Origin: an uncultured Gammaproteobacteria bacterium
GTDB lineage: Bacteria; Patescibacteriota; Patescibacteriia; Magasanikbacterales; JBBTQS01
Direction of reading: 5' to 3'
Assembly: GCA_965230935.1 (NCBI GenBank)
Contig: OZ246400.1
Span: 310,359-374,358 of the forward strand
Length of the DNA: 64,000 bases
Shown: one piece after another, positions 1 through 64,000 of the stretch
Layout of the letters: each line of letters opens with the position of its first letter
How positions within the stretch are numbered: position 1 is the first letter of the stretch
Program-made: the position numbers and the translations under genes
Notes under the pieces: generated by a model
Seen by the model: the letters and a program-made list of their open reading frames with translations, nothing else
Database searches by the model: none
What the model was told of the DNA's origin: nothing

Positions 1-1010
1 AAATCTTCATGCAAAAGTGTATCCTTTTTAACAGATTTAATCAACTTTTTACCTAGAAAATCTTCGTATCGCTTTGCTGGTATTCCTATCCCGGGTCTCT
101 TTACACAAATGTCGTGCTTTCCAAGAATTAATCCTTCAGATAAATCCCTTTTTGCTACAAGACTGTGATAAGCCCAATCTCTGATAACTTGCTCGTCAGA
201 ACTAACATTCTTATCTTTACCCAAAGACCTCCAAATTGCGTGTGTAGCCGAACAAAGTTCTGACAATTGCAGGCGATCCAAAGAAATGGCGTGATCAGGA
301 CCAGGCAAATCTTTATTAAGAGTGAAATGCTTTTCAATAATCTTTGCCCCCAAAGACACAGAAGCCACTGACGTCCAAATTGTAGGAGTGTGATCCGACA
401 AGCCAACATGGCACACGAATTTTTCTTTGTATACATCCAATAGTTCTAAATTAATTTCGGAATAGTCTGGGGGGTACGCGCTAACGCAATACAAAAGCAC
501 AAAAGGACATCCTTCCAGTTTGATCATATCTACAGCCTCAGCAATCTCATCAAGTGTAGACATCCCGGTTGAAACAATCATTGTTTTGCCTTTCTTGGCA
601 ATGTGCCTTAATAGGTGTAAATTTTGCATTTCACCTGAACCAATTTTGTAAAATTCAACACCCAAATCTTCTAATTTGTCACTAGCTTCTATTGAAAATG
701 GGGTACATAAATAAGTTATGCCTATACCCTCACAATAATTTTTAATTTCTCGATGATCCTCGTGACTTAACAAATTAGAATTCAATATCTTGTATAAATC
801 ACCCGCCCACATACTTACCGAACCAGGAATCATCTCAATATCTGGAATGTGATATTGAAACTTTGCAAAATGTGCACCAGAAATTTTTGCTTCTCTTATC
901 AGTTGCTTTGCAAGCTCAAGCGATCCACAATGATTATCCGCTATTTCAGCAATTATTAATGGAGGGCTTTGTTCATTTATTTTATATTGTCCTAATTGCA
1001 CATCCTTCAT
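1..1010 (-). CDS. neuB: NeuB-family nonulosonic acid synthase (N-acetylneuraminate / pseudaminic / legionaminic acid synthase), C-terminus runs off window edge
   Basis: Manual translation from ATG at 1010 gives MKDVQLGQYKINEQSPPLIIAEIADNHCGSLELAKQLIREAKISGAHFAKFQ... with no stop down to position 1. The N-terminus matches NeuB/PseI family sequences. It is absent from the ORF track because it is truncated at the window edge. AT-rich codon usage like the bulk of the window. Confidence 0.75.
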   Translation of the reverse strand, partial: MKDVQLGQYKINEQSPPLIIAEIADNHCGSLELAKQLIREAKISGAHFAKFQYHIPDIEMIPGSVSMWAGDLYKILNSNLLSHEDHREIKNYCEGIGITYLCTPFSIEASDKLEDLGVEFYKIGSGEMQNLHLLRHIAKKGKTMIVSTGMSTLDEIAEAVDMIKLEGCPFVLLYCVSAYPPDYSEINLELLDVYKEKFVCHVGLSDHTPTIWTSVASVSLGAKIIEKHFTLNKDLPGPDHAISLDRLQLSELCSATHAIWRSLGKDKNVSSDEQVIRDWAYHSLVAKRDLSEGLILGKHDICVKRPGIGIPAKRYEDFLGKKLIKSVKKDTLLHED

Positions 1011-1055
1011 AATAGCTATATAATAATCTAATTATTTAACCTCTCCTCTTTATAT

Positions 1056-1763
1056 ATGCCGCCCCTCGCCCTCATCCCCATCCGCTCTGGCTCCAAAACC
1101 CTTCCAGACAAAAACATCGCTCCAATCATGGGCAAGCCACTCGTTGCCCACACTATTGAATGTGCTCAACAAGTCAATATCTTCGATCGCATCATCGTCC
1201 TCACCGACAGCCAACATTACGCAGACATCGCCCAAGAATACGGTGCCCAAATCCCCTTCTTACTCCCTCCCGAAGTCACCCAAGACACTTCACCGGTCAA
1301 AGACGCGATCCACTTTGCACTCAACAAGATTCCAAACCTGCCAGAGCATACCTTTTTACTCGAGGCAACCTCATACCGCCTCCCTATTCATATTACGCAA
1401 GCATGGGACTTGCTGCAAACACCTGACACCGACTCACTCATCAGCGTAATCCGAACCCCAAAACAATATATCCCTGATTGGACCATTACTATCAATGACT
1501 CAGGCTACAGCACACTGCTCAGCGGCCAACCTTTACATACCGTAATCCCCCAACGTCAATCTCTCTCCACAACCTATACGCGCAATGGCGCAATCTACGC
1601 TTTTAAAACAAATCTTGCCCAACAAACACCACCACGACTCTACGGTGACCAATGTCGCGCCTACATAATGGACCCAATCTTCAACATTGACATCGACACC
1701 CAAGCCCATCTCAACGATTTTGAAAAACTACTCTTCAATAATTCCTTTCCAAAATACCATTGA
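1056..1763 (+). CDS. neuA: acylneuraminate cytidylyltransferase (CMP-nonulosonic acid synthetase)
   Basis: N-terminus MPPLALIPIRSGSKTLPDKN...KPLVAHTIE matches the CMP-NeuAc synthetase / CTP-transferase-3 family glycine-rich motif. Adjacent and divergent to the neuB-like gene. C-rich, G-poor coding strand, compositionally unlike neuB. Confidence 0.75.
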   Translation: MPPLALIPIRSGSKTLPDKNIAPIMGKPLVAHTIECAQQVNIFDRIIVLTDSQHYADIAQEYGAQIPFLLPPEVTQDTSPVKDAIHFALNKIPNLPEHTFLLEATSYRLPIHITQAWDLLQTPDTDSLISVIRTPKQYIPDWTITINDSGYSTLLSGQPLHTVIPQRQSLSTTYTRNGAIYAFKTNLAQQTPPRLYGDQCRAYIMDPIFNIDIDTQAHLNDFEKLLFNNSFPKYH

Positions 1764-1836
1764 CCTTCGCACCTTCTCATGCTAAGGTGCAGTACCGTTT
1801 GGCTACCCAAAACCCCAGCGCATAGGAGGGCAACCC

Positions 1837-2520
1837 GTGCACCAAACTCGCCACAAGGCGACAGAAAACCGCGGCGCTGCTGATGCGCTGTTTTACATCC
1901 AAGTCATTGGGGCAGCCGGACTGGTCATCCCCATGCTCATCCGCAACCTGTACACCGTGGAAGGCGTGAGCATGTCCTTTCTCATCGTACTGCTGGTATT
2001 CTGCGGACTCCAAGCGTCGCTGGCACTGCCGGCACACCGCACGCAGCCCAGTCGCAAGACGCGTCAGGCGCTGTTCATCTACATGATGTGGATCGTGTTG
2101 GTGGGAGTGGATATCCTGATCATCTGGCTTGGTGGCCTGTACGAATGGGACACCAACGATAGCGTGACCATCGGGGCTACGCTGGTGGGAGCTGTTCTCG
2201 TATACCGACGACGCCGCAGCCGCGGGTTCACCTTTGAGAACCCGATCACCAAGAGCCAAGTCGCCATGACGACACGCGGCATCCCACAACTGCTGCAAGG
2301 CGTGAAGATCTTCATCGCTGGTGGTGGTGGATTGCCCGGTGTGTCGGTGCTGGTCGGAAACCTCAACATCTGGATCCGCATGGCCCACCTGATCCTCACC
2401 CAGCAAGAAGCGATCTGGGACGAGAACCGCCGTTGGCTGCTCGCATCCGAGCTGGTCAACGCCCTCACCTGGGGCATGGTCTCGATCGTCTGGCTCAGCT
2501 GGTACTTTGGCTGGATCTAA
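1837..2520 (+). CDS. hypothetical integral membrane protein
   Basis: 227-aa ORF (GTG start) with several hydrophobic helices. Elevated GC (about 58%). No recognisable family. Followed by a terminator repeat. Confidence 0.4.
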   Translation: MHQTRHKATENRGAADALFYIQVIGAAGLVIPMLIRNLYTVEGVSMSFLIVLLVFCGLQASLALPAHRTQPSRKTRQALFIYMMWIVLVGVDILIIWLGGLYEWDTNDSVTIGATLVGAVLVYRRRRSRGFTFENPITKSQVAMTTRGIPQLLQGVKIFIAGGGGLPGVSVLVGNLNIWIRMAHLILTQQEAIWDENRRWLLASELVNALTWGMVSIVWLSWYFGWI

Positions 2521-2526
2521 CTACAC

Positions 2527-2580
2527 AACACAACAAAGAGCCCGCGAGAATCTTCTACGCGGTCTTTTAATTATCTCAAT
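2527..2580 (+). terminator. intrinsic terminator, repeat copy 1 (..aaagagcccgcgagaatcttctacgcggtcttttaattatc)
   Basis: Hairpin CCGCG-N11-CGCGG followed by a T-rich tract immediately after the stop of 1837..2520. Nearly identical to the element at 3372..3421. Confidence 0.6.
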
Positions 2581-2670
2581 AAGAAATCTTGACACATCCA
2601 CCAAAACACGATAAGCTCCAAACTTGTTGAGCCATGAACTCAATGACGAGCAATAACTCGTCTTTGTGAC

Positions 2671-3360
2671 ATGGTTGAACCACGATGGGACAACCTTGCA
2701 TCCCACATCAGGAAGATAACGAGGAGAGAAATCCCGATGAGATGGGGTAAATTCTACACAGCGCTGCGCTTGGCTCCAGAGCCACTCCAAGAGGGCGCGG
2801 ACATGGTCACTGGCGGTGGATTCTTCCGCATGTCGGATCCGCACCAACGGTTCCGCTTCGCCCTGATGGCAGAAGGGAGCGAAGCGTACGAGCTGGATCC
2901 GTGCTGGGTTCCTATCTGGCTGACTGCCAAGGTCAAGAGCGCCGAGGTGTGGCACCCCCAAGGTCAAGACCAACGAATTGTCCTGGAGCTGGAGATCGTG
3001 AGCAATACCCCGCCGGGGATCAAGCACACCACCGTCGAGATCGACTTCGATCAACATGGGATCAACACCGACCTGCCCGGAGGCTTGTTCCTCGATGAGT
3101 CGGTCGATTGGGACTTCGTGGACTTTCGCCGCTGGCCCGAGAAGATGGGCGAGGAGCTCAAGGATGTCGACGACGATGCGCCAGTCAACTTCACTCTACA
3201 CCAGAGCAAGTTGATCTGCGAGGCATGTCGACAAGGCAACTCGATCCCGGCCGATCACGCCAGAGCCCTGGGTGAGGCGCTCAAGAGCAATCGTGCAATC
3301 TCCTTCCTGCACACCTGTGAGCACTGCCATCGCGACGGCAAGGTGGAGATCCATCCCTGA
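2671..3360 (+). CDS. hypothetical protein with C-terminal Cys/His cluster
   Basis: 229-aa ORF with GC about 57%. C-terminus has CEACRQG...HTCEHCHRDG. No family recognised. Confidence 0.4.
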   Translation: MVEPRWDNLASHIRKITRREIPMRWGKFYTALRLAPEPLQEGADMVTGGGFFRMSDPHQRFRFALMAEGSEAYELDPCWVPIWLTAKVKSAEVWHPQGQDQRIVLELEIVSNTPPGIKHTTVEIDFDQHGINTDLPGGLFLDESVDWDFVDFRRWPEKMGEELKDVDDDAPVNFTLHQSKLICEACRQGNSIPADHARALGEALKSNRAISFLHTCEHCHRDGKVEIHP

Positions 3361-3371
3361 TCACAGCAACC

Positions 3372-3421
3372 AACACAACAAAAAGCCCGCAAGAATCTTC
3401 TGCGCGGCCTTTTTAATTATC
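3372..3421 (+). terminator. intrinsic terminator, repeat copy 2 (..aaaagcccgcaagaatcttctgcgcggcctttttaattatc)
   Basis: About 40-nt near-identical copy of the element at 2527..2580, including flanking caacacaacaaa. Lies between convergent genes, so it can act bidirectionally. Confidence 0.6.
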
Positions 3422-3908
3422 AGCTCTTTTTGAAAATCTCCTTCGCCCGCTCCACCACCATCACACTATCCACTGAATTGTAAAACTTGAGCTCTGGCAC
3501 CTTTGCCAAGCTCACCCACTCTGGTGCTTCAGCGTACTGCAACTCAATCTCATCAAATGTCGTATCGCCTAACGTGCCACCAACTGCCTCACACACATAA
3601 TAAATCAAAATGTTATGAAACTTCCCTGGCGTTAACGTATGCTTGAAAAAACTATCAGTGCAATACACCAACTCGCGTGGCTTAACCACAATCCCGGTCT
3701 CCTCGCGTACCTCGCGCACAAGCCCATCTTCTAATCGCTCCCCTAACTCCACTCCACCACCAGGAAAATCATACCCATCATACTGAGCTGACAATAATAT
3801 CACATCATCTTTAATCACAATCCCATAAACAGAAACCCGAAATTCGAGCTCATTTATTGGCACATCAAACTCCTCTTTTTTCTCATTGTGAACCCGAACA
3901 GTTTTCAT
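3420..3908 (-). CDS. NUDIX hydrolase
   Basis: Nudix box GGGVELGERLEDGLVREVREETGI (GX5EX7REUXEEXGU). Probable start is the internal Met (MKTVRVH) at 3908; the ORF-track start is 3977. Confidence 0.75.
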   Translation of the reverse strand: MKTVRVHNEKKEEFDVPINELEFRVSVYGIVIKDDVILLSAQYDGYDFPGGGVELGERLEDGLVREVREETGIVVKPRELVYCTDSFFKHTLTPGKFHNILIYYVCEAVGGTLGDTTFDEIELQYAEAPEWVSLAKVPELKFYNSVDSVMVVERAKEIFKKS

Positions 3909-4048
3909 ATGAATATGTGCGTATCGTAGCGCAAAAAAAGCCAAGCGCCAAGTCCGTGTTACCAAACTTGGCGCCATGATATGTCGTTACCTCAATCGAC
4001 AAGTCCGCAGACTTGCAAACAGAAGTAATCACAGATCAGTTGGCTATC

Positions 4049-4411
4049 CTACCTCTGAGCGCGTTCGATCACCCAGAAAAAGTAGAGATCCTTGGGATCG
4101 CTCGGTTCCTCCTTGTGGCCAAAAAAGATCGTGCCCTGCTCCTTGTGTGGCATACGATCCAGTGCCCCTTGCGACACCACATAGCGCAACCGCAACCACG
4201 GTGGCCTCGACCCCTCGTAAAGCCACCGCACCAACGCTTCGACAAGCGGTTGCTGCTGTAGTAGTGCGAGAACCCCGGTTCCGGGCAACATGCTACTTTT
4301 CAGCATCAAGTTTCGAATGTAGTGCGCCTCCATACCAAATGAGCAGCAATACTGCCCACATGGCAGACTAAACGCGGTTTCCACTTTTGGTGAGATATAC
4401 AAGAGCTGCAC
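4049..4411 (-). CDS. hypothetical protein (uncertain ORF in GC-elevated segment)
   Basis: 120-aa ORF. Several overlapping alternative-frame ORFs exist because of the elevated GC. No family recognised. Confidence 0.25.
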   Translation of the reverse strand: MQLLYISPKVETAFSLPCGQYCCSFGMEAHYIRNLMLKSSMLPGTGVLALLQQQPLVEALVRWLYEGSRPPWLRLRYVVSQGALDRMPHKEQGTIFFGHKEEPSDPKDLYFFWVIERAQR

Positions 4412-4539
4412 GCTAACTCCTCCTCAATCGTGCCTGTGTTACTTCTCGATAAAATCTAACAAACAATCCGAACCATGTCCAGAATCCAAAACACCGCCGG
4501 TTGGCAGTGCTTCGTGGTTGTTGTGTTTTGATGTGTGGC

Positions 4540-5010
4540 TTATCGGGGCACACCGACTGCCAGACGGGCGGTAGCCCACTCAGGTGGTGCGGCCAGCTCC
4601 CTGGGTAGATCCTCGAGCTCGCGCGCTTGTGCACGCTCAAAGCGATTGCGCACCTCGCGCTGTTGCGCCTCGATCTCGGAATCGGAGAGCTCGTCCAACC
4701 ATTGTGCGAGCGACGCCTCACCATGGGCGTCAAAGAACAGCATCAGCTTACGGTTGCCCGGACTCTCGGTTGGCTTGCCATTCTCTTTCACGATCCCTCG
4801 CGGCAAGAACCAGAGCTTGAACTCATGATCCAGGATGATCCCCGCCTGAGGGAACATCTCGTGCCGAAAGTACACGTAATAATCCCGGATGATCCGGGTG
4901 TCTCCCGGGACTCCTTGCACGCAGTGCGGCAAAAGCCCGGCAAATCCGCTCCCTTTGAAGAGCTGGTAGGCTCTTGCCTTGGTCATTCGTGCCACTAGGT
5001 CCCTCCTCAT
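4540..5010 (-). CDS. hypothetical protein
   Basis: 156-aa ORF with GC about 60% and a charged C-terminal half (EIEAQQREVRNRFERAQARELEDL). Strand choice favoured over the overlapping + ORFs by length and residue composition. Confidence 0.35.
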   Translation of the reverse strand: MRRDLVARMTKARAYQLFKGSGFAGLLPHCVQGVPGDTRIIRDYYVYFRHEMFPQAGIILDHEFKLWFLPRGIVKENGKPTESPGNRKLMLFFDAHGEASLAQWLDELSDSEIEAQQREVRNRFERAQARELEDLPRELAAPPEWATARLAVGVPR

Positions 5011-5131
5011 GTCCCCAGGATAAATCTGATCAGCGCACCTGTCAACGCGCTACCCTAGCGCATTTGGGCCGTACTGTCAAGATGACATTGACGTTGCCGC
5101 TCAATCAGGTACACTTCACTACATATAACGT

Positions 5132-6202
5132 ATGACTCGCCTTTTTCTTACACCAAAATTTGACCCCGCTAAGCCGGCAGTATATCTGGTTGATTCTTAT
5201 TTTAATCGGGCAGATATTGGTAAAACACTCTTTACCAACAAAACACCGGATGATTATGCTTACACAACCTTTACGTTTGCCGAGGACGTGAATAGCTGCG
5301 ATTACCTCATGATCCCTCAAGATGTGCGTACCATGACTGCTGCATTTCGAACCTATCTTGATGAACAAATCACACTCGCCCGAAGCATAAACAAAAAAAT
5401 CCTCCTGTTTATTGGAGGAGATTTGTCACACACATTATCAATCAGCGATCCGGAGGTAATCGTATTTAAAGGTTCACAGTATCGGTACCTCAAGCAACCT
5501 AATGAAATTATTGTTCCGCCATTTGCTGAAGATCTGATGCAGCAATACCACCCCAAGCCCAGAACAAAATCTGACAAGTTGGTAGTGGGATTTTGTGGGT
5601 GGGCTGGATTTGACGGGGTATGGACTGCACTTAAATTCTGGGTGAAGCATTTTGGAATCATTATCAGTAGTGTGTGGAAACGCAATGCCGCAGTGCACAA
5701 AAAAGGAATCTGGTATCGCCGTCGCGCAATTGCCATATGTAAACGAGCTCCGAAGGTAAACACAAACTTCATTGTGCGTAATACTTTCTCGGCCAGCAAA
5801 CATACCATCTCCCTTGATCCAAAAACAGCGCGGAGAGAATATGTGGATTCAATCATAAATAGCGACGTCACACTAGCACCAAAGGGTGATGGTAATTTCT
5901 CTGTCCGATTTTATGAAACCTTAGCACTTGGCCGTATTCCCGTGCTCATTGATACTGATGTTGTGCTCCCACTTGAGCAGCATATTGATTACGACGAGGT
6001 GATCATTCGAATTCCCTATCAACACCTTGATCAGCTTCCACAAATTCTCGCTGATTGGTATCACAATCTCACTGATGAGGTGTTTGTGCAGAAACAAAAA
6101 AGAGCATACGAGCTCTTTACCAAAAACCTTCGCTATGATGCGTTTTGGAATACAATCTTTAATGATCCGGTAGAGCGCTTGCTTGAACCGCGCAATCCTT
6201 GA
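5132..6202 (+). CDS. exostosin-like (GT47-type) glycosyltransferase
   Basis: C-terminal segment TLAPKGDGNFSVRFYETLALGRIPVLI matches the exostosin-family motif (CxxPxGDxxxSxRxxEAlxxGCIPVI). Confidence 0.55.
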   Translation: MTRLFLTPKFDPAKPAVYLVDSYFNRADIGKTLFTNKTPDDYAYTTFTFAEDVNSCDYLMIPQDVRTMTAAFRTYLDEQITLARSINKKILLFIGGDLSHTLSISDPEVIVFKGSQYRYLKQPNEIIVPPFAEDLMQQYHPKPRTKSDKLVVGFCGWAGFDGVWTALKFWVKHFGIIISSVWKRNAAVHKKGIWYRRRAIAICKRAPKVNTNFIVRNTFSASKHTISLDPKTARREYVDSIINSDVTLAPKGDGNFSVRFYETLALGRIPVLIDTDVVLPLEQHIDYDEVIIRIPYQHLDQLPQILADWYHNLTDEVFVQKQKRAYELFTKNLRYDAFWNTIFNDPVERLLEPRNP

Positions 6203-6227
6203 TAACATTGAGCTATTATCTTCCAAT

Positions 6228-6941
6228 ATGGATCAAGCACTTAAAGAAAAAATACGCAATGTTGATGGCTGGCTTACTGACCGCGAAGGTCAAGCGCTCT
6301 ACACGCTGGCGACGCGCTGCACTGGTCGTGGAGAGATTGTTGAGATTGGTTCGTGGAAAGGAAAATCAACCATCCTATTAAGTCTTGGTTCTCGCAGCAA
6401 CGCTGGCAAGCCTATTCATGCGGTTGATCCACATATCGGCTCTCCAGAGCACAACAAAAAAGAGAAAGTTTGGACCTTTGAGACATTTAAAACCAACATT
6501 GCCAACGCTGGAGTACAAGATATGGTGCGCCCGATCGTGCAGACATCAGAAGCAGCAGCACAAACTTTTTCTCAACCGGTGGAATTGGTGTTTATTGACG
6601 GCGCACATGAATATGAAGCGGTAAAACTTGACTTTGACTTGTGGTTTCCAAAAGTGGTTGATGGTGGAGTTATGGCATTTCATGACACCATTGGCTGGCA
6701 AGGACCGAAACAGGTGGTGCAAGATCTGGTCTATCGTTCGACACGATTCAAGAACGTCCGGTTCGCTGATAGTCTTACCTATGCCACCAAAGTTTCACAC
6801 AACACCCTGACCGACCGGCTACGCAATCGGTACATGCTGCTGCTAAAAAATATCACCGAGTTTGCCACCTGCAAACTCCGCTTGCCCAAATGGCTCAAGC
6901 GCATTGGGAAAAAAGCAATCACCACGTTAAGCGGATCTTAA
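6228..6941 (+). CDS. class I SAM-dependent methyltransferase (Methyltransf_24 / TylF-MycF-like O-methyltransferase family)
   Basis: DGWLTDREGQALYTLA....GEIVEIGSWKGKST followed by VFIDGAHEYEAV. Internal Met at 6228 avoids overlap with the upstream gene; the ORF-track start is 6183. Confidence 0.6.
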   Translation: MDQALKEKIRNVDGWLTDREGQALYTLATRCTGRGEIVEIGSWKGKSTILLSLGSRSNAGKPIHAVDPHIGSPEHNKKEKVWTFETFKTNIANAGVQDMVRPIVQTSEAAAQTFSQPVELVFIDGAHEYEAVKLDFDLWFPKVVDGGVMAFHDTIGWQGPKQVVQDLVYRSTRFKNVRFADSLTYATKVSHNTLTDRLRNRYMLLLKNITEFATCKLRLPKWLKRIGKKAITTLSGS

Positions 6942-8215
6942 CTTGAGGCATTACTTGTGTGCGACGTGTCTTTTGCTGTGTACAACAATGAAGATGCCAC
7001 AATAACTCCGATAAACTTCATCAACAAGTGAGCAACAACAGCGCCGATCAAACCAAAATACTTGATCAGCGCCACACTTACCACAATCTGTAATACATTG
7101 GTCACCACAGAGAATTTATACAGCTGCCTTTTTTGACTATGCGCTTCAAGCGCAGCAACCGGCACATACACCAGTGCCCCAAACAATGAAAAAGCAAGCA
7201 CCTGTGTGAGAACAATTGAATCATGGTATTGCGGGAAGAAAAAATCAAAAATATACGGCGCAGCTACTGCATATGCGACTACTACTACCAACATAACCAG
7301 AGCAAATTTTGCCATTTTTGAAAAAAACACAATCTTAATCTCACGAAGCGGGCGAGAGGCGAATTTGGGCAATGCCATACGTGGGATGATTTTAAACAAT
7401 CCCTTCAACTGGTCCGGAATGGCGAGTGCAAACAAATACACAGCTGTATGTGTGGCGCCCAAATAATGAAACACGAGCACTTTGTCAATATGACTGGCTA
7501 ACGTATTAAACAAATTGATAATACTTAAGTGCTTGCTATAATTAAGCGAATACGTTTTTTTTTCTTTTTTGATTGCAAATCGCCTCACGGTTCTCCAATA
7601 TACCGCAATCCCGACTGCGGCCATGGAAATAAAGTATGCCAGCACCATTGGCAATAACGCGTCGCTCATAACCATGGTAACAAGGAGCACCATTGAGACC
7701 ACGGTATTGCTGAACAACCAATAGAGCACTGAAGTTTTAAAATCTTTGATTCCACCTAAAAAGGCGCTATACAACCCGGTACTATTAATCAACGGAGTAA
7801 ATACCGCGATGAGCACCATAGCAAAGGCCAACATGGCGTTGCCGGCAAATGAATAGTAAATCGCGGCACCAAGCGCAGCAATACTGATAGGAAAACTCCA
7901 ATACAAATTTTTGCGAAATGCAAAACGTAAAAATCCTTTTTGCCCGCGCGCCACTGCTTGTACCACAACCGTACCCAATCCGGTTAGAGAAAACGATCCT
8001 AAAATAGACGCGACCGACAAAACAAACTTGTAACTACCATATACTTGCTGTGTTAGTAGGTTTGCATAGGCAATTGACATGACAAATGCGGTCAAGGCAG
8101 TGAGTGTTTGTGAGAGTACCAACCATGACCCACCTTTAGCAAGGTAGACCATATCCGTTTTAAAATATCGCTCACTTGAACGGAGCAAACGATACAATGA
8201 TGATTGGCGTGGCAT
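6938..8215 (-). CDS. oligosaccharide/polysaccharide flippase (Wzx-like, MOP superfamily)
   Basis: 425 aa, about 12 predicted TM helices, N-terminal LAKGGSWLVLSQTLTALTAFVMSIAYANLL typical of Polysacc_synt/Wzx. Sits in the glycan locus. Confidence 0.65.
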   Translation of the reverse strand: MPRQSSLYRLLRSSERYFKTDMVYLAKGGSWLVLSQTLTALTAFVMSIAYANLLTQQVYGSYKFVLSVASILGSFSLTGLGTVVVQAVARGQKGFLRFAFRKNLYWSFPISIAALGAAIYYSFAGNAMLAFAMVLIAVFTPLINSTGLYSAFLGGIKDFKTSVLYWLFSNTVVSMVLLVTMVMSDALLPMVLAYFISMAAVGIAVYWRTVRRFAIKKEKKTYSLNYSKHLSIINLFNTLASHIDKVLVFHYLGATHTAVYLFALAIPDQLKGLFKIIPRMALPKFASRPLREIKIVFFSKMAKFALVMLVVVVAYAVAAPYIFDFFFPQYHDSIVLTQVLAFSLFGALVYVPVAALEAHSQKRQLYKFSVVTNVLQIVVSVALIKYFGLIGAVVAHLLMKFIGVIVASSLLYTAKDTSHTSNASS

Positions 8216-8219
8216 GATC

Positions 8220-9329
8220 TTATGATGTTATGCGCGCAATGGTCTTTTGCCATGCGACACATCCAGTATACCAGTCTTGTAAGGCTTTGCGTTGTGCATC
8301 GTCCCATTCTTCCAAACGCAACCACTGCTGTACCGCCTCAAGAATTTGGTCAAAACACTGCGTATACGTTGCACCGGTCAACTCAACCTCGCGTAGCAGT
8401 TCGCAAAATCGATCAGTGGTTTGCATTCCCATCCGTTCGGTATCATAGTCTTTAAAATAGTTGTGCGGATTGCGCTCCTGATTCACAATTGGCGTACCAT
8501 AGAGCACCAACTCACCCAAATGGTCTGTGATCTTACGCACAATATAACTTGCCCAAATATCATCATAGCGTCCAATAAACGGGCTCAAAAAGTATGCTGG
8601 CAACACGGCACGACTCATGCCGGTGTTTTGTGAATTAAACGGAGACCACGTACCATTTTGTAAGGTAAACTGTCCATCACGTTTGTATTCAGTAACCGTC
8701 ACCGGACATGAAAGCCGCTGGACCGCGTCAATATCTGGGTCATCCATCCAAAATCCTGCCACCACTGCACCAACGCCCTGCGCTTGCCCCCACTGCACAT
8801 CTTTGGCTTCTTCTCCTCGCATTTGTACTGGAAATCCCCGATGGTAAAATACTGCTCCGCGCTGTTCAGTAAGTTCGTCACACACATTAAACCAGCCGGT
8901 ACTGGTACTCACCGCGTCTGCTGCAGTCTGTTGTCCAATGGCAGCATACGCACCAAAGTAATCTTTTTCCAAAACAAAATTATCATCATCAATGGTAATA
9001 ATGACTTGTGCCCCAAGTTGATAGGCGCGCAACAATGAAACATTGCGGCGTTGAATACAATTCCACGGCAAATGTTCTAATAGTTCTGGAAAATCCTCCA
9101 AATATGCGTCTTGCGCTGGGGCATCATAATACTCGCAAGTGTACCCAAATTTTTCTTGCAATCCGGCAACAAACTCTCCAACCTCTGTTGGTGTTTTTTT
9201 ATCTCCGGTCACTACGACCACCAAATCATCTTTTGCCACACCATTGTCTTGCGCATTTTGCAAATACGCATCCAAAAGTTTTGGCACATAAATTGTAGTG
9301 GTCACTAAGGCAAATCGTGGAGTACTCAT
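8220..9329 (-). CDS. RGP / GT75-family protein (UDP-L-arabinopyranose mutase-like, reversibly glycosylated polypeptide family)
   Basis: Strong motif matches to plant RGP1: [14 protein letters not shown] vs [34 protein letters not shown] vs [31 protein letters not shown] vs RGYPFSLREG. The N-terminal [11 protein letters not shown] matches HLIIVQDGDPSK. Confidence 0.75.
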   Translation of the reverse strand: [369 protein letters not shown]

Positions 9330-10381
9330 AAAATATTTGGGTTATGAAGACGCTTATGCGCATGATCTAACACACGCTGAAGTCCTTCTTCTAAGCTAAT
9401 CTTTGGTTTCCATCCAAATGACATCACGCGAGATGGGTCGCCAAATCGGTTTTGAACACCAACTGGCTTGTCCAACAACTGTTTAATACCAGGTTCATAC
9501 CCTTCGAGTTTGGCATAGGTCTTACAAATCGTGTTAAAACTGGTGAGCACACCGGTACCAATGTTAACCCCACTGCCATCATGCACATGATCCAAAATCG
9601 TAATCATTGCCTCAACACAGTCATCGATATGAATAAAGTCGCGTGCTTGCTCACCAGTCCCCCACACCGTGAGCGGTGCCTCGTGCTTAGCAACGCGCAG
9701 AGCAATCGCCGGGACAGGATAACTTAGATCCTGATCCTCGCCATAGCCTGAAAAGGGTCGCACACAGGCAACCTTCATGCCGTATTGCTTCGCCGCCAAT
9801 GTACTTAAGTATTCACCGGTCAACTTACTCCATCCATACGTCATATCCGGTTGACCAACCGTACTTCCATCAAATGTAATCATTGACTCATCCAGCTTGG
9901 TGAACCCATCTTCTCCTTGCAATTGTGTTGGGTATGCGGCACTGGAACTTGCATACAACACCCGGTCAATCCGTTCTGGTTGACGCGTTGCCCACAAAAA
10001 GAATACCGCATCAATGCCCAAATCAGTTGCCACACGCATTGGATCACCATCAATCAACGCGCGACCACCGACAATCGACGCCAAATGATACACATCAGAA
10101 AATTCAGGCAATGTGTCGATTTGGTCGTTGGTTACGATGGTATATAAATAGGAAAGTAAATCACGATTTAAAAACGTAATAGTTGACTCACCCACATTGT
10201 AGATCACCTGCTGCTCATCTTGAGAACGTATCGTACCGCCAAGCCACACATCAGGATGTTTTCCAGTTGATAAATCATCAATAATCCAAAGGTCATGCCC
10301 GCGCTTGAGTAATGCAGACACCAAATGCCGGCCAACAAACCCACATCCTCCGGTAATTAAAATTGGTTTTTGCTTTTCCAT
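9326..10381 (-). CDS. NAD-dependent sugar-nucleotide epimerase/dehydratase (extended SDR)
   Basis: ILITGGCGFVGRHLV Rossmann motif, YASSSAAYP, and catalytic YGWSK (YxxxK). Overlaps the RGP-like gene by 4 nt, suggesting translational coupling. Confidence 0.7.
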   Translation of the reverse strand: MEKQKPILITGGCGFVGRHLVSALLKRGHDLWIIDDLSTGKHPDVWLGGTIRSQDEQQVIYNVGESTITFLNRDLLSYLYTIVTNDQIDTLPEFSDVYHLASIVGGRALIDGDPMRVATDLGIDAVFFLWATRQPERIDRVLYASSSAAYPTQLQGEDGFTKLDESMITFDGSTVGQPDMTYGWSKLTGEYLSTLAAKQYGMKVACVRPFSGYGEDQDLSYPVPAIALRVAKHEAPLTVWGTGEQARDFIHIDDCVEAMITILDHVHDGSGVNIGTGVLTSFNTICKTYAKLEGYEPGIKQLLDKPVGVQNRFGDPSRVMSFGWKPKISLEEGLQRVLDHAHKRLHNPNIL

Positions 10382-10382
10382 A

Positions 10383-11120
10383 TTATTTGGTAAATGTCTC
10401 TACCCGTTGCCATCGAATACGCCACGCTGGTGCCAGATAGCCCAACATGGTCGAGGTGTTATTATTTGATTCTCCTTCTTTGCGCGGCTTCCATGCTGAT
10501 GGCACTTCAGCAACTCGTGCCCCGCGACGCAATGGTTTGAGCAAACACTCCACTAAAAATGGATGCTTAAGTTCTTCCCATGTGATCCCCTCCAACACCT
10601 CGCGCCGATAGAGTCGAAATCCAAAGGTGAGATCAGTAAGCCGCACGCCATACAAGAGCGAAAAAAACTTTTGGAACACATAGTTTGCAACCATTTTAAC
10701 GGCGCCATACCCTTCAAACCCTCCGCCTTTGACCCAACGCGTGGTAGCCACAATATCTACATCGCCTTGTTGCATACGCGCCACCATGTCTTTGGCCGTT
10801 GCTGGATCGGTTTCAAGGTCTGATGACATGAGCAGTACGTAATTTTTTTGCGCTGCAGCAAATGCATCCTGCATTGCGCCACCCAGATATGATTTTTGCT
10901 GCTCAACCACGCGAATCTGCTCACCATACTGCTGCGTGAGCTGGGCAATCACCGCACGACTCTCTGATGTGGTTCGCTCAGGATGAATCACGATAAGGAT
11001 TTCTCCAATATATTGCGCATTTTCTTCCATCACAATATCAACGGTTTTTTGTAAAGAAAACGTCTCATTCATCACCGGAATCACTACTGAAATTGCATGC
11101 GTCAAATCAGGGGTATTCAT
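10383..11120 (-). CDS. GT2 glycosyltransferase, polyprenyl-phosphate sugar synthase-like (DPM1/ArnC-like)
   Basis: ISVVIPVMNE start typical of GT2. DLETD and ...GFRLYRREVL motifs. Start at Met 11120 (MNTPDL) is preceded by an AAGGA Shine-Dalgarno; the ORF-track start is 11171. Confidence 0.65.
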   Translation of the reverse strand: MNTPDLTHAISVVIPVMNETFSLQKTVDIVMEENAQYIGEILIVIHPERTTSESRAVIAQLTQQYGEQIRVVEQQKSYLGGAMQDAFAAAQKNYVLLMSSDLETDPATAKDMVARMQQGDVDIVATTRWVKGGGFEGYGAVKMVANYVFQKFFSLLYGVRLTDLTFGFRLYRREVLEGITWEELKHPFLVECLLKPLRRGARVAEVPSAWKPRKEGESNNNTSTMLGYLAPAWRIRWQRVETFTK

Positions 11121-11179
11121 GTTCCTTAGGGTATCAGAAGCCGATATGTGGGTCAATGAAAACTGGAACAACGCTCATT

Positions 11180-12769
11180 TTATTCTTCACCATCAAAATG
11201 AACAGTATACGCACGCAATGTGGAACCATGATAACTCAAATTATCAATTGAAAGATTTGTAATTTCTTGTAAATAGTCCTCAGGATTATCAATCCCAAGC
11301 AGTGGTCGGTATCGATATCCTAATGCAATATCATAATCAACATAATGCGTAATACCGACAGTTTTGAAAAACTCCCATAATTGCTTTTGTTTGATTGCTG
11401 TATAGGCATCGTGGTTCACTAAACCATCGCTGTTCATAATAAATCGATCAGACAAATACCCATAGATACCACTGTTAAATGAAGCGATCCTGGCATTTTC
11501 GGGTAAATTCTCGCGTATCCAATACGCGGCACGAATCATATCTTTCTCTGCAGGATACAACGGTAGTGCGGTTAATCCAGTACCAATAAAAAGTCCAGCA
11601 ATCCCAAGTGCCATAATCAATTGCATGCCGCGATTGCGTAGTGCTGACAATTGCGACCCAATCCACACCGCAACAAACACCAGCACAATTTGCGGGCCAA
11701 CAAAATACCACTCACGGGGTGTCCACCGGAGCGCGCCGTGGATCGCAACAAACAGGACACTAGCTACCATCACCATACCAATGTAGCGATTAGGAGCGTG
11801 TTGCCAATGCTTTCGCATCGCGGCAAAACGCTGTTTTGTGCGCAACCACTTGAGTGCAAGAGCGCCAAATGCAGCGTACACGAGCGCACCAATCGCCGTT
11901 TGCATTACCACCATATGGATGGCGAGTGCAAATTGATATGCAGACCAAATCAGCACCGTAGTGACGGTTCGATCTTTATAAAAAAACAACTGGCGATTAG
12001 TAAATGTAAGTGACAAACCACTTTCTTGTATTGGTGTACCTAAAGTGAAATAGCTCCACAGTACCCATGGGCTCAGCAGAAGGAAAAACGGAATAGAAAG
12101 ACTAAACGCCGTACGCCAAAATGCCCGTCGGTGATGCCACAAAAACCACAAGAAAATAACTCCAGGAAATACACCATAATCACTACGCGCAAGGGCAAGC
12201 AGCGCACCAAGTGCCCCCCACAAGGCAATACGTTTGATTGGCCAGCGATCCAGACCATAGATAATTGGAAAACCGATGAAGATTGCAAAGAGCATTATTG
12301 TGAGACTTGTTTCTAGCCCATTGAGCGCTGCAACCAACTGAAAAGGTGATAGTGCAACCAATGCCAACACCCACAGTGCTGCCCCAGCACGAAAGAGCTT
12401 GCGCGCAACACGATAGATCACCGCCAATGTTATTGCATCAAATAATGCTCCAAGAGTTACTAAAATATGCACCGGCAATGCATCACCTGCACCAGAGGTA
12501 AGCTTCATCACTCCTGTCACAATCCCCATCCACAATGGATGATATCCATTCGTCAAATGCAATCCATCAAATGTTGAGCCAAACCCTTCGGCGATATTTT
12601 GCCCAATTGCAAAATAATAAAATGAATCATCTGGCACAAACCATGCCGCCAACGTTTCGAGTGGCAACCAGGCAAGAATCAACCGCACCAGAAGCACTGC
12701 TGCAATTAAGCCAAAAGCAATCCGATCCACACGATCAGAGATGAACTTATTGTTTTTTCGCCAACACAT
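11180..12769 (-). CDS. GT-C fold membrane glycosyltransferase (PMT/ArnT-like, GT39/GT83-type)
   Basis: 529 aa with many TM helices and an N-terminal periplasmic-loop acidic motif (FVPDDSFYY). Paired immediately downstream of the GT2 polyprenyl-P-sugar synthase, the classic arrangement. Confidence 0.55.
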   Translation of the reverse strand: MCWRKNNKFISDRVDRIAFGLIAAVLLVRLILAWLPLETLAAWFVPDDSFYYFAIGQNIAEGFGSTFDGLHLTNGYHPLWMGIVTGVMKLTSGAGDALPVHILVTLGALFDAITLAVIYRVARKLFRAGAALWVLALVALSPFQLVAALNGLETSLTIMLFAIFIGFPIIYGLDRWPIKRIALWGALGALLALARSDYGVFPGVIFLWFLWHHRRAFWRTAFSLSIPFFLLLSPWVLWSYFTLGTPIQESGLSLTFTNRQLFFYKDRTVTTVLIWSAYQFALAIHMVVMQTAIGALVYAAFGALALKWLRTKQRFAAMRKHWQHAPNRYIGMVMVASVLFVAIHGALRWTPREWYFVGPQIVLVFVAVWIGSQLSALRNRGMQLIMALGIAGLFIGTGLTALPLYPAEKDMIRAAYWIRENLPENARIASFNSGIYGYLSDRFIMNSDGLVNHDAYTAIKQKQLWEFFKTVGITHYVDYDIALGYRYRPLLGIDNPEDYLQEITNLSIDNLSYHGSTLRAYTVHFDGEE

Positions 12770-13748
12770 AAATACCGGTCATATGATTACGGGTAACTCG
12801 CAAATATACCCACAGCACTGCTGCAGGAATCGAAAACAATGTATAGTCTTTTATTTTTGCGAGTACAAAGAGCACCTGAATTTTACCACTACGTTTGGGT
12901 GATGTCGATGGATTATCTTGTGGTACTTGAGTAGATGTTTCACCTTGCGCTTGTGCATCGCGCTTGTATGCCAACTTTTTGGCTTTAGCAACCAACCCAA
13001 AACTCAAATATCCAGCAGTCCAAAAATGAAACTTGGTCACCAAATACGCAAATGAAGCACCATAGCGACGAAACTTTACCACATCAAACCCATTGGCTGA
13101 TAAAAAATGGCGATACGCCGTGCGATTCCAGCGACTTAAATGACGAGGCGGCACATCATTTACTTTAAACGGCTGCCACGAACCTCGGTATGGTGTGCTA
13201 ATCACCATAAACCCACCTGGCTCTAGCACATCGTGAATCTCGCGAACAAACGCCTGAGGATTATCCAGATGCTCTAACACTTCAAACAATGTCACCACAG
13301 CAAACTGCTTTTGTGGGAAGTGTTCACGAAACTGCGCTAATGTCATGGCATATGCCTGACGCAAACCAAACACATTTTTAGCTACCTCAATAGCATACGT
13401 ATCAAAGTCCAACCCGTGTACATCGTAACCAATTTTGCGCGCCGCATTGATAAAATTTCCAGTCCCCATTCCTAAATCAAGCAATGTCCCATTGGGGGCA
13501 GGATTATCGCGCAAAAACATACGATGCGTAATCACCGGCTTCATGTGCGGATCAGCATTGCGATCAGCATACCGCTCATCATGTTCATACCACTGCGCAC
13601 CTGGATTTTGCATAGGATCCCAAAACTGACCAACGCAAACTGCACATTCCCAAAGCGTATAACCATCATGTGTCTCCTGATATGTGAGTGGAGCCTGTTC
13701 AAGACAAATGCCACAATGGTTTGGCGCTTGAGGTTGTGTCTGATCCAT
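12747..13748 (-). CDS. class I SAM-dependent methyltransferase with N-terminal zinc ribbon
   Basis: CGICLEQ...CAVCVG zinc-ribbon pairs. LLDLGMGTGNF (motif I) and VVTLFEVLEHLDNP (motif II/III). Confidence 0.6.
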   Translation of the reverse strand: MDQTQPQAPNHCGICLEQAPLTYQETHDGYTLWECAVCVGQFWDPMQNPGAQWYEHDERYADRNADPHMKPVITHRMFLRDNPAPNGTLLDLGMGTGNFINAARKIGYDVHGLDFDTYAIEVAKNVFGLRQAYAMTLAQFREHFPQKQFAVVTLFEVLEHLDNPQAFVREIHDVLEPGGFMVISTPYRGSWQPFKVNDVPPRHLSRWNRTAYRHFLSANGFDVVKFRRYGASFAYLVTKFHFWTAGYLSFGLVAKAKKLAYKRDAQAQGETSTQVPQDNPSTSPKRSGKIQVLFVLAKIKDYTLFSIPAAVLWVYLRVTRNHMTGIYVLAKKQ

Positions 13749-13750
13749 AC

Positions 13751-14419
13751 TTACTTTTTGGCGCTTACCAAATATCCCATTGGGTAGGTGTCACCGCGAT
13801 AGGATTTACCCGTGATTTTGGCAAACCCGGTGAATAGCGCGTCGCATACCTTTGCACACCAGGTGAGCGGATACTCCACAATGGCGCTCAAAAATCCTGG
13901 AAGCAAACGCCCAATAAACAAATGGCGAGTCATAAATACTCCCCCACCAATTGGCGTAATAGTCACCTGAGAAAAACCGGCTTCAGTAAACATGCGCTCA
14001 AGCGCGCGATCAGTAAAGCGATAAAAATCATGCGGACTTGGGTGGATTGGGTACAAAAATGGCACTACCGCGACAACCGGCGCACCAGAACGGACAACGC
14101 GATACGTCTCCTGCACAAGTTGTTGCACATGATAAATATGCTCCAATACATTAATAAGCAATGCACCATCATACGATGCATCAGCTACGGGAATTGGTTC
14201 TTCAAGATCAGCAACAATATCCGTGTCTTTGATCGTGTCGAGATTTACGGTTTTGACTGTAAAATCACCCTCCAAAAACTGATGATACTCACTCGCATGC
14301 TCACCCCCTAAATCCAAAATTTCACCAGTGAATTTATGGCCAGCAAGCGCGGCATGAGTTTGTCGACGAAATACACTATACATAGGCAAAAGTATACGTT
14401 CTGTTTGGCCAATTGTCAA
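13751..14419 (-). CDS. class I SAM-dependent methyltransferase (type 11)
   Basis: ILDLGGE motif I and DGALLINVLEHIYHVQQLV motif. Confidence 0.6.
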   Translation of the reverse strand: MTIGQTERILLPMYSVFRRQTHAALAGHKFTGEILDLGGEHASEYHQFLEGDFTVKTVNLDTIKDTDIVADLEEPIPVADASYDGALLINVLEHIYHVQQLVQETYRVVRSGAPVVAVVPFLYPIHPSPHDFYRFTDRALERMFTEAGFSQVTITPIGGGVFMTRHLFIGRLLPGFLSAIVEYPLTWCAKVCDALFTGFAKITGKSYRGDTYPMGYLVSAKK

Positions 14420-14496
14420 AAAGACAATACCAGCAAAACCCTTGATAAATTCTGTATTTTAGGCTATGATGGACACGTTATCTTTACTCTTTTCCC

Positions 14497-15555
14497 ATGG
14501 AAAATCAAGACCCCAAAGCAATACTGATCACCGGCGGCGCCGGTTTTATTGGGAGCAATGTATTGCGCCATCTTTTCAAACAATTTCCCAACACACATTT
14601 TCACGTGTTAGACCTGCTCACCTATGCAGGAGATATTAAAAATATCGACGACGAAATTCATGATTCTGGTCGCTTTACCTTTTGGTATGGTGACATCCGC
14701 AATGAGCAGCTGGTAAACGAAATTATTGGTCGTTGTGAAATGGTAATTCATTTTGCAGCAGAAACCCATGTGGCACGCTCAATTTACGATGACGTCAAAT
14801 TTTTTGAAACTGATGTGCTGGGTACGCGTGCAATCGCAAATGCTGTTTTGCAGCATCGTGAGACCATCAAACGCTTTATCCATATTTCAACGTCCGAGGT
14901 GTATGGAACTGCTGACTACGAACCAATGGATACCAAACACCCGCTCAACCCAATGAGTCCATATGCTGCTGCAAAAGCAGGAGCAGATCGTCTGGTGTAT
15001 TCATACATGGCAACCTATAATTTACCAGCCACGATCATCCGTCCGTTTAACATCTATGGTCCGCATCAACATTTGGAAAAATTGATTCCACGCTTTATCA
15101 CGAGTGTGATGCTGGATGAACCAATGACCGTTCATGGAGACGGTAGCTCCCAGCGCGACTTTACCTATGTCGAGGATGTAGCACGCGCAATTGAACTCGT
15201 GCTGAAAGCACCGGATGAAAAAGTCCGTGGAGAAGTTTTCAATGTCGCCAGTGGAGTCGCTCGATCAGTACTTGAAATTGCGCAAAAGATCACCGAACTC
15301 TTTAAAGCACAAGAGAATCTAAAATTTAGTCCGACAACCATTAATGTTGGTGATCGTCCTGGGCAGGTCTTCAAGCATATTGGTGATGCCAGTAAAATTA
15401 AAGACGTCCTTGGCTGGGAACAACAGGTTAGTTTTGAAGAAGGACTTAAGCGCACCATGAACTGGTATGTTGAGCGTCGTGAGTGGTGGAAAGAAAAAAT
15501 TTGGATGCGACATGTAGAGATCCTCACCCAAGAAGGCACCAAAGAACTTCACTAA
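14497..15555 (+). CDS. NDP-hexose 4,6-dehydratase (dTDP/CDP-glucose 4,6-dehydratase family)
   Basis: ILITGGAGFIGSNV, VIHFAAETHVARS, STSEVYG, YAAAKAGADRLVYSY, IRPFNIYGPHQHLEKLIP all match the RfbB-type 4,6-dehydratase family. Nucleotide specificity not determinable. Confidence 0.7.
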   Translation: MENQDPKAILITGGAGFIGSNVLRHLFKQFPNTHFHVLDLLTYAGDIKNIDDEIHDSGRFTFWYGDIRNEQLVNEIIGRCEMVIHFAAETHVARSIYDDVKFFETDVLGTRAIANAVLQHRETIKRFIHISTSEVYGTADYEPMDTKHPLNPMSPYAAAKAGADRLVYSYMATYNLPATIIRPFNIYGPHQHLEKLIPRFITSVMLDEPMTVHGDGSSQRDFTYVEDVARAIELVLKAPDEKVRGEVFNVASGVARSVLEIAQKITELFKAQENLKFSPTTINVGDRPGQVFKHIGDASKIKDVLGWEQQVSFEEGLKRTMNWYVERREWWKEKIWMRHVEILTQEGTKELH

Positions 15556-15558
15556 TCT

Positions 15559-16503
15559 ATGGCAGCTCGACGAGCATTTATCACCGGGGCAAGTGGTTTT
15601 GTAGGTAGCAACCTTCTTCGTGCGCTGCTTGCTGATGGGTATGAAGTGCATGGTCTGGTGCGCGCAAAATCAGCATCTGCGTGGCGTTTACCCAGCGATG
15701 CCGCGAATCTTCATTTACATGAAGGCGATATTACTGACGAAAAATTTTTGACCCGAATTCTTAAAGAGATTGCACCACACGAAGTGTACCATCTGGCACA
15801 CTATGGTGGATATCGCGGGCAAGACGATGTGCGCATGATCCGAAACGTCTGCATTGATGGCACACAAGCGCTCTACAATGCTTGCGCCCAGATTAATAGC
15901 ATTGAAGGAATTGTCCATGCCGGGAGCTCATCTGAATATGGAGTGAAGCCAGAATCCATGCGCGAAGACATGGTGCTTGAACCACACACTGAATATGGCA
16001 TTGCCAAAGCATGGGCAACATTGTATGGGCAAATGTTGGCGCGCCAGAACATCTTACCAATCACAACGGTACGACTGTTTGCGGTGTACGGACCATACGA
16101 AGCAGCAACTCGCCTGGTGCCAGCTGCAGTATTAGCGGCGTTGCGCAACACTACGATGAATCTCTCTGACCCAACAGCCACTCGTGACTTTGTGTATATC
16201 GATGATGTAATTGCTGCACTACGCCTTGTGGCAACCGGAAAACATTCCGGAAGCATTTACAATATTGGTGGTGGGGCACAAACCACGATCAAAGATATGG
16301 TTGACCTGATCGCACAAGCGGCACATGTATCTTTAGACATACATATTGGAACCATTGCCGGACGAAACGCTGATGTTCCATTTTGGCAAGCAGATATCTC
16401 ACAGGCAACTGCAGAACTTGGCTGGAAACCAACACATACTCTTAAAGATGGCGTTGCAAAAACAGTTACCTGGTTTACCCAAAATCAAACCTTATACACC
16501 TAG
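15559..16503 (+). CDS. NAD(P)-dependent epimerase/reductase (SDR), probable deoxysugar 4-reductase/epimerase
   Basis: FITGASGFVGSNLLRALL Rossmann motif and YGIAKAW catalytic YxxxK. Follows the 4,6-dehydratase with a 3-nt gap. Confidence 0.6.
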   Translation: MAARRAFITGASGFVGSNLLRALLADGYEVHGLVRAKSASAWRLPSDAANLHLHEGDITDEKFLTRILKEIAPHEVYHLAHYGGYRGQDDVRMIRNVCIDGTQALYNACAQINSIEGIVHAGSSSEYGVKPESMREDMVLEPHTEYGIAKAWATLYGQMLARQNILPITTVRLFAVYGPYEAATRLVPAAVLAALRNTTMNLSDPTATRDFVYIDDVIAALRLVATGKHSGSIYNIGGGAQTTIKDMVDLIAQAAHVSLDIHIGTIAGRNADVPFWQADISQATAELGWKPTHTLKDGVAKTVTWFTQNQTLYT

Positions 16504-16507
16504 TATT

Positions 16508-17329
16508 ATGGCGCAAAAGCTCAACACTACAGAACTCACCACGGCTGCCCGCGAAGTACGCGAGCTTATTTTGCGTACTGCAGCGCGCACCGGAGTGATC
16601 CATATTGGCTCCTCCCTTTCCCCTGTTGATCTGCTTGTTGCACTGTACTACGAAATAATGAACATTGACCCATCTGCTCCTAAAGATCCTAATCGCGATC
16701 GGTTTATCTTAAGCAAAGGCCATGGTGGACTCAGCCAATACGCAGTACTCGCTATGCGAGGCATTATGCCAATGCACCAACTTGATGAGTACATGAAAGA
16801 TAATAGTCTTTTGCCGGTTCACCCGGTACTTAATTCAGCTCCTGGAATTGAAGCAACGACCGGTTCACTTGGTCATGGATTAGGTATTGCCGTTGGTATG
16901 GCACTAGCCGCGAAAAAAAATAAGGCCGATTGGCGAACCTTCACCATCTTAAGCGATGGTGAGTGCGACGAAGGTTCAACTTGGGAAGCTGCGCTGTTGG
17001 CCGGTCACTTACAACTTGATAATTTGGTGGTCATGGTGGACTACAATAAAATTCAAGGCTTTGGAAACACTAAAGACATCTTGGATCTAGAACCATTTGC
17101 CGACAAATGGCGTGCAGCTCGATTTGCAGTTCAAGAAATCGACGGCCACAACTTTGACGAAATTATGCCAGCACTGCGCAACCTTCCATTATCCTCCGGC
17201 AAACCAACTGCGCTTATTTGTCACACGGTTAAAGGGAAAGGAATCCCCTACATGGAAAACACGCTCAAATGGCATTATAGCAATCTAAAACCTGAGGATC
17301 TTGATACGACGCTCGATCAATTGTCCTAG
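16508..17329 (+). CDS. transketolase, N-terminal (TPP-binding) subunit
   Basis: HIGSSLSPVDLLVALYY, DRFILSKGHGGLSQY, GSLGHGLGIAVGMA, DGECDEGSTWEA. Start taken at Met 16508, directly after the upstream stop; the ORF-track start at 16346 overlaps the previous gene. Confidence 0.75.
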   Translation: MAQKLNTTELTTAAREVRELILRTAARTGVIHIGSSLSPVDLLVALYYEIMNIDPSAPKDPNRDRFILSKGHGGLSQYAVLAMRGIMPMHQLDEYMKDNSLLPVHPVLNSAPGIEATTGSLGHGLGIAVGMALAAKKNKADWRTFTILSDGECDEGSTWEAALLAGHLQLDNLVVMVDYNKIQGFGNTKDILDLEPFADKWRAARFAVQEIDGHNFDEIMPALRNLPLSSGKPTALICHTVKGKGIPYMENTLKWHYSNLKPEDLDTTLDQLS

Positions 17330-17334
17330 TCCCT

Positions 17335-18258
17335 ATGCGCAACACCTTTATTGCTCAACTGACTGAATTTGCAAAACAAAACCCAGATGCAATGCTACTC
17401 ACTGGTGATCTTGGCTATAATGCCTTTGAGACATTTATGCAAGAACTTCCGGAGCAGTACTTGAATGTTGGTGTTGCAGAACAAAGTTTGATCAGTGTTG
17501 CTGCCGGTTTGGCACTGAGCGGCAAGAAAGTATTTTGCTATTCAATCTCCACCTTTGCGACCATGCGTGCGTATGAACAAATCCGCAATGACATTGCCTA
17601 TCAAAATTTGCCAGTGGTGATTATCGGTGGCGGAAGCACGTTTAGTTACAGCGTGCTTGGGTGCACCCATTTTCCGATGGAAGACATTGCGATTATGCGC
17701 GCACTCCCGAACATGCATGTGCTGTGCCCCGGTGATCCGCATGAGGTGAAACAGCTTATGCAACAAGTCTGTACTCTTGATGCACCGGTGTACATGCGTA
17801 CAGCAAAACGTGGAGAACCAATGGTTCATCCGGCGGATACACCAATTACACTAGGGAAGGCGGCGATGCTTCAAGATGGTACTGATGTGACTCTTGCGGT
17901 CAGTGGCCGACAATTGCCATTTGTTATGCAAGCAGCTGAGCAACTCCAAAAAGAGCACGGAATGAGTGTCCGGGTATTGAGTTTTCACACAATCAAACCG
18001 CTTGACACTCAAGCGATTCTTGATGCAGCAAAAGACACAAGCGGAATTGTGACGATTGAAGAACATTTGATTACCGGAGGTTTTGGTAGTGCTGTCGCCG
18101 AAGTATTGGCTGACGCCACTGTAAACACCACGCTTAAGCGCATTGCCGTAGCAGATGAATTTCCAAAAGGAATCGGGACGCAAGAGTATATGCTTGAGCA
18201 ATATGGCATCACCATAGAAAACATGGTGGCGCAAGCATTGGCTATTGTACAAAAATAG
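17335..18258 (+). CDS. transketolase, C-terminal (pyrimidine-binding / C-terminal domain) subunit
   Basis: GVAEQSLISVAAGLALSGK and VVIIGGGSTFSYSVLGCTH. Split-transketolase partner of the preceding gene. Confidence 0.75.
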   Translation: MRNTFIAQLTEFAKQNPDAMLLTGDLGYNAFETFMQELPEQYLNVGVAEQSLISVAAGLALSGKKVFCYSISTFATMRAYEQIRNDIAYQNLPVVIIGGGSTFSYSVLGCTHFPMEDIAIMRALPNMHVLCPGDPHEVKQLMQQVCTLDAPVYMRTAKRGEPMVHPADTPITLGKAAMLQDGTDVTLAVSGRQLPFVMQAAEQLQKEHGMSVRVLSFHTIKPLDTQAILDAAKDTSGIVTIEEHLITGGFGSAVAEVLADATVNTTLKRIAVADEFPKGIGTQEYMLEQYGITIENMVAQALAIVQK

Positions 18259-18260
18259 GT

Positions 18261-19433
18261 ATGCCAAAGGTTTTCATTATTGTGAATGAACTCCTGCGCG
18301 GCGGTGCTCAGCGCATTATTCTTGATCTGGCAAAATCCATTCCACGCGATCAGTTTGCATTACACATTGTGATGTGTAAATCAAAAGATAGTTTTCCAAA
18401 CGATGTTTCATCACTGCAAGATGAATTTGCTAAGATAGATATTCCGGTAATCTCTCTTGAGGGTGGCAAACGCTTTTCATTTGCTGAATTTCGTCGACTG
18501 GTGAGACTACTCAAAAAAGAAAAGCCTGACATTGTGCATACCTTCCTCCCCTACGCCGGAACCATGGGACGTATTGCAGCCAAGCTCGCTGGTGTGCGCT
18601 GTGTCATCAGCACCAAGTGCAATCTTCCGGTCGCCTATAGCAAAAAAGTATATTGGTTGGACAAACTCACACTATGGTTAGCTGATACGTGGATTGGAGC
18701 AACTGAGGGAATTGAGCTGCATTATGGCAAGTCAAGTAAGCGCTTCTCGCAAAAACTTTGGAATGCCGGTCGTCGACACTTTACTATTGTCGCCGGTGTA
18801 GATACGACAACACTTCAAGGGGTGCAAAACGCTATTGATTACACTGCCAAACGTGCACAAATTGATGTTCCATCAGACGCCACCATGATCTTCACCACAG
18901 CACGGCTCATCTCATGGAAAGGAATCAACTATGCAATTGATGCATTGCACAAACTTGATGCAAACACGCATTTGGTAATCGCCGGCTGGGGACCTCAAGA
19001 AGCTGAATTACGCGAGCAAGCCAATACTCTTGGTCTGACCGACCGGGTTCATTTTCTGGGAAGTCGTGATGATATCTACGAACTTTTGGCAGTTGCTGAC
19101 ATCTATGTGCAAACCTTTGCTACGATGCCGGATGGCAAACTATGGGTTGGTCCAAATACGTCACTTATTGAAGGAGCTGCCAGTGGAATCCCAGTAGTCT
19201 GCACACATGTACCACTCATTGAGCAGTTGATTGAAGATGGAATTACTGGCAAACTAGCTGATGTAAATAGTGCAGAATCATTGGCCCAAGCAATCACCTG
19301 GTGCACTGATCATCCAAAACAAGCACAAGGACTTGCACGTGCTGCACAGCAACGAGTTCACGAAAAATATTCAATCACGGCAATGAGCACACAAACGCAA
19401 CAGCTCTATAGCGCCTGTCTTAATCAGACATAA
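18261..19433 (+). CDS. GT4 glycosyltransferase
   Basis: C-terminal EGAASGIPVVCT GT4 (E-x7-E region) signature, 390 aa. Confidence 0.65.
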   Translation: MPKVFIIVNELLRGGAQRIILDLAKSIPRDQFALHIVMCKSKDSFPNDVSSLQDEFAKIDIPVISLEGGKRFSFAEFRRLVRLLKKEKPDIVHTFLPYAGTMGRIAAKLAGVRCVISTKCNLPVAYSKKVYWLDKLTLWLADTWIGATEGIELHYGKSSKRFSQKLWNAGRRHFTIVAGVDTTTLQGVQNAIDYTAKRAQIDVPSDATMIFTTARLISWKGINYAIDALHKLDANTHLVIAGWGPQEAELREQANTLGLTDRVHFLGSRDDIYELLAVADIYVQTFATMPDGKLWVGPNTSLIEGAASGIPVVCTHVPLIEQLIEDGITGKLADVNSAESLAQAITWCTDHPKQAQGLARAAQQRVHEKYSITAMSTQTQQLYSACLNQT

Positions 19434-19443
19434 TTACAACACT

Positions 19444-20661
19444 ATGGCAGAAAAAACAACATTCACTCCAGGAGAAGACTGGGTATGGTACAGTCGCGCG
19501 ATGTACAGCGACCGCGAAATTGCCGCTGTAGTTGAGTCACTGAGCAGCGATTGGCTTGTACCAGGAGCCTACAGTGAACAATTTGAAAACGCAGTGGCTG
19601 ATATGTTTGGGCAAAAGGTTGGTCTATTTGTCAACTCAGGTTCATCAGCAAACCTCCTTGCTATAGAAGCACACAATTTACCAAAAGGCGGCGAAGTGAT
19701 CACCCCAGCATGTACATTTTCTACAGTGGTGAACCCGCTTTTGCAATGTGGACTGACTCCGGTGTTTGTTGATGTAGCGCTTGATACCTACAACACCAAT
19801 CTTGATCTGCTTGAAGATGCCATTACTGACAAGACCGTTGCACTCATGATTCCACATCTGGTGGGAAACTTGAATGATGTCAAACGACTTCGTGGTATTG
19901 CTGATAAACACAACCTTATTTACATAGAGGATAGTTGCGATACCATTGGCGGAACGATCAATGGAGAAAAAACCGGAACCTATGCTGATGCCAGTACCAC
20001 TAGTTTTTATGCATCACACATTATTACCGCTGCAGGAGGCGGTGGCATGGTCATGTTTAAAGACCCAGATAAGGCACGACGATCAAAAGTACTTCGTGAC
20101 TGGGGCCGTGCACTTCCAGAACACAAAGATGAAGGAGCAGATAAACGCTTTACCTTTACCCTCAATGGCAAACCACATGATGGTAAGTTTGTCTTTACTG
20201 AGCGCGGATACAACCTCAAGCCAATTGATTTACAAGCAGCGTTTGGTTTAGTGCAACTTGATCGACTTGAAGAATTTAATGTGATTCGACAGACGAATTT
20301 CAAAACACTGCGTGATTTTTTTGCGCAATTTCCAGAACATTTTATTTTGCCACATGAACTTAATGGCGCTGACACCCGCTGGCTTGCCTATCCACTTCAT
20401 ATTAAAGAAGATTCACCACTGGATCGTAAATCACTCATGTCACACCTTGAAGCACACAAAATCCAAACGCGAGTGCTCTTTTCCGGAAACATCCTCCATC
20501 ATCCTGCATACGCTAACATCCCCCACCGCGTCCATGGTGAACTTCCCAACGCTGATGCAATCTTAAGTAATGCTATGCTGCTTGGCGCCCATCATGGTAT
20601 GCGCCAAGCACATCTTGATTATGTCATGCAGGTACTCAGTGATTATCTTAAAGCGCTCTAG
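19444..20661 (+). CDS. DegT/RfbH/ColD-family PMP-dependent sugar 3-dehydratase (His replaces the Schiff-base Lys)
   Basis: SGSSANLLAIEA (RfbH-like). Active-site segment SFYASHIITAAGGGGMV has His where aminotransferases of this fold have Lys, as in E1/ColD 3-dehydratases. Confidence 0.6.
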   Translation: MAEKTTFTPGEDWVWYSRAMYSDREIAAVVESLSSDWLVPGAYSEQFENAVADMFGQKVGLFVNSGSSANLLAIEAHNLPKGGEVITPACTFSTVVNPLLQCGLTPVFVDVALDTYNTNLDLLEDAITDKTVALMIPHLVGNLNDVKRLRGIADKHNLIYIEDSCDTIGGTINGEKTGTYADASTTSFYASHIITAAGGGGMVMFKDPDKARRSKVLRDWGRALPEHKDEGADKRFTFTLNGKPHDGKFVFTERGYNLKPIDLQAAFGLVQLDRLEEFNVIRQTNFKTLRDFFAQFPEHFILPHELNGADTRWLAYPLHIKEDSPLDRKSLMSHLEAHKIQTRVLFSGNILHHPAYANIPHRVHGELPNADAILSNAMLLGAHHGMRQAHLDYVMQVLSDYLKAL

Positions 20662-20664
20662 GTC

Positions 20665-21828
20665 TTGCGCATAAATATCATGAACAAACCACGCATTGCC
20701 ATTGTTACTTCTTGCATGGATAACCGCCCTGCCCGTGGGACGGCACTGGTTGCGCGTCGGTTTGTTGAACGCCTTGAACAGTATCGTGATCAGTTTGACT
20801 TCACCCTCATCCACCACAACAAAACAGAGGACCCGATCTATCAGCAATACCCGGAACTTATTATCCCAAATGTGTGGTTTCCATTTGGAAGAACCATGTG
20901 TAATGAAATGCTCTTTTGGTTTACGCATCGGTTTTCTCGAGCCAAATTTGATGTGGTGCATTATCTTCAACCACGTGTCTGGCCATCGTATCTCCTCAGC
21001 CACACAAAACGCATTGTGCTTACCCCGCATGATGCCGGAATTATGCTTAACCTTTCCCCAATTGGCATGGGCGAACGCCTATTTCGTTTTACAAATCGAC
21101 GACTCAACTGGCGCATGAATAATCTCATCGCGGTTTCTGAATTTGCAAAACAAGAAATTGCTGATACCTATCATATTGATGACAAAAAAATCACCGTGGT
21201 ATACAACGGTGTTGATAATCATATGCAGCCGGTTGAACAAACTACGTCAACACACACACTACTTAAAACTAAATATGGAATTACACAACCATACATCCTC
21301 TCTGTCGGACGAATGACACCACACAAAAATATTCTCACACTGCTTGATGCCTACGCAGCGTTACGCGCAAAGGGTTGTGCTGAATCACTCGTGCTTGTTG
21401 GCGGGCGACATCTTTCCAAATACTCCAGCCAAGTTGAACAAAAGATCAATGATCTATATTTGCAAACGCACGTACATATTGCACCCTATATCGAACCGGA
21501 AGATCTACCATTAGTGTATAGTGCTGCTGCAGTTCTCGTATATCCCTCACTTCACGAAGGATTTGGCTTACCGATGCTTGAAGCAATGGCATGCCATACA
21601 CCAGTAGTTGCGAGCAATGCCACGTCTTTGCCAGAAATCGCTGGCAATGCTGCGCTCTTGTGTGACCCAACAAACACGGAGGCAATTACAGATGCACTCC
21701 ACCACGTACTTACTGATACACACATGCAGCAAGACCTTGTTTCCAAAGGAAAAAAGCGTGTGCAGCAGTTTACTTGGGATCGATCAACACAAGCCATTAT
21801 CTCTTTGTATAAGACATTAACAGCATAA
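20665..21828 (+). CDS. GT4 glycosyltransferase
   Basis: EGFGLPMLEAMACHTPVVASN GT4 motif. Confidence 0.65.
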   Translation: MRINIMNKPRIAIVTSCMDNRPARGTALVARRFVERLEQYRDQFDFTLIHHNKTEDPIYQQYPELIIPNVWFPFGRTMCNEMLFWFTHRFSRAKFDVVHYLQPRVWPSYLLSHTKRIVLTPHDAGIMLNLSPIGMGERLFRFTNRRLNWRMNNLIAVSEFAKQEIADTYHIDDKKITVVYNGVDNHMQPVEQTTSTHTLLKTKYGITQPYILSVGRMTPHKNILTLLDAYAALRAKGCAESLVLVGGRHLSKYSSQVEQKINDLYLQTHVHIAPYIEPEDLPLVYSAAAVLVYPSLHEGFGLPMLEAMACHTPVVASNATSLPEIAGNAALLCDPTNTEAITDALHHVLTDTHMQQDLVSKGKKRVQQFTWDRSTQAIISLYKTLTA

Positions 21829-21831
21829 GCT

Positions 21832-22872
21832 ATGCGCCTTTTATTTATCACTCAAAAACTTGACCGTAATGATGATGTCTTAGGATATATGCATCGCTGG
21901 ACCGAAGCGATTGCGAAACGTTTTGAGCACACCATTGCACTATGTTTGCAAAAAGGTGACGTAGCTCTCCCACCCAACATCGTAGTCCATTCATTAGGTA
22001 AAGAAACAAAACCGTCACGGTGGTCGTATGTGCGCAAACTATTTTCTCTGGCGTGGCGTGAACGGAAAAACTATGATGTGGTGTTTGTGCACATGAACAT
22101 TGAATATCTTCTTTTGTGCGGCTGGTTATGGAAACTATGGGGTAAGAAGATTGTTTTGTGGTACAACCACAAAGATGGAAATCTTAAAGTAAATATTGCG
22201 CGTCTGTTTACTGATGTCGTCATGCACACTTCAGAACATGCGTACACTGCGCGATTTTCAAATCACAAACAAATGCCAGTGGGAATTGATACTGATGCAT
22301 TTGTTCCACAAGAGCAGCTACCACCGGTCAACACCATTCTCTCTATTGGAAGAATTGCCCCGGTCAAACATATCCATACGCTTATTGAGGCGGTTCAACA
22401 CCTTACCAACGAAGGTGTTAAGGTAAAACTTGATATCTACGGAAGTGCTCTTGAGCGCGACAAAGCATATGATGAACAAATCCGCGCACAATCACACGAA
22501 CTCCGAGCAAAAGGAATTGTTGAATTCCACGGATCGATTGCAAACCGACACAGCCCCCCGCTTTTTGCAAGCCATGGTATTACCGTCAATATGAGTCCCG
22601 ATGGCCTGTTCGACAAGGTAATTTCCGAAGGAATGGCTTGTGGTGGTTTGGTGCTTATCACCAACACCTCCATGAAAATTTTGCCAGAGTACTGCGTTTT
22701 TACGCTTGCTGATGCCAAAGACATGGCTGAAAAATTTAAAATACTTTTTGCACTACCTGATGAAAAACGCCGCGAACTTGGACAACAATTTCGTCAGCAC
22801 ATTATTGAAATCCACAGCCTCAAACGTGTGGTGGATGAAATTATGAATTCAGTCAACGCCTTGCAGAAATAG
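21832..22872 (+). CDS. GT4-like (GT1-fold) glycosyltransferase
   Basis: SEGMACGGLVLITN motif. N-terminal glyco_trans_4-like region. Confidence 0.5.
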   Translation: MRLLFITQKLDRNDDVLGYMHRWTEAIAKRFEHTIALCLQKGDVALPPNIVVHSLGKETKPSRWSYVRKLFSLAWRERKNYDVVFVHMNIEYLLLCGWLWKLWGKKIVLWYNHKDGNLKVNIARLFTDVVMHTSEHAYTARFSNHKQMPVGIDTDAFVPQEQLPPVNTILSIGRIAPVKHIHTLIEAVQHLTNEGVKVKLDIYGSALERDKAYDEQIRAQSHELRAKGIVEFHGSIANRHSPPLFASHGITVNMSPDGLFDKVISEGMACGGLVLITNTSMKILPEYCVFTLADAKDMAEKFKILFALPDEKRRELGQQFRQHIIEIHSLKRVVDEIMNSVNALQK

Positions 22873-23866
22873 TGGTAATTGCCTGAGCAAACGCATTATG
22901 GTTGTTGATTGGAATAATCTGCACCTGATCAGAAGGCTGAACTTCATATCCAGCAACGCCAACATCATGCATTACCACAGGGCATCCTGCTGCTAATGCT
23001 TCGAGCACGACCAATCCATATCCTTCAGTCAAGCTTGGAAATAAAAACCCGTCAGCTGATTGCATGTAGCCAACAGAGTCATCTACCCAACCCGTAAAGG
23101 TGATGTTATCTTGAAGGTTATTTTTTGCTTTTTTAACTTTTACTTCCAATGATTTACGCTGTGATCCATCACCAATAATCACTAACCCATACTCCGGATT
23201 AGTTTTCACCACTGCGGCAAATACATCAATCAACCAAGAGATGTTTTTTACTCTCTCCAATCGGCCTACCGTGATAAAAATCTTTTTCCACTTTGGAAAT
23301 TGAGTATGCAAATCAACCAATGAACGGTGCTGTGTGATCTTCTTCGTATCAAGTGCAACTGGGCGCACCACAATCTGACTGGGATCAACGCCGAGCTTGA
23401 GTACACTTTCGCGAACCCGTCCACCAACAACCCGAACGTGATCAGCACGCCGCACAATATATTTGCCCAACCAATACTGGATAAACGATCGAAGTCCGGC
23501 AAATAAATAATATGATGAGCCATAAAAATCACCATGCAACTGTACTTCGAGCGTAATCCCAAATTTCTTACACAATCCTAATCCAACCCATCCTAAAAAA
23601 AATGGATCCTGCGTACTGACCTGTGTAATCCCTTTCTCCCGAATTAACTCACGGGCACGAGCGCGTAATCGAAATAATTGGACAATCTTGTTTGCTCCTC
23701 CGGTTCCATACGCCGTCACTGATGGTGAGAGTGGTACGGTTGTTTGTTGTGGAGATGGAATCACGATGCTGAGCGTTTGTTGCGCACCATAGATACGCAT
23801 TCGCTCACTGACTGGTGAGTCAGGGTCTAAAATCTTCTGATCGATGCTAAGCATTACCTGTGACAT
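22853..23866 (-). CDS. GT4 glycosyltransferase
   Basis: TEGYGLVVLEALAAGCPVVMHD. Confidence 0.65.
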   Translation of the reverse strand: MSQVMLSIDQKILDPDSPVSERMRIYGAQQTLSIVIPSPQQTTVPLSPSVTAYGTGGANKIVQLFRLRARARELIREKGITQVSTQDPFFLGWVGLGLCKKFGITLEVQLHGDFYGSSYYLFAGLRSFIQYWLGKYIVRRADHVRVVGGRVRESVLKLGVDPSQIVVRPVALDTKKITQHRSLVDLHTQFPKWKKIFITVGRLERVKNISWLIDVFAAVVKTNPEYGLVIIGDGSQRKSLEVKVKKAKNNLQDNITFTGWVDDSVGYMQSADGFLFPSLTEGYGLVVLEALAAGCPVVMHDVGVAGYEVQPSDQVQIIPINNHNAFAQAITTISARR

Positions 23867-25005
23867 AGCTGGTCAAACAATGCGTGCATACGGGCACTAA
23901 TATGATCCCAATTGTATCGATCACGCACTAACCGCATACCAGCGGCATGTATTTCTTTTTGCTGCTCAGCTGGTACCGTGTGCGCACGAGTGATCGCTTG
24001 GGTAACTGATTGTGGATCACCAACTTTACACACAAATCCGGTCTCATTGTCTTTGAGAAAATCAGCGATTCCACCAACGGTAGTGCCAACGATCGGGAGA
24101 TGTGCTGCAATCGCTTCTAAAAATACATTGCCTAGGCCTTCGGAATGACTTGGGCGACAAAACACATCACTTGCCCACAAATATGGAGGGACCTGCGCAT
24201 GTGTTACCTCGCCCACAAAATGGATATGTTCACTCGCTGACAAAGACTGCGCGTGCTGGCGCAACACCTCTTCTAACTCTCCGGTGCCAACAATTAAAAG
24301 ATGGTACTCTTGCGGCAGATACTCCATAGCACTGATCAAATCCTTCACGCCATTTTTCACTACCAATCGCGAGACGGTAATGATCACTGGCGCATCAGTT
24401 GGAATACCAAACTGTTTGCGAATCTGTGCACGATGTTCTGGCGCATCTTTACCCGGGCGAAACTGTGCAATATCTACTCCATTAGGAATCACCGCTGAAG
24501 AAGAACCAGCAAAACTCATATCCTTTCCCCAATCCATTAAATAGGTGCTGATTGCTTGCACCCCATCAGCTTTGGTAAAAATTTTACGAAACTTTTTTGG
24601 CATAAATCGCGCCTTTTCCAAAATCTTTGGAATCGGATCTCCCTCTTGCAAGGTGAGCAAAAACGGCACCCCGGTCTTACGTTTAAAACTCAACGTAGCA
24701 AAGCCGCCATAACTCGCCATAATTGACCATGCCAAATCATAGGCATGTTTACGATGGAGCTGCATTGCCTTACGATACCCAAAAAAAGCTAACAACAGCT
24801 TGTCAAAAAAAGGAATGCCAAATCCCACACGATAAATCTGTACATTGCCAATCTTCTCTTGTTTTGGTAACGACCGCCGCAATCGCGCAGTTACCATATC
24901 AAACTGCATGTCAGTAATACGGTTGGTCACTTCTTTAACGGCAACTTCTGCCCCACCGATAAGAGGGAGATATGCAGTAGAGAAAATCAATACGCGCTTA
25001 TCCAT
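23854..25005 (-). CDS. GT4 glycosyltransferase
   Basis: SEGLGNVFLEAIAAHLPIVGTTVGG. Start at Met 25005 (MDKRVLIF) avoids a 26-nt overlap; the ORF-track start is 25044. Confidence 0.65.
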   Translation of the reverse strand: MDKRVLIFSTAYLPLIGGAEVAVKEVTNRITDMQFDMVTARLRRSLPKQEKIGNVQIYRVGFGIPFFDKLLLAFFGYRKAMQLHRKHAYDLAWSIMASYGGFATLSFKRKTGVPFLLTLQEGDPIPKILEKARFMPKKFRKIFTKADGVQAISTYLMDWGKDMSFAGSSSAVIPNGVDIAQFRPGKDAPEHRAQIRKQFGIPTDAPVIITVSRLVVKNGVKDLISAMEYLPQEYHLLIVGTGELEEVLRQHAQSLSASEHIHFVGEVTHAQVPPYLWASDVFCRPSHSEGLGNVFLEAIAAHLPIVGTTVGGIADFLKDNETGFVCKVGDPQSVTQAITRAHTVPAEQQKEIHAAGMRLVRDRYNWDHISARMHALFDQLCHR

Positions 25006-25018
25006 ATCGTTCCAATGT

Positions 25019-25960
25019 CTACATGCGTGTTTTAAACTCCTCAATTGTTTTTGCTAACCCGTCGGCAAGTGCCACTTGTGGTTCCCAATCCAAAACCTCT
25101 TTGGCTTTACTGATATCTGGCCGACGTCGCTTTGGGTCATCTTGCGGAAGTGGTTGATATACTAATTTACTTTTTGAGCCAGTAAGCGTAATCACTTCTT
25201 GTGCTAACTCTGCAATCGTATTTTCAGTTGGATTCCCAAGATTAATTGGACCCATAATCTCTGCGGGAGCATTCATCATCCGCACAAATCCATCGACCAA
25301 ATCACTCACATAACAAAAACTTCTGGTCTGCGTTCCATCACCATAAATTGTAATATCATCACCACGAAGCGCCTGAATAATAAAATTAGACACCACACGT
25401 CCATCGTCAAATGCCATTCGTGGACCGTATGTGTTAAAGATGCGCACAATTTTGACCTCCATCCCATGCATACGAAAATACTCGTAAAAAAGCGTCTCCG
25501 CCACACGCTTACCTTCGTCATAGCACGCGCGTGGTCCAATGGGATTTACCGCGCCAACATATTCTTCTGGTTGCGGATGAACCTCAGGATCACCATACAC
25601 CTCAGAAGTTGACGCTTGAAACACTCTCGCGCCATGCGAACGTGCTAATCCTAAAATATTAATCACACCAATGGTATTTGCTTTTACGGTTCGTACGGCA
25701 TTTTTTTGATAATGGATCGGTGATGCTGGGCAGGCCAAGTTGTATACCTGTTGAATCGGTTCATCAACAAAGAGCGGGTCAATGATGTCATGTTCAATAA
25801 ACATGAAATTTTCATGATCTTTAAATGAATCCAAATTGCGCTTGTCGCTGGTAAAAAAATTATCAACACCGATAACGCGATCCCCGTTGGTCAAAAGCAA
25901 CTCACACAGATGACTTCCCAAAAACCCACTTGCGCCGGTCACTAAAATTGTCTTTTTCAT
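25019..25960 (-). CDS. uxs: UDP-glucuronate decarboxylase (UDP-xylose synthase)
   Basis: [38 protein letters not shown] and [11 protein letters not shown] are a close match to the UXS family. Confidence 0.75.
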
Positions 25961-26038
25961 AACTGATTGATAGTGTATGATATATAGGCACAGTACACCA
26001 TATTTACAGCATTTTGTAAACTCAAATTAGGTAATAAA

Positions 26039-27205
26039 ATGGCTAAAACTAGGAATAAAAAAACTATTGGACTGGTAATTACCCAAGGGAAATGGGGAGG
26101 TGCCCAACGGTATGTATTTGATCTGGCGACCCATCTTGCGACTCGCTATCGAGTTGTAGTAAGCATTGGTACACAACATGGATCACAGACACTCCAAAAT
26201 CGTTTACATGATTTTGTACAATCACACCCAACTGTTGATATTACCGTTACCCTATTAAATCATCTGCAACGAGCAATTAATCCATGGCATGATCTACGTG
26301 CCATTACTGAATTGCGCCAATGGGTGGCTACGAACCATATTGATCTTGTGCATTATAACAGTAGTAAGGCGGTAGTTATTGGTGCACATGCAAGTCGCGG
26401 CACGATTCCACAAATTGCCACGATCCATGGGTGGCCGTCACAAGAACTACTCTCGCCAATGCGTTCGTGGCTATATCGATTACTTGAAAAACGAGCAAGT
26501 CGCGCACTCGATGCACTGATCACGATTGACTTAACGTCGTCACGTATTGCTCAAGACAAGTATGGGCTTCCAAAGAAAAAGGTACACCACATCGCACACA
26601 GGATTGCACCTATTGATTTTCTGCCGCGCGATGACGCCAGGGAACAATTTGAACAACTCACTGGCCAATCATTATCCAACAAATATTGTGTCGGTACGAT
26701 TGCCAATCATTATCCAACAAAGCGTCTTTCCTTATTTATTGATGGACTCGCACAATTTATCACGCAAAAGAAGGATATTGTCGGATTGATTATTGGTGAT
26801 GGACCACAGCGCCACGCGTTACAACAACAGATTAATACGCTGAACATGCAAGACCACATCTTTTTACTTGGTCATCAAGATAATGCCGCGCGCCTCCTTA
26901 AAGGATTTGATCTGTTTGCGTTAAGTTCTGCTAAAGAAGGGTATCCGTATGTGCTCCTTGAAGCACAGCAAGCCGAACTTCCAATCGTAAGCACGGCAGT
27001 TGGTGGATGTATCGACATTCTCCAAAATTCTCCAACTGGCTTTTTAGTTGATACTCCAATCCCTGAAGTATTTGCTCACACGCTAGCGCAAGCACGTGTG
27101 CAACATACCTACCCAACAAAAACCCTCAACACACCACCACAACAGGCACTAGACTCCATGATTGAGCAAACTACCACACTCTACGAATCTTTCTTAGCGT
27201 CCTGA
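26039..27205 (+). CDS. GT4 glycosyltransferase
   Basis: KEGYPYVLLEAQQAELPIVSTAVGG. Confidence 0.65.
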   Translation: MAKTRNKKTIGLVITQGKWGGAQRYVFDLATHLATRYRVVVSIGTQHGSQTLQNRLHDFVQSHPTVDITVTLLNHLQRAINPWHDLRAITELRQWVATNHIDLVHYNSSKAVVIGAHASRGTIPQIATIHGWPSQELLSPMRSWLYRLLEKRASRALDALITIDLTSSRIAQDKYGLPKKKVHHIAHRIAPIDFLPRDDAREQFEQLTGQSLSNKYCVGTIANHYPTKRLSLFIDGLAQFITQKKDIVGLIIGDGPQRHALQQQINTLNMQDHIFLLGHQDNAARLLKGFDLFALSSAKEGYPYVLLEAQQAELPIVSTAVGGCIDILQNSPTGFLVDTPIPEVFAHTLAQARVQHTYPTKTLNTPPQQALDSMIEQTTTLYESFLAS

Positions 27206-29262
27206 TATTGTTGCGCAAGTTCTTCCTCCCCTGCATTGCGTAATGTTTCGATAATCAGATCGGCAATAGGCCAACGTGGCGGCAAAAATTCACCAAGATC
27301 GTATTGCACTGCTTCACGAAATGCTGCTACTGCTTGTTCTGGCTGCTCGGCAGCAATATACATCGTTCCCAAACGCCAGTGCACTTCTGCAATTTGCGGG
27401 TAATCATCAATTACTTTTTGTAATACTTGTTCAGCTTGCCCAAACTGATTTAACAACAGATGTGCTTGTGCCAACTCAAATCCAAGCTGCTGTCGTTTTG
27501 GCGATAGTTCCAATGCTTTTTTAAGCGCCGCCTGTGCTTGGAGTAATAATTCCGGAGTATTGGTATGCAATCCTGATTGTTGTGCCATTTGCGCAAGCAC
27601 CAAATACATCCGAAGTTCAAACGGCATGACATCAATGACGGTTTTCATGTCAGTGATTGCCAGGGGATAAAAAATATCATGCCACGCACCTATCACTTCT
27701 GGTTGTCGGGTATTGATGACTTGTGCAACGGCACGAGAATACTCACGAACAATATCATCAAAGTGCGGACTGCCAATCGATTTCGCTTCTTCGTACACCC
27801 GCAATGAATCAGCATATTGACCATTGTGGAGAAGCCCGATACCAAGTCGTAGCGCTTTATTTGCTGAAGAGACTTTTCCCACATATTGCTGCGTCAGCAA
27901 TGTGGCAAGCACTAATACAATCACACCAGCAATCGCCTGATTTTTCCACGGCGCTCGCGCTGGCTGTACTGGCTCATCTGATCGATTACTCAACTGGTCA
28001 ATCATGGCCAATACAACAAAGAAGTATAAGTATGACGTGGTATTTTCAAAAACAAACAAATTATGAACAAACGTAGCGACCAGAAACACTTGTGTACCAA
28101 TGGCCACATACCATAATTCTGGATGCCGTCTCCGCAGTCGCTGTGCCCCATACAACCCCGCGATAAACAACAACAGATACGCAACAGCGCCAATTACCCC
28201 CTGTGTAGTCAAAGTATTTACGAGCACATTATGTGCATTATCAAACCACGTTTCCGAAATTCCAAAACGGAAAAATTCCGGATTGTATCCTTGGTTGAAT
28301 GCATAAAAAAATGTATTGATTCCCCAACCAACGATTGGGTGCTCCTTCCAGGTCTCATAAGCAATCTGCCACGCCATAACCCGAGTACGACCAGTACCTT
28401 CAGTAAATGAGATGTGGGTAAATCGACTCAGGAATGGGTTCTCTGTAATTACTGATTGATTTCGCAATCCAAAAATTGTACCGCCGGCCAGCACTAATAC
28501 CCCAAACCCGACCAACGCAATCTTACGCCAACGCGCTGAACATTCTTTTGCTACTCCCACAAGGAGCAGCAGTAATACACCGCCAATTGCAAATCCTAAC
28601 CATGAGCCTCGAGTTTGGGTAAAAATAAGAGTGAGTAATGATCCAAACGCGCCAAGTGCCCAAAGCAGTCGCCACCACCATTGCCGCTTTTCAAACAAAA
28701 GTACGGCGCTGACAAAAAACAAAAAGATACTATATCCGGCAACATAAATGGTGTTGCCGAGTGTCGAACGTACCCGATTGCTTCCTTGATTCAGTAAAAA
28801 CTGCGGATCGGCAACTTGGATCCACGCAATAACCATCACTGGAATGGCCGCAACAAAAAACCATCCCAAAAGCCATCGCCACTCACGCCATCCAACAAAT
28901 ACTTGACGCGCCACATAAAATAAAATTGCGTAATGGAACATGGTATACAGACCCAACATGCGCTCATGATTGTCCCACAAACTCCGCTGCACATCGACAC
29001 TAAAGAGCGTCGAAAGTGTCAGCGAGATAAAAAAGAGCGCAACACTCAACCCAATCAAACTCACTCGCGACCGTATCTCTTTCCAATACCCAGCAAGAAA
29101 CATCACCCACACCACAGCTATCAACGCAACTATCACACGCAAATACAATACTTTAGGAACAATAAACGGAAAGATGTAGGAATCAAGTCCTACAAACAAC
29201 GGCATGAGAAACGCAAGCCCCACGAGCGCTTGCAATATACGACGATAATGATGAAACTTCAT
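27181..29262 (-). CDS. O-antigen ligase/polymerase-like (Wzy_C) membrane protein fused to C-terminal TPR repeats
   Basis: About 12 TM helices. Wzy_C-like central loop (TQTRGSWLGF ... DNAHNVLVNTLTTQGVIG). The C-terminal about 250 aa are TPR-like helical repeats. Confidence 0.6.
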   Translation of the reverse strand: MKFHHYRRILQALVGLAFLMPLFVGLDSYIFPFIVPKVLYLRVIVALIAVVWVMFLAGYWKEIRSRVSLIGLSVALFFISLTLSTLFSVDVQRSLWDNHERMLGLYTMFHYAILFYVARQVFVGWREWRWLLGWFFVAAIPVMVIAWIQVADPQFLLNQGSNRVRSTLGNTIYVAGYSIFLFFVSAVLLFEKRQWWWRLLWALGAFGSLLTLIFTQTRGSWLGFAIGGVLLLLLVGVAKECSARWRKIALVGFGVLVLAGGTIFGLRNQSVITENPFLSRFTHISFTEGTGRTRVMAWQIAYETWKEHPIVGWGINTFFYAFNQGYNPEFFRFGISETWFDNAHNVLVNTLTTQGVIGAVAYLLLFIAGLYGAQRLRRRHPELWYVAIGTQVFLVATFVHNLFVFENTTSYLYFFVVLAMIDQLSNRSDEPVQPARAPWKNQAIAGVIVLVLATLLTQQYVGKVSSANKALRLGIGLLHNGQYADSLRVYEEAKSIGSPHFDDIVREYSRAVAQVINTRQPEVIGAWHDIFYPLAITDMKTVIDVMPFELRMYLVLAQMAQQSGLHTNTPELLLQAQAALKKALELSPKRQQLGFELAQAHLLLNQFGQAEQVLQKVIDDYPQIAEVHWRLGTMYIAAEQPEQAVAAFREAVQYDLGEFLPPRWPIADLIIETLRNAGEEELAQQYQDAKKDS

Positions 29263-29265
29263 AAA

Positions 29266-31515
29266 CTACTCTTGATCTAATGTTTGTAAAAACTTTTCTC
29301 CTTCAATACGAAAAGTTGGATCTAACTCAATTGCCTTGCGTGTTGCGTTGCGCGAATCGTCAATACGACCAAGCGCTGCATATACTGCCCCCAAGCGAGC
29401 ATACCACGTTGCAAACCAACTTGGCTCTTCGGTCTCTGGTGGCTTGGTCACGACATATTCATAAAACTGTGCAAGTCCCGCTAAATCATCCGCATCAACA
29501 TAGCGCTGCGCAACAAGTTCATACTGACTCGAATTTTCAAAGTTATATCCCAATCGCATAACCTCACCGATCTGCGCCAATCCTTGTTGGAGAGTTGCAT
29601 CATCCTGCAATAACACAAACGCATAATACCAACGCACCAGACCAGAATTGGGTGTACGTTCTACTAACGATTGCGCAAGGGGAAGCGCTTTATCAAATTG
29701 CTGGCTAAACAAATATGCTTGAACAAGCAACAATCCCCCTTCGTCTTTTTGCGAGCTAAATTCAATCAGCTCATTAAACAACTCTTCGGCCCGCAAAAAA
29801 TACTCTGACTCTTTGCTACCCACAGCGAGCTGATAATAATATTTGCCGAGAAATGACTTTACTAAATAAGAACCTGGATGGCGGACGTATACCTGCTCTC
29901 CACGCTCAGCAAATTGCACAATATCTTCTCGCCACATACGACGAATGTGCTCAGGAAGTCCAACTTCACTCTGGTTTTCTGTTTGTTCGTATACCACTGC
30001 CGCAACTGCCCCAGCACCCCAGCGCCAGCGTTCAAAATCATAAGGCGTGTACCAATCAAATGCCCGGTTCAGCTCAGCACGTGCAGAAGTCCAATCATTA
30101 ATATAAGAATATTGCAAACCATTATTCGTAATAAGGGACGAAACCATAGCAGACACACTAAAGCGCCACATGACAACGAGCAATATCAATACACTCCCCC
30201 ATCCAATCATCTGCGCAGTGGTGGACGAAACTCGACGAGGTTCGGGTGTTGGTTGAATCTCTCGCGCCAAAAATATAACAAGTGCAACTATTGTCGTAAT
30301 CGTTAAGTATGTTGCCGCGGTATCAAACAAAAAGAAATTTTGTACACCATAGCCAGCAGCAATAGCATATACGGTTCCGGCCTGGTTGGCACTCAGCGCC
30401 CCTTCTTTGCGCAATCGTAGAACCAAACGCCACAATATAATCACTACAAATACAAAGGCAAGCCCGCCGACGATTCCGGTAGTGGCCAACACCTCCACAT
30501 ACATATTGTGTGGCTTATCAACAAACGTTTCAACATAGGCAACTTCAGTCAGTCGATTATCATAATGCCGATCAAGGATCGTCCGATAATTTTCAGGACC
30601 CCAACCCAGTAACGGACGAGCAGTAAAACCAGTCAACGCCACTGACCAGTTAATCGCGCGTGTTTTCAACGTGCTGGTACTAAGCACATCAGCATAGGAT
30701 GAATTGGCGACAATTGGCGCATCACGATAGACCCAACCTACTGATACCACCAGCACTCCAAGTATTGCCGCACCAATAAGTGTTCGTCGAATCCATCGTG
30801 GCGCTCCAGCAGTAACACCACGATAAAAAAGATATACAGCCATACCCACTACTAGCCCCAACAATGCACCACGTGGTCGAGCAAGAATCATTGCTACTAA
30901 CAAGATGAGTACTGCGATTACCAACCCGATCTTCTTCCACCGCGTTTGTACATACGTCAACAACCAAGGAGCAAGGAGAATATGCAAAGCAATATACCCA
31001 CCCAAAAATACTGGATTACCAAGAGTGCTTGCAATACGATTTGCAGAAAAGTTTGGCAAAAAGTTTGGAATAGCAAATTGAATAAACCCCAAAATCGATA
31101 CTACAACAGCAGTGCCAAAACTGATCATGATAAGACGGTTCCATTGTTCACGATCAACAATACCGCTTCCAAAAATCAGCACGAACAACAATAAGTGCGC
31201 TTGAAAAAACAGACCAGTAGAGCGTGCCATATCTGCCCACATGCTTTGATGGAGATTAACCCCAACCAAAGCACTGATGATATTCACGACAAACAATCCG
31301 ATAATAGACCACACCACCAATGACTTTCGCGGACGAGTTTGTGGCTCTTTGAGCCAAACCCATATCGCCAAGAGTGTGGCAATTCCCATTATCGTCTGCA
31401 AATACACTGCTTTTGGAAAGGAGATTGGAAACAAAGACCATTGCACATATACAAGCGGCACTCCGACAATCGCCGCGACACCGAGCCAATAAATTGTTTT
31501 CTTGATGAGCTGCAT
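29266..31515 (-). CDS. O-antigen ligase/polymerase-like (Wzy_C) membrane protein with C-terminal TPR repeats (paralog 2)
   Basis: Same architecture (RPRGALLGL ... DKPHNMYVEVLATTGIVG, then a TPR tail). Start at Met 31515 (MQLIKK); the ORF-track start 31602 overlaps the upstream paralog. Confidence 0.6.
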   Translation of the reverse strand: MQLIKKTIYWLGVAAIVGVPLVYVQWSLFPISFPKAVYLQTIMGIATLLAIWVWLKEPQTRPRKSLVVWSIIGLFVVNIISALVGVNLHQSMWADMARSTGLFFQAHLLLFVLIFGSGIVDREQWNRLIMISFGTAVVVSILGFIQFAIPNFLPNFSANRIASTLGNPVFLGGYIALHILLAPWLLTYVQTRWKKIGLVIAVLILLVAMILARPRGALLGLVVGMAVYLFYRGVTAGAPRWIRRTLIGAAILGVLVVSVGWVYRDAPIVANSSYADVLSTSTLKTRAINWSVALTGFTARPLLGWGPENYRTILDRHYDNRLTEVAYVETFVDKPHNMYVEVLATTGIVGGLAFVFVVIILWRLVLRLRKEGALSANQAGTVYAIAAGYGVQNFFLFDTAATYLTITTIVALVIFLAREIQPTPEPRRVSSTTAQMIGWGSVLILLVVMWRFSVSAMVSSLITNNGLQYSYINDWTSARAELNRAFDWYTPYDFERWRWGAGAVAAVVYEQTENQSEVGLPEHIRRMWREDIVQFAERGEQVYVRHPGSYLVKSFLGKYYYQLAVGSKESEYFLRAEELFNELIEFSSQKDEGGLLLVQAYLFSQQFDKALPLAQSLVERTPNSGLVRWYYAFVLLQDDATLQQGLAQIGEVMRLGYNFENSSQYELVAQRYVDADDLAGLAQFYEYVVTKPPETEEPSWFATWYARLGAVYAALGRIDDSRNATRKAIELDPTFRIEGEKFLQTLDQE

Positions 31516-31522
31516 ACTGGAG

Positions 31523-33559
31523 TTATTTTCGTGCTTCAATGAGAATGCGTAATCCCAAATCTTTCGCTTGTTGTTCCAATTCTTGCGCTCGCTGCTCGTC
31601 ACCAGACAAACTGTAGAGCATTCCTAAAAACCAATAGGTTCTGGCAATAGATGGGAACTCTTCTATGCGCTTTTCAAGCAGCGCGATTCCACTATCTACA
31701 TCACCAACAGATGCATAAGTCGAGGCAAGCGCATATGAGACATATAAATGATTCGGGGATAGTTGTTCAGCGTGCTTGTACGCATCAAAGGCGAGCGCAT
31801 ACCAATCAGGATGAGCGATTTCTCCAAGATTTTCATACATCTGTCCTAACAAATAAGTTCGTGTAAATATAGTGTAATCACGAGTACATCGCTGCGAATC
31901 TTCAAGAAGTTCACGAGCGACTTGCATTTGCAAATCAGCACTAATCGTTCCTGACTCACTTGCTTGTAACCACGTAAACAACTGTCGAGACCACCAATCG
32001 CACCCGTACCCATAGCTGATTGTTTTTTGATTTTGGTTGATATCCTCTTGCCAAGAAAACCACTGCCGCCCGTCAATCGCCAAACGCGCCTGCCGATGTC
32101 CATAGAGTTGATGAGCCACCAAACTTGTATATCCCACAGCTACAAGCAGAACAAGAACACCAATGACCTGTAAACCAATACGACGGGTATTTCTCAATCC
32201 TATCTTAGTTGAGCGCTCAGAAGAACGGGTAAGTGTGTGACTAAACGCCCACCCGTACAATATCCAAAAGAATAGATGGACACTTATGTGTTCGATACTA
32301 AATATACCGTACACTCCATACGCAATTATCCCACCAATCAAGATTACCCATTGCCAATCAGTGTGCATTGGCCGATCAACTGCTCGAAGCTTGCGCAAAC
32401 CAAACCACACCAACACTCCAAATAACGCTAAGTAGAGCAAAGCGCCAATAAGTCCAGATTCAACAAAAGCAGTAAGATAAAAATTATGCGCATCATCAAT
32501 AAAAATATCAGTAAGTGCCACCTGATCAATAGTGGGATCGAAATACTTTGCAAAAATATGAGGGTATGCTGCTTTTCCCCATCCAGTAAATGGTCGCTCT
32601 ACAATACCCTCCCAAGCACTTTGCCAAAAAACTAAACGCGTCTGCGAAGTTGTAGCCTGAAAATCAAGACGTACCCCCCGCGGTAATTGAACGATTGTTT
32701 GTGGAATAAATTGAACAACTACATATAACAATACTACCAACACACCGATCCATATACTTATCTTTGTTCCTCGAGTAAGTTCCATCTGCTCCACACGACG
32801 CAAACGCATACGATGCCAGATCAATACCACACCCATTGCCACCACACCTAAAATTAACCCAAGAATCGCAGCTCGAGAAGATGAGAGTAGTAGTGAGTAT
32901 ACTATCAGCACACCGACTACACCATGTGCCCCATACCACCACAATTGCTTATTCTTTGATACACTCGTAGTCTGAGACGTTGGGATGTGCACTCCACTTA
33001 TTCCAAGGAGCACTAAGTGCATTAATAAATATCCGGTATAAAATATTGGATTACCAATAGTCACTCCAAAATGAGCAGTAAGAACGTCCGGGAAAAATCC
33101 CACCACATGCACCCCAATAATATTCATCACACTCAATACTGTGGCAACGATCAATGAAAAACGCATTACACGTATCCATTGCTCGCGTGTATGCAGCACA
33201 AATGGCAAAAGCAAACCTACCATTACCAAATGCGCCACAACCCAAACACCATTACCGCGCAACAATGTTCCCCAAATACTTTCTGTTGGATTGACCCCCA
33301 CGACACTGGTAATAATCACCACTACTACATACCCAAGCGCGATTAGGATAAAAGGATTCAAATACCATTTCTTTGATAGACAAATTGCTGGAGTATTCCC
33401 CCTCTTTTTCAACATACTCCGAATTAGCACTCCTAATCCCACCAACTCAATCAATAACAACGCAATAATAATTTTAATACTCACATTGGTCTCCCCAAAT
33501 CCCACCAACACCAACAATGGCGTGAGTGTTAATAAGTACACAAAAATTGATAAACGCAT
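31523..33559 (-). CDS. O-antigen ligase/polymerase-like (Wzy_C) membrane protein with C-terminal TPR repeats (paralog 3)
   Basis: Same architecture (SSSRAAILGL ... DDAHNFYLTAFVESGLIG, then a TPR tail). Confidence 0.6.
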   Translation of the reverse strand: MRLSIFVYLLTLTPLLVLVGFGETNVSIKIIIALLLIELVGLGVLIRSMLKKRGNTPAICLSKKWYLNPFILIALGYVVVVIITSVVGVNPTESIWGTLLRGNGVWVVAHLVMVGLLLPFVLHTREQWIRVMRFSLIVATVLSVMNIIGVHVVGFFPDVLTAHFGVTIGNPIFYTGYLLMHLVLLGISGVHIPTSQTTSVSKNKQLWWYGAHGVVGVLIVYSLLLSSSRAAILGLILGVVAMGVVLIWHRMRLRRVEQMELTRGTKISIWIGVLVVLLYVVVQFIPQTIVQLPRGVRLDFQATTSQTRLVFWQSAWEGIVERPFTGWGKAAYPHIFAKYFDPTIDQVALTDIFIDDAHNFYLTAFVESGLIGALLYLALFGVLVWFGLRKLRAVDRPMHTDWQWVILIGGIIAYGVYGIFSIEHISVHLFFWILYGWAFSHTLTRSSERSTKIGLRNTRRIGLQVIGVLVLLVAVGYTSLVAHQLYGHRQARLAIDGRQWFSWQEDINQNQKTISYGYGCDWWSRQLFTWLQASESGTISADLQMQVARELLEDSQRCTRDYTIFTRTYLLGQMYENLGEIAHPDWYALAFDAYKHAEQLSPNHLYVSYALASTYASVGDVDSGIALLEKRIEEFPSIARTYWFLGMLYSLSGDEQRAQELEQQAKDLGLRILIEARK

Positions 33560-33695
33560 AATAATTCAGCTAAAATCACGTTTATTAGCCCTCTTACTAT
33601 ACCTCAGACACATTGAAAAGCAAAACTCTCCCCTTTCGGGGAGAGTTTGCTATCCAATACCAGTTAAGACCAATACTGGAGACGCTTGCCTACGA

Positions 33696-36600
33696 TTAGT
33701 AGGTAAGAGTCTTACCTGAGAATGGAAGTCCGCCCACTCCAGATGAGGTTGGCTTCAGATCATAGATCTCGCCAGTGTAGCCATCAGACCACACAATACC
33801 TTGTTGAACGGTACCACCAGCATTTGGCTGGAGAACCAATCCAAGAGTCAAGGTTTCGTTTGCGTCAGCATCGTCAGTATCAAGGGTAACGATAATTGTC
33901 TCGTCTTGACCTGATTCGATAGTAACGTTGGTGAAGTTGGCTGCAGTAATAGCAGTGTTGTCGTTTGCCAAACCAATTGCACCAGCGGTGAAGCTGTCTT
34001 CATATGAAGTACCAGATGCAGTGTTCAAGATGTTCGCTGCACTGATGTTCTTCTTATATACCTTCAATTCACGGTCGTTAGATCCTCCAGCTGCTTGTGA
34101 GATAGAGGTGTCCAACTTGAAGTTCAAGAGCTTCAAGGTGATTTCTTGGTTGTTAGCGTTAGACGCGTTGCTTAATACCCACTTCGCAATGGTTTGATCA
34201 TCACCCTTGGAGACTGATCCACTTGGTGCGTCACTTGCGTGAGCAATAGAGAGAACTGCCTTAAGTGGGTGCATGGTATTACCATTGAGGTCATTACCTG
34301 CTGCAGCTGCAAACACTTGTTCGTCAATACCGGTTGGGGTAATTGAAGTACCTGAGTTTGCACCACGACTGACAAGACTGTCAGTGTCGCTTGTGTCGTA
34401 GTCGTTGATCAACGTTGCAATGAAGGTTGAACTTGAGAGGCTGTCTGGCTGTGATGTGATATCTGCCATCAACTTCAAGGTCTTACTACTATTACGTGGA
34501 ATGATCAATGACAAGTTGCTGAACTTAGCGTATGCAGTAGATGATGCTTTAGCACCAGCGGTTACGTTTGTAGTATCAAGAGATGCTACAGCTTGACCAA
34601 CTTGGCTATCACCATCCATCAAACGCAAGTTACCAACAACACCGGTAACTGCAGTAGAACCAGTAACTGATGCGATGATTGCTGTCAATTCAGTAATCTT
34701 TACATCTTCTGGCTTACCAGCACTAAACTTCCAACGGACAAGCTCTTGATCAGCAGCTCCCATTGCCATGTAGTGCTCGTTTGGTGTGTCAGCAGAGATT
34801 GCTGCTTCAAGACTTCCAGATACCGCAATGAAGAGGTTCTGAAGACCTGCAGACATGCTTGCTGTACCACTTTGACCGGTCTCTAAGGTTTGATAGGTGA
34901 CTGAAGATGGATATACAACACCATCAGTGTCACTTACCGTACCAAGGTCGGTAGAAGTTGTACTCTTGATGTCAGCAACAATATCAACGGTGTATTGCTC
35001 ACCCTTTGCCAACTCAATTGCGTTGGTCAAGGTGTAGTCAAAGGTATCGGTATCACCAGTGGTGAGGGTACCTTTAGCTGGAGCAATATCTTCTCCGTTG
35101 TGACGCAATCGCATGTTGATGAAACCACCTGCAAGACCGTCATTACCAGTATCGTCAACTTCTGCCTTCAAGGTAATGTTGGTGATCTTACTTCCTTCAC
35201 CTGAACCTGCCTTAATCACGAAAGAGCTAACTGTTACGTACTTCGCGTTAAGAACAGCGGTTGGGTTAGTAGTTTCTGCACCGTCAGCCAATGTGGTGTT
35301 CTCTACCAAGGTAGGGGTACCACTTGAAACTGTAACGGTATGCGCTGCGGTTTGTGATGTACTGATTGAGGTCAATGAGGTCTTACCTTGTGCATTACTT
35401 GAACCTGCTTCCAGACGTGCGAACAAGGTGTTTCCTGAATCAATACCACTACCAGTGGTATCAACATATGCCTCAAGCACACTTGACTCACCTGCTTTTA
35501 CAACAAAGTTGTTTGAGAAGGTAAAGTCTGCATCGATAGTAGAACCGATGGTTGCGTGAGCAGTAGAACTAGCAACAGTAGTACCCACTTGAGTACCGTC
35601 GAGCAAGATCTTTGCGTTCTTGATCACGTTGTTGCTGTCTCCTGAACCAAATCCAACACTCAAGCTGGTCAACTTCACGTCTTCGCCAGATGCGGTCAAA
35701 TCCCACTTACCAAGCAATACGTTTGAAGCACCATCAGGAATGTCGTCAGTTGGTGAATCATCTGCTACCTGAATGGTCAAAGAACCAGTGTTGATTGTGG
35801 TTTGTGCAGTGGTTTCTACAGTAAATGCTGTAGTGTTGTCACTCACAACCGGTGCGTATACACCATATTCTTTCTCCCAAACGCGAACATCTTCGTCGTT
35901 TTGGATGCTGAATTGGAACGTACGGTTAGTTCCGGCAGCAATTTCACCACGGATGTCCAAGAACTTGGACTGACCTGAGGTGATTGCCAAACCACCATCT
36001 GCATGACCAGTGAAGTCGAACATGAGTTCATCGTCACCAAGATCTGCGTGAGTAGCACCAAACTGCTCACCAGCTACCTCAAGACTAATGTTCTTCAAGT
36101 CTTTTGAATCAACACTTCCGATCTGAGTGAATGTTACACTCTTCACAAGAATGTCTTGGTCAACTGCGTCGAACTTGAATTTACCAAGTTCTTTTTCTTC
36201 ACCAACTTTTGCGTCTACAGTTGTAGCACTTGTTGGAGAACTGGTTGCGATTTCAAGGTAACCCAAGTCAGATACTTGAGCCACGGTCATGTTTGCACCA
36301 GCTGCTGAACCAGATACAGAACCGGTACCTTCCAAAGTAGCACCAGTGATTTTTACACCAATAGTACCACCGTTGGTTGCGCTCTTGTTTACGTCAAGGC
36401 GTACCCATACTGGCATAGTGCCAGATACGGTAAAGTTGTCGGTCCACTCAATTACTCCTTCGGAGATTGAGTTGGTCTTTGCAAGGATAGTATCACCGTC
36501 CATGAGGTATACCTCATCAACGTCACCGTCCTTTGAAATACCAGTCAACTCACCAGCAACAGTGTCAACTTCTACGTCGCCACCATTTGCAGTGAAGTCA

Positions 36601-37454
36601 GCAAGCAACATTGGTGCCATACGTTGACCCAAGGTTGAACCTGACGTGTTGTCAGTTACCACTGAATCAGCGTCTGGTGAACCAGATGCTACGCTGATGC
36701 TCAAGTTTCCACCTGAAGTTGGTACTGGAGGAGTAACTTCAGCACCGGTTTGTGCGGTGTCTGAGAGTTCAAACTCACCCAATGCGTCACCTGCTTCTAC
36801 TGAAGCAAGATCTGCTTCCCATACATGAACGCTCATGAAGCCGTTTCCAGCCATTGCTGCGCTGTCAACCATTCGCTTCTTGCCGTCTTCCATGTAGTAG
36901 TAGTCATCACCGTCTTTGACGTATGAACCATCAGGCAATCCGTCAGCAGAGGTGAGATCTTCACCAATAGTGTAGTTAGGGAAGAATCCGTCTGGGATAT
37001 CTACCAATCGACCAGAAAGCCAGTTTTCGCCATAAAGAGCGTCACCGTCTTCACCAGTCTTCACCCAACGAAGGACACCACCAGGAGTGATGGCATATAC
37101 CTTTTCGTCTGAGGTGATTTTTCCAAACCAAGTTCCTGGTCGCAAGGTAATATTATCAACCAAAGGTACTGCAGCAAGGCTATCAGCACTTACAGTTGTA
37201 ATTGATGGTGAATCAAAGTCACCGTACCATGACAGGAAAGTAGCTGAGTTTGGGAACACATACCGTCCACCATCTTGTACATAGTAGACAGTCGTGAGAT
37301 CAGCACGCTTGTAGAGCTTACCGTCCTCAAGAGCTTCAGCCGCATTTGCGGTCAGACTTCCTGCGATTGCAGAAAAGCCAACTGCCCAGAGAATAGTAGC
37401 AACAACGGTTACGTACGTAACTGCGCGCTTACTCATTGTTAATACATTACTCAT
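33696..37454 (-). CDS. giant secreted/surface protein (about 1250 aa) with N-terminal signal/anchor, three about 40-aa N-terminal repeats and a long Ser/Thr/Gly/Asp-rich beta-rich repeat region (S-layer or adhesin-like)
   Basis: Start at Met 37454 (MSNVLTMSKRAV...), preceded by an AAAGGA SD. Hydrophobic segment VTYVTVVATILWAVGFSAIAGSLTANA. Repeats DGGRYVFPNSATFLSWYG / TPGGVLRWVKTGEDG / DGSYVKDGDDYYYMEDG. Remaining sequence is low-complexity and repetitive, with a C-terminal ...LPFSGKTLTY. Confidence 0.55.
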   Translation of the reverse strand: MSNVLTMSKRAVTYVTVVATILWAVGFSAIAGSLTANAAEALEDGKLYKRADLTTVYYVQDGGRYVFPNSATFLSWYGDFDSPSITTVSADSLAAVPLVDNITLRPGTWFGKITSDEKVYAITPGGVLRWVKTGEDGDALYGENWLSGRLVDIPDGFFPNYTIGEDLTSADGLPDGSYVKDGDDYYYMEDGKKRMVDSAAMAGNGFMSVHVWEADLASVEAGDALGEFELSDTAQTGAEVTPPVPTSGGNLSISVASGSPDADSVVTDNTSGSTLGQRMAPMLLADFTANGGDVEVDTVAGELTGISKDGDVDEVYLMDGDTILAKTNSISEGVIEWTDNFTVSGTMPVWVRLDVNKSATNGGTIGVKITGATLEGTGSVSGSAAGANMTVAQVSDLGYLEIATSSPTSATTVDAKVGEEKELGKFKFDAVDQDILVKSVTFTQIGSVDSKDLKNISLEVAGEQFGATHADLGDDELMFDFTGHADGGLAITSGQSKFLDIRGEIAAGTNRTFQFSIQNDEDVRVWEKEYGVYAPVVSDNTTAFTVETTAQTTINTGSLTIQVADDSPTDDIPDGASNVLLGKWDLTASGEDVKLTSLSVGFGSGDSNNVIKNAKILLDGTQVGTTVASSTAHATIGSTIDADFTFSNNFVVKAGESSVLEAYVDTTGSGIDSGNTLFARLEAGSSNAQGKTSLTSISTSQTAAHTVTVSSGTPTLVENTTLADGAETTNPTAVLNAKYVTVSSFVIKAGSGEGSKITNITLKAEVDDTGNDGLAGGFINMRLRHNGEDIAPAKGTLTTGDTDTFDYTLTNAIELAKGEQYTVDIVADIKSTTSTDLGTVSDTDGVVYPSSVTYQTLETGQSGTASMSAGLQNLFIAVSGSLEAAISADTPNEHYMAMGAADQELVRWKFSAGKPEDVKITELTAIIASVTGSTAVTGVVGNLRLMDGDSQVGQAVASLDTTNVTAGAKASSTAYAKFSNLSLIIPRNSSKTLKLMADITSQPDSLSSSTFIATLINDYDTSDTDSLVSRGANSGTSITPTGIDEQVFAAAAGNDLNGNTMHPLKAVLSIAHASDAPSGSVSKGDDQTIAKWVLSNASNANNQEITLKLLNFKLDTSISQAAGGSNDRELKVYKKNISAANILNTASGTSYEDSFTAGAIGLANDNTAITAANFTNVTIESGQDETIIVTLDTDDADANETLTLGLVLQPNAGGTVQQGIVWSDGYTGEIYDLKPTSSGVGGLPFSGKTLTY

Positions 37455-37602
37455 AGATAAGTTTCCTTTCTTGTTAATTTTTTTGACTATGCTACCCCCT
37501 TTGGGTCGACCTTTCAGCCGCATAGTATTGTGTCTCCCTCAATCATTTATATAGAGATACACATGTATCGTCACAACGTGCATGACGACGACATCTATAT
37601 CA

Positions 37603-38790
37603 CTACTCCTGTGAATCCTGATTACCAGTAGTGTGCGTTACATTTTCCTCTTGTACTTGCAGGCCACCCGGAACAAATACCTGCTCTGTGCTTGCTTTGG
37701 CTGCCACTTGACCAACTTCAACCGCTCGTGATTGCACATCATTGCTGAGTGGCGCCGCTCCATTTACTTTTTCAAGAACCTCATCAAACGCTTCATCCTC
37801 TAAGAGCTCTTTTGCGCTTTTGAGGACATTTTTAACCTCGTCAGACTTGGAAACAACTTCTTCTTGCGCTGGATCAATCACTTCAACATGCCCCACCTCT
37901 AATCCGCCAGGAATATTTTCAAGTGATTCAACAGCATCTTGTACATCTTGCTGCGCGCCTTCAACTGTAGATTCGATACGTTGAATCTGTTTGTCAATCA
38001 CCTCTTTAACGTCTTCAACAGACACGACATCCTCTCCTGCTGCCAATGACTCTACATACACTTCTACGGTTTTGGTCTCAGTTGCTGCTGCAGCCTCAAC
38101 TGCATCACGAACAATGTAGGTTACCTCTTCGGGAATCATGGTGTTATCAACCAATGTTTCATGAGTCTCATCCAAAATCTCTGCAACATCCTCGGAAACT
38201 TCTTCAACTGCTTGTGCCAAATCAATCACCTCTTCTCCTTGTAATGTGTCGAGCGCCTCTTGAACTTGTGCAGCACTGTCTTTAAACCGCTCAACAGTCT
38301 TCTGCACTCGTGTTGCTGCAGTAGTGTCGTCTTGATCAATAGTTGCTAAAATTTGTTTTACCTCTTGTAAACGACGGGTGGCATGCTCGGCTTGGAGTTT
38401 CTTCTTCGCAACTTCTCCTTGAGTAAGTCCAACCACAACCTCAGTTGTTTTTTCAATACTTAATTTTACAAAATACCCTGCATCACCTTCTGTACTATTA
38501 CTGGTTGCAAATACACCAGTAATCCAACTCCCTGTTGCCAACCCAAAAACCAACACTACCATTACCACTGGACGCACCACTGCATATACCGTGTGATTTG
38601 GAACAATAATAGCAAGCACCTCCCACAACCGAGCAAATGAGAACCAGCGGGTCTTAGGAAGTGAGGTTGAATGCTCTAGGCTTGACAACAGATTTTTTCG
38701 AGTTTGATGCACAAAATCCGCCCGTGGGGTGATATTCCCACGCACGTCAGCTAATGTGTGTAAATGTGTTTTAAGATCTTTACGATCCAT
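37603..38790 (-). CDS. anti-sigma factor-like membrane protein (DUF5667-like architecture)
   Basis: Immediately downstream of the ECF sigma gene with a 3-nt gap. Short cytoplasmic N-terminus, one TM helix (VVMVVLVFGLATGSWITGVFA), then an acidic helical extracytoplasmic domain. Confidence 0.5.
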   Translation of the reverse strand: MDRKDLKTHLHTLADVRGNITPRADFVHQTRKNLLSSLEHSTSLPKTRWFSFARLWEVLAIIVPNHTVYAVVRPVVMVVLVFGLATGSWITGVFATSNSTEGDAGYFVKLSIEKTTEVVVGLTQGEVAKKKLQAEHATRRLQEVKQILATIDQDDTTAATRVQKTVERFKDSAAQVQEALDTLQGEEVIDLAQAVEEVSEDVAEILDETHETLVDNTMIPEEVTYIVRDAVEAAAATETKTVEVYVESLAAGEDVVSVEDVKEVIDKQIQRIESTVEGAQQDVQDAVESLENIPGGLEVGHVEVIDPAQEEVVSKSDEVKNVLKSAKELLEDEAFDEVLEKVNGAAPLSNDVQSRAVEVGQVAAKASTEQVFVPGGLQVQEENVTHTTGNQDSQE

Positions 38791-38793
38791 ACA

Positions 38794-39360
38794 TTATTGA
38801 ATCTCCAATAATTTTCGCAATGCTTTCATCGCGCGATGAGCAGTGACACGAACCTGTGATTTGTTGGTTCCTAATATGTCAGCCACCTCACCAGCACTTA
38901 GGCCGTCAACATATCGAAAGAGCAATACTTCTCGATACTCTTCTTTTAATCGACTGATCGCCTTGAGCACCAACTCGTGATCTTGTTGTGTTTCAATCGC
39001 TTTAAGAAAGGCACCTTTGTCTGAAAGAAGTGTTTGTGCCACATGTTCATCAACCTGATCAACACGTGTATCACTTTCTCGAACCGCTCGCTTACGATAT
39101 AAATCGATCACGAGATTGCGTGCAATTCGATAGATCACCGCTCGAAAACTACGAATGTCAGTATGCTCAGTCAGATAGTGCCATGCCTTGAGAAATGCAT
39201 CAGCAGTGATATCTTCTGCATCCTCAACATTACTCACCTTAAAGTACACAAATCGATAAATCGGTGTAACATAGCGGTCGTACAACTGGGCGTATGCTTG
39301 CGGATCCTTTCTCGAGTGAATCCGGTACAACAGGTAATTTTCTTTGAGCTTGCTCTTCAT
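38794..39360 (-). CDS. RNA polymerase sigma-70 factor, ECF subfamily
   Basis: Region 2 (FRAVIYRIARNLVIDLYRKRAV) and region 4 HTH (LSAGEVADILGTNKSQVRVTAHRAMKALRKLL). Confidence 0.8.
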   Translation of the reverse strand: MKSKLKENYLLYRIHSRKDPQAYAQLYDRYVTPIYRFVYFKVSNVEDAEDITADAFLKAWHYLTEHTDIRSFRAVIYRIARNLVIDLYRKRAVRESDTRVDQVDEHVAQTLLSDKGAFLKAIETQQDHELVLKAISRLKEEYREVLLFRYVDGLSAGEVADILGTNKSQVRVTAHRAMKALRKLLEIQ

Positions 39361-39502
39361 TGTAATGCTCTATTAATGAAGACGGATGAGTTAGAAAAAC
39401 GTTACACTAGGTAATTATGAGTGAGAATTGAGGATGTAGTATACCATATGCCACTTTCATAAAAATTCGCTTGATTCCGCCAGTACACTCTTCGAATTAC
39501 GC

Positions 39503-39523
39503 AGGATATCTCCGAGATATCCT
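39503..39523. promoter_or_regulatory. perfect palindrome AGGATATCT-ccg-AGATATCCT
   Basis: 9-bp arms with a 3-bp spacer, about 140 bp upstream of the ECF sigma start codon in the divergent intergenic region. Confidence 0.4.
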
Positions 39524-39602
39524 GAAGTAATTCTCAAAGTGCACTGGCTCAACTAAACCAATATCATGAAAAGGTCACAATTTACACGCCTCCTAGTCCA
39601 TC

Positions 39603-39634
39603 ACTATTTTGTATAGACTGGTGTATACAAAATA
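39603..39634. promoter_or_regulatory. operator-like palindrome CTATTTTGTATA-N8-TATACAAAATAG
   Basis: Perfect 12-bp arms. Shares the TTGTATA/TATACAA half-site with the sites at 39680 and 39775. Confidence 0.45.
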
Positions 39635-39679
39635 GCGCATATGACGATAATTTAGCCATGATTCTCAAATCACTTTGAG

Positions 39680-39691
39680 TACAATATTGTA
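39680..39691. promoter_or_regulatory. palindrome TACAATATTGTA (same TTGTA half-site family)
   Basis: Perfect 12-bp palindrome between the two larger sites. Confidence 0.35.
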
Positions 39692-39774
39692 TACTTTTTT
39701 ACTGAAAAAGTCAAGAAGAAAATCACCTATTCTTTCGCTACATTGACAACAAAATCTTGGTGTGTTTTACTAAA

Positions 39775-39798
39775 ATTGTATATACTAGCCTATACAAT
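39775..39798. promoter_or_regulatory. operator-like palindrome ATTGTATA-N8-TATACAAT abutting the HTH gene start
   Basis: Perfect 8-bp arms with an 8-bp spacer, ending 2 nt before the ATG at 39800. Same half-site and spacing as the 39603 site. Confidence 0.45.
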
Positions 39799-39799
39799 T

Positions 39800-40099
39800 A
39801 TGGCTCAAGGTCACCAACAAGGAGAGATTGTGCGAGTATCAGTGTCAGAAGCAGCACGACTTTTTGGTGTTTCCCAACAATCCATTCGGCGTGCCATTAA
39901 AAGCAATGAGATCACTTACATTGTTGTTGCCGGCAGATACAAAATTAACTTTGAATCCCTTGTTAAGTGGTCTCAGCAAAAAACCCATCGCAAAAATAGA
40001 CTAGACTCAGCAGGCATTGGCCAATATGTTTCTAAGTGGAAAATTAGAAACAAACTCTACAGCCCAAGTAGCAAAACTGTCCGCAAAAACCACGAGTAA
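39800..40099 (+). CDS. helix-turn-helix DNA-binding protein (excisionase/MerR-like HTH_17 family)
   Basis: VSVSEAARLFGVSQQSIRRAIKSNEITYIVVAGRYKINFESLVKW matches excisionase-family HTH. Start at ATG 39800; the ORF-track TTG start at 39743 adds a hydrophobic leader. Confidence 0.55.
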   Translation: MAQGHQQGEIVRVSVSEAARLFGVSQQSIRRAIKSNEITYIVVAGRYKINFESLVKWSQQKTHRKNRLDSAGIGQYVSKWKIRNKLYSPSSKTVRKNHE

Positions 40100-40116
40100 C
40101 ATGCTATACTATAGTC

Positions 40117-41829
40117 ATGTTCAAGAAAATTTTTCATAATCGATACCTTCACTGGTACCAACACGCAAAGCAACTTTTTTTCTTTGACATTATCCTGCTT
40201 ATTGCCATTGTGGTGATCACAGGAACTGGCGTCTTTTTTTACTTTTACGGCTTTCCGGTGACCAGCAAAATCGACCTCACTGTCACACCCAAAGCGCCAA
40301 TTGCTGAATTCATTAGTGGAGAACCATTCGCCTTTGATGTCCAATACAAAAATAACAGTGAAGCACTTCTTCGAGATGTTCAACTTACGGTTTTGCTGCC
40401 CAATGGATACATTCCGGAATCGTTCCCTGACGAATATGACAAAACCAGCAATACATTGACACTCCCTGATTTGAGCCCGGGAGCCAATGGTACAGCAACT
40501 ATTACCGGCCAACTCTTGTTGTCAACTGACAGTACCACTACGCTCATTGCGCTCATCTCTTATAAACAAGAATCTCGTTCTGTGCGTGAACAAAAGACCA
40601 CTGCACTTACCCTAGTTCCACAAGAGCACGAATCAATTATTGGACTGTCAATTAACCAGCATGGTGTTACACCAAAGACCGTATTTTACACACAACAGCT
40701 CGCTACTACAGAATTGATAATCTGTAATATGAGTGATGTCGCGCCACTCCCACCAGTCACAATCCAAGTCAACCATCCAGACTTCGCCTCTCCTTCCCAA
40801 GGTGAAAATGCGCAAAGTACCTTTACCCTTGATTTCCCGATAGAACCTGGGGATCCATGTCATATTCAAGAACTTGCACTTACGCCACGTGATGACGTTG
40901 AGAAAGAAAGTGAGTTTGTTATCTCAACACGCTATTCAGGAAACACAGAAACGATTACAATCCACCAAGCCAAACAACCCTACCAGGTTCGTAATCCAAA
41001 ACCTCAACTTACCCTAACTAGTACTGAATCGATCTTCTCACCAGGCAAACAGCACGCCTTCACATTGAACCTGGAGAACCCACACGAGATGACACTCCAG
41101 GATATTATACTCACTATTCCCCAGTCACCATTTTTTTCTACAAAAACATTCACCAAGCAAACCCACCCCGAACTTAATGCGCTCGCGCCAAATGAATCAA
41201 CCCAAATACTCGTCACTATCAACACCAAAGCAAATCAACTCGAAGACACACCAAGTATCACGATAACACCGCAAGTTAGCTTTTCCCTAAATGATTTGAG
41301 CCAAGCATTGAATTACTCTGGTGAACCACTCACCCTCCTGATCCCGGCGCAACCACGACTTAGCGCCAATGCTCGATATTTTTCTCCGTATGGCGACCAA
41401 CTGGGGCGCGGGCCGCTCCCACCAATCGTTGGCCAACAAACCAAATATTGGATTTTTGTGAATGCAAGTGCGCAATATGGCACTATTGATAACTCGATTA
41501 TTGAACTTACCACTGCACCCCATGTCCAATTCACCAACAAACAGAGTGTGAGTAGCGGATCTGTATCAGCGCCATCCTCACGTTCGCGTGTCTGGAACCT
41601 TGGATCTATCCCTGGTGGCAAAACTGAAGGGCTCTTTCTTGAAGTTGCACTCACTCCATCTCCTGAGCAAGTCAACGCAAATGTTGCACTAATACAAAAC
41701 GCGACACTTGTTGGAATAGACTCTGCTACCCAAACAAGTGTCAGCGTTTCATTAGGATCGATTTTAAGCTCACTTACCAGTGACACCTTTGCGCAAGATT
41801 ACACTACAGAAGTACTTCCAGCTCCGTAG
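40117..41829 (+). CDS. membrane-anchored extracytoplasmic repeat protein (DUF11/CARDB-like repeats), hypothetical
   Basis: N-terminal TM (LFFFDIILLIAIVVITGTGVFFYFYGF), then repeated ...N.G...L.DV.L...LP.G...-type beta-sandwich-like segments. No enzymatic motif. Confidence 0.35.
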   Translation: MFKKIFHNRYLHWYQHAKQLFFFDIILLIAIVVITGTGVFFYFYGFPVTSKIDLTVTPKAPIAEFISGEPFAFDVQYKNNSEALLRDVQLTVLLPNGYIPESFPDEYDKTSNTLTLPDLSPGANGTATITGQLLLSTDSTTTLIALISYKQESRSVREQKTTALTLVPQEHESIIGLSINQHGVTPKTVFYTQQLATTELIICNMSDVAPLPPVTIQVNHPDFASPSQGENAQSTFTLDFPIEPGDPCHIQELALTPRDDVEKESEFVISTRYSGNTETITIHQAKQPYQVRNPKPQLTLTSTESIFSPGKQHAFTLNLENPHEMTLQDIILTIPQSPFFSTKTFTKQTHPELNALAPNESTQILVTINTKANQLEDTPSITITPQVSFSLNDLSQALNYSGEPLTLLIPAQPRLSANARYFSPYGDQLGRGPLPPIVGQQTKYWIFVNASAQYGTIDNSIIELTTAPHVQFTNKQSVSSGSVSAPSSRSRVWNLGSIPGGKTEGLFLEVALTPSPEQVNANVALIQNATLVGIDSATQTSVSVSLGSILSSLTSDTFAQDYTTEVLPAP

Positions 41830-42998
41830 GGCTCTACAACTTGCAATTCTTCGTAAATGCCGGAGAGCTTTTGAGCAATAGTGTCCCAATTATATCGTTG
41901 AGCAATAAATGCTTGCACATGCTCTCCTTGCTTTTCCACAAAATCAGGATCAAGTGCCAAGCGGATCATAGCATGTTCAAGCGCATCAACATTACCAACC
42001 GGAAAGATAAATCGCTCGTCTTTAACTGCCTCAAGATGAGGCGCGATGTCTGATACCAATACGGGAACCCCTTGTGCCATAATTTCAAGTACACTCATGG
42101 GCAACCCCTCTGCATATGAGGCATGTACGGCAAACTGCGCTTGACGCATGAGTGCGTGCAACGTTGCACCAGATTGAAATCCGGTAAAGACGATAGAATC
42201 ATCATGTGCTGCAATCGCCTTAAGGGATTGCAAGTATTCATCGGTAAACGCACCATCACCTACAATTGCCAATTGCTTATTTGTCATTACTTCGGGATGG
42301 CTTTTTTTGGCACGCAAATATGCCGCAATAATCTCATGAACACCTTTATGCGCAACCAAACGAGTCACCACAGCGATATATTGTTTTGGTTGCAAACTAA
42401 AATCGCGCACGATTTCGGCATCAAACTCAACGTTCACAGCCTCTGGGATAGTGGCACCATTTGGCAAATACTCACTCCGCACACCGTAGGTATCTTTAAT
42501 ATACTGCCCGATCATAAATGAGCTGGCCAACACCACGTGACCAAAATGGCTTGCTGCCCATTCACCAATACGCAATACCAATCGAGCAAACCAATTCCAT
42601 TTGGCATGCTCTCGGTCAATCGACTGAAAACTAATCACGACTTTTACCTGTGGAGTAAATACTCGTGGAATCCATGCAAGTAACGACGGACCAACACCAT
42701 GATAATGAATGATGTCATACCCGCGAAAGAGTGCGTGGATAGTTGAAGTAAACGTGTGAACAATAGCATCCAAATGTTTGGTATGAATGGTTGGCGTTTT
42801 AATAATCTTCATGCCTTTGTAGGTCGGCTTAGTTGTGGTGCTGTACCATGCTCGAGAATAAATACTCACCGCATGTCCATAACTTGCTAAACGACCACCC
42901 AATTCATCAACAGAACGTTCAACACCACCAAAAATCGCCGGCACACCTTTTGCACCGATCATGGCAATCTTCAATTTTCGTGTAGTGTTTTCTGTCAT
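41799..42998 (-). CDS. GT4 glycosyltransferase
   Basis: AEGLPMSVLEIMAQGVPVLVSD. Confidence 0.65.
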   Translation of the reverse strand: MTENTTRKLKIAMIGAKGVPAIFGGVERSVDELGGRLASYGHAVSIYSRAWYSTTTKPTYKGMKIIKTPTIHTKHLDAIVHTFTSTIHALFRGYDIIHYHGVGPSLLAWIPRVFTPQVKVVISFQSIDREHAKWNWFARLVLRIGEWAASHFGHVVLASSFMIGQYIKDTYGVRSEYLPNGATIPEAVNVEFDAEIVRDFSLQPKQYIAVVTRLVAHKGVHEIIAAYLRAKKSHPEVMTNKQLAIVGDGAFTDEYLQSLKAIAAHDDSIVFTGFQSGATLHALMRQAQFAVHASYAEGLPMSVLEIMAQGVPVLVSDIAPHLEAVKDERFIFPVGNVDALEHAMIRLALDPDFVEKQGEHVQAFIAQRYNWDTIAQKLSGIYEELQVVEPYGAGSTSVV

Positions 42999-43131
42999 AT
43001 TTCGCCTTAAAAAAGCAGCTAAAACTGCTTAATTTTAACTGCAAACTATAGCATATCTAAAACGTTTTGTCAAGTGAATAACCCGAAAAAATACCTTATT
43101 TAAGCAAAAATGAGAGACACCTAACATCAAA

Positions 43132-43155
43132 GGCGCCGCAAAAAACCGCGGCGCC
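43132..43155. terminator. GC-rich hairpin GGCGCCGC-N8-GCGGCGCC with T-rich flanks
   Basis: Perfect 8-bp stem 36 nt downstream of the stop of the 43191..45398 gene (minus strand). T-tracts lie on both sides. Confidence 0.5.
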
Positions 43156-43190
43156 TTCTCCTTTTTATGTATTATGTGGCCTGCAGCCAA

Positions 43191-45398
43191 TTACGCTGCT
43201 ATATCATAGTCAGTGGATGGTTTTTGAGACTTTTTCCTTCCTTTTTTTTGTAAAGAAGCAAGTTTCTTTTTGAGCACTTTTGGTTTCAGTGGAGGAATCG
43301 GCTCTTGACCTGCATTTGTCTTTTGCTCTGTAAATCCCCCTCTAATCAAATCTGGAGGCTCATGACTCGCACGGTTACTAGCCGGTGCTTCTTGAGGTGC
43401 AACATACGGATCAAATTCCGGATGATGATCAAAATACGTCGGGTCTTGCAAAACAGTCAGCGCCTCCCGATCTCTACGCTGTCGTAACAAATCATATACC
43501 TTCTTAAGAATCTGCTCGTGACCTTTTGCATCTTCTTGATCAGGCCAATCAAATCGCTCTGCTAATTGACGCATGGCATCCGGCCTTAAACTCAAATGCC
43601 CCAAACCTTCGCCAACACGTTGTCGAACGACATCAACATCATCTGGAGTAAACTCCATATCGTTGTTTACATCAATCACCATTTGAAGTGCAGCTGCCAT
43701 GTCATTCTTTTCAAGGAGCATTGCTTCAAGTTTCTCAAGATGTTGCTCCAAAACAGAAGGTGCTACTTCTGACTCACGATCTGACACTAAAGGAGTGGGG
43801 CTATCTTCTTGTGGAGCTACGGCTGATTCAACCACTTCTTGTTGCCCATGCTCATCAAGTATTTGGGCCATGTTAACCACTTCGGTCTTGGCACCAATCC
43901 CCATCTCTTGGTCTGATCCTACTGGCTCGGACTCAGTAGGAGCTGACTCGATGGACTTAGGAGGTGAGTCTGGTGCCGATTCATTAGTTGGCTGCGTCTC
44001 TACTCCCAATATCTGCAATGCTTTATCAAGTTGTAATTCTTTTGCAACACGAACTGCTTCCTCTCGACTCGTTCCCATTCCAGCCAAAACTTCAACAATC
44101 CCCGACCTGCCAGCCTCCTTATCTTTTGGCATCATCTTATTGAGTCGCTTTAAGAACCCTGCTTTACCACTCACATGATCGCGTTGTAAATCATCAAAAA
44201 TATCCCAACGATCAACTCCTTCATGAGCTGCAAGTCTATCAATAATATGATTTAACACTATCACCTGCGGCTTGTACCGTTCATATCGTGTTAATTCTCC
44301 ATGTTCGACCGACTCCATAGACTGCGAATCGCGCAAACGTGCACGAACTTCCATAGCAAACATCTCAGTAGTAGCTTCAGTAAGCCCTTCAAAAAACAAC
44401 TTTCCAGTTGAGGGATTGTGCATCCGTGTTCCAATACGCTGTTCAATTGTTATATCCTGCTCACCTTCTTTTTTCGTCACTACCATCCGTGTAAACCCGG
44501 ACATATGCGCCATCTCATGAGATAAATCGCGAAGAAACTCAAGTGGATCATCTTGACGACGAATGTATAGATGTCCTTTATGATACTCCCCACCGTGGGC
44601 ACCAACTTTTGCCTCAAACTCCTCATCAGATACAATATGAATTCTATCAACAGTGAGCTGATTTTCCTCAAATCCAAGCTGCCCCAAATTCTGATTAATC
44701 GAAGCTAGCACATCAACAATCGCCTGTCGCTCAAATGCTGTAGGCTCAAGCTCTACAATATTCTCTTTTTCTCGTGCCCAATCCTGTGCCTCTTCTTGGG
44801 CCAATTCTTCACGCTGCTGCATAGTCTTCACCACTCGCTTACCCTCAGCATCTACTAATCGACTGTGCCGATCATCATTCCATTTTGCAAATGATGCATC
44901 GGTTTCTTCTTGCAGTGCTGCAACATCTCCAGTATGTTCATCAGCCAATCGCGGTTCAGCACCTGGCATATCAAGCGCATGAGCAGCCACTTGGGTCACA
45001 TTCGTATTTGCTTCAGTATCCTGGACATGGTGTTGCTGTGCCGCATCGTCAATTTCACGCTCAACCTGAACTGCTGCTTGCTCTGCTGCTTTTTCCTCAG
45101 TCAATTCACCATCTTGATACGCATAGTAATCAGCAAGCTTTTGCCATCGATCCCCAAACCCAAACGCATCTTTAATACGATCGATTTGATCCGGTGGTTT
45201 GGGCGGCGCTTCAGCTTCTGCTTTGCGACGTGCTTCTTCCACCTCCCGTGCACCTTTCCATGGATCATCAAGATCATCGTATTGATCTTTTTCAAATCCG
45301 CGCAAATGCTCAGAAGCAGCCTTCATGGCCTTCTTCGCTTTTCCATCTTTCTTCTTTTTTGATGAATCATCCATCAAGTTGATTTTCATTTTTACCAT
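43191..45398 (-). CDS. hypothetical acidic 735-aa protein with HExxH motif (possible zinc-metallopeptidase-like core), Lys-rich termini
   Basis: LSHEMAHMSGF (HEMAH) in the middle. Very Glu/Asp-rich, with K-rich N- and C-termini (KKKKDGKAKKAMK ... LQKKGRKKSQK). No signal peptide or TM segment seen. Confidence 0.4.
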   Translation of the reverse strand: MVKMKINLMDDSSKKKKDGKAKKAMKAASEHLRGFEKDQYDDLDDPWKGAREVEEARRKAEAEAPPKPPDQIDRIKDAFGFGDRWQKLADYYAYQDGELTEEKAAEQAAVQVEREIDDAAQQHHVQDTEANTNVTQVAAHALDMPGAEPRLADEHTGDVAALQEETDASFAKWNDDRHSRLVDAEGKRVVKTMQQREELAQEEAQDWAREKENIVELEPTAFERQAIVDVLASINQNLGQLGFEENQLTVDRIHIVSDEEFEAKVGAHGGEYHKGHLYIRRQDDPLEFLRDLSHEMAHMSGFTRMVVTKKEGEQDITIEQRIGTRMHNPSTGKLFFEGLTEATTEMFAMEVRARLRDSQSMESVEHGELTRYERYKPQVIVLNHIIDRLAAHEGVDRWDIFDDLQRDHVSGKAGFLKRLNKMMPKDKEAGRSGIVEVLAGMGTSREEAVRVAKELQLDKALQILGVETQPTNESAPDSPPKSIESAPTESEPVGSDQEMGIGAKTEVVNMAQILDEHGQQEVVESAVAPQEDSPTPLVSDRESEVAPSVLEQHLEKLEAMLLEKNDMAAALQMVIDVNNDMEFTPDDVDVVRQRVGEGLGHLSLRPDAMRQLAERFDWPDQEDAKGHEQILKKVYDLLRQRRDREALTVLQDPTYFDHHPEFDPYVAPQEAPASNRASHEPPDLIRGGFTEQKTNAGQEPIPPLKPKVLKKKLASLQKKGRKKSQKPSTDYDIAA

Positions 45399-45404
45399 AT
45401 AATT

Positions 45405-45602
45405 CTATTTGGAAAAAAATTCTGATGTAATATCTTTTCGAACTTGCTGTGCCTGTTTTGTATTCTCCTGCACCACAATGGAATCCACTAATTGTTTCCG
45501 ACGCTTTGCAATTGCATCACGACGATGCAAAAATCGCACAAAAGCATGCGCAGTTTTTGCAACTCGTTTTGCAATGTTTGAAATTGAATCACCATTACTC
45601 AT
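45405..45602 (-). CDS. small basic hypothetical protein (65 aa)
   Basis: ORF only. Lies between two minus-strand genes with short gaps. Lys/Arg-rich. Confidence 0.25.
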   Translation of the reverse strand: MSNGDSISNIAKRVAKTAHAFVRFLHRRDAIAKRRKQLVDSIVVQENTKQAQQVRKDITSEFFSK

Positions 45603-45620
45603 AGTATTGCTAGTATACCA

Positions 45621-47711
45621 TCACTCCAGTCCTAACACACTAATCGTCAGGACGTTATCAGTCATGGCCATAATCTCATCAATACCATCGCCATCAAAAT
45701 CAGCTGCTCCTACCATAATCCCACCACGATCGTGTTTTGAAAATGCATGAAACGATTCTCCTACTTGATTCCCTTCATGATCAAATACCTGTACCAGCGG
45801 TGGGCTCCCAGGACCCGGTCCAGTCACAATCTCTACATCACCATCACCGTCAACATCTGCTGCAGCCACACGAATTCCACCATTGGTCTGCTTAAATGGA
45901 AAAAACCCAGGCGATAACAGTCGCCCATCACCTGAAAATACTTGCACGTGTGCTCCACCGCCAACTCCTGCTCCAGCAATAATCTCAGTAAACCCATTAC
46001 CATTTGTATCCCCAACCGCGACATTTACACCCCCACGAAACTTGGGATGAAATGCAAAAAAACCACCATTGAGCAATCGCCCATCACCAGCAAAGACACG
46101 GATATGTGGACCGCCGCCATTTCGTGTTCCGGTCACAATCTCTTTTGCCTTGCCGCCGGTCACATTGCCGGTAGCAATGGTAATTCCACCACGATATGTT
46201 GGTGCATAAGCTGGAAATTTCACGCGTAATGAGCCGCTTTGCTCATATACATACACATAGGTTTCATCCGAGACGATTTTTTCAATCGTGCCATCTCCTT
46301 CTAAATCATCGAATAATACCTGATTACCTCCACCCTCTTCTGGCTCATATGCAAAAAATCCATTGCGCTGTGTTTTCCCATATTCGTCAAACACCCGGGC
46401 AAATGCTCCATTATCAAAGCTGGTGCCATAAAATCTCTCGATACGTCGCAATAAAATCCGTCCATCTTGTGCAGGAATTGATACTGCACTCACAATCCGG
46501 CCGGAATTTGCTTTGGTGTCTTGCGTACCGTGGATATGCTCAAACTCACCATCGAGAACCACCGTCTTGGCACTGTTAGTTGCATTGACCAACACCGTCC
46601 CATGCGTAAAATCACGCCGCCATACTCCATCTTCATCAAACACCCAGTTATGTTTTGCATCCACTCGATACGGATCTCCAGTTGCTTCTCCTAAGAATGC
46701 TTCATACTCATCATACCACCACAAACTCTCATGGTGTGCATCTCCATCATCAAATGAATAAAACCCATCTCCCATCAAAGCGCTCGCTAATCCAAATCGC
46801 ATGGCGCGATAATCTGTGGAATCAACATGATTATTAGTATTACTGTTGACAATCGAGGTGTTTGGCTCAGCACCAGCATCTTCAAAAGTGCGATACTGAT
46901 TTAATGTCTGCCGCCACCCATAACGAGGAAAATTTTCATACATGACGCCATTGAGTGTTGTAAACCCTGAATCACCATTTCCAATAAGGACAATACGACC
47001 ACTCGCTAACGTTCGGGTTTGCTCATACAACAAATTCATCCCATCTTTCCACGCGCTATTAATTCGTGTCACTGTGTCCGTGCCACCAGACCCGTCAATA
47101 TTAATATCGCTGCCGGCAAAATCAGCAATCCGCTCCCATGAGTTATCATAAAATACCCCATCCCAATGCGCAGTGCTTAAAATCTCATTTACCACGTGCG
47201 TGGCCAAGTATTGATAATACCGTTGACCATTATGCATTGGCGCGGCTGTAGAGATATTCAGTAAATCCATTCCCGGCCACCAAGACAACTTCTGCCCTTG
47301 TGCATTTTTCAAATACCACTTCTGCGGAATCTCGCTCCAGCGCTGGTACCGCAACGGGCTAATGGTTCGTAGTGACCCAGCATCTTGGCGAAGATCCTGA
47401 CTGGTAACGTATGCCAAAATCACAATGTCTGGATTAAGTTTTCGAATTAATTGCAGTGATTCAGGATTGCGCTCTTGCACTTCAGCGTCAAGCACGAGCA
47501 AATCCCATTGTGCCAACTCGCGCGCTTGTTGCTCACTTACGGTCCAAGACAAAAAGTAATTCGCACGTTTTGGAAACGTTTGTTTAATGGTCACAGCGTG
47601 AAACCCCTGCACATACCAAAATATACCGAGAAGCAACGCGATCGGAATACTGGCGCGACGCACCAGAGTAAAATATGATTTTCTAGTATCACGAAGCGAT
47701 AACATACTCAT
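45621..47711 (-). CDS. secreted/anchored protein: N-terminal TIM-barrel glycoside-hydrolase-like domain (GH114-like, tentative) plus C-terminal FG-GAP/VCBS-type Ca-binding repeats
   Basis: N-terminal hydrophobic anchor (IPIALLLGIFWYV). C-terminal repeats GDTNGNGFTEIIAGAGVGGGAHVQVF, DVDGDGDVEIVTGPGPG, DFDGDGIDEI. The N-domain call rests on weak motif resemblance only. Confidence 0.4.
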   Translation of the reverse strand: MSMLSLRDTRKSYFTLVRRASIPIALLLGIFWYVQGFHAVTIKQTFPKRANYFLSWTVSEQQARELAQWDLLVLDAEVQERNPESLQLIRKLNPDIVILAYVTSQDLRQDAGSLRTISPLRYQRWSEIPQKWYLKNAQGQKLSWWPGMDLLNISTAAPMHNGQRYYQYLATHVVNEILSTAHWDGVFYDNSWERIADFAGSDINIDGSGGTDTVTRINSAWKDGMNLLYEQTRTLASGRIVLIGNGDSGFTTLNGVMYENFPRYGWRQTLNQYRTFEDAGAEPNTSIVNSNTNNHVDSTDYRAMRFGLASALMGDGFYSFDDGDAHHESLWWYDEYEAFLGEATGDPYRVDAKHNWVFDEDGVWRRDFTHGTVLVNATNSAKTVVLDGEFEHIHGTQDTKANSGRIVSAVSIPAQDGRILLRRIERFYGTSFDNGAFARVFDEYGKTQRNGFFAYEPEEGGGNQVLFDDLEGDGTIEKIVSDETYVYVYEQSGSLRVKFPAYAPTYRGGITIATGNVTGGKAKEIVTGTRNGGGPHIRVFAGDGRLLNGGFFAFHPKFRGGVNVAVGDTNGNGFTEIIAGAGVGGGAHVQVFSGDGRLLSPGFFPFKQTNGGIRVAAADVDGDGDVEIVTGPGPGSPPLVQVFDHEGNQVGESFHAFSKHDRGGIMVGAADFDGDGIDEIMAMTDNVLTISVLGLE

Positions 47712-48852
47712 ACACTTTCATCAATCGTTCATAATGCAGCTCCAAATTATGCTGGCTAACCACCCATTCTCGAGCAGCCAAACTTATTGCATCTTTTGTG
47801 GTTGATGGTAGCTGTTGAACTTGATCAAGCATATCAATCCATGCATGGGTATTATTTGGCTGAACCAAAAAACCAGTTTTGCCATGGGCAATTTGCTCTG
47901 GAATCCCACCAACACGCGACGCGACCACAACCTTTCCCATTGCCTGTGCTTCGAGTACGGCAAATGGATAATTTTCTGACCATGTTGACGGAACAACAAC
48001 CACACCGGCACGCGAGATAAATTCAATCAACTTGTCTTTTTTCAAAAATCCAAGCAACTCAACATTATTGAGTGACTTGTGTTTAATAGTCGCTTCAAGT
48101 TTTGATTCGAGTGGCCCTCTCCCCGCGATACGAAACTGCACATGAGGCAATCGGGCTGCAACCGCTACAAGCAACTCCAATCCTTTTTCATGGGAGAGCC
48201 GACCAGCATAAGCAACATAGCCATCGTCATGTTGCGAAAATACAAACGCATTGGTGTCTACGGTATATGGTAAATGCACAAAACGCTCTTTGGGCCACCC
48301 GGCCTTAATACAAAAATCCATCATAAATTGACTTGGCGCCAAAAATAAATCAACCCCCTGATCATACGAGCGTAAAAGCTGATGAAGCATGCGCTCAAGC
48401 CCTCCAAGTGCTTTATGCGCTACTGAACGTTTTGCCGTTAAACTGTAATCAGCAGAGACGAGTTTGTAGTCATGCAAACTCATTACTACCGGTATGTGAT
48501 GTTTTTTAAGTACCGGCAAAATCGATGGGGTAAGGTGGTGATAGATATTGTGCACATGCGCCACATCAAACGGACCAACAGCACTGATTAATGATTCTAA
48601 TTTGCGTCGCGCTTCAGTGGAATATACAAATCGGCCTGCTTTGCGCAACGTGCGCATCGGTCCTTCACTTTGCCGAAAATCAACTTGAGAAACAAAATAG
48701 CGGCTATACTCACTTGATTCATTTTGCCTATGGTGCATAGCAAATGGAACCACAGTGTGCTGATGAGTGCTGAGCAACTCGCTGACATTTAAAAAATAGG
48801 TACTAGCACCATCTCGACGGAAAAAATGTTTATGAATCTGGAGAATGTTCAT
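47689..48852 (-). CDS. GT4 glycosyltransferase
   Basis: SENYPFAVLEAQAMGKVVVASRVGGIPEQI. Confidence 0.65.
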   Translation of the reverse strand: MNILQIHKHFFRRDGASTYFLNVSELLSTHQHTVVPFAMHHRQNESSEYSRYFVSQVDFRQSEGPMRTLRKAGRFVYSTEARRKLESLISAVGPFDVAHVHNIYHHLTPSILPVLKKHHIPVVMSLHDYKLVSADYSLTAKRSVAHKALGGLERMLHQLLRSYDQGVDLFLAPSQFMMDFCIKAGWPKERFVHLPYTVDTNAFVFSQHDDGYVAYAGRLSHEKGLELLVAVAARLPHVQFRIAGRGPLESKLEATIKHKSLNNVELLGFLKKDKLIEFISRAGVVVVPSTWSENYPFAVLEAQAMGKVVVASRVGGIPEQIAHGKTGFLVQPNNTHAWIDMLDQVQQLPSTTKDAISLAAREWVVSQHNLELHYERLMKVYEYVIAS

Positions 48853-49952
48853 GATCGTAGTAAAAGATCAAAATACAATTGTTCATATGCACGAACCATA
48901 TCTTCAATTGCAAAATGCTCATGAGCATGGGTGCGTGCATTTTGCCCAACCACTTGCGCATCTGATCTTCGCTCAATGACAAACTGCACCATCTGTGCCA
49001 GTGCTTCTGAATCCTCAGATGATACAAGATACCCAGTCCTGCCGTGCTCAATCAGTTCTGGAATCCCGCCGACACGAGTGGCTATTACTGGCATACCAGT
49101 GCTCATGGCTTCCATAATCACCAGTCCCAGTCCTTCCCAGCGAGAAGCCAAAACAAACACATCATGCTGTGCGTACAACTCTGGCATTTCATCGGTGGTT
49201 CCGTAAAGCTGTACTTTGTTGACCAACCCCAACAATCGAATCCGATCTTCAAGAATCGAAAGTAACGAACCATTTCCTACAATAGTAAGCGTCCATGGGA
49301 GATCACGGATTGCAGAGAGTGCACTGAGCAACACATCAAATCCTTTTTGCTCTTCAAGGCGCCCGACGCTCAATAATTTGACGTGTGGTGCATCAACCAA
49401 TGACAAACGAGATATCTGCGCAAATCTGGAAAGCTCGATACGATTTGGAATCACGACAATTTTTTTCGGATTCACCTTTTCGACTGTGGTTGCATACTCC
49501 GCAACTGCACGAGAAATCACGATGATCCGATCAGAAATTTTGGCTACCCAGCGCTTGAGGAAATGTTTAAACGATGATTCATCAAACCAGGTGTTATGTT
49601 CGGTCGAAACAATTACCGGCACGCGTGCAAAAAATGCAGCGATTTTCCCCCATACATCTGCGCCAAATAAGTGTGTATGCACGATATCTGGTCGTGCTTT
49701 TCGAAATGCTCGCCACAGCTTGATTGTTAAACGAAATCCGAAATCACCCATATTAGGCATATGAATCACCTTGACCCCGGCATCGCGAATCACGTGTTCA
49801 AACGGACCAAGCGCCACAACCGTGATAACTACCATGGCAAAACGCGACCGGTCATGATATTTTGCAATATCAGCCAACAATCGTTCAGCGCCACCAAAAC
49901 GCAACGTGGGAATAACGTGTACTACTTTGATTTTGATGTTGTTTTTTGACAT
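48849..49952 (-). CDS. GT4 glycosyltransferase
   Basis: WEGLGLVIMEAMSTGMPVIATRVGGIPELI. The internal Met (MSKNNIKIKVVHV) at 49952 is the likelier start. Confidence 0.65.
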   Translation of the reverse strand: MSKNNIKIKVVHVIPTLRFGGAERLLADIAKYHDRSRFAMVVITVVALGPFEHVIRDAGVKVIHMPNMGDFGFRLTIKLWRAFRKARPDIVHTHLFGADVWGKIAAFFARVPVIVSTEHNTWFDESSFKHFLKRWVAKISDRIIVISRAVAEYATTVEKVNPKKIVVIPNRIELSRFAQISRLSLVDAPHVKLLSVGRLEEQKGFDVLLSALSAIRDLPWTLTIVGNGSLLSILEDRIRLLGLVNKVQLYGTTDEMPELYAQHDVFVLASRWEGLGLVIMEAMSTGMPVIATRVGGIPELIEHGRTGYLVSSEDSEALAQMVQFVIERRSDAQVVGQNARTHAHEHFAIEDMVRAYEQLYFDLLLRS

Positions 49953-51424
49953 ACCAATACTTGTGCGGTAGCAATTGCTAATCCAATAGGCAACCACATC
50001 TTTGCGTTATAGTAAGACGTATTTAATAACTGATACACCATAGCACCTAAGACCATCACGATGAGCGCACCAAGCAATCGGCGATCATCCTGTTTTGTGA
50101 TCGTGCGATAAGAGCGTATAAGTGTTGCCATAATAGCCAACAACAATACCACCCATGCAAGTAAGCCGATCATTCCATTTTCTGCAATTACTTTTTGAAT
50201 CATGCCATGGGCATCAAGTGGATCACCGTACTCAATAGCAAAAATCCGAGTATCAGCCACGATCGGAATAAAGCTTCCTGGGCCATTGCCAATCCATGGA
50301 CTGCGTTTAAAATATTCCCAAGAAATCTCGGTCAGATCAAGTCGAGTACTAGTCGAGCCAGCAACCAAGCGACTTGATGAAATTGCCGTCATATAGATCA
50401 CTGCTGGCAAAAGCATGAGCAAAATAACCCCAGCAATTTTCCCGGCATGTTTACCAACTACTGATCGCTTGATCTGTACGCGATACAAATACATGAATCC
50501 CATAAGCTCAACTGCCAGTACAATCCAAGCGGTTCGTGCAAAAGTTAATAGCGCCACCAATGCAATTACTGCGGTAGCCAAAAAATACCATTTCTTTTTC
50601 CAGCTTGCTCGCTCATGATATACAAAGTACACCCCAATAGGAACCATCAACACTAACACTTCCGCTAAGAGATTGTGGTTGTAGCCAAGCGGTGCAAAAT
50701 TACCAATGGCAAATGGAGTGGCACGGTGCCAAAGTCCACCAAATGGACCAACAAAAATAAACGACACAGCTCCCATAAGCGCACTGAGTACGCCAGCAGC
50801 GAAAAACGAGCGCAAGGCACGCAACACCATCTTGCTGTTTTTAATAATACTATTTGGGAGTACCACAAACATGACATACATGAAGATGATTGGGCGCAAA
50901 ATAAACTTAACACCAATCAAGAAAAGCTCCTGATTGGCACCAAATAATGACAGTACATGCGTGAGTACCAACGCCACAAAAAACCAAAGCAAGGGCGTGC
51001 TGCGCATCAGTGAAACCTCACGACGGGGAAGCAACACCAGAATACGCAAAACCAAAGCAGCTAAGAGCACCAACGCGAAAAAATCAACAAATGGTGCGTC
51101 AACCGATGAAAGATATGGAATCCGTCGAGACCATTCATACGATCCAAAATTCACAATCAAGCCGGTGAATGGGGCAAAAAATGCCAACACATACAGACCA
51201 ATATCGAGTCGATAGGCAAAAAAAGCAATTGCTGCCAATGCTAAGAAAATTGCCAAGGGCAACCAACCGGAGAATATTGTGACAATCGCCGCAACGGCCA
51301 GTACGGAAAGCCCGAATAAAAAGGCGGTTTTCCGTTGTTCACCACCAACAATAACTACATCTGAAAAATCAAATGCATCGTCAAGTTGATGGTAGGAAAC
51401 ATCTGTTTTAATTACCCGTGCCAT
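49922..51424 (-). CDS. O-antigen ligase/polymerase-like (Wzy_C) membrane protein without TPR tail
   Basis: 500 aa, multi-TM, with TFARTAWIVL ... DAHGMIQKVIAENGMIG matching the Wzy_C-type loop. Confidence 0.55.
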   Translation of the reverse strand: MARVIKTDVSYHQLDDAFDFSDVVIVGGEQRKTAFLFGLSVLAVAAIVTIFSGWLPLAIFLALAAIAFFAYRLDIGLYVLAFFAPFTGLIVNFGSYEWSRRIPYLSSVDAPFVDFFALVLLAALVLRILVLLPRREVSLMRSTPLLWFFVALVLTHVLSLFGANQELFLIGVKFILRPIIFMYVMFVVLPNSIIKNSKMVLRALRSFFAAGVLSALMGAVSFIFVGPFGGLWHRATPFAIGNFAPLGYNHNLLAEVLVLMVPIGVYFVYHERASWKKKWYFLATAVIALVALLTFARTAWIVLAVELMGFMYLYRVQIKRSVVGKHAGKIAGVILLMLLPAVIYMTAISSSRLVAGSTSTRLDLTEISWEYFKRSPWIGNGPGSFIPIVADTRIFAIEYGDPLDAHGMIQKVIAENGMIGLLAWVVLLLAIMATLIRSYRTITKQDDRRLLGALIVMVLGAMVYQLLNTSYYNAKMWLPIGLAIATAQVLVCQKTTSKSK

Positions 51425-51633
51425 GGTCTGTTTTACTACACTGAAATAATTCCCATTCGTATGGGAAGTACCCCCAGTATACTATAAAAATCGCTCAAAA
51501 TACAGCAGAAAATACTGAAGGCCGGAGGGCGTAGCGAAGTTCATCGCGTTGCCCACCGGCCCCCGGTGTTGTTGTATGTCATGTACGACAGTAGGTGTGT
51601 CAGATCAGACGGACGATCCCCGCCCCAGCACCC

Positions 51634-53649
51634 TTACGGGCAGCAGGAGAGGTTGTAGCCGGAGTCCCCGTTCGTGACCGTGATGCAGCTCAGCGCGGCG
51701 CCACCCTGGGGGGTGACGATCAGGCTGGTGATCACATTGGTCTCGGACGGGTAGTAGGAGTTCGGAGCGAAGTTCTCCGTCTTGTAGGAAACCCACAACT
51801 CCATACAGGCCCCGGCCGGGGCGTCGAACATGCCGCTGAGCGAGGTGCCCAACAACTCGTTCTTGCCCCAGGTGTAGAGCGACTTGTCCCCGGCGTCACC
51901 ACCGGAGTCCTCGTCGTCCTTCCCGGACCAGTTCGTGCAACCGACGAGCGACGTCCAACCAGACGCCGCCGACGGCTCGACCTGCTCAGCATCCAGGCAC
52001 CACCAACCATACAAGGTCGCCCCGTACAGGTCGGTGTTGGCCTGGATGTCGGCGGTGTAGGTGACGACGCCCGAAGGCGGCGCCGGCGCCTGGCAGCTCC
52101 CATCCGGCTCGCAGGTGTACCCCGAGGGGCAACCCACCAACTCGCACGAGTCCTTGTGCACGCACTCGTAGCCGGCTGCAAGCGCCGGCTTCTCGACGCA
52201 CACGTGATTCGCTGCACAGGTGACGACCTTGAGACCGCCATCGAAGCACTGGCCACCCGAGCAGTACGGCAGGCTGCACGCCATGCCATCGCTGTCCGAG
52301 CAGTTCGCGTCGATCGCGCACTCCAGGAACTGGCACTGGCCGCCGAAGCAAGCCGCGCCACCGGAGCAATTCCCACAGTTTCCGCCGCACCCGTCGGCAC
52401 CGCACTCCTTCCCCCCGCAATCGGGGACGCACACCGGCGGCTTGGCCACGCACGTGTGCGTGGTCAGCTCGCACTCCTGGTCCGCGTTGCAGTGCGAGTT
52501 GGACTCGCACATGCCGGGCTTGAGGCTGTACTGACACCCGACCGAAGCCAGGCAGCTGTCGTTGGTCCAGGACTTGCCGTCGCTGCACGCGATCGGCGTG
52601 TACGTGCACGCCCACTCGCCGTCCACCATCTGACAGGTGTCCGACGTGCAGGTGTTGCTGTCGTCGCAGTCGGAACTGCTCGAGCACGCCGGGGGATCCG
52701 GCAACACGCACTGCTTCTCCACACACGGCTCCCCACCGCAGTCCGAGTTCTCCTCGCACTGCGGCTGCACGGCCAGGTCGACCTGGCACTTCCCGCCGGC
52801 GCAGAAGCCGACGGTCGTGGGGTCCCCGGCCGTGATGCACTCCTCGTCACTCGTGCACTCGGGCGGAGGAATCTCGCACGTGCCGGCCACGCAGACCGAC
52901 CCGGCGGCACACGTGCCGCACAGCACCGAAGTGCCGCAGTTGTTGAGATGCTCCCCACACTCCAGCCCGTTGCACGTCTGCACGACGCTCTCGGGCACGC
53001 AGGGCGTGTCGATGGGCGTGTGGACGCACCCCGTGGTGGGGTTGCAGGAGTCCTGGGTGTTCGAGTTCTGGTCGTCGCAGACGAGCGCCTCGAACTGGCA
53101 CCCGCCGCCGCTCACCGAGCAGGAGTCCGACGTGCAGGCATCGCCATCGTCGCACACGGTCACACTCCCCTGGCACGCGTTGGCGCCACAGGTGTCGTTC
53201 TCGGTGCACGGGTTCTCGTCGTCGCACGGCTTGGTATTGGGTGTGTACTCGCACACGCCCGCCACGCAGGCGTCGTCCGTGCAGAAGTTGCCATCATTGC
53301 AGTCCATCCCATCACAGGGATCGACCGGCTCAGCGCACGACCCGCCCTCACAGGCGGCACCACCCGGGCACACCGGCCCGCACTCGCCACCGCACCCATC
53401 GGCCCCGCACTCCTTGCCGTAGCAATCGGGAGTGCAGACGTCCGGCTCGTCGGTGTCGGGCGTGTCCGCATCCGGCTCGTCCGTATCCGGCTCGTCCACG
53501 TCGGGATCGCTCCCCGTGTCCGCATCCGGCTTCTCGGTGTCGGTCATCTGGACGTCGGCCACCTCGTCGGCCGGAACGTCACTCGGGTTACAACCACCTG
53601 CCAGCGCAAGCGCCAGCAGGACGAACGCAAAACGCGTGAGCTGCTTCAT
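51634..53649 (-). CDS. high-GC lipoprotein with Asp/Pro/Thr-rich linker and tandem cysteine-rich repeats (Myxococcota-type CxDxNxCTxDxC)
   Basis: Signal peptide plus lipobox MKQLTRFAFVLLALALAGGC. Repeats CDGMDCNDGNFCTDDAC, CDDENPCTENDTC, CDDGDACTSDSC, CDDQNSNTQDSC, CDDSNTCTSDTC. PDCxGKECGADGCGGxCGxC occurs twice (internal duplication). About 70% GC with GC3 near 90%. The antisense 709-aa ORF is judged spurious. Confidence 0.65.
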   Translation of the reverse strand: MKQLTRFAFVLLALALAGGCNPSDVPADEVADVQMTDTEKPDADTGSDPDVDEPDTDEPDADTPDTDEPDVCTPDCYGKECGADGCGGECGPVCPGGAACEGGSCAEPVDPCDGMDCNDGNFCTDDACVAGVCEYTPNTKPCDDENPCTENDTCGANACQGSVTVCDDGDACTSDSCSVSGGGCQFEALVCDDQNSNTQDSCNPTTGCVHTPIDTPCVPESVVQTCNGLECGEHLNNCGTSVLCGTCAAGSVCVAGTCEIPPPECTSDEECITAGDPTTVGFCAGGKCQVDLAVQPQCEENSDCGGEPCVEKQCVLPDPPACSSSSDCDDSNTCTSDTCQMVDGEWACTYTPIACSDGKSWTNDSCLASVGCQYSLKPGMCESNSHCNADQECELTTHTCVAKPPVCVPDCGGKECGADGCGGNCGNCSGGAACFGGQCQFLECAIDANCSDSDGMACSLPYCSGGQCFDGGLKVVTCAANHVCVEKPALAAGYECVHKDSCELVGCPSGYTCEPDGSCQAPAPPSGVVTYTADIQANTDLYGATLYGWWCLDAEQVEPSAASGWTSLVGCTNWSGKDDEDSGGDAGDKSLYTWGKNELLGTSLSGMFDAPAGACMELWVSYKTENFAPNSYYPSETNVITSLIVTPQGGAALSCITVTNGDSGYNLSCCP

Positions 53650-54161
53650 GGTCGTTTCTCCATACCATGCTGCTGTGGATATTCATGTCGACGCCTTGCC
53701 GACACTATCTCCACAATTCTTTAAACTGTCGATTGGTTCAGTTGTAATGATCATAATGCTCATTTCAACCGTCGCATACAATTATCCCTATTGGATTGCT
53801 GTACGCGACTGTCGAAAAAAGAAGCATGTACTTTGATCGTTCGGCTCAAGGTGCATTATTGAAGGAGGGCACAATAGTGTACCGAACCGAACGGTCACAA
53901 TACATGCTTGACGCAAAAAAAATGAGACCAAACCCCCTTCAATTTGGTTGTAAACTGGTACTACTGTGACGTTGGATAATAGCATAATCATTGCTTTCTG
54001 TCAACCCCTTAATTTAGGTAAAAGTATGATCTTGTATACCCAACACAACAAAAGCAAAATTTTGACTAAATTTAAATAAATTTCAAAGCCCACGGAGAAG
54101 TTCATCCTCGTGGGCTAAGAAGTTGTGTGTTGTGGTTTGATGCTGGCCGCTTACGCGACGA

Positions 54162-55412
54162 TCAGAATGCGGCGCCGCCGCCGAGCGCGCAGGCCCAGCC
54201 CCGCGACTCGTCACCCTGTACATTGGCCCGCCAAGACGGACCGCACACGAGCGCGAAATGCGGCCGAACTGCGTCCGTGACCTCACCCAGGTCGTAGGTC
54301 AGGCCGAACAACAGGTCCAGGTCGTGCCGATCGTAGGCGTCGAAGCTGCTCACGCGCGAGTTCAGGCTCATCCACTCGAACATGCCGCGAAAACGCAACT
54401 GCTCGAGCCAGAGCTTGAAATCGATGCCAAAGCCCAACGCGAACCGCGACGCGACGTTGGAGTCCCGGTCGATGCTCGGGGTGTTCTCCAGGTCGGGCTC
54501 GCCCCCCACGCCGAAGCGCGTGAGCACGAACGCGTCGAACACGCCGTTGAACAGGTTGGCGAACCGCAGCTCGAAGTCCAACGTGCCGGCACCGAGCAGG
54601 TCCTCCTCGCCCATCACGTCATCACCCGCAAAACCCCGCAGGTCAGCGCTCAGGCGCAGAACGAACCGCAACGCGAAGCGCTTGGAAAACTCGTCCAAAC
54701 GCATGTCGTGATCGTCGAGCCGACCTTCGATCCGGTCCAGACGAGGAACGACACCGTCGGTGTCACCGTCGGCGGGGTCGATCACCCCATCGCCGTCCAG
54801 GTCCACGCCGTCGAGACGTCGCTCGAGCACGCTCACCCGGCCGGTACGCTGATGATCCAACGCGTGAAGACGATCGTTCTGGTGCCGATCCAACTGCGCC
54901 TGCTCCCAATCCCGCTTGTGCTGCACGCACACGCTGGTGTCGTAGCTGACCACGACGTACCGCTGACCACGCGGGGCGTTGGTGCGCCCCTGAATGCAGG
55001 TCATGGCCTGCGCCGGCCAACTCAGGCTCTTGCGCTGCGCGTACACCGGTAGCGTGTCCCGGATCTTGGCGCACCGGCCGTTGGCCAGGTCACGCTGCCG
55101 GTCCAGGTTCCCCCGGTGCTCGCCGATGGAGTCGGTGAACCCCTGGGCACGAAAGCGCAGACACTGGTTGGGGCTGTGGTGCACCTCACGCGTCATGCGA
55201 TCGAGGAGCTTGACGGCGGCGGCAGCCGGCGGCCCACCCGGCGTCAAGCCAAGACGCTGGATGCCGTACCGGCCGAACTTGCCCACGTACGAGCCGTCCT
55301 CGGGCATATCCCAGCCCGTAAACGGGTTGCGGGACGCCTGGGCAGACGCCACAGAGGTGAAAAGACACGAAACGATCAAAGCGGCGAGAGCCGCGGCGAT
55401 CCGCTGCTGCAT
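54162..55412 (-). CDS. high-GC secreted OmpA-like domain protein with TSP3-type Ca-binding Asp repeats and beta-rich C-terminus ending in Phe (outer-membrane-protein-like)
   Basis: Signal peptide MQQRIAAALAALIVSCLFTSVASAQA. AQGFTDSIGEHRGNLDRQRDLANGRCAKIRDTL matches the OmpA-C peptidoglycan-binding motif (GxTDxxG..N..LSxRRAxxVxxxL). DLDGDGVIDPADGDTDGV is TSP3-like. C-terminal ...GGGAAF. Confidence 0.55.
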   Translation of the reverse strand: MQQRIAAALAALIVSCLFTSVASAQASRNPFTGWDMPEDGSYVGKFGRYGIQRLGLTPGGPPAAAAVKLLDRMTREVHHSPNQCLRFRAQGFTDSIGEHRGNLDRQRDLANGRCAKIRDTLPVYAQRKSLSWPAQAMTCIQGRTNAPRGQRYVVVSYDTSVCVQHKRDWEQAQLDRHQNDRLHALDHQRTGRVSVLERRLDGVDLDGDGVIDPADGDTDGVVPRLDRIEGRLDDHDMRLDEFSKRFALRFVLRLSADLRGFAGDDVMGEEDLLGAGTLDFELRFANLFNGVFDAFVLTRFGVGGEPDLENTPSIDRDSNVASRFALGFGIDFKLWLEQLRFRGMFEWMSLNSRVSSFDAYDRHDLDLLFGLTYDLGEVTDAVRPHFALVCGPSWRANVQGDESRGWACALGGGAAF

Positions 55413-55556
55413 GGAACTCTCCTATCACCGCCCTTAGCAAGGCGCGGTTATACACACGCCCAGAGGGCAGGCCAACAGGATCTCTTGATGTCGCTCGCTG
55501 CTCCATCTGCATCAATCCTGTGAATGAGCACGAATCAAATAGGTTATCCTACTGAT

Positions 55557-55601
55557 TGCGCAATGAATACTGTCCACTAGCATGAACCTCATTCATTGCG
55601 C
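55557..55601. promoter_or_regulatory. large inverted repeat TGCGCAATGAAT-N22-ATTCATTGCGC upstream of the OmpA-like gene
   Basis: 11/12-bp arms located 145-190 bp upstream of the start at 55412, in an AT-rich spacer. Confidence 0.35.
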
Positions 55602-55842
55602 TCAGTAGACGTATTTGTGATTTCACTCAGAAAATCCGCCTATTTTGAACAGTTCACCTTACCACAATCGCTTAATCTTGTCAAGAGAACAAATTATACT
55701 AAAAAAACCTTTAACTTACCTAAAATTAAACAAAATTCAAGAGAGCCCACACCTTGTATGATTCCGCGGTTAGCGGTACAAAATATGGGCCCGTCTCGGG
55801 TTGTTGTGTTGTGATGTGTGCGCCAGCTACGGCTCAGCCGGC

Positions 55843-57045
55843 TCAGCGACCGAAGATCGGCAACGGTGGCCGCCGGCGTAGTAGCCGTGACCCGTGCGCG
55901 AGAGCCGCTGGAGCCGCTTGTCGCCACCGCGAACGGAGCGACGGGCGAGCCCGACGAGCCGGCCGAGACCGACGCGGCGAGTAGCTGGACGTGTCCGCCT
56001 TGCACTGGTGGGTGCTGGTGTCGCACGTCTTGCCGCTGCCGCACTGCTCGTCCTTGTAGCAACCGCGCACGCACCGGTTGGGCGTCCCCGCCTTGCAGTA
56101 GGAAAGCCCGACGCAGTCCTCGTTCTGGGTGCACTCGTCCGCCTTCACGCACCGGCCCGTGCCCGCGATCGCCTCGCACGTCTCGTTGGAGCCGCACTGG
56201 GCGTCGGACGTGCACTCCTTGAGCGACACGCACTTGCCACGCACGCAGGTCTGATCCGGGGCGGCACACGGCGCCGCGTCCGAACAGGCGCCCGCACGCG
56301 AACTCCGACTGGTACGACGACCCGCCCGACGCGCACGACGCGCACGACGCGTGTCGGCCTGGCGGTACTTCCCCCAGCCGAGCCGCTCAGCGGCCGCCTC
56401 GAGGTAACCGATCTTGTCGTCCTCACTGGCGCCGGTCCGACCCGCGAGCGCGCGCTCCTGGGTCAGCGCCTGGTGGGCGTCGCGCTTGGCCTGCGGCCAG
56501 TAGCGGAAGCTCCCGTCGAACAGAACCACGTCCTCGAGCGTCTCGGCCAGCGTCACGAGCTGATCCACGCTGAACTTCGGAAGGTCGTCCTTGCTCGCCG
56601 CGGCGCCCCCGAAGGTGACGGCCGCCACAGCCTTACGGATCTCACGGTTCTGCACCTCGTCGCCCTCCCAGCGGGAGACGACGTTCTGCCGGAACCAGTC
56701 GAGCTTGGCGGTACGCGTGGACTCGGCGGTCTGCGCGTCGGCGATCGACTGCATGTTCCGCGCGCACGCCGTCGGATCGAAGTCCGGAGCGCAGCACTTG
56801 GGCACGCACGCACCGCCACCGGCGGGCGCGATCGCCCCACCGCCCGGACGTCCGGCCGGACCGCCACCCGGCACCTCGCACTTGGAAGTAACGGTGTTGC
56901 ACTTGGTCGCGCCGTTCACCGGCGCGGCCGCCGCGCACTGCGGGTCGGTCATGCATGGAGATCCGACATCGGCCATGGCCGCCGGGGACGCCAGCGCGAT
57001 GAGCGCGGCGACGAAAATCTTGGAAAAGGGCTGGTTGTTTCGCAT
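55843..57045 (-). CDS. high-GC secreted cysteine-rich protein with Arg-rich low-complexity segments
   Basis: Signal peptide MRNNQPFSKIFVAALIALASPAAMA. N- and C-terminal Cys-rich modules (CVRGKCVSLKECTSDAQCGSNETCEAIAGTGRCVKADECTQNEDC...). The RRARRARRAGRR and PRRSRPARRARP stretches may be real or local frame errors. The antisense 402-aa ORF is judged spurious. Confidence 0.5.
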   Translation of the reverse strand: MRNNQPFSKIFVAALIALASPAAMADVGSPCMTDPQCAAAAPVNGATKCNTVTSKCEVPGGGPAGRPGGGAIAPAGGGACVPKCCAPDFDPTACARNMQSIADAQTAESTRTAKLDWFRQNVVSRWEGDEVQNREIRKAVAAVTFGGAAASKDDLPKFSVDQLVTLAETLEDVVLFDGSFRYWPQAKRDAHQALTQERALAGRTGASEDDKIGYLEAAAERLGWGKYRQADTRRARRARRAGRRTSRSSRAGACSDAAPCAAPDQTCVRGKCVSLKECTSDAQCGSNETCEAIAGTGRCVKADECTQNEDCVGLSYCKAGTPNRCVRGCYKDEQCGSGKTCDTSTHQCKADTSSYSPRRSRPARRARPSLRSRWRQAAPAALAHGSRLLRRRPPLPIFGR

Positions 57046-57305
57046 GTTATTGCCCCCTCCTCGAGGCTCACCTGTTTTGCAGGCTTCTGGAAATGCGAAT
57101 AGAAACTACGGGAGCCATCCCTTAGTGTTGGGAAAAACCCCGGCGGCACAATCGGGATGATCCTCCCATAGTACTGTGTGCCTAGCCAACGACCTCATGT
57201 CGTCTGAGCGGTCCACGAGACCGCCTACGTACCGATAAATCGTCACGCGCCTTGAGGAAGACTGAGTAAACTTAGTTCCTCCTCAGGGATCGCGACAGAT
57301 CCAGT

Positions 57306-57338
57306 TCACTATAGTAACAGATGACGTTACCATAGTGA
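57306..57338. promoter_or_regulatory. inverted repeat TCACTATAGTAAC-N7-GTTACCATAGTGA (followed by TGACAA-gatt-TTGTCA)
   Basis: 12/13-bp arms located about 260 bp upstream of the 55843..57045 gene start, in the AT-rich junction region of the GC island. Confidence 0.35.
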
Positions 57339-57380
57339 CAAGATTTTGTCAAGTAAATGTATTTATTCACAAAATTTAAA

Positions 57381-57411
57381 AAATAGCTAAATTTAAGCTA
57401 TTTTACAAAAA
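57381..57411 (-). terminator. intrinsic terminator of the wzz-like gene (AATAGCTAAATTTAAGCTATT hairpin plus T-run on minus strand)
   Basis: Near-perfect hairpin about 25 nt downstream of the stop at 57433, followed on the minus strand by TTTTTT. Confidence 0.5.
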
Positions 57412-57432
57412 ACGACCTAATTTAGGGGTTAT

Positions 57433-58089
57433 TTAGGAATGCACACCAAACATCACATGGTCATTTTTCTTACCACGTGTACGAGATTCTTTGGCAAATA
57501 ATACGCGCAAAGAGGCTAAAATTAGCCCAAAAAGAAATCCAACAATCGCATTGACGATCAGATTTGGTTTTACTGGAAATCGAGAGGTTACTGGGGAATC
57601 CACTACTTTAAACCCGGTTTGCGGATTAACATAATTTTCTCCATTGGTAATCAAGGTGGTAATAACTGCCTGTGCAGTCAATTGTGCCTGTTGTGGATCC
57701 TCATGATAGGCGGTAATACTCAGTACTCCAGTCCCGGCATGAATCTGTGGATCGATCATCCGTTTCCAAAATCGACGACGTTGCCGCTCAGTTTCTGGAA
57801 AATCACTAGTTACGACTTGAGGTTCGATTGCCATTACTTCTGATAAGAACACACTGGTTTGTACAATTGTGGCAAGGTTCTCCCCGGTACGTTCTGCAGA
57901 CTTAATTACCGTGTACGGATCAATACCAAACCCCTGTCGCGGAATAATCAACACACTTCCGGTTGCGCTGTACTTAAGTGGAAACAACAAACTTAAGCCA
58001 ACAGCAAAAATTGCTACTACGATTCCTACACCAAACAAAAATTTGGAACGCTGGAGAAGAATCAGCAAATAGGATTGCTCAGTTGCCAT
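57433..58089 (-). CDS. polysaccharide chain-length determinant-like protein (Wzz/PCP family, short form)
   Basis: N-terminal TM (FGVGIVVAIFAVGLSLLFP) and C-terminal TM (IVNAIVGFLFGLILASL) bracket a soluble domain. N-terminal LLQRSK...PLKYSATGSVLI is typical of Wzz. Confidence 0.55.
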   Translation of the reverse strand: MATEQSYLLILLQRSKFLFGVGIVVAIFAVGLSLLFPLKYSATGSVLIIPRQGFGIDPYTVIKSAERTGENLATIVQTSVFLSEVMAIEPQVVTSDFPETERQRRRFWKRMIDPQIHAGTGVLSITAYHEDPQQAQLTAQAVITTLITNGENYVNPQTGFKVVDSPVTSRFPVKPNLIVNAIVGFLFGLILASLRVLFAKESRTRGKKNDHVMFGVHS

Positions 58090-58097
58090 AGTAAAAA

Positions 58098-59177
58098 TTA
58101 TTCAAGAGCCAAAAGTGGCATATCGACAATGGCCTCACCATCATCGCGCATGACTTGTAATTGTACCGTAGTACCAACCGGGTACGAAAACAACAAACTA
58201 CTTAGTGTTTGATCGTAGCTTAACGGAATACCGTTTACTGCAGTGATCACATCACCAACTTGCAGTGCAGCAGGTGCTGACGTTGATTGAGAGACGCGCA
58301 TGACCATGGCACCCTGTTCAGGAACTGTTGGGTCAATACTTGCTAAACCTGCAAGAGAAATATAGCTAAACGGTAATTGAGCACGACGAACTTGCTGTGT
58401 GGCAAATAAATCGTCAAGTACCGGGGTTACAAATGATGCAGGAGTAAACTGAATATGATTCTCCTGAGCATCTACACCAGTAACAATGCCGAGTACTTGC
58501 GCATCTTTGGTAAGTAGTGGCATGCCCAATGCAACATCGTGATATGCCGGACTTGCAAGACCAACTTCATCATACACCTGTGCGTCTTGCACCAAACAAT
58601 CAGTACTTGCACAATCATAATGATGTACTGCATCTATAATGATAGCACGAAGTGGACCACTTGTGGTAGGAATAGCCACCACTTCACTACGGGTGTTCTC
58701 ATCCACACGCGCAAATGCAAGTGCAAGAAGAGACACATCTTCAAGTTTAGCAAACACCAAGTTACTTGCCTGATCACGGACAATGGCAGTGACTGGAGCG
58801 AATACTCCTTGACCTAATCCAATAACTGCTTGTGTATTTGCAATGACATCCTGGGTGCTTACTACCCATCCATCATGCGTAAGCGCAATGGCATAGCCGA
58901 GCTGGTCACGTTGCGTGATGTAAAAGTTTGCCAAGGTATCGTTCGTCTTGGTGCGTGACGATGGATATACTGGCAAGACACCTCCAAGCACTTTGCGATC
59001 AATGCGACTTATGGTAGTGGTAGCATCTTGGGGTACAAAAATAGGGGTAGAACGTTCAACAACGGTGATACCAAAATCAAATAGTTTTCCAGAAAGCAAG
59101 CCGCCAATAAGTCCAAGCCCAAGTGCGAGGGCAATAAAAAATACTGCAAGAATAATACGTTTCATATTAAGCACCAT
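58098..59177 (-). CDS. HtrA-like trypsin-fold/PDZ protein, catalytic Ser apparently not conserved
   Basis: N-terminal TM. LTHDGWVVST (His region). ALGMPLLTKDAQVLGIVTG where GNSGGPL is expected. C-terminal PDZ (LQVGDVITAVNGIPL). Confidence 0.45.
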   Translation of the reverse strand: MVLNMKRIILAVFFIALALGLGLIGGLLSGKLFDFGITVVERSTPIFVPQDATTTISRIDRKVLGGVLPVYPSSRTKTNDTLANFYITQRDQLGYAIALTHDGWVVSTQDVIANTQAVIGLGQGVFAPVTAIVRDQASNLVFAKLEDVSLLALAFARVDENTRSEVVAIPTTSGPLRAIIIDAVHHYDCASTDCLVQDAQVYDEVGLASPAYHDVALGMPLLTKDAQVLGIVTGVDAQENHIQFTPASFVTPVLDDLFATQQVRRAQLPFSYISLAGLASIDPTVPEQGAMVMRVSQSTSAPAALQVGDVITAVNGIPLSYDQTLSSLLFSYPVGTTVQLQVMRDDGEAIVDMPLLALE

Positions 59178-59249
59178 AGTCGTTTCACGAGCAATATCAC
59201 GTGGTGGCAAATGAGGGGAATGTGAATCCTGTGAGTCCATAGAGTTGTG

Positions 59250-60038
59250 TTATAGCCAGCGCACTAACAAAAGAATAAGTAATAAAAGTACGCCGGCAAC
59301 ACCATATACTATTTTGCGTATTTTGTCACGACGCGGTTCTCCAGCAACTTGTTCGAGCAGCGGTAGCGCTAATGCAAATGTCATTGCAGGAAAAAGCGAA
59401 ACAACACCATACCCAAATGGAAGCAGAAGGGTTGCCCACGCAACTTCAATTACAACCAAGGTAAGAATCGCGCACGCGATAATACGATGCGCAGTGCGTT
59501 TTTCTACAAATCGTAAGTAAGCATACACTGAACTCAATACTTCGATTCCCATACCCACTAACACCCAAATCACATTCAGTTGTGCAAAAACCACCAAACC
59601 AAACAATGACGCACCTGCGAGATACAGTGCATAGACTTGCACCATCCGGGTCGTTCGCAACAACACTTCGCGCGAACGCTGCGCCGGCACCATCAAAAAC
59701 CGCAATCCATGATAATCATAGATCAACAACACAATACTAGAGAACATCACAATTACAATATGCGCCAACACATGCTCGACCAAAAATATCACTCCTCCAG
59801 CACCAAACAATAACCATGCACTATGCAAGAGTAAAAAAATACGCACCGGACTTTTCCCCGCCTGACGAGTATGGTACGTCAATCCAATACCATGAATCAA
59901 AACACTCAAGATAAGAAGTATTACTCCCCAACTAGGAATCACCCGAATAAAGATCAACAGGAGTGCACTGACTCCTGCTAAGATACTTGAGATGCGAAGT
60001 GCACTACTCATAAGAAAGTGATGAGACCACCAAATCAA
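59250..60038 (-). CDS. hypothetical polytopic membrane protein
   Basis: 262 aa with about 7 hydrophobic helices. No family motif recognised. Confidence 0.4.
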   Translation of the reverse strand: MIWWSHHFLMSSALRISSILAGVSALLLIFIRVIPSWGVILLILSVLIHGIGLTYHTRQAGKSPVRIFLLLHSAWLLFGAGGVIFLVEHVLAHIVIVMFSSIVLLIYDYHGLRFLMVPAQRSREVLLRTTRMVQVYALYLAGASLFGLVVFAQLNVIWVLVGMGIEVLSSVYAYLRFVEKRTAHRIIACAILTLVVIEVAWATLLLPFGYGVVSLFPAMTFALALPLLEQVAGEPRRDKIRKIVYGVAGVLLLLILLLVRWL

Positions 60039-60450
60039 GCTCCTCCATATGTGATCCGCGCATGTCGATGTTTCCGTTTTCTAACTGGTTAATGGTTTGG
60101 GAAAGTTCAAGCACCAAACTTAAATGAATGCTTTGCATACGCTCGGGAACCAGTGTCTGCAATAATGCGTTATGCAACTCTTGCGCAAGTGCAAGCCACT
60201 GAGCATCTTGGTCTTCAGCTTCGAGTGTTTGGAGCGCTTCGACATACGTTTGCACACGTGTGCGCACATCTTGTGCATATTCTTGTTCCAGATTGTTTGG
60301 CGCAAATTCAATCGACGTTACGGTACGATTCTCATCCTCCACTGGATTGTTCACCTGTACATATACAACAAGCACCAACAAAATTGTAGTGGTCACTAAT
60401 GCGATCCACAAAAACATGGGACGAGAACGACGATGAGAACTTCCAAACAT
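60004..60450 (-). CDS. hypothetical membrane-anchored protein
   Basis: 148 aa, one N-terminal TM (LWIALVTTTILLVLVVYV), then an acidic helical domain. Confidence 0.35.
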   Translation of the reverse strand: MFGSSHRRSRPMFLWIALVTTTILLVLVVYVQVNNPVEDENRTVTSIEFAPNNLEQEYAQDVRTRVQTYVEALQTLEAEDQDAQWLALAQELHNALLQTLVPERMQSIHLSLVLELSQTINQLENGNIDMRGSHMEELDLVVSSLSYE

Positions 60451-60452
60451 AC

Positions 60453-61475
60453 TTATTCGTGTTTACTTGAAAATACTTCTTTAAGAAAGACCGTAAGCGC
60501 TGTTGCAATCGGAATTGCCAAAAGTGCCCCCAAAACACCTGCCAGCTTTGCACCAATTAAAATCGAAATAATACTGACCAATGGATTAAGTCCAACTGCT
60601 TTTTGCATGACCTTTGGTACCAGCAAGTTGTTTTCAATGACTTGCATGATCCAATAGAAGATCAGCACGATAAGTGCGCGAATTGGAGAATCAGTGAACG
60701 CAAAAAAGATTGCCGGGATAGCCGCGAGCACCGGGCCAACATAAGGGATGATTTCGAATAGCCCGGCGATAAGTGCTAACACCAATGCATACTGCACGCC
60801 AATAATAGTCAGACCAACGTACGCTAACACACCAATAATCAAACTGAGCATGAGTTGTCCACGCAACCAATGCCCGAGCATGGTTTTGATCTTCGACAAA
60901 ATACGTGTGACGTATGGTTGGTATTGATCAGGAACCACTTGGCGCATGGCACGCTTAAGTGCACTTTCTTGCACTACCATGTAAAACGTCAATACCAGCA
61001 CTAACAAGAATGAAAATACATTGCCGAAAAATCCAGTGATGGTTGAGAAAACATTCGTGAAGGTTCCTTGCAATCCTGATGAGAGTGAGCTGATACTGGA
61101 CTGAATCTCATTTGAGATACCATATTGTTGTGAAAATTGCTTGAGCGCTTCAACACTTGATGCTACTCGATCCCACTGTGAACTGAGTCCTTCGGCAAGT
61201 GCTTTTGATTCTGTAACTACTGGTGGCACCAACAAAATCCCAACCAACACAAATAACCCAATAAAAATGACATAGGTCGCTAGTACGGAGATCGCCCGAG
61301 GGATTTTGCGACGTTCACACCAATCGGCCAATGGATCAATAAGTGAGGCAAAAATAAGTGAGACAAATACCAAAAGAATGATATCTCGGATCATGACCAA
61401 GAACCACAAAAACAGTAGTGTGAATACGATCTTAACAATCGTCTTTGTACTGATCGTAATGGATTGTTCTTTCAT
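60453..61475 (-). CDS. AI-2E family transporter (PerM/YhhT, UPF0118)
   Basis: 340 aa with 8 TM helices. ...GLFEIIPYVGPVLAAIPAIFFAF... is characteristic of AI-2E/UPF0118 proteins. Confidence 0.65.
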   Translation of the reverse strand: MKEQSITISTKTIVKIVFTLLFLWFLVMIRDIILLVFVSLIFASLIDPLADWCERRKIPRAISVLATYVIFIGLFVLVGILLVPPVVTESKALAEGLSSQWDRVASSVEALKQFSQQYGISNEIQSSISSLSSGLQGTFTNVFSTITGFFGNVFSFLLVLVLTFYMVVQESALKRAMRQVVPDQYQPYVTRILSKIKTMLGHWLRGQLMLSLIIGVLAYVGLTIIGVQYALVLALIAGLFEIIPYVGPVLAAIPAIFFAFTDSPIRALIVLIFYWIMQVIENNLLVPKVMQKAVGLNPLVSIISILIGAKLAGVLGALLAIPIATALTVFLKEVFSSKHE

Positions 61476-61522
61476 ACTGGACTAGTGACATTGTACCGTA
61501 TATAGTGGAGCTACACAAACCT

Positions 61523-61969
61523 ATGCCAACCCTAGCTAAAAACAAACGAGCCCGATTTGACTATGAAATCCTTGATACTCTTGAGGCTGGTGTTATGTTG
61601 TCTGGAGCTGAGGCCAAAGCCACGCGAGAGGGGCAGATGAAGTTGGTTGAATCGTATGTCACGTTTAAGGGTGATATCCCCTATCTGACTAATGCGCACA
61701 TTAGTCGGTACAGTAAATCAGATCAGTATGCGCCGTATGATCCAACACGTCCACGAAAGCTACTACTTAAAAAGAGTGAAATCGCAATGTTGATTGGAAA
61801 AAAAAGTCGCGATGGATTGACAATTGTCCCGCTTTCTGCCTATACTAGTCGCGGCGTAATTAAAATTGAGATCGGCCTAGCGCGTGGAAAGAAAAAACAT
61901 GATAAGCGCGAGGTACTCAAAAAACGTGACATTGATCGCGATGTGCGCCGAGACCTTAAACGGGGATGA
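61523..61969 (+). CDS. smpB: SsrA-binding protein SmpB
   Basis: NKRARFDYEILDTLEAGVMLSGAEAK ... LLLKKSEIAMLIGKKSRDGLTIVPLSAY matches SmpB. Start at Met 61523; the ORF-track start is 61505. Confidence 0.8.
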   Translation: MPTLAKNKRARFDYEILDTLEAGVMLSGAEAKATREGQMKLVESYVTFKGDIPYLTNAHISRYSKSDQYAPYDPTRPRKLLLKKSEIAMLIGKKSRDGLTIVPLSAYTSRGVIKIEIGLARGKKKHDKREVLKKRDIDRDVRRDLKRG

Positions 61970-62349
61970 CCGGTATCGATGGGAGTATTCCTGTTTCATT
62001 CTTGCGTATCGAGTTGAGTGTACTCGTAAAACGTGCTCAATCCTATACGTGCAAACGTATACAGCCGAGTGAAAGGAGCTATTGCGCAAGCATTTAGCAC
62101 ACCATCATTCGCACCGGTTGTTGCTTAAGAGCACGCAACCCATCGCCGGCTGATACTTCTAGGCCATCAGCGGTGTCATAAGAAGTGTAGGTCAGTGTGT
62201 CTTCCCAGCATGTTGGCTGAAATTCCGGGATTGGTGTTCATGGACTTTGGCTGTTTGTGGCCATGGACGCGACATTACAAACAGTCTACATACGTAGATC
62301 GGGATGTTGCAGTCTTCCAGACGTGGGTTCAATTCCCACCATCTCCACA
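61962..62349 (+). ncRNA. ssrA: tmRNA (ssrA), standard one-piece form
   Basis: The 5' GGGGATG (61962-61968, overlapping the smpB stop) pairs with the 3' CATCTCC (62340-62346) as an acceptor stem. T-arm GTGGG-TTCAATT-CCCAC at 62323-62339, then discriminator A and CA. Internal frame ...AIAQAFSTPSFAPVVA-TAA is a candidate tag peptide. Followed by a GNRA-loop terminator. Confidence 0.6.
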
Positions 62350-62360
62350 GAAATAAAAAA

Positions 62361-62392
62361 TACCGCCGCAAGGTGGTGTTTTTTGTTTCTGG
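62361..62392 (+). terminator. tmRNA terminator (ACCGCC-GCAA-GGTGGT hairpin plus TTTTTTGTTT)
   Basis: Stem with a GNRA tetraloop immediately 3' of the tRNA-like end, followed by a U-run. Confidence 0.55.
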
Positions 62393-62437
62393 AGACTGTG
62401 TAGGAATTGAATCCTAGCGAACCGTAGGTGAGCGTTT

Positions 62438-62456
62438 GTTCAATCCACCATCTCCA
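62438..62456 (+). repeat. degenerate second copy of the tmRNA 3' terminus (gttcaatccaccatctcca)
   Basis: About 17/19 identity to 62327..62347 (gttcaattcccaccatctcca), about 90 nt downstream of the genuine 3' end. Preceded by a T-arm-like mini-hairpin taggaattgaatccta. Confidence 0.5.
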
Positions 62457-62467
62457 TCACAAAAGAA

Positions 62468-62523
62468 ATACCACTGGTTGCAATCGCTTCGCGACCCTAA
62501 CGGGCAAAAGCAACCAGTGGTAT
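62468..62523. terminator. bidirectional terminator: 14-bp stem ATACCACTGGTTGC...GCAACCAGTGGTAT
   Basis: Perfect 14-bp inverted repeat with a 28-nt loop, followed by TTCTTTT on the plus strand and a T-tract on the minus strand. Lies between ssrA (+) and the convergent GDYXXLXY gene (-). Confidence 0.5.
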
Positions 62524-62544
62524 TTCTTTTATCTTAAAACAGTA

Positions 62545-63069
62545 TTACTCTCCAAACTCCACCACCTCGCCCCGTATCAACAAATCAACAATTCCGGCAT
62601 TCCCCTTCTCATCAATAGCCACTCGCACATCAACCTCCTCAGCTCGTTCTCGTTCAATCACCTTCCCGGCTCCCTCAGGAACAAAATAACTTTCAATACC
62701 ATACTCAACAGTTAAACGATCATTACGCACACCGGTGATTTTTCCTTTGATGAATAACTCCTCTTTAGGCGGCAAAGGCGAAACCAAAACTGGCTCTGCA
62801 TATTCCCCTACTTTTTCCAGTTTAATGTACACTTCTGACCCAAGACTTGGGCCTGTCACATAACTTATTACTTTTTCTGTATCAATCTGTGTGATCTCAT
62901 AGCGTAAGATCACATAATCACCACGGAAAAAATCGCGTGGATCAACCGGAACAGTTTTCAGCAACACCTGTTGACCGGTCTGTAATGTGTACTCTTTCAT
63001 CCCAATAAACACGGCAAATACCGCTACCCAAAACAGTGCAATACCGATAAAAATGGTTTTCTTTTGCAT
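62545..63069 (-). CDS. GDYXXLXY-motif membrane-anchored protein
   Basis: N-terminal TM (IFIGIALFWVAVFAVFIG), then PRDFFRGDYVILRYEI (GDYxxLxY family). Start at Met 63069 (MQKK) gives a 4-nt gap to the upstream gene; the ORF-track start is 63138. Confidence 0.55.
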   Translation of the reverse strand: MQKKTIFIGIALFWVAVFAVFIGMKEYTLQTGQQVLLKTVPVDPRDFFRGDYVILRYEITQIDTEKVISYVTGPSLGSEVYIKLEKVGEYAEPVLVSPLPPKEELFIKGKITGVRNDRLTVEYGIESYFVPEGAGKVIERERAEEVDVRVAIDEKGNAGIVDLLIRGEVVEFGE

Positions 63070-63073
63070 ACTA

Positions 63074-64000
63074 TTATGATTGTACTTGATGCGTGCCAAA
63101 CTCCTGCTTAATCTCTCGTCGTTTTTTCTCAAGGGCAATACCTCCTAGCACAAGAATCAATCCACCAACCATAAAGAATACTGATCGTGATAACAAATCC
63201 CAAAAGAAATCAAAGTACCGAGCGAAGATAAATACCGCTGTCCAAAACATGCCCATGTTGACCAATTTCATATCCTCTCGTTTGTGACCAATCCATAAGA
63301 ATGTTCCGATCACCGCCACCATAAGAAGATTAAATAGGATGATATACACGGATGACGCTGGGGGGAAAAAGAAGAAAAAGAGCGTCAACCCAACCATGCC
63401 AAATCCAAACCAACTTTCAAATGCTGACGTTTTGGATTTACTTGGATTAAAGAACCAATTGATGAGCAATGTAAAAATAGCAACCAAGGAAAAAATCACC
63501 ATCATAAACTTAAACTGACCTGACACGAGTGAGAGTAAATCCAACTCACCATTATACCGCCTCATCACTACTCCTGAAAATTCTTCGAATGTAAGCAAGA
63601 ATAGTGAAACCATCAATACCTTAAGCGCACCAATTCTAAAAATTCGTGCGACTTTTTTCAATCCATCAGCAAAGTAATGCATGGCACCAATGCCAAAAAC
63701 CATCACACCACAAATCAGATACATTGCCGGTAGAAAACGGATGTCTGCAAACGCATCAAATAAACGCGTCCCTCTGAATACGAAAAATCCAAGCCACAAA
63801 AAGAACAATACTGCCGAAAGTGCGGCAACCGGTGTAGATGAAAATGCATACACAAATGGCAACACACCAATGAGCCAAATCAAAAGAAGTACGTGTGCAT
63901 TTGCATTTACATGATAAATCTGGGCGATCAAAAATACTGACGCGCCAAATAACATGGCACCCAAAAATAGGAGGGCTGCTCCAACCTTAGGATAATTTTT
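63074..64000 (-). CDS. polytopic membrane protein (DUF2157-like, usual partner of GDYXXLXY proteins), N-terminus beyond window
   Basis: ORF is open to the window edge; manual check found no in-frame stop upstream of the TTG at 63964. More than 9 hydrophobic helices. Co-occurs with the GDYXXLXY gene. Confidence 0.45.
   Translation of the reverse strand, partial: KNYPKVGAALLFLGAMLFGASVFLIAQIYHVNANAHVLLLIWLIGVLPFVYAFSSTPVAALSAVLFFLWLGFFVFRGTRLFDAFADIRFLPAMYLICGVMVFGIGAMHYFADGLKKVARIFRIGALKVLMVSLFLLTFEEFSGVVMRRYNGELDLLSLVSGQFKFMMVIFSLVAIFTLLINWFFNPSKSKTSAFESWFGFGMVGLTLFFFFFPPASSVYIILFNLLMVAVIGTFLWIGHKREDMKLVNMGMFWTAVFIFARYFDFFWDLLSRSVFFMVGGLILVLGGIALEKKRREIKQEFGTHQVQS

Follow-up and report, generated by a model that had tools for sequence, protein, structure and literature searches.

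Results

The window, that is the whole 64,000-nucleotide stretch of DNA analysed here, carries three consecutive genes (A, B and C) lying in a polysaccharide locus, together with the following flanking and related features.

49922-51424, minus strand: Wzy_C-domain membrane protein of the O-antigen polymerase/ligase type (PF04932, E 7e-13), downstream anchor; GC 0.44
51634-53649, minus strand: gene A, a 671-aa lipoprotein matching PF00526; GC 0.67, GC3 0.88
54162-55412, minus strand: gene B, a predicted exported 416-aa protein; GC 0.66, GC3 0.84
55843-57045, minus strand: gene C, a predicted exported 400-aa protein with a signal-peptide-like N-terminus; GC 0.70, GC3 0.84
57433-58089, minus strand: wzz-like membrane protein of the chain-length-determinant type, upstream anchor; GC 0.43, GC3 0.36
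51595-53724, plus strand: spurious 709-aa ORF antisense to gene A, called instead of A in the ENA and NCBI records
1786-5049: milder GC-rich single-gene units, ORFs 1837-2520 (plus), 2671-3360 (plus), 4049-4411 (minus) and 4540-5010 (minus); GC3 0.65-0.77

The wzy gene is the first of a wzy-GT4-GT4-GHL15 operon, and the wzz-like protein matches GNVR weakly, at an E value (0.002) that misses the Pfam cut-off. A sliding window delimits three blocks of GC 0.60-0.75 at 51.55-53.65, 54.15-55.45 and 55.8-57.05 kb, with dips of 0.34-0.42 between them, the remainder of the window lying at 0.43-0.47. Per ORF, GC and GC3 are 0.669 and 0.881 (A), 0.659 and 0.837 (B) and 0.703 and 0.843 (C), compared with 0.43-0.45 and 0.32-0.42 in the neighbours wzy, GT4, wzz and pdz, which confirms the compositional anomaly noticed in a previous sequence-only reading of this DNA. 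That reading placed the spacers at 38-40% GC; the measured values are 41-46% within the module and 51% between A and wzy. The change at the ORF edges, described as abrupt, is real but does not coincide strictly with the ORFs: as a mean of ten such genes, GC climbs from 0.37 to 0.55 over the final 300 nt of the leader and drops to 0.30 within 150 nt past the stop. Similarly, codon usage said to be almost exclusively G/C-ending is strongly biased, but this wording is slightly overstated, since A-ending codons make up 1-3% of the total and T-ending codons 11-15%. At four-fold sites the module has A 0.025, T 0.135, C 0.387 and G 0.454 (host: A 0.315, T 0.35, C 0.178, G 0.157), A-ending codons being avoided five times more strongly than T-ending ones. 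The genes for L20, L35 and IF3 have GC3 of 0.35-0.40. The four ORFs at 1786-5049 (GC 0.55-0.60) have no family in Pfam or PHROG; these units carry the same CA-tract/hairpin 3' module as A, B and C (motif copies at 2524-2537, plus, and 4517-4530, minus), the modules behind 2520 and 3360 being nearly identical to each other.

The long spurious antisense ORFs already suspected are present, namely 709 aa, 402 aa (55894-57102, plus strand) and one of 264 aa. The first has per-position GC of 0.86/0.56/0.57, the mirror image of a real gene, and the antisense frames are broken in a related genome (L011, below). It is these antisense ORFs that are actually called as genes in the public records.

All three proteins open with a basic residue and then a strongly hydrophobic core of 10 residues (mean Kyte-Doolittle value 2.95 or higher); they look exported, in line with the signal peptides proposed for them. 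Gene A has a lipoprotein-type N-terminus (...LALAGGC), an acidic Pro/Asp-rich linker, Dicty_CTDC Cys-rich repeats (12% Cys; 70.7 bits to PF00526, Pfam cut-off 27) and a Trp/Tyr-rich C-terminal domain. Its 932 homologues are distant, with identities of about 30%, and its relatives outside the CPR are mostly Myxococcota/Deltaproteobacteria MAG proteins, in keeping with its earlier description as a Cys-rich-repeat lipoprotein with Myxococcota-type kin. No match was found in the NCBIfam library, which presumably includes TIGR02232, the Myxococcus Cys-rich-repeat model. A high-GC, non-CPR best match had been expected; the top single BLAST match of A is its syntenic CPR orthologue (L011 4135-5997, 117 bits), ahead of every non-CPR match.

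The protein of gene B has four conserved Cys in its N-terminal domain, a stretch rich in Asp (DxDGDG) and a C-terminal half ending in ...GGGAAF, so that the C-terminal Phe reported earlier is indeed there; the OmpA_C and TSP3 domains assigned to it were not matched in Pfam, even at E<=1. It belongs to no Pfam or NCBIfam family, and AlphaFold, run on the single sequence, gave a model too poor to use (pLDDT 34). The protein of gene C is rich in Cys in its N- and C-terminal parts and helical in between, and its tail is rich in Arg and Pro; it has only sub-threshold matches (DUF5885, eggshell Cys-rich module). Neither B nor C has a homologue among 5.8 billion or 1.84 billion proteins, and on sequence comparison both appear to be clade-restricted families.

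The order pdz-wzz-C-B-A-wzy is repeated in two further Patescibacteria genomes, L011 (pdz, wzz, ORFs of 275, 381 and 620 aa, wzy) and L089 (pdz, wzz, ORFs of 252, 477 and 561 aa, wzy, GT4, GT4); in L010 an A-like gene precedes wzy at a contig end. Flanking proteins are 45-62% identical between genomes; the wzz-like protein is 61% identical to L011 541-1179 and 53% to L089 9998-10609, and Wzy 58% and 45%, respectively. The three module genes are fast-evolving. The orthologues of A (also L010 376-2166 and L089 13735-15420) share 25-38% identity, and those of B 23-26%: B is collinear with L011 2594-3739 (23% identity, pairwise E 7e-6), with the four Cys and the terminal Phe kept, and its counterpart L089 11914-13347 terminates in ...ALLGVRF. 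Gene C is barely alignable, and its putative counterparts (L011 1474-2301, L089 10826-11584) are proposed from position and general build, their similarity being marginal (E 0.025-0.05). In L007 (Ca. Azambacteria), GHL15-GT4-GT4-Wzy genes lie next to four Dicty_CTDC ORFs of 58-66% GC, with spacers of 36-51% GC. Among species representatives, a GC-rich segment at least 0.12 over the locus median and within 3 kb upstream of wzy was present in 21 of 37 Patescibacteria loci versus 4 of 34 control regions (Fisher p = 7e-5). The host had been judged CPR-like, and the labels of these relatives and a 931-kb NCBI contig agree. The records of the three closest relatives (L009-L011) are titled 'uncultured Gammaproteobacteria bacterium', which conflicts with all others being labelled Patescibacteria.

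In every genome the module exceeds its own flanks by about 0.3-0.45 in GC3: 0.84-0.88 versus 0.32-0.42 in the window, 0.49-0.57 versus 0.17-0.28 in L011 and 0.82-0.84 versus 0.46-0.55 in L089. Module GC follows host GC with r = 0.81, a value inflated by how the ORFs were selected. Where residues of wzz, wzy, GT4 and GHL15 are conserved, four-fold-site agreement is 0.19-0.39 (0.24-0.30 expected from composition only); between genomes, the flanking genes are saturated at their synonymous sites.

The spacers contain the following regulatory features, all on the minus strand.

57324-57352: predicted promoter of C; TTGACA, 17 nt, TAACGT, with TG two bases ahead of the second hexamer
57046-57323: leader of C, about 280 nt; GC 0.53-0.55
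55735-55813: 3' module of C; CA tract CACAACACAACAAC, long hairpin, then TTGAATTTTGTTTAATTTTAGG
55656-55684: predicted promoter of B; TTGACA, 17 nt, TAAGGT, with TGTGG ahead
55413-55655: leader of B, about 240 nt; hairpin with 17-bp arms at 55550-55607
54087-54139: 3' module of B; CA tract CAAACCACAACACACAAC, hairpin AGCCCACGAGGATGAACTTCTCCGTGGGCT, then TTGAAATTTATTTAAATTTAG
53976-54004: predicted promoter of A; TTGACA, 17 nt, TATTAT, TG extension, 11 of 12 consensus positions
53814-53916: structured leader RNA of A; 36-bp hairpin, 10-nt apical loop with invariant CCCUCCUUC
51515-51580: 3' module of A; CA tract CATACAACAACACC, hairpin with loop GATGAACTTC, then the wzy upstream region

This regulatory DNA is better conserved than ORFs A, B and C. 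Both L011 and L089 keep a CTTGACAAAA...GTG.TA block upstream of C and CTTGACA...TTGTG.TAA at the promoter of B, while L010 and L011 keep CTTGACAAAA...TATGCTA.TAT at that of A. In the leader of C, a TTGTGCCGYCG block is conserved and the ribosome-binding site is GGAGG; in that of B, the conserved block is TGCCCTCTGGGC, about 50 nt upstream of the AGGAGAG ribosome-binding site. C' and B' of L011 are trailed by 3' modules of the same type as that of C, and the hairpin loop GATGAACTTC is common to the modules of B and A. The leader RNA of A, located upstream of A in four genomes, has 36 pairs, seven with compensatory changes among three sequences (RNAalifold), and its CCCUCCUUC loop is anti-Shine-Dalgarno-like. 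Its covariance model (R1) scores 103-113 bits in the sense and 29-42 bits in the antisense direction, and finds an independent match at L089 13525-13626 (57 bits, E 1e-13); no Rfam family matches it. Judged from consensus or conservation, A, B and C are predicted to be separate transcription units, each of which would run from a near-consensus sigma-70-type promoter through a 240-330-nt leader and a GC3-rich ORF with an export signal to a CA-rich tract and hairpin terminator.

Discussion

Based on the synteny and composition presented here, C-B-A is a resident, vertically conserved three-gene module, not an imported one, in a cell-surface glycan locus of Patescibacteria (CPR), with wzz on one side and the wzy-GT4-GT4-GHL15 operon on the other; as a whole, we regard this explanation as probable. 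Since synonymous sites in the flanks are saturated, the excess in GC is an equilibrium that is specific to these genes and maintained, not the leftover of a donor genome, and since related species carry the same gene set, a gene-specific force holds its composition apart from that of the genome. The bias follows the transcription unit, is strand-specific in its avoidance of A-ending codons and is not common to ribosomal-protein genes; these three observations, the codon asymmetry among them, point to selection acting on the mRNA or on its codons, which we propose tentatively, giving it somewhat less than even chances. Such selection might favour a long-lived, RNase-resistant mRNA or, in cells poor in ribosomes, keep the translation of exported proteins under control. 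A similar picture could arise from GC-biased gene conversion or from a mutational bias coupled to transcription.

For gene C, it is also possible that the slot holds cassettes swapped for unrelated genes at the same position. Very recent gene-by-gene acquisition had been one of three origins suggested from the composition of the ORFs and their host-like spacers. Against such an import, the junctions recur in sibling genomes (wzz-C-B-A-wzy in L011 and L089, partly in L010), A has its top match in the CPR, B and C lack database homologues, and comparable GC3-rich ORFs occur elsewhere in the window. The module has no viral, plasmid or PHROG relatives, no integrase or transposase is among the called genes of the window at 39.9-64 kb, and no tRNA lies nearby; the host-like spacers are explained as the host's own regulatory DNA. 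An assembly or binning chimera is not supported, given junctions 100% identical across independent assemblies of several sequencing runs (Logan ERR2281801, L002, 52612-60719; MEGAHIT ERR2281804 and ERR2281805; L004, 56533-58296; L003 and L005), a 185-kb ENA contig and the 931,061-bp NCBI contig, on which the host proteins lie together with the ORF antisense to A. Nor is an engineered or mosaic sequence supported, the DNA coming from several environmental metagenomes. Of the sequence-only reading, the anomaly, the exported products and the candidate novel envelope module, previously undescribed, thus stand, whereas all three of its proposed origins fall on its own terms for refuting them.

We infer that A, B and C form part of the cell envelope or coat and are made along with the polysaccharide of the locus. 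The repeats of A are akin to Dictyostelium spore-coat repeats, which in Dictyostelium cross-link extracellular coats; these C4C modules form disulfides within and between chains in a cellulosic layer (PMC3068167). In this view, A would be a membrane-anchored, disulfide-rich repeat protein, B may be rich in beta structure, its C-terminal Phe being conserved, and the basic tail of C could bind an anionic polymer. A tiny CPR genome carries genes far richer in G+C than itself, yet these are neither foreign DNA nor an assembly error.

Three GC-rich genes on the minus strand of a surface-glycan locus

In a sliding-window profile the GC content of the window lies at 0.43-0.47 nearly everywhere, the exception being the stretch from 51.55 to 57.05 kb, where three blocks of 0.60-0.75 GC are separated by dips of 0.34-0.42. 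These blocks coincide with three minus-strand ORFs, A, B and C, arranged in the order pdz-wzz-C-B-A-wzy within a surface-glycan locus that also comprises, besides wzz and the gene of a Wzy_C protein, genes for two GT4 glycosyltransferases and a GHL15/FG-GAP protein:

51634-53649, minus strand, ORF A (671 aa; GC 0.669, GC3 0.881)
54162-55412, minus strand, ORF B (416 aa; GC 0.659, GC3 0.837)
55843-57045, minus strand, ORF C (400 aa; GC 0.703, GC3 0.843)

The compositional anomaly noticed from the sequence alone is thus confirmed, with GC 0.66-0.70 and GC3 0.84-0.88 in the three ORFs against GC 0.43-0.45 and GC3 0.32-0.42 in the neighbouring wzy, GT4 (two genes), wzz and pdz. A-ending codons amount to 1-3% in A, B and C, and in gene A all 17 lysines are encoded by AAG and all 41 glutamates by GAG. 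The four spacers have 0.41-0.51 GC, near the host value and above the 38-40% initially estimated. The coding strand of the three genes is the minus strand: their codon positions follow the order GC3 > GC1 > GC2 typical of real genes, protein A matches the Pfam family Dicty_CTDC (PF00526; 70.7 bits for a cut-off of 27, over three stretches), and all three proteins have signal-peptide-like N-termini, as had been proposed. Along a unit, GC rises from 0.37 to 0.55 across the final 300 nt of the leader, stays at 0.6-0.7 within the ORF, the initial 30-60 nt of which are less GC-rich than the remainder, and drops to 0.30 within 150 nt past the stop codon.

A second group of four GC-rich single-gene units, milder in their bias (GC 0.55-0.60, GC3 0.65-0.77) and separated by host-like dips, was observed at 1786-5049 of the window:

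1837-2520, plus strand, GC-rich ORF
2671-3360, plus strand, GC-rich ORF
4049-4411, minus strand, GC-rich ORF
4540-5010, minus strand, GC-rich ORF

Three of these units are followed by a CA-rich tract and a hairpin (2524-2575, 3365-3420 and 4470-4530), and searches of Pfam (relaxed thresholds), NCBIfam and PHROGs assigned no family to any of the four ORFs. At least one product, that of 2671-3360, is devoid of a signal peptide; the GC-rich class is thus not restricted to exported proteins.

Continuity of the junctions and wrong-strand annotation

Public records searched with wzz and wzy contained an ENA contig of 185 kb as well as a number of short contigs assembled from further runs of the project, one being a Logan assembly; over the junctions, every one of these is 100% identical to the window. 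The alignments of three contigs of the same project are as follows:

Window 52612-60719, contig L002, 100% identical
Window 56533-58296, contig L004, 100% identical
Window 57197-59069, contig L003, 100% identical

Two assemblers and at least four runs reproduce the junctions at 100% identity, and on an NCBI contig of 931,061 bp the antisense ORF of A is recorded along with the host proteins. The project contigs L002-L005 end within or at the edge of the island (52612, 56533, 57197 and 57289), which could be due to a GC-dependent drop in coverage or to strain-level variation.

Exact look-ups of the A, B and C sequences in public records gave no match, because these records call antisense ORFs instead: the ENA and NCBI gene calls in the region are antisense ORFs of 709, 364, 264 and 147 aa. 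Long antisense ORFs, which the sequence-only reading had pointed out, are indeed present opposite each gene:

51595-53724, plus strand, antisense ORF opposite A (709 aa, called publicly)
54258-55052, plus strand, antisense ORF opposite B (264 aa)
55894-57102, plus strand, antisense ORF opposite C (402 aa by ORF scan)

The real A, B and C are therefore missing from protein collections, which helps to explain the orphan look of B and C, and wrong-strand calling probably hides related genes in other MAGs of the candidate phyla radiation (CPR).

The same module in other Patescibacteria

In the closest relative, L011 (wzz, wzy and GHL15 respectively 61%, 58% and 62% identical to those of the window), we found pdz, wzz, C' (275 aa, exported, with an Arg/Pro-rich tail), B' (381 aa, exported, ending in ...GIINF), A' (620 aa, a Dicty_CTDC lipoprotein) and wzy, in that order. 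A metagenome scan with a wzz alignment yielded L089, from Hainich groundwater (an 881-kb contig according to its record name), which repeats the order with proteins of 252 aa, 477 aa (B'', ending in ...LLGVRF) and 561 aa (A''), and the locus L010, at the end of a contig, has an A-like gene followed by wzy. The same arrangement in related genomes, suggested beforehand as a check, is thus found as the three-gene order in L011 and L089 and as A-wzy in L010. The GC contrast accompanies the gene order:

GC3 of the module and of its flanks in three genomes
Window: module 0.84-0.88, flanks 0.32-0.42
L011: module 0.49-0.57, flanks 0.17-0.28
L089: module 0.82-0.84, flanks 0.46-0.55

Two further genomes extend the picture. 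In L007, a MAG of Ca. Azambacteria, GHL15-GT4-GT4-Wzy genes adjoin four Dicty_CTDC ORFs (GC3 0.70-0.85) and two more ORFs; these ORFs have 58-70% GC, the spacers 36-51% and the host genes 47-52%. L008 (OZ246405.1; 1.23 Mb, 38% GC) carries a gene for a Dicty_CTDC lipoprotein at 10001-12010, between rpoC and yebC/ruvC, with GC3 0.74 against 0.20-0.27 in its neighbours; lysine is encoded there by 67 AAG and 7 AAA codons, as compared with 24 AAG and 94 AAA codons in rpoC. A GC shift limited to the ORF thus also occurs away from the wzy locus.

When GTDB species representatives were scanned with a GHL15 alignment, 80 loci were obtained, nearly all labelled Patescibacteria (Falkow-, Kuenen-, Magasanik-, Uhr-, Azam-, Kerfeld- and Komeilibacteria). 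With a GC-rich segment defined as lying at least 0.12 above the locus median and within 3 kb of wzy, such a segment occurs upstream of wzy in 21 of the 37 loci with usable upstream sequence and in 4 of 34 control regions (Fisher p = 7e-5). The GC-rich ORFs of this survey, which vary between genomes from 1 to 6 in number and also in kind, mostly encode Cys-rich proteins with a signal peptide or of lipoprotein type. Iterative HMM searches of the 80 Patescibacteria loci detected no further B- or C-type proteins. Island GC in the surveyed loci rises with that of the host and exceeds it by about 0.17 (r = 0.81, a value inflated by the selection of ORFs). L009, L010, L011 and about 35 further loci are titled 'uncultured Gammaproteobacteria bacterium' yet carry the Patescibacteria-type locus, with GHL15 proteins up to 67% identical to that of the window; such titles are probably placeholders or wrong taxon labels from a bulk submission.

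An old module that evolves faster than its surroundings

Among all database matches and all ORFs of the loci, the top single BLAST match of A is A' of L011 (117 bits, collinear from the N-terminus). B and B' are likewise collinear, with 23% identity, a pairwise E-value of 7e-6, and four Cys residues and the terminal Phe conserved. The C-type proteins have only marginal similarity (E 0.025-0.05), with a common position and build. Between genomes, the flanking proteins are 45-62% identical, A 25-38% and B 23-26%. Judged from these alignments, the module is an old one and changes at two to three times the rate of the genes around it; such fast evolution of A, B and C would fit exposed proteins.

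At residues of wzz, wzy, GT4 and GHL15 conserved between genomes, four-fold sites agree at a frequency of 0.19-0.39, and composition alone predicts 0.24-0.30; agreement close to this expectation indicates that synonymous sites are saturated. A donor signature could not have survived over such a divergence, and each lineage must hold these ORFs at its own equilibrium. Moreover, since the module keeps its GC3 0.3-0.45 above that of the flanks although synonymous sites are saturated, a force specific to these genes must be at work. The compositional island is therefore both vertical and maintained.

Promoters, leaders and 3' modules

A sigma-70-type promoter is predicted upstream of each of the three genes. 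That of A reads TTGACA, 17 nt, TATTAT, with a TG extension (11 of 12 positions matching), and in front of all three genes the block CTTGACAAAA...TGTG.TAA is shared with L011 and with either L089 or L010. Each promoter is followed by a leader of 240-330 nt. The leader of A contains a 36-bp hairpin whose 10-nt apical loop includes an invariant CCCUCCUUC, and compensatory changes were found in seven pairs among three sequences. R1, a covariance model of this leader, scores 103-113 bits on the sense strand versus 29-42 bits on the antisense strand and also detects a copy ahead of A'' in L089 (57 bits, E 1e-13); it recovers the hairpin in the four closest genomes and nowhere in the wider set of loci. 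Rfam 15 has no leader family at gathering scores in the window, and its only match in 51300-57600 is a chance miRNA (E 0.22).

The loop of the A leader is complementary to a Shine-Dalgarno sequence, and control of translation by pairing of this loop with the ribosome-binding site would be a reasonable reading of the complementarity. The B leaders have a similar block, GCCCUCU (GCCUCCU in L089), 25-50 nt upstream of the ribosome-binding site, which is possibly a second candidate anti-Shine-Dalgarno element besides that of the A leader. A long hairpin with 17-nt arms was also noted in the B leader (55550-55607, minus strand).

On its 3' side each ORF has a tract rich in CA, CACAACACAACAAC or a variant of it, together with a predicted hairpin terminator, and L011 has the same type. 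The idea that the CA-rich motif is a recombination site was set aside in favour of a simpler one, a partly bidirectional family of terminators, since on the opposite strand the motif forms a G/U-rich tail behind the hairpin, and a convergent host NUDIX gene shares one of the copies. Within a genome the 3' modules can be about 85-90% identical while the ORFs before them are unrelated (2524-2575 and 3365-3420 of the window), and in L011 those after C' (2302-2385) and B' (3740-3825) are likewise near-identical; this suggests duplication or conversion of intergenic modules. On comparative evidence, the spacers are host regulatory DNA under constraint. This settles a puzzle of the sequence-only reading, in which host-like spacers between foreign-looking ORFs were hard to understand.

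The encoded proteins

Protein A is a lipoprotein whose N-terminus (...LALAGGC) is followed by an acidic Pro/Asp-rich linker, the Cys-rich Dicty_CTDC repeats and a Trp/Tyr-rich C-terminal domain without detectable relatives beyond the clade. The search for homologues gave 932 distant relatives, about 30% identical and over the repeats only; those with a name are mostly MAG proteins of Myxococcota/Deltaproteobacteria, and one is from the CPR (Ca. Azambacteria). As a single query against GTDB genomes, A found no match. NCBIfam at E<=1 gave no family for A, B or C, and this library presumably includes the Myxococcus repeat model TIGR02232. The expectation of Myxococcota-type relatives thus held for the named non-CPR relatives of A, and failed in that the best match of A is the syntenic gene of L011 and that B and C have no homologues.

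A is a genuine Dicty_CTDC protein. It resembles the other members of the family (Dictyostelium spore-coat and matrix proteins, avian eggshell-membrane CREMP, Myxococcota lipoproteins) in its Pfam match, its 12% Cys and its export, and differs from them in the low identity confined to the repeats, in its own C-terminal domain and in having no NCBIfam match. In the cellulosic spore coat, a polysaccharide coat, C4C modules of the Dicty type make disulfides within and between chains and thereby act as cross-links (PMC3068167); the gene for A likewise lies in a polysaccharide locus. From this location and from the coat disulfides of C4C modules, A, B and C are best read as putative proteins of an envelope or coat that would be produced along with the polysaccharide.

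Among 5.8 billion clustered proteins neither B nor C has a homologue, and an exhaustive HMMER search of 1.84 billion representatives found none for B. Nothing was found for either in Pfam (relaxed thresholds), NCBIfam or PHROGs, nor relatives in the PDB, and the alignment of the B family had no match in JGI metagenomes. A, B and C had no match in IMG/VR and the island DNA none among plasmids; the searches of PHROGs, IMG/VR and plasmids thus related the module to no phage family, viral contig or plasmid. The AlphaFold model computed from the B sequence alone had a pLDDT of 34 and was discarded.

B had been described as an OmpA-C plus TSP3 protein. This description was not upheld: B is like OmpA-family proteins and small beta-barrel OMPs in its signal peptide, a motif resembling the OmpA_C core (GFTDSIGEHRGN...LANGRCA), an Asp-rich DxDGDG and a terminal Phe, but these are short motifs only, and Pfam at E<=1 has no OmpA (PF00691), TSP_3 (PF02412) or OMP family for it, with only EF-hand_5 appearing, at E 0.31. 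B-family profiles against the PDB at E<=10 hit no OmpA, Pal or MotB chain, and their matches are at chance level (e.g. AlkL, E 1.4). The C-terminal Phe itself is real and is kept in the counterparts (B ...GGGAAF, B' ...LRGIINF, B'' ...ALLGVRF), all three having the aromatic end of a C-terminal beta-signal. The phylum Patescibacteria is generally considered to be monoderm and to have no outer membrane. An OMP-like terminal Phe was also observed in unrelated GC-rich exported proteins that other Patescibacteria encode in the slot preceding wzy:

1952-2923 of L024, slot upstream of wzy, protein ending in ...RF
2369-3496 of L050, slot upstream of wzy, protein ending in ...RFRF
164-1183 of L079, slot upstream of wzy, protein ending in ...GVLF
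435-1187 of L073, slot upstream of wzy, protein ending in ...CLSF

In the equivalent slot of L054, a different GC-rich protein does have TSP_3 (E 8e-13).

Origin and maintenance of the GC bias

We consider it slightly more likely than not that Patescibacteria keep a distinct 'GC-recoded' gene class. Its members would be self-contained units with their own conserved regulatory RNAs (for instance the leader hairpin with a CCUCC loop), coding for fast-evolving exported or envelope proteins; their GC3 of 0.5-0.9 would be actively held against the AT pressure of the genome by a gene-specific force, either selection on transcript or codons or targeted biased repair or conversion; and they would be largely absent from protein databases since gene callers misread their strand. 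Selection at the level of the transcript or of codons is, as a class of explanation, a serious but tentative candidate for this force. It is favoured because the bias follows the transcription unit, because it is strand-specific, with A 0.025 versus T 0.135 at four-fold sites of the module and 0.315 versus 0.35 in host genes (A is likewise below T in L008, L011 and L054), and because it differs from what highly expressed genes usually show. The genes for L20, L35 and IF3 have a host-like GC3 of 0.35-0.40, which led us to reject an ordinary codon bias linked to expression as the cause. Such selection could keep the ORFs GC-rich if, for example, it favoured a long-lived, RNase-resistant mRNA with a stabilising hairpin at the 5' end and a terminator at the 3' end, or the deliberate use of codons rare in the host for proteins that are exported and rich in disulfides.

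Some of these features have a parallel in Gram-positive S-layer genes beside slg clusters, such as sgsE/slg of Geobacillus stearothermophilus, which have strong promoters and long structured leaders that stabilise the mRNA. The module likewise adjoins wzz, Wzy_C, two GT4 and GHL15 genes and has near-consensus promoters, leaders of comparable build with a very stable hairpin, and strong terminators. According to Pfam, however, none of the three proteins has an S-layer or SLH domain, and we know of no description of a radical GC3 shift in S-layer genes.

The main rival of selection on the transcript or codons is GC-biased gene conversion, in which the resident ORFs are recombination hot spots where alleles of surface proteins are swapped between strains, with the conserved spacers and flanks as anchors. 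Divergence of the ORFs two to three times that of the flanks, conserved spacers and 3' modules that are near-identical within a genome (2524 and 3365 in the window; after C' and B' in L011), suggestive of cassette-to-cassette conversion, all agree with this scheme, as does the breaking of short contigs from other runs inside the island, which could reflect strain heterogeneity. The vls locus of Borrelia, a recombining locus for antigenic variation of a surface protein, has a GC content well above that of its AT-rich genome, and like it the module consists of fast-evolving surface lipoprotein genes more GC-rich than the genome. Lassalle et al. are said to have linked recombination to GC3 in bacteria in 2015. 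We nevertheless hold conversion to be unlikely. It is strand-symmetric, whereas on the sense strand the avoidance of A-ending codons is about five times as strong as that of T-ending codons; the shift needed is +0.3 to +0.5 in GC3; the leaders and promoters of the same tracts remain AT-rich; and a repeat search found no long repeats or silent copies that could serve as donors. Recombination-associated GC shifts reported so far are far smaller than +0.3 to +0.5 in GC3. The module also departs from vls in that three unrelated genes are biased, strand-specifically and at synonymous sites, and the only internal repeats in 51400-57480 are short and weakly similar, not a vls-type array of silent cassettes.

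A second alternative takes the slots between wzz and wzy as cassette sites into which unrelated GC-rich genes are swapped from a Patescibacteria pool, so that the genes in different genomes are analogous and not orthologous. The GC-rich ORFs do vary in number (1 to 6) and kind, the C-type proteins are barely alignable, every unit comes with a promoter of its own and with a family-like hairpin module on its 3' side, and the same 3' module flanks the unrelated GC-rich ORFs at 1786-5049. As in integron cassettes, ORF-sized units in series are each followed by a family-like imperfect hairpin (the 3' hairpins of the module were compared among themselves). This alternative appears decidedly unlikely to us, since three genomes share collinear homologues of A and B in an unchanged order and the leader RNA stays with A, no recombinase gene lies nearby among the called genes, and the GC-richness of the shared pool is left unexplained. 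Unlike in integrons, each unit has its own conserved promoter and long leader, the units are syntenic across genomes and the hairpins are terminator-like and partly bidirectional; no integron integrase is present among the called genes of window 39.9-64 kb. By these features the module does not qualify as an integron array, a vls-type locus or a recognisable S-layer gene.

An ancient transfer of Dicty_CTDC from a high-GC lineage into the CPR, followed by slow amelioration, would make the GC content a relic. The family is far more abundant in high-GC lineages, and the GC3 values of the A orthologues by genome (0.57, 0.65, 0.83 and 0.88) can be read as stages of decay. This is very improbable, however, since the flanks are fully saturated over the same divergence and a relic should have equilibrated. 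In addition, the Dicty_CTDC gene of L008 is Lys/Asn-rich with GC1 0.43 and GC2 0.47 yet GC3 0.74 (host GC3 0.20-0.27), a codon-position pattern that is the reverse of the order expected from amelioration, and B, C and the unrelated ORFs at 1786-5049 are biased too, without high-GC homologues.

A recent gene-by-gene acquisition from a high-GC diderm donor (e.g. Myxococcota), with un-ameliorated GC3, had been among the first proposals. It could point to the Dicty_CTDC repeats of A and the predominance of Myxococcota/Deltaproteobacteria MAG proteins among its named non-CPR relatives, to a GC3 of 0.84-0.88 with 1-3% of A-ending codons, and to the OMP-like Phe at the end of B. Such codon usage resembles that of genomes of about 70% GC. 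The module further shares with acquired genomic islands its compositional contrast, its accessory-looking secreted proteins and its place in a polysaccharide locus, a type that is often strain-variable. Nonetheless, recent acquisition is contradicted by the synteny and GC contrast conserved in L011 and L089 despite saturated flanks, and we regard it as extremely improbable: A matches its syntenic CPR counterpart best, non-CPR proteins being about 30% identical over the repeats only, B and C (two of the three genes) are without donor homologues in the protein collections searched, leader RNA and promoters beside the ORFs are conserved between genomes, and island GC shifts with host GC. Unlike in an acquired island, the contrast is limited to single transcription units between conserved host regulatory DNA. 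Precomputed Pfam matches of the called genes in window 39.9-64 kb include no integrase or transposase, the island has no flanking direct repeats, and the only tRNA-like gene is the tmRNA gene at 61962. In its distribution, mobility genes and donor homologues the module is thus not that of an acquired island. The tmRNA gene (61962-62350, plus strand; Rfam RF00023, 124.7 bits) encodes the tag peptide ANVYSRVKGAIAQAFSTPSFAPVVA, and in L001 smpB lies nearby.

Finally, an assembly or binning chimera, with high-GC reads of another organism in a CPR contig, was also put forward at first and has the extreme compositional jumps and the short contigs ending in or at the edge of the island in its favour, but is practically impossible given junctions identical in independent assemblies, a 931-kb contig carrying both parts and an architecture that recurs in unrelated studies (Hainich, L089; an Azambacteria MAG from NC groundwater, L007; many GTDB representatives).

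Significance

Our literature search found no description of an ORF-restricted, conserved elevation of GC3 in CPR genomes, which is no proof of absence. Three aspects of the module are noteworthy: its composition is at a gene-specific equilibrium, its genes are systematically annotated on the wrong strand, and its leader RNA is new. Deviant GC content and codon usage are the standard signature of transfer or contamination; here they mark vertically conserved genes. Composition-based filtering would wrongly remove or mislabel such genes, and MAG curation could deem them chimeras. Finding the force that holds their composition, be it the stability of the mRNA, the control of translation, or a bias in conversion or repair, would bear on the old question of what sets intragenomic base composition in bacteria. 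For the uncultivated episymbiotic bacteria that carry it, the module supplies candidate surface or attachment proteins together with a new conserved leader RNA.

Follow-up and report, generated by a model that had tools for sequence, protein, structure and literature searches.

A gene for a predicted cysteine-rich lipoprotein in a glycan biosynthesis locus

The window (the whole 64,000-nt stretch of DNA analysed here) is a very large biosynthesis locus for cell-surface glycans, in which four Wzy_C paralogs and many glycosyltransferase genes are found, and its host is probably a Patescibacteria/CPR-like ultra-small bacterium. The gene under study encodes a predicted Cys-rich lipoprotein of 671 aa, and its features and those of its neighbours are collected in Table 1. 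It is a real gene with a coherent reading frame: the annotated frame had the highest GC3 in all of the sliding windows placed across the ORF (32/32), and a GGAG Shine-Dalgarno (SD) sequence lies 5' of the ATG. The span and strand of the ORF agree exactly with those given in a preliminary description of this DNA, which had also placed the gene next to polysaccharide polymerase genes; a Wzy_C gene is indeed found directly downstream, with GT4 glycosyltransferase genes nearby. ORFs on the wrong strand exceed the true lipoprotein gene in length at this position. An exact-protein look-up of the 671-aa sequence returned no recorded match.

Table 1. Features of the lipoprotein gene and of the genes around it in the window, in order of position.
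Feature	Position	Strand	Details or basis
Wzy_C-family membrane protein gene	49922..51424	minus	Pfam Wzy_C; directly downstream, conserved synteny anchor
Terminator-like long GC hairpin and T-run	51505..51568	minus	3' of stop codon; read directly
Cys-rich lipoprotein CDS	51634..53649	minus	ORF list; 671 aa, 79 Cys, 1 Arg, mature pI about 4.05
C-terminal tip, aa 520-671 (152 aa)	51637..52092	minus	Cys-poor, predicted all-beta, orphan
CGG module 3, aa 407-439	52333..52431	minus	in insertion specific to the window protein; gaps in orthologs
CTDC block 2, aa 321-373	52531..52689	minus	1 full and 1 degenerate repeat; repeat HMM, aa 328-339 and 362-366
Degenerate CGG module 2, aa 216-258	52876..53004	minus	aligns to canonical second CGG module of L001, L002 and L003
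CTDC block 1, aa 106-215	53005..53334	minus	four Dicty_CTDC-type repeats; repeat-HMM matches
CGG module 1, aa 72-105	53335..53436	minus	CTPDCYGKECGADGCGGECGPVC...; regex and segment map
Acidic Asp/Pro/Thr/Glu linker, aa 21-71 (51 aa)	53437..53589	minus	composition
Predicted signal peptide with lipobox, aa 1-20 (...LALAGG/C20)	53590..53649	minus	PS51257-type rule
Conserved hairpin RNA, ~110 nt	53809..53922	minus	between promoter and CDS; alignments A2 and A5
Sigma-70-type promoter	53976..54004	minus	TTGACA-17-TATTAT, 11/12, TG extension; scan
GC-rich orphan gene 2, secreted/lipoprotein-like	54162..55412	minus	416 aa, GC3 0.84; own promoter-like TTGACA and leader
GC-rich orphan gene 3, secreted, Cys-containing	55843..57045	minus	400 aa as called, GC3 0.84
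Wzz-like gene, upstream bound of the slot	57433..58089	minus	weak Pfam GNVR, E=0.002

Comparison with related loci showed a collinear gene order that is shared with locus L001 for at least 11 genes and with a contig that NCBI labels Candidatus Azambacteria for 5 genes. The downstream Wzy_C gene is 57-61% identical in L001-L003 and has 33 further metagenome relatives, and the Wzz-like gene shows identities of 61% with its L001 counterpart and 52% with those of L005 and L006. The lipoprotein gene is the least conserved of the syntenic genes, with orthologs 30-35% identical versus 45-74% for the flanking genes. All related loci of sufficient length have a lipoprotein gene directly 5' of Wzy_C, and GC3-elevated lipoprotein genes occupy this slot in 12 or more independent assemblies, which were produced by different studies and have backgrounds of 25-55% GC. 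Two GC-rich orphan genes (genes 2 and 3) stand between the lipoprotein gene and the Wzz-like gene. Gene 2 had no Pfam or PDB match and gave a weak 23% match to the syntenic ORF of L001; an impression by eye that it might be OmpA-like or a beta-barrel was dropped, as no family or structure match accompanied it. The frame of gene 3 is uncertain around its middle and its 3' end, and its Pfam matches were sub-threshold only.

Anchor, linker, stalk and tip of the predicted lipoprotein

The N-terminus MKQLTRFAFVLLALALAGGC passed the PROSITE PS51257 lipobox rule at Cys20 (pattern [LIVMFWSTAG](2)-[LIVMFYSTAGCQ]-[AGS]-C, with the Cys at position 15-35). The n-region contains K2 and R6, in line with the K or R that the rule places within the first 7 residues, and is followed by the uncharged hydrophobic stretch FAFVLLALALAGG. 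For this lipobox, VLLALALAGGC, the rule is permissive (A-G-G-C), and its Leu stands at -4, the classical position being -3. Gly19 and Cys20 were invariant in an alignment of four orthologs, and 14 of 16 other slot-occupant entries tested passed the same rule. From these sequences we infer that Cys20 is lipidated and that the 671-aa protein is exposed at the surface. No lgt or lspA gene was found among the window ORFs scanned. The linker that follows contains 16 Asp, 8 Pro, 6 Thr and 5 Glu. Part of its DNA is a tandem array at 53441-53497 with a period of 15 nt (5 aa) and 3.8 copies (TRF; repeat family D1), and acidic PDT-rich linkers of comparable kind are present in the orthologs.

The stalk of ~450 aa is built from several kinds of Cys-rich unit. 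The Pfam family Dicty_CTDC (PF00526) matched the protein at 70.7 bits against a gathering cut-off of 27 (E=8.3e-20, 4 stretches), and a repeat HMM located 5 full CTDC cores (aa 117, 142, 166, 191 and 328) and 1 partial core; the strict motif CxDxxNxCTxDxC occurs 2-3 times. The remaining Cys-rich units of the stalk differ in type from CTDC. They include 3 copies of an unnamed 33-36-aa module, which we call the CGG module, and several small Cys knots. The module CxPDCxGKECGADGCGGxCGxC is found at aa 72 and again at aa 407, with a spacing of 335 aa, and the DNA of CGG modules 1 and 3 is 75% identical across 71 nt (repeat D5). Self-BLASTP of the protein detected no duplicated segment larger than the CGG module. 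Literature searches found no report of this module; modules of the type of CGG module 1 build 36-aa tandem arrays in other proteins, for example P0046.

Among the 120 homologs listed, PF00526 was present in all but P0046. Those with a named source came mostly from Myxococcota or 'Deltaproteobacteria' metagenome-assembled genomes (MAGs), and the best full-length identity outside the protein's own clade, among the homologs listed, was ~31% over 40% of the protein. The segment at aa 115-212 shares 57% aa and 66% nt identity with a block in P0068 (also found in P0055), as against only 33-44% identity with the protein's own syntenic orthologs.

The C-terminal tip was searched separately. A word-indexed homolog search with the tip alone and a PDB sequence search each gave 0 matches. 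Phmmer against 1.84e9 representatives returned 2 real relatives, one of them the L003 ortholog, and did not find the tip in GC-rich organisms among these representatives; a profile of six tips searched against 5.8e9 proteins gave 1 match. The AF2 model of the tip has 9 strands at low confidence (pLDDT 56, pTM 0.54), and Foldseek with this low-confidence model found no match at E<=0.001, the best matches being generic C2/PLAT-like beta-sandwiches (E>=0.035, TM<=0.40). Judging from these searches, the tip domain appears to be almost unique to the window's lineage. Different tip domains are carried on the same anchor-linker-stalk plan in L004, L007, L008, L019 and L026.

The preliminary description had recognised much of this organization. 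The lipobox that it read as LAGGC and its acidic proline/threonine linker both stand, two copies of the CGG module do lie close to the ~340 aa apart that it reported, and the C-terminal domain that it called unrecognisable was assigned to no family by sequence searches and obtained neither a confident model nor a Foldseek match at E<=0.001. Its Myxococcota-style Cys-rich repeats correspond to the Dicty_CTDC family and to the taxonomy of most source-named homologs. Its count of at least 12 copies of CxDxxNxCTxDxC was too high by every measure used here (strict motif, Pfam and repeat HMM). The internal duplication holds for the ~33-aa CGG module and fails for any larger segment, as self-BLASTP found none and the orthologs have no counterpart of the insertion that contains the second canonical copy. 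Of the HMM searches that it proposed, Pfam gave the Dicty_CTDC match, and NCBIfam release 20, with its TIGRFAM-derived Cys-repeat models, gave 0 families at E<=1. The break in GC and codon usage, the shared gene order, the rapid divergence and the hairpin RNA, which are the most unusual features of the gene, are absent from that description.

Proteins of related design are known. The C-x-D-x-N-x-C-T-x-D-x-C core in ~24-aa units is shared with Dicty_CTDC proteins, which comprise Dictyostelium extracellular proteins and many bacterial secreted proteins; unlike these, the window protein has 5-6 repeats in two blocks, with other Cys modules interspersed, and is a predicted bacterial lipoprotein whose C-terminal domain is an orphan. 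The Cys-rich proteins of Myxococcota/'Deltaproteobacteria' MAGs (P0001, P0055, P0068) resemble it in their CTDC repeats and GC-rich codons, and a few of them in the CGG module. They are, however, typically 900-1200 aa long, with regular repeats and uniformly GC-rich genomes, whereas the window protein is a GC-rich exception in an AT-rich genome, with a lineage-specific tip and a fixed slot in a glycan locus. Cys-rich extracellular proteins with signal peptides have also been described in CPR Peribacteria, where they are strain-variable and weakly Myxococcus-repeat-like and where a role in attachment has been proposed for them (Anantharaman et al. 2016, PMC4736985); these average ~1655 aa and are encoded in a cluster of 14 genes in a 58% GC genome (PMC4736985). 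By their description they share with the window protein a CPR-type organism, signal peptides and a very high Cys content, but no GC anomaly, Wzy_C-adjacent lipoprotein slot or leader RNA is reported there (PMC4736985). The type of protein is already known; what is unusual is that GC-rich codons are kept across its relatives and that an undescribed hairpin precedes the gene.

A conserved hairpin RNA in front of the lipoprotein gene

The lipoprotein gene is predicted from its sequence to be monocistronic, with a strong promoter of the sigma-70 type and a terminator of its own. L001, L002 and L003 retain the -35 and extended -10 elements, and an equivalent terminator hairpin with T-run occupies the same position in L002, L003, L005 and L006. 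The hairpin RNA between promoter and CDS comprises 32 bp with 96.7% of cells paired, including conserved G-U pairs, and its apical loop reads U[G/A]CCCUCCUU, in which CCCUCCUU is invariant across six genomes. Covariation exceeded the controls in the six sequences: 13 of the 32 pairs had changed on both sides, compared with 0-5 in slid controls, and 0/500 shuffles reached this number. The minimum free energy was -40 kcal/mol (z=-7.6; z about -7.5 in four sequences), and the covariance model (CM) R1 scored the sense strand at 92-110 bits versus 20-42 bits for the antisense strand, a gap of 50-80 bits. In covariation, stability and strand specificity, these six sequences have the generic properties of a conserved structured RNA.

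The hairpin was found in six genomes only, always directly upstream of the lipoprotein gene. The CM search of 385 kb of related sequence revealed no copies beyond these six: the leaders of genes 2 and 3 gave no match, and neither did L004, L007, L008 and L011. An exact-pattern scan of the metagenome collection gave 0 matches. Rfam 15 identified only tmRNA in the window and nothing relevant within 51300-57600 at E<=1. Two further candidates were discarded. A conserved leader peptide inside the hairpin was rejected on account of an immediate stop codon in L002 and indels of 1 and 2 nt, and a CA-rich motif that follows the window's three stop codons was not conserved in orthologous loci as a shared 3' element. 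RNAs with C-rich loops or anti-SD leaders include the UCCC-loop sRNAs of Firmicutes and the anti-RBS stems in riboswitch expression platforms. Like these, the present element is a stable hairpin with an invariant C-rich, anti-SD-like loop near a gene with a GGAG RBS; unlike them, it has no Rfam match, its loop lies 58-160 nt from the start codon/RBS, and it displays no evident ligand-binding architecture.

GC-rich codon usage in the slot

The lipoprotein gene and its orphan neighbours, genes 2 and 3, have a GC3 of 0.84-0.88 versus 0.32-0.44 in host genes. A-ending codons make up 1-3% in the slot genes versus 26%, and the codon shift spans the whole gene. The GC3 offset recurs in 10 other loci, with a mean of +0.28 and a correlation with host GC3 of r=0.90. 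The rise in GC covers the whole transcription unit and ramps across ~100 nt, so that a knife-edge change at start and stop codons was not a discriminating test. The three GC-rich CDSs are interleaved with spacers of ~40% GC that bear host-type promoters. Because four-fold synonymous sites are saturated between the genomes, the GC bias cannot be explained as a relic that is fading away. The anomaly was not described in the literature searched. Other GC-elevated orphan ORFs are located at 1.8-5.1 kb in the window.

We conclude that the GC-rich codon dialect of the slot genes is upheld in AT-rich genomes by some ongoing process. It is possible, and we hold it tentatively, that a set of surface lipoprotein and secreted genes in the slot is kept in a 'foreign' dialect, with GC3 0.3-0.5 above the genome despite synonymous turnover. 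A foreign island acquired once and recently from a donor similar to Myxococcota, or a chimera produced by assembly or binning, would be uninformative on host biology. Codon usage like that of a high-GC organism, stalk homologs that are mostly Myxococcota and the further GC-elevated orphan ORFs all point that way, but an island would hardly be broken up by ~40% GC spacers with host-type promoters, and the same arrangement stands in the same slot in the 12 or more independent assemblies across their whole range of GC backgrounds. Within the lineage, conservation extends to promoter, leader and terminator, and the tip is lineage-restricted. The gene also lacks the signs of a recent transfer: L001-L008, L011 and others have it in the same place, and the spacers are host-like in GC. 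On the sequence evidence an island or chimera appears already largely refuted, and we consider it highly improbable. High GC3 could also be kept by recurrent import, in which stalk modules or whole slot genes are patched through recombination with the DNA of GC-rich neighbours or hosts and never ameliorate. Independent imports would not be expected to give a slot GC3 that tracks host GC3; the non-repetitive genes 2 and 3, which have no Pfam or solved-structure relative, share the dialect; the tip is missing from the GC-rich organisms searched; and in six genomes the CDS is directly flanked by leaders and terminators of host type. Import would, on the other hand, account for the likeness of aa 115-212 to P0068, which comes from a uniformly 65% GC genome, over that to the syntenic orthologs (57% aa versus 33-44%), although 66% nt identity is not recent, and it fits tip domains that vary by lineage and orthologs far more diverged than the flanking genes. 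We regard recurrent import as rather unlikely.

A putative surface protein with exchangeable tips

We propose, with a probability of roughly 0.6, that the gene encodes a fast-evolving binding or attachment protein, a surface lipoprotein of stalk-and-tip design that resides in a fixed slot of the glycan locus and is regulated by the hairpin. The lipid-modified Cys20 would anchor the protein in the membrane, and the 51-aa acidic linker and the ~450-aa disulfide-stabilised stalk would hold the all-beta tip off the cell. The slot between the Wzz-like and Wzy_C genes would stay fixed while its occupant evolves fast and swaps tips between lineages. Because fast evolution and tip swapping are typical of proteins that contact cells or ligands, a role in binding or attachment, possibly coupled to glycans, is suggested. 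The architecture and the precedent of the CPR Cys-rich proteins make an adhesin or ligand binder plausible, although sequence and fold searches linked the tip to no known binding domain. In the sub-clade of the window, the hairpin with its anti-SD-like loop would most likely control expression via attenuation or a translation block, a regulatory mode suggested by its sequence.

Two other explanations bear on these proposals. The protein might be mainly a partner or substrate of the Wzy_C enzyme, its Thr/Ser/Asp/Pro linker being O-glycosylated by a PglL/WaaL-like transferase, or the lipoprotein might serve as a scaffold or an anchor for the surface glycan made by the locus. Among the members of Wzy_C (PF04932) are O-antigen ligases and protein O-oligosaccharyltransferases, and the constant position directly 5' of Wzy_C, the PDT-rich acidic linkers in all orthologs and the wealth of Wzy_C paralogs and glycosyltransferases in the locus agree with such a partnership. 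However, the two genes form separate transcription units with a terminator in between, no glycosylation sequon was identified in the linker, Pfam cannot separate polymerase, ligase and O-oligosaccharyltransferase, and fast evolution with tip swapping better fits an outward-facing ligand binder, so we judge an enzyme partner improbable. As to the hairpin, it could be an independent small RNA of ~130 nt that starts from the promoter at 54004, ends at the hairpin and U-run and pairs with SD sequences in trans through its C-rich loop. Its restriction to the position directly upstream of the lipoprotein gene, and to no other place in the 385 kb of related sequence, argues against this, as does the U-run, which is present in 3/6 genomes including the window and absent in L001, L005 and L006. 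The window itself has the hairpin followed by UUCUUUUUU, the layout of an intrinsic terminator; a second, weaker promoter-like site was found by scan at 53732-53704, between hairpin and ATG, where the sequence is poorly conserved; and CCCUCCUU is complementary to GGAG-type RBSs in general. An independent small RNA seems doubtful to us.

The current view of CPR/Patescibacteria is that they live attached to other cells, and few of the molecules that mediate this contact are known. A fixed slot with fast-evolving lipoproteins of swappable tip, beside glycan machinery, offers a concrete candidate set of such contact proteins. With the hairpin comes a candidate for a new RNA, either cis-regulatory or small, in bacteria for which to our knowledge almost no RNA regulators are known. 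The GC anomaly provides a natural test bed for codon selection versus biased gene conversion versus recurrent transfer in minimal genomes, and a practical warning, as GC-based binning could discard slot regions and gene calling could be misled by longer wrong-strand ORFs. If GC3 does stay 0.3-0.5 above the genome through saturating divergence, simple amelioration would be contradicted and a force that acts on particular genes, so far undescribed in genomes of this kind, would be at work; it could be selection on how fast exported disulfide-rich proteins are translated or on how stable their mRNAs are, locally biased gene conversion at a recombination hotspot, or continual import of modules from GC-rich hosts. 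The codon dialect and the anti-SD-loop hairpin would then mark out, in ultra-small bacteria, a dedicated class of genes for host interaction that is under special regulation.

A Cys-rich predicted lipoprotein with an orphan tip

The target gene occupies exactly 51634-53649 on the reverse strand and encodes a 671-aa product. This has 79 Cys and just one Arg, and the pI of the mature protein is about 4. The ATG is preceded by a GGAG Shine-Dalgarno sequence, and its frame had the highest third-position GC in all 32 sliding windows. The forward strand shows a spurious 709-aa ORF; it is longer than the true gene, and longest-ORF gene calling would choose the wrong strand in such GC-rich genes. Both the lipobox and the acidic linker proposed in the preliminary description were recovered. 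Cys20 of the N-terminus MKQLTRFAFVLLALALAGGC agrees with the PROSITE PS51257 lipobox rule, Gly19 and Cys20 are unchanged across four orthologs, and the linker at aa 21-71 contains 16 Asp, 8 Pro, 6 Thr and 5 Glu, part of it being encoded by a 15-nt tandem array.

The sole Pfam family detected in the protein was Dicty_CTDC (PF00526; 70.7 bits against a cut-off of 27, in four stretches), which bears out the proposed repeat family; an NCBIfam search gave no match at E ≤ 1. The claim of at least 12 repeat copies was wrong, since a repeat HMM trained on regular homologs located five full cores (aa 117, 142, 166, 191 and 328) and one partial core; the strict Cys motif on which the claim was based occurs two or three times. 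Small C-x5-C-type knots make up the rest of the Cys-rich region, together with a distinct 33-36-aa CGG module, CxPDCxGKxCGxDGCGGxCGxC followed by two further Cys. As had been described, this module occurs twice in canonical form (aa 72 and aa 407), and a degenerate copy lies at aa 216-258. The canonical copies share 75% nucleotide identity over 71 nt, and the second sits inside an insertion missing from the orthologs. Self-BLASTP found no larger internal duplication in the protein, so the duplication suggested earlier holds for the copied module and was otherwise overstated. Other proteins repeat the module in tandem every 36 aa, 11 times in the homologous database protein P0046; it is absent from Pfam, and our literature searches brought up no account of it.

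The Cys-poor C-terminal tip (aa 520-671), previously called unrecognisable, remained so: no family was assigned, an indexed homolog search gave zero matches and a PDB sequence search gave none. Only 2 relatives were found among 1.84 billion cluster representatives, one of them the ortholog in the related locus L003, and a six-sequence profile had 1 match among 5.8 billion proteins. An AF2 model from a four-sequence alignment contained nine beta strands and no helices (pLDDT 56, pTM 0.54). Foldseek against the PDB returned nothing at E ≤ 0.001, the best weak matches being generic C2/PLAT-type sandwiches with TM ≤ 0.40. The tip is an orphan domain restricted to the lineage, probably with a beta-sandwich fold. 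One database protein fragment, P0122 (257 aa), carries the first ~100 residues of the tip followed by unrelated sequence; it may have arisen by fusion or frameshift, or be an artefact of assembly.

A fixed slot in a glycan locus

The entire window is one cell-surface glycan locus, encoding sugar-nucleotide enzymes, GT2, GT4 and GT47-like transferases, a flippase, methyltransferases, a GHL15/FG-GAP protein, and DUF11 and DUF5667 proteins. Four Wzy_C-family genes are present, three in tandem and one adjoining the target, in line with the reported proximity to polysaccharide polymerase genes. The target is flanked by this last gene and a Wzz-like gene, a position that we call the slot. Searching GTDB genomes with the Wzy_C protein identified three relatives (L001-L003, 57-61% identity), and a profile scan of metagenomes added 33 more. 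The homolog P0077 was located on a contig labelled by NCBI as Candidatus Azambacteria (Patescibacteria, Parcubacteria group; locus L004), with the order GT4, GHL15, GT4, GT4, Wzy_C and then four Dicty_CTDC genes. Gene order was collinear with the window for at least 11 genes of L001 and for 5 of the Azambacteria contig. Because of this synteny, and because two related contigs came from 0.1-µm filtered groundwater, the host is regarded as Patescibacteria-like. The 'uncultured Gammaproteobacteria' label of L001-L003 conflicts with the Azambacteria synteny and is probably unreliable.

At least one lipoprotein gene lay directly upstream of Wzy_C in every related locus with enough upstream sequence. 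Among 16 other slot-occupant entries, 14 passed the lipobox rule; the L001 ortholog failed it at both candidate starts. True orthologs with the same plan of anchor, linker, stalk and tip were found in L001, L002, L003, L005 and L006, Cys-rich lipoproteins bearing different tips in L004, L007, L008, L019 and L026, and unrelated lipoproteins in more distant loci. The four slot genes of L004 show that the slot has expanded in some lineages. The target shared only 30-35% identity with its orthologs (40% between L001 and L002), flanking genes shared 45-74% between genomes, and genes 2 and 3, the orphan secreted-protein neighbours upstream of the target, could be aligned barely or not at all. The slot position is kept, and its occupant evolves very fast.

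Maintained GC-rich codon usage

The target and genes 2 and 3 (51600-57100, reverse strand) are 66-70% GC with GC3 of 0.84-0.88, compared with GC3 of 0.32-0.44 for all neighbouring genes examined; the spacers between them are ~40% GC and carry TTGACA-type promoters. The shift involves all codon families: A-ending codons make up 1-3%, against 26% in host genes, and GAG, AAG and CAG usage reaches 94-100%. A mere NNC preference of highly expressed genes was rejected, since G-ending codons rise as well as C-ending ones. The same-site anomaly recurred in at least 12 related assemblies, with GC3 in slot versus host genes of 0.49-0.57 versus 0.17-0.23 in L001, 0.65 versus 0.33 in L002 and 0.70-0.85 versus ~0.5 in L004; L005-L008, L011 and L019 behaved likewise. 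Across 10 loci, GC3 of the Cys-rich gene correlated with the host median (r = 0.90, mean offset +0.28). This recurrence and correlation rule out a chimeric assembly as well as a one-off island. At third positions of conserved four-fold codons, between-genome similarity was no higher than chance for flanking and slot genes alike (e.g., 0.31 observed versus 0.30 expected). Turnover of the synonymous sites is therefore complete, and a single ancient transfer whose signal is now fading cannot account for the bias.

Some process maintains the bias of the slot genes. It could be selection acting on translation or the mRNA, gene conversion with a local bias, or DNA from GC-rich organisms that is imported repeatedly or patches individual modules. 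Patching is favoured by target aa 115-212, which a block of the database protein P0068, from a uniformly 65% GC genome, matches at 57% (amino acid) and 66% (nucleotide) identity, more closely than any syntenic ortholog does. As the whole answer, however, it sits poorly with the use of the same codon dialect by the non-repetitive genes 2 and 3, the correlation with host GC3, the restriction of the tip to the lineage, and the host-type promoter, leader and terminator that abut the CDS. The GC elevation covers the whole transcription unit with a ramp of ~100 nt, and a boundary test is thus non-discriminating.

Three GC3-rich orphan ORFs near the start of the window, one of which resembles a membrane protein, may belong to the same phenomenon or be separate foreign DNA. 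In gene 3, GC3 periodicity departs from the annotated frame at ~56300-56385 and 55843-56025, coinciding with odd Arg-rich translations (RRARRARRAGRR..., ...RRSRPARRARPSLRSRW...). Frameshifts, errors in sequencing or a 3' end called wrongly would be suggested causes.

A conserved hairpin RNA, probably a leader, upstream of the lipoprotein gene

The target gene is predicted to be monocistronic, with a sigma-70-type promoter and, after the stop codon, a long terminator-like GC hairpin and T-run; such a hairpin with T-run also follows the gene in L002, L003, L005 and L006. Between promoter and CDS lies a hairpin element present in six genomes, every copy directly upstream of this gene. All six copies adopt a shared 32-bp fold (-40 to -54 kcal/mol, z ~ -7.5), with 96.7% of alignment cells paired. 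Two-sided changes occurred in 13 pairs, against 0-5 in slid-register controls and 0/500 shuffles. Conserved G-U pairs and a CM score 50-80 bits higher in sense than in antisense assign the structure to the mRNA strand. The predicted structure is well supported, though from only six sequences; an Rfam search gave no match. Its 10-nt loop, with CCCUCCUU invariant, resembles an anti-Shine-Dalgarno sequence, and pairing with the RBS is possible, although any loop of this kind would trivially be expected to allow it. Three of the six copies (window, L002 and L003) are followed by a U-run, which L001, L005 and L006 lack. The element may act in the leader as an attenuator, control translation, or be a small RNA in its own right.

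In L003, a single ORF spans the leader, being open already upstream of the hairpin and joining the lipoprotein CDS in frame. The gene as called in the database, P0121 (654 aa), begins inside the leader RNA, so its true signal peptide appears to be internal. A CA-rich CACAACACAACAAC-like motif precedes the post-stop hairpins of the three GC-rich genes and was not conserved across the orthologous loci examined. The window also carries a tmRNA gene whose tag peptide, ANVYSRVKGAIAQAFSTPSFAPVVA, is unusually long.

Coordinates of features in the window and related loci
Feature	Sequence	Position	Strand	Remarks
Three tandem paralogous Wzy_C-TPR membrane proteins	window	27181-33559	-	693, 778, 678 aa
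Gene 2	window	54162-55412	-	
Gene 3	window	55843-57045	-	
Spurious ORF	window	51595-53724	+	
Orphan ORF	window	1837-2520	+	GC3 0.77; no Pfam family, not Cys-rich
Orphan ORF	window	2671-3360	+	GC3 0.73; no Pfam family, not Cys-rich
Orphan ORF	window	4540-5010	-	GC3 0.71; no Pfam family, not Cys-rich
Sigma-70-type promoter	window	54004-53976		11/12; upstream of target; kept in L001-L003
Leader hairpin	window	53809-53922	-	~110 nt, nearly invariant
Leader hairpin	L001	7812-7922		
Leader hairpin	L002	138-254		
Leader hairpin	L003	1870-1983		
Leader hairpin	L005	4005-4116		
Leader hairpin	L006	3499-3610		
Four Dicty_CTDC lipoprotein genes	L004	7523-17920		733, 572, 423, 1184 aa; all GC3-rich (0.70-0.85); same slot
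ORF through leader	L003	1846-3900		
CA-rich motif	window	51560-51590, 54110-54135, 55800-55830	-	
tmRNA gene	window	61962-62348	+	

Relation to known proteins and inferred role

The target protein is a Dicty_CTDC-type Cys-rich secreted protein and thus of a known kind. It resembles proteins abundant in Myxococcota and, in kind, the Cys-rich extracellular proteins of CPR Peribacteria (PMC4736985), but differs from both in being a compact predicted lipoprotein that bears an orphan tip and is encoded at a fixed slot of a glycan locus. Its interest is raised by the maintained GC-rich codon dialect of the slot genes, their fast turnover at a fixed site and the previously undescribed leader hairpin, all of which go beyond the preliminary description. 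From the conserved slot and its very fast-evolving occupant, we infer that the protein may serve in outward-facing binding or contact, a contact role for which CPR Cys-rich extracellular proteins provide a precedent (PMC4736985).

Follow-up and report, generated by a model that had tools for sequence, protein, structure and literature searches.

The minus strand of the window (the 64,000-nucleotide stretch of DNA that was analysed) carries a real gene at 54162–55412, here termed F. It is the middle one of three GC3-rich cassettes (G, F and E) lying between wzz-like and wzy-like genes in a large surface-polysaccharide locus of a 931-kb genome. The features of F and its two neighbours, in the order in which the minus strand is read, are as follows.

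55843–57045, minus strand: G, the upstream cassette, encoding a 400-aa secreted, Cys-containing protein (codon usage against F, r = 0.87)
55656–55684, minus strand: sigma-70-type promoter of F (TTGACA, 17-nt spacer, TAAGGT; regex scan), preceded by an AT-rich UP-like tract
55413–55655, minus strand: long structured 5′ leader of F (MFE −89.3 kcal/mol against −66.3 for shuffles, z = −4.6)
55549–55608, minus strand: 60-nt leader hairpin of F, with a 45-bp inverted repeat (55557–55601) as its core
55417–55424, minus strand: Shine-Dalgarno site of F, TAGGAGAG, ending 4 nt before the ATG (read from the sequence)
54162–55412, minus strand: coding sequence of F (ATG start, 416 aa plus stop; GC by codon position 0.68/0.46/0.84)
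55338–55412, minus strand: Sec signal peptide of F (aa 1–25; MQQRIAAALAALIVSCLFTSVASA followed by QA, with cleavage after ASA; read from the sequence), a signal peptide being present in the homologue F2 too
54918–55220, minus strand: divergent OmpA-C-like domain of F (aa ~65–165), with four Cys (C84, C114, C139 and C162) conserved in F2
54678–54917, minus strand: RLD-rich, coiled-coil-like spacer of F (aa 166–245; DUF7310 coiled-coil match of the isolated segment, E = 0.0018)
54750–54806, minus strand: EF-hand/TSP3-like DxDxDG calcium-loop motif of F (aa 203–221; EF-hand_6 E = 0.042, EF-hand_5 E = 0.13)
54165–54677, minus strand: C-terminal Gly/aromatic-rich domain of F with beta-type periodicity (aa 246–416), ending GGGAAF
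54122–54139, minus strand: C/A-only tract, CAAACCACAACACACAAC, 22 nt past the F stop codon
54087–54116, minus strand: terminator hairpin, AGCCCACGAGGATGAACTTCTCCGTGGGCT, followed by TTTG, downstream of F
51634–53649, minus strand: E, the downstream cassette, encoding a 671-aa Cys-rich Dicty_CTDC lipoprotein (Pfam E = 8e-20)

Public gene calls over F hold plus-strand ORFs only (264 and 147 aa), which are antisense frames of F; because these calls lie on the opposite strand, the F protein is absent from databases. Taken at face value, the calls would make the plus-strand ORFs the genuine genes and F a GC-rich artefact, or the region might be mis-assembled, either of which we consider highly improbable. 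The minus strand has the canonical coding pattern GC3 > GC1 > GC2, with a coherent GC3 phase from end to end of the ORF, and the plus-strand ORFs are its mirror image (GC1 0.84). Promoter, Shine-Dalgarno site, signal peptide and terminator all lie on the minus strand, F2 is kept in the same orientation, and in the neighbouring E a strong minus-strand Pfam domain lies opposite a 709-aa plus-strand ‘gene’. Mis-assembly is contradicted by ENA and Logan assemblies of four runs, which are 100% identical over the cassette junctions; since these assemblies are independent, the F region is no chimera.

Searches with F returned no homologue, whether by full phmmer over 1.84 billion representative proteins (zero matches) or through a word index covering 5.8 billion proteins. 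No match was obtained in the PDB (phmmer, E ≤ 10), in NCBIfam or PHROGs, or when an F peptide pattern was scanned across JGI metagenome contigs, and a scan of the 3′ motif CACATCAMAACACAACAACC over a genome contig collection gave a single, unrelated match.

The predicted elements show F as a self-contained transcription unit: a consensus sigma-70 promoter and a structured leader of ~240 nt precede the Shine-Dalgarno site and the ORF, which is followed by a C/A tract and then by a hairpin terminator. The promoter is 71% identical to that of G (57316–57353) across 38 nt, and its −35 region is conserved in L012, the metagenome contig that carries F2. For the fold of the whole spacer upstream of F, z = −3.4. 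The 45-bp inverted repeat that the earlier note had put forward as a regulator site is real; since it lies inside the transcribed leader, an RNA hairpin reads better than an operator. This hairpin is not conserved in the homologous F2 leader, and T-loop-like motifs in the latter are not tRNA genes. Nothing credible emerged when 51.3–57.5 kb was compared with Rfam at a relaxed threshold. C/A tracts of the kind seen past the F stop codon occur downstream of at least nine of the approximately ten GC-rich cassettes, and the loop sequence GATGAACTTC is common to the terminators of F and E. The leader of E contains a conserved hairpin (53822–53909) that carries a CCCUCCUUC loop.

F2 was located via its DNA context at 6783–7844 of L012, in the same slot as F; the gene order there is PDZ, wzz, G2, F2, E2, wzy, GT4, GT4. 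Smith–Waterman comparison of F and F2 gave z = 6.5 over the whole proteins and 7.25 when restricted to the N-domain; none of 500 shuffles reached the score. Compared alone, the two C-terminal domains show no significant similarity (z = 2.1). The two proteins are 24% identical, and flanking proteins are 36–53% identical to their counterparts in L012 (46–53% for wzz, wzy and GT4). Common to F and F2 are a signal peptide, four Cys, an RLD motif and a C-terminal GGG..F; an HMM built from both found no further members over loci L011–L024. E has a syntenic counterpart, E2, whereas G and G2 are unalignable and not demonstrably homologous, which leaves E and F as the basis for calling the module conserved. 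Homologues of E number 831, at ~30% identity, the named ones mostly from Myxococcota or Deltaproteobacteria MAGs. Possible frameshifts were noted in G. Further along the locus, wzy and GT4 are 37–38% identical to, and syntenic with, those of a Candidatus Azambacteria MAG, and a search for relatives with the adjacent PDZ protein returned only itself.

Inspection of the sequence places an OmpA-C-type motif at F residues ~84–121, which is not significant alone. Compared with the ordered OmpA-C core consensus (GxTDxxG ... N-x-x-L-[SA]-x-x-R-[A]-x-x-V-x-x-x-L), F reads GFTDSIG...N-(6)-LANGRCAKIRDTL, with four extra residues and a Cys replacing the Ala of the consensus, whereas the F2 core, GTAD...NSNLADRRCNAVKNEL, has exactly the consensus spacing. 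F has no match to Pfam PF00691, either as the whole protein (E ≤ 1) or as isolated residues 58–164 (E ≤ 10); F2 matches at E = 5.8e-4, its 20.6 bits being sub-threshold against a gathering cutoff of 27.2 bits. An hhalign comparison with a three-sequence OmpA profile entered by hand gave P = 0.028 for F and P = 0.0076 for F and F2 combined, in the same register, and the sole BLASTP match of F to E. coli OmpA-C is GFTDSIGEHRGN/GYTDRIGSDAYN (E = 0.74). In OmpA-family structures, a conserved Asp and a conserved Arg contact the diaminopimelate of peptidoglycan; in alignment, the Asp of TD and the Arg of RRA correspond to D94 and R113 of F, both invariant in F2. An OmpA-C-like, putatively peptidoglycan-binding N-terminus of F is supported indirectly, because the syntenic homologue F2 matches PF00691 in the same register, the link running through this one homologue with a score below the curated cutoff. 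Thus, where the earlier note had recognized an OmpA-C consensus near the N-terminus, the motif is present and the proposed register is that of the sub-threshold F2 match, but F alone fails the Pfam comparison.

The N-terminal domain is followed by the spacer, in which RLDxxExR is conserved in F2. The thrombospondin type-3 repeats previously reported in this part of the protein reduce to a single EF-hand-like loop, with one canonical copy (DLDGDGVID, residues 203–211) and one partial copy (DGDTDGVV). All EF-hand matches in F are sub-threshold (E = 0.04–0.4), TSP_3 (PF02412) gave no match at E ≤ 10, and there is no tandem DxDxDGxxDxxD array. The loop is specific to F, its position being an alignment gap in F2.

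F may have an outer-membrane-type C-terminus, judging from its beta periodicity and conserved terminal Phe. The beta-amphipathic moment over residues 245–416 (z = 3.5) was reached by none of 1,000 shuffles, four copies of a motif, [FLIVM][AE]L[RGV][FC], are spread over aa 246–390, and the terminal Phe and the GGG preceding it are conserved between F and F2. F might then be a genuine outer-membrane protein in which the last ~170 aa form a barrel with a Phe insertion signal and the N-terminal OmpA-like domain binds peptidoglycan; the Gly/aromatic-rich composition (F2 is 21% Gly and 15% Phe+Tyr+Trp) and the envelope location implied by an OmpA-like partner domain would fit. Several observations nevertheless lead us to regard a membrane barrel as improbable. 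At E ≤ 10, F residues 242–416 match no HMM, and F2 none of the barrel families (OMP_b-brl, OmpA_membrane and similar); internal hairpin repeats do not stand out from chance (score reached in 34 of 200 shuffles); and the last residues, ALGGGAAF, do not show the alternating hydrophobic pattern typical of a beta-signal. The beta periodicity of F2 is weak (z = 1.8), and AlphaFold models of F, built from the single sequence for the full-length protein and the C-terminal domain, reached a pLDDT of 34–36 and are unusable. In the ~77 kb seen (<10% of the 931-kb genome) there are no BAM or LPS genes, and CPR bacteria are generally described as having no outer membrane. Were F an outer-membrane protein, either the organism has such a membrane or F is delivered into that of a diderm host.

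In composition, E, F and G stand apart from the genome, with a GC content of 66–70% and GC3 of 0.84–0.88 against 44% and about 0.40. Their RSCU values correlate with one another (0.70–0.87) and not with those of host genes (~0 or below), exactly as expected of a recent high-GC import. Together with the mostly myxococcal or deltaproteobacterial origin of the named E homologues and the possible frameshifts in G, this would suit an un-ameliorated island from a high-GC diderm donor (for example, Myxococcota), in which F would be an outer-membrane protein carried over from that donor and not adapted to any role in the recipient. We think such an origin unlikely, given that the three-cassette module also lies between wzz and wzy in L012. 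With flanks only 36–53% identical, synonymous sites should be saturated, and an un-ameliorated import should therefore not persist in both genomes. In most of the other related loci retrieved, GC3-elevated genes are likewise found upstream of wzy, with Cys-rich examples in L011, L013, L017, L019, L022 and L024, and their GC3 tracks the GC of the recipient rather than a fixed donor value: 0.70–0.90 against 0.41–0.54 for wzy/GT4 in L011, L012, L013 and L024; 0.66–0.76 against 0.44 in L019, where the gap is smaller; and 0.48–0.53 against 0.21–0.22 in the low-GC relatives L017 and L022. The atypical composition is limited to gene bodies; the spacers, like the promoters and terminators, resemble those of the host and show partial conservation. 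At G-F-E, the search for an integrase, a tRNA or direct repeats on either side gave nothing, and no close donor sequence is apparent, the best match of E being 31% identical and F having none.

We therefore favour F as a resident gene over recent foreign DNA, because it belongs to a conserved trio of GC-rich surface-protein genes. Of the two alternatives weighed in the earlier note, that F is genuinely part of this genome is the better supported, the junctions being 100% identical across assemblies and the three cassette positions being kept in L012, the closest relative; the deviant composition behind the other, though real, is a trait conserved at the locus rather than a mark of recent transfer. 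At least ten self-contained GC-rich cassettes occur in ~77 kb, on both strands and between host genes. High GC3 is a conserved cassette property and no pointer to recent import. Translational selection was rejected as its cause, ribosomal protein genes having a GC3 of only ~0.39–0.40, and a low Lys/Arg ratio was discarded as a sign of foreign origin, host genes likewise having more Arg than Lys. Nor are these integron cassettes: by eye, the hairpins lack the R′′/R′ boxes of attC (RYYYAAC...GTTRRRY), every cassette has its own promoter, and both strands are used. Terminal inverted repeats or MITE-like cassette boundaries are not consistent, the one inverted CA-motif copy lying upstream of E only.

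The low identity of F and F2 (24%) and the unalignable G and G2, set against 46–53% for wzz, wzy and GT4, could also arise if the locus were an O-antigen/capsule-like variable region, its cassettes swapped by recombination in the wzz and wzy flanks and F and F2 being alternative alleles. Its setting in a polysaccharide gene cluster, the confinement of deviant composition to gene bodies and the terminator modules common within a cluster are in keeping with such exchange. Yet all assemblies are identical, with no cassette-content polymorphism in the population, no donor pool was identified, and swapping leaves unexplained the GC-rich cassettes at 1.8–5 kb, which lie between unrelated genes. On balance, we judge it distinctly improbable.

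The reading that we prefer, and to which we give an even chance, is that F belongs to the resident genes of a small-genome CPR-type bacterium, evolves fast and acts in the cell envelope, where it would have a wall-anchored role. Its sequence suggests that F is probably a secreted, cell-wall-binding protein. It would be exported by Sec and tethered non-covalently to peptidoglycan by the OmpA-C-like domain (aa ~65–165), which keeps both peptidoglycan contacts of OmpA-family domains (Asp in GxTD, Arg in LxxxR) and whose four conserved Cys probably form two disulfides. The RLD-rich coiled-coil spacer, with its one calcium-binding-type loop, may then project the ~170-aa Gly/aromatic-rich, Phe-terminated beta domain, such that F could serve as a wall-anchored scaffold or adhesin, partnering the Cys-rich lipoprotein E at the cell surface, with the genes for polysaccharide polymerisation alongside.

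Whatever its exact role, F provides a concrete case of a genuine family that protein databases miss, its composition being at odds with a low-GC genome and its gene having been called on the wrong strand. Many CPR surface proteins, the likeliest mediators of host attachment, may be miscalled likewise. The combination of a peptidoglycan-binding-type domain and a Phe-terminated beta domain in a supposedly outer-membrane-less lineage bears on how the CPR envelope is built and on epibiont–host contact. The elevation of GC3, conserved in relatives and scaling with background GC, is not explained by standard ‘foreign DNA’ reasoning; if genome-wide, it would need a new mechanism and would warn against composition-only calls of horizontal transfer or contamination in MAGs. 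A more far-reaching proposal, which we regard as quite unlikely, is that this CPR lineage maintains dispersed self-contained cassettes whose GC3 is held 0.3–0.45 above that of the genome, and that the F family is a domain-inverted OmpA with a genuine barrel. If so, envelope and orphan proteins would be encoded by units that each bring their own promoter, structured leader, C/A tract and terminator, and the GC3 elevation, sustained over deep time, would imply an undescribed gene-targeted force, whether biased gene conversion, targeted mutagenesis or a constant exchange of cassettes. Gene callers would then have a systematic blind spot, annotating the wrong strand, and the F barrel would function either at an outer layer of the CPR bacterium itself or in the outer membrane of a diderm host.

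Among known systems, F resembles the PF00691 family (OmpA, Pal, MotB and RmpM), whose domains have a beta-alpha-beta-alpha-beta-beta fold, in what read as ordered helix, beta-strand, GxTD, N and L-A-x-x-R-C-x-x-[IV]-x-x-x-L elements, in the Asp and Arg that align with peptidoglycan-contacting residues, and in the match of F2 to the family HMM (E = 5.8e-4). It differs from that family in that F has no HMM match and F2 falls below the curated threshold, in a 4-residue insertion inside the F motif, in the four Cys conserved between F and F2, and in its CPR-type host. In OmpA itself the order is the reverse of that in F, where the OmpA-like domain is N-terminal and the beta-rich domain follows. 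Thrombospondin type-3 repeats are also known from OmpA-family proteins of Bacteroidota and Proteobacteria, which are built as barrel, TSP_3 array and OmpA_C. F has comparable elements (calcium-loop motif, OmpA-like domain and Phe-terminated beta-rich region), but in inverted order, with one complete DxDxDG loop that is missing in F2, no TSP_3 match and a barrel that is only putative.

At the level of the locus, O-antigen and capsule gene clusters have persistently atypical GC between conserved flanks. The central genes of the F locus similarly deviate in composition across lineages and evolve or exchange faster than their flanks, although the deviation here is towards high GC, affects monocistronic protein genes rather than glycosyltransferase operons, and leaves the spacers host-like. 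Phage ‘morons’ are autonomous promoter-gene-terminator units of deviant composition; the cassettes, too, each come with a sigma-70 promoter and a terminator and differ in composition from their neighbours, but they have no prophage context or PHROG match and their position is conserved between genomes. Finally, large Cys-rich extracellular proteins with a proposed role in attachment have been described in CPR bacteria (Peribacteria; PMC4736985). Although F itself is not Cys-rich, and neither gene-specific GC3 elevation nor a self-contained cassette architecture was reported in that work, E and G are likewise secreted, Cys-rich and weakly similar to myxobacterial Cys-rich repeats, and the genome that hosts them likewise invests heavily in surface polymers.

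The gene under study, F, is an ATG-initiated open reading frame of 416 residues in a 6-kb GC-rich stretch (~51.6–57.2 kb), in which three gene bodies have 66–70% GC; the remaining window averages 44–46%. Its GC content at the three codon positions (0.68/0.46/0.84) is the canonical coding pattern, of which the plus-strand ORFs opposite F show the mirror image, and the phase with the highest GC is constant across the whole ORF, with the sole exception of an Asp/Gly-rich stretch in which first positions are GC-rich too. The translated sequence begins with a Sec-type signal peptide, and a C/A-only tract and then a hairpin terminator lie downstream of the stop. Expression would start from a strong predicted promoter of its own; F is flanked on one side by G, the gene for a secreted protein, and on the other by E, which encodes a Cys-rich lipoprotein. 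The ~240-nt leader folds far more strongly than shuffled sequences (z = −4.6). A 45-bp inverted repeat, put forward in the earlier note as a possible regulator site, is real and forms the core of a 60-nt hairpin within this leader.

Expression signals and coding sequence of F
55684-55656, minus strand: promoter TTGACA-N17-TAAGGT, from a sequence scan
55549-55608, within the leader: 60-nt hairpin
4 nt ahead of the ATG, minus strand: Shine-Dalgarno site TAGGAGAG
54162-55412, minus strand: F

Public records of neighbouring proteins come from a 931,061-bp NCBI contig and from the assemblies of PRJEB17505 runs in ENA and Logan. Wherever GC-rich sequence borders on ordinary sequence, these assemblies match the window with 100% identity, so the island is not a chimera. 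The recorded gene calls, by contrast with this gene model, read the whole G-F-E island on the wrong strand, and E, F and G are therefore missing from the protein collection, which explains why F has no match in a word-indexed protein search. Full phmmer searches with F against 1.84 billion representative proteins and against the PDB also gave no match.

Antisense ORFs on record
51595-53724, plus strand: 709 aa
54258-55052, plus strand: 264 aa
54994-55437, plus strand: 147 aa
56008-57102, plus strand: 364 aa
5287-6186 of contig L007, minus strand: opposite a GC-rich cassette

The earlier note had read F as combining an OmpA-like peptidoglycan-binding motif, thrombospondin type 3 (TSP3) repeats and an outer-membrane-type C-terminus. 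Judged on F alone, this interpretation would rate as unsupported. Pfam and NCBIfam contain no OmpA, TSP_3 or barrel family matching F or, even at E ≤ 10, its isolated segments, and BLASTP with the E. coli OmpA C-domain gives a single 12-residue match (E = 0.74); hhalign places residues 67–125 in the expected register of a small, hand-made profile of OmpA, Pal and P6 (P = 0.028). DxDxDG occurs as one full copy (residues 203–211) and one partial copy, in a region with EF-hand matches only, all sub-threshold. The last ~170 residues display significant beta-type amphipathic periodicity (z = 3.5), internal repeats in this C-terminal domain are not significant, and AlphaFold run without an alignment yields a pLDDT of 34–36.

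The closest relative is L012, a metagenome contig, the gene order of which equals that of the window along the direction of transcription.

Gene order in L012, with identity to the window's proteins
PDZ protein: 36%
wzz-like gene, next after PDZ: 52%
three GC-rich cassettes: between wzz-like and wzy
wzy: 46%
two GT4 genes after wzy: 53% each

The cassette adjoining wzy encodes an E-type Dicty_CTDC protein, and the middle one (L012:6783-7844) a protein of 353 residues, F2. BLAST is silent on F2. Smith–Waterman comparison establishes its homology to F (z = 6.5 with the mature sequences and z = 7.25 with the N-domain; none of 500 shuffles scores as high in either case). In the MAFFT alignment, at 24% identity, the two proteins share the signal peptide, four cysteines, three motifs (GxxD, LAxxRC and the coiled-coil motif RLDxxExR) and a C-terminal GGG...F. 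Residues 46–112 of F2 match positions 8–72 of the 98 in the Pfam OmpA profile (E = 5.8e-4; 20.6 bits, below the curated cutoff of 27.2 and hence short of formal Pfam membership), with exact OmpA spacing in the motif NSNLADRRCNAVKNEL, and a joint F and F2 profile aligns in the same register with the hand-made OmpA profile (P = 0.0076). By transitivity, the OmpA-C-like domain in F is probably real, albeit very divergent. The TSP3 repeats did not hold up: F2 has no DxDxDG insertion, so this element is not a family feature. The C-terminal domain of F2 is aromatic-rich, with 21% Gly and weak beta periodicity (z = 1.8). A barrel fold for the C-terminal domain is a candidate reading. The earlier observation is thus confirmed in part, and its interpretation partly supported. 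Among the fetched loci there are no additional members of the F family.

Similarity between G (55843-57045, minus strand, 400 aa) and its positional equivalent in L012 is not significant. The GC-rich codon phase of G switches near 56445-56325 and 56025-55905, with junk-like stretches rich in Arg and Pro, which may reflect either frameshifting in a gene undergoing decay or the presence of Arg-rich linkers. The leader of E (53822-53909, minus strand) contains a long hairpin conserved in L012 (8022-8095), for which RNAalifold predicts 28 pairs, all of them intact in both sequences and seven supported by compensatory double changes; with its invariant, anti-Shine-Dalgarno-like apical sequence CCCUCCUUC, it may be a new cis-regulatory RNA. 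Elsewhere in the window, a tmRNA gene (61962-62350, plus strand) adjoining smpB has an unusually long predicted tag, ANVYSRVKGAIAQAFSTPSFAPVVA.

The G-F-E set is embedded in a very large locus for surface glycans, which also contains many GT4 genes and encodes a flippase, several Wzy_C-TPR proteins and sugar-nucleotide enzymes. Three tandem paralogues encoding large Wzy_C (O-antigen-ligase-like) proteins, two with C-terminal TPR repeats, occupy 27181-33559 (minus strand) in a polysaccharide locus that exceeds 50 kb, and an ECF sigma factor and DUF5667 gene pair is found at 37603-39360. CPR affiliation is suggested by the length of the contig (931 kb), by synteny with an Azambacteria MAG, by DUF5667 and by the absence of close relatives, and F is most likely a fast-evolving envelope protein resident in a CPR-type bacterium. 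It would be exported by Sec and tethered to peptidoglycan by the OmpA-like domain, probably disulfide-stabilised; a coiled-coil spacer, in F carrying one Ca-binding-type loop, would extend it away from the wall towards a terminal beta-rich domain. It may act as a surface scaffold or adhesin. Cys-rich extracellular proteins have already been described in CPR bacteria, with a proposed role in attachment (PMC4736985).

More surprising than the F protein itself are the conserved architecture of GC3-rich cassettes (GC3, GC at third codon positions) and the wrong-strand annotation that results from it. At least ten monocistronic units, F among them, occur in ~77 kb (A–D at 1.8–5.0 kb, E–G, and three in the flanks); they share a GC3 of 0.55–0.88, a TTGACA-N17-TAxxxT promoter, a C/A-only tract with a AACACAAC core 0–55 nt past the stop, and a hairpin terminator, the loop sequence of which is common to neighbouring cassettes. 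Seven of the 12 such promoter sites in the window lie upstream of GC-rich cassettes. Their products are orphans that match no family in Pfam or PHROG, except for the Dicty repeats in E. A–D and the three units in the flanks make up a second set of such GC-elevated cassettes, which is interspersed among ordinary genes (NUDIX, cytidylyltransferase) and is built in the same way, with a TTGACA-N17 promoter, a C/A tract past the stop and a hairpin terminator.

Second cassette set
1837-2520, plus strand
2734-3360, plus strand
4049-4411, minus strand
4540-5010, minus strand
L007:2756-3355
L007:5359-6159
L001:3328-3717

A and B end in almost identical terminators. Codon usage is correlated among E, F and G (r = 0.70–0.87) and between A and B (r = 0.80), and is uncorrelated with host genes in all of them. 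Translational selection does not account for the high GC3, since the ribosomal protein genes have low GC3.

E (51634-53649, minus strand, 671 aa) is a Cys-rich lipoprotein with a Dicty_CTDC domain (Pfam E = 8e-20), and its homologues are ~30% identical, the named ones mostly from Myxococcota or Deltaproteobacteria MAGs. One is encoded in a Candidatus Azambacteria MAG, on a contig (L011) syntenic with the window, where GT4 and Wzy_C genes (37–38% identical to the window's) precede four genes encoding Dicty_CTDC lipoproteins. The bodies of these four have a GC3 of 0.70–0.85 versus 0.46–0.53 for wzy/GT4, with spacers at 35–45% GC, TTGACA promoters and C/A-rich tracts ahead of terminators. A palindromic, MITE-like repeat (~145 nt) is also present on this contig (7855-8000; AGCTTTGAATTACGAAATG...CATTTCGTAATTCAAAGCT), with a partial second copy upstream of wzy (about 2640-2720).

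Scanning metagenome contigs with a Wzy alignment yielded 13 further loci (L018 and L019 gave identical matches and are apparently one sequence), and GC-elevated segments lie immediately upstream of wzy in all nine with sufficient upstream DNA. Elevated GC3 was confirmed for L012, L013, L017, L019, L022 and L024; in L016, the gene upstream of wzy has no GC3 offset. Cassette GC3 is mostly 0.75–0.9 versus 0.41–0.54 in relatives with 45–52% GC, and ~0.5 versus 0.21 in those with ~30% GC, so the offset tracks the genome background rather than a fixed donor value.

Cys-rich gene upstream of wzy in low-GC (~30%) relatives, GC3 ~0.5 versus 0.21 for wzy
L017: 2-799
L022: 1-954

Conservation of the GC3-rich pattern at the same locus across relatives favours F as a resident gene over the foreign DNA that the earlier note had allowed for. 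Simple recent transfer fits poorly, because the pattern persists where the flanking proteins are only 33–53% identical. The remaining candidates are repeated swapping of cassettes between conserved flanks, of the kind seen in O-antigen and capsule loci, gene conversion with a GC bias, and mutation by a targeted process.
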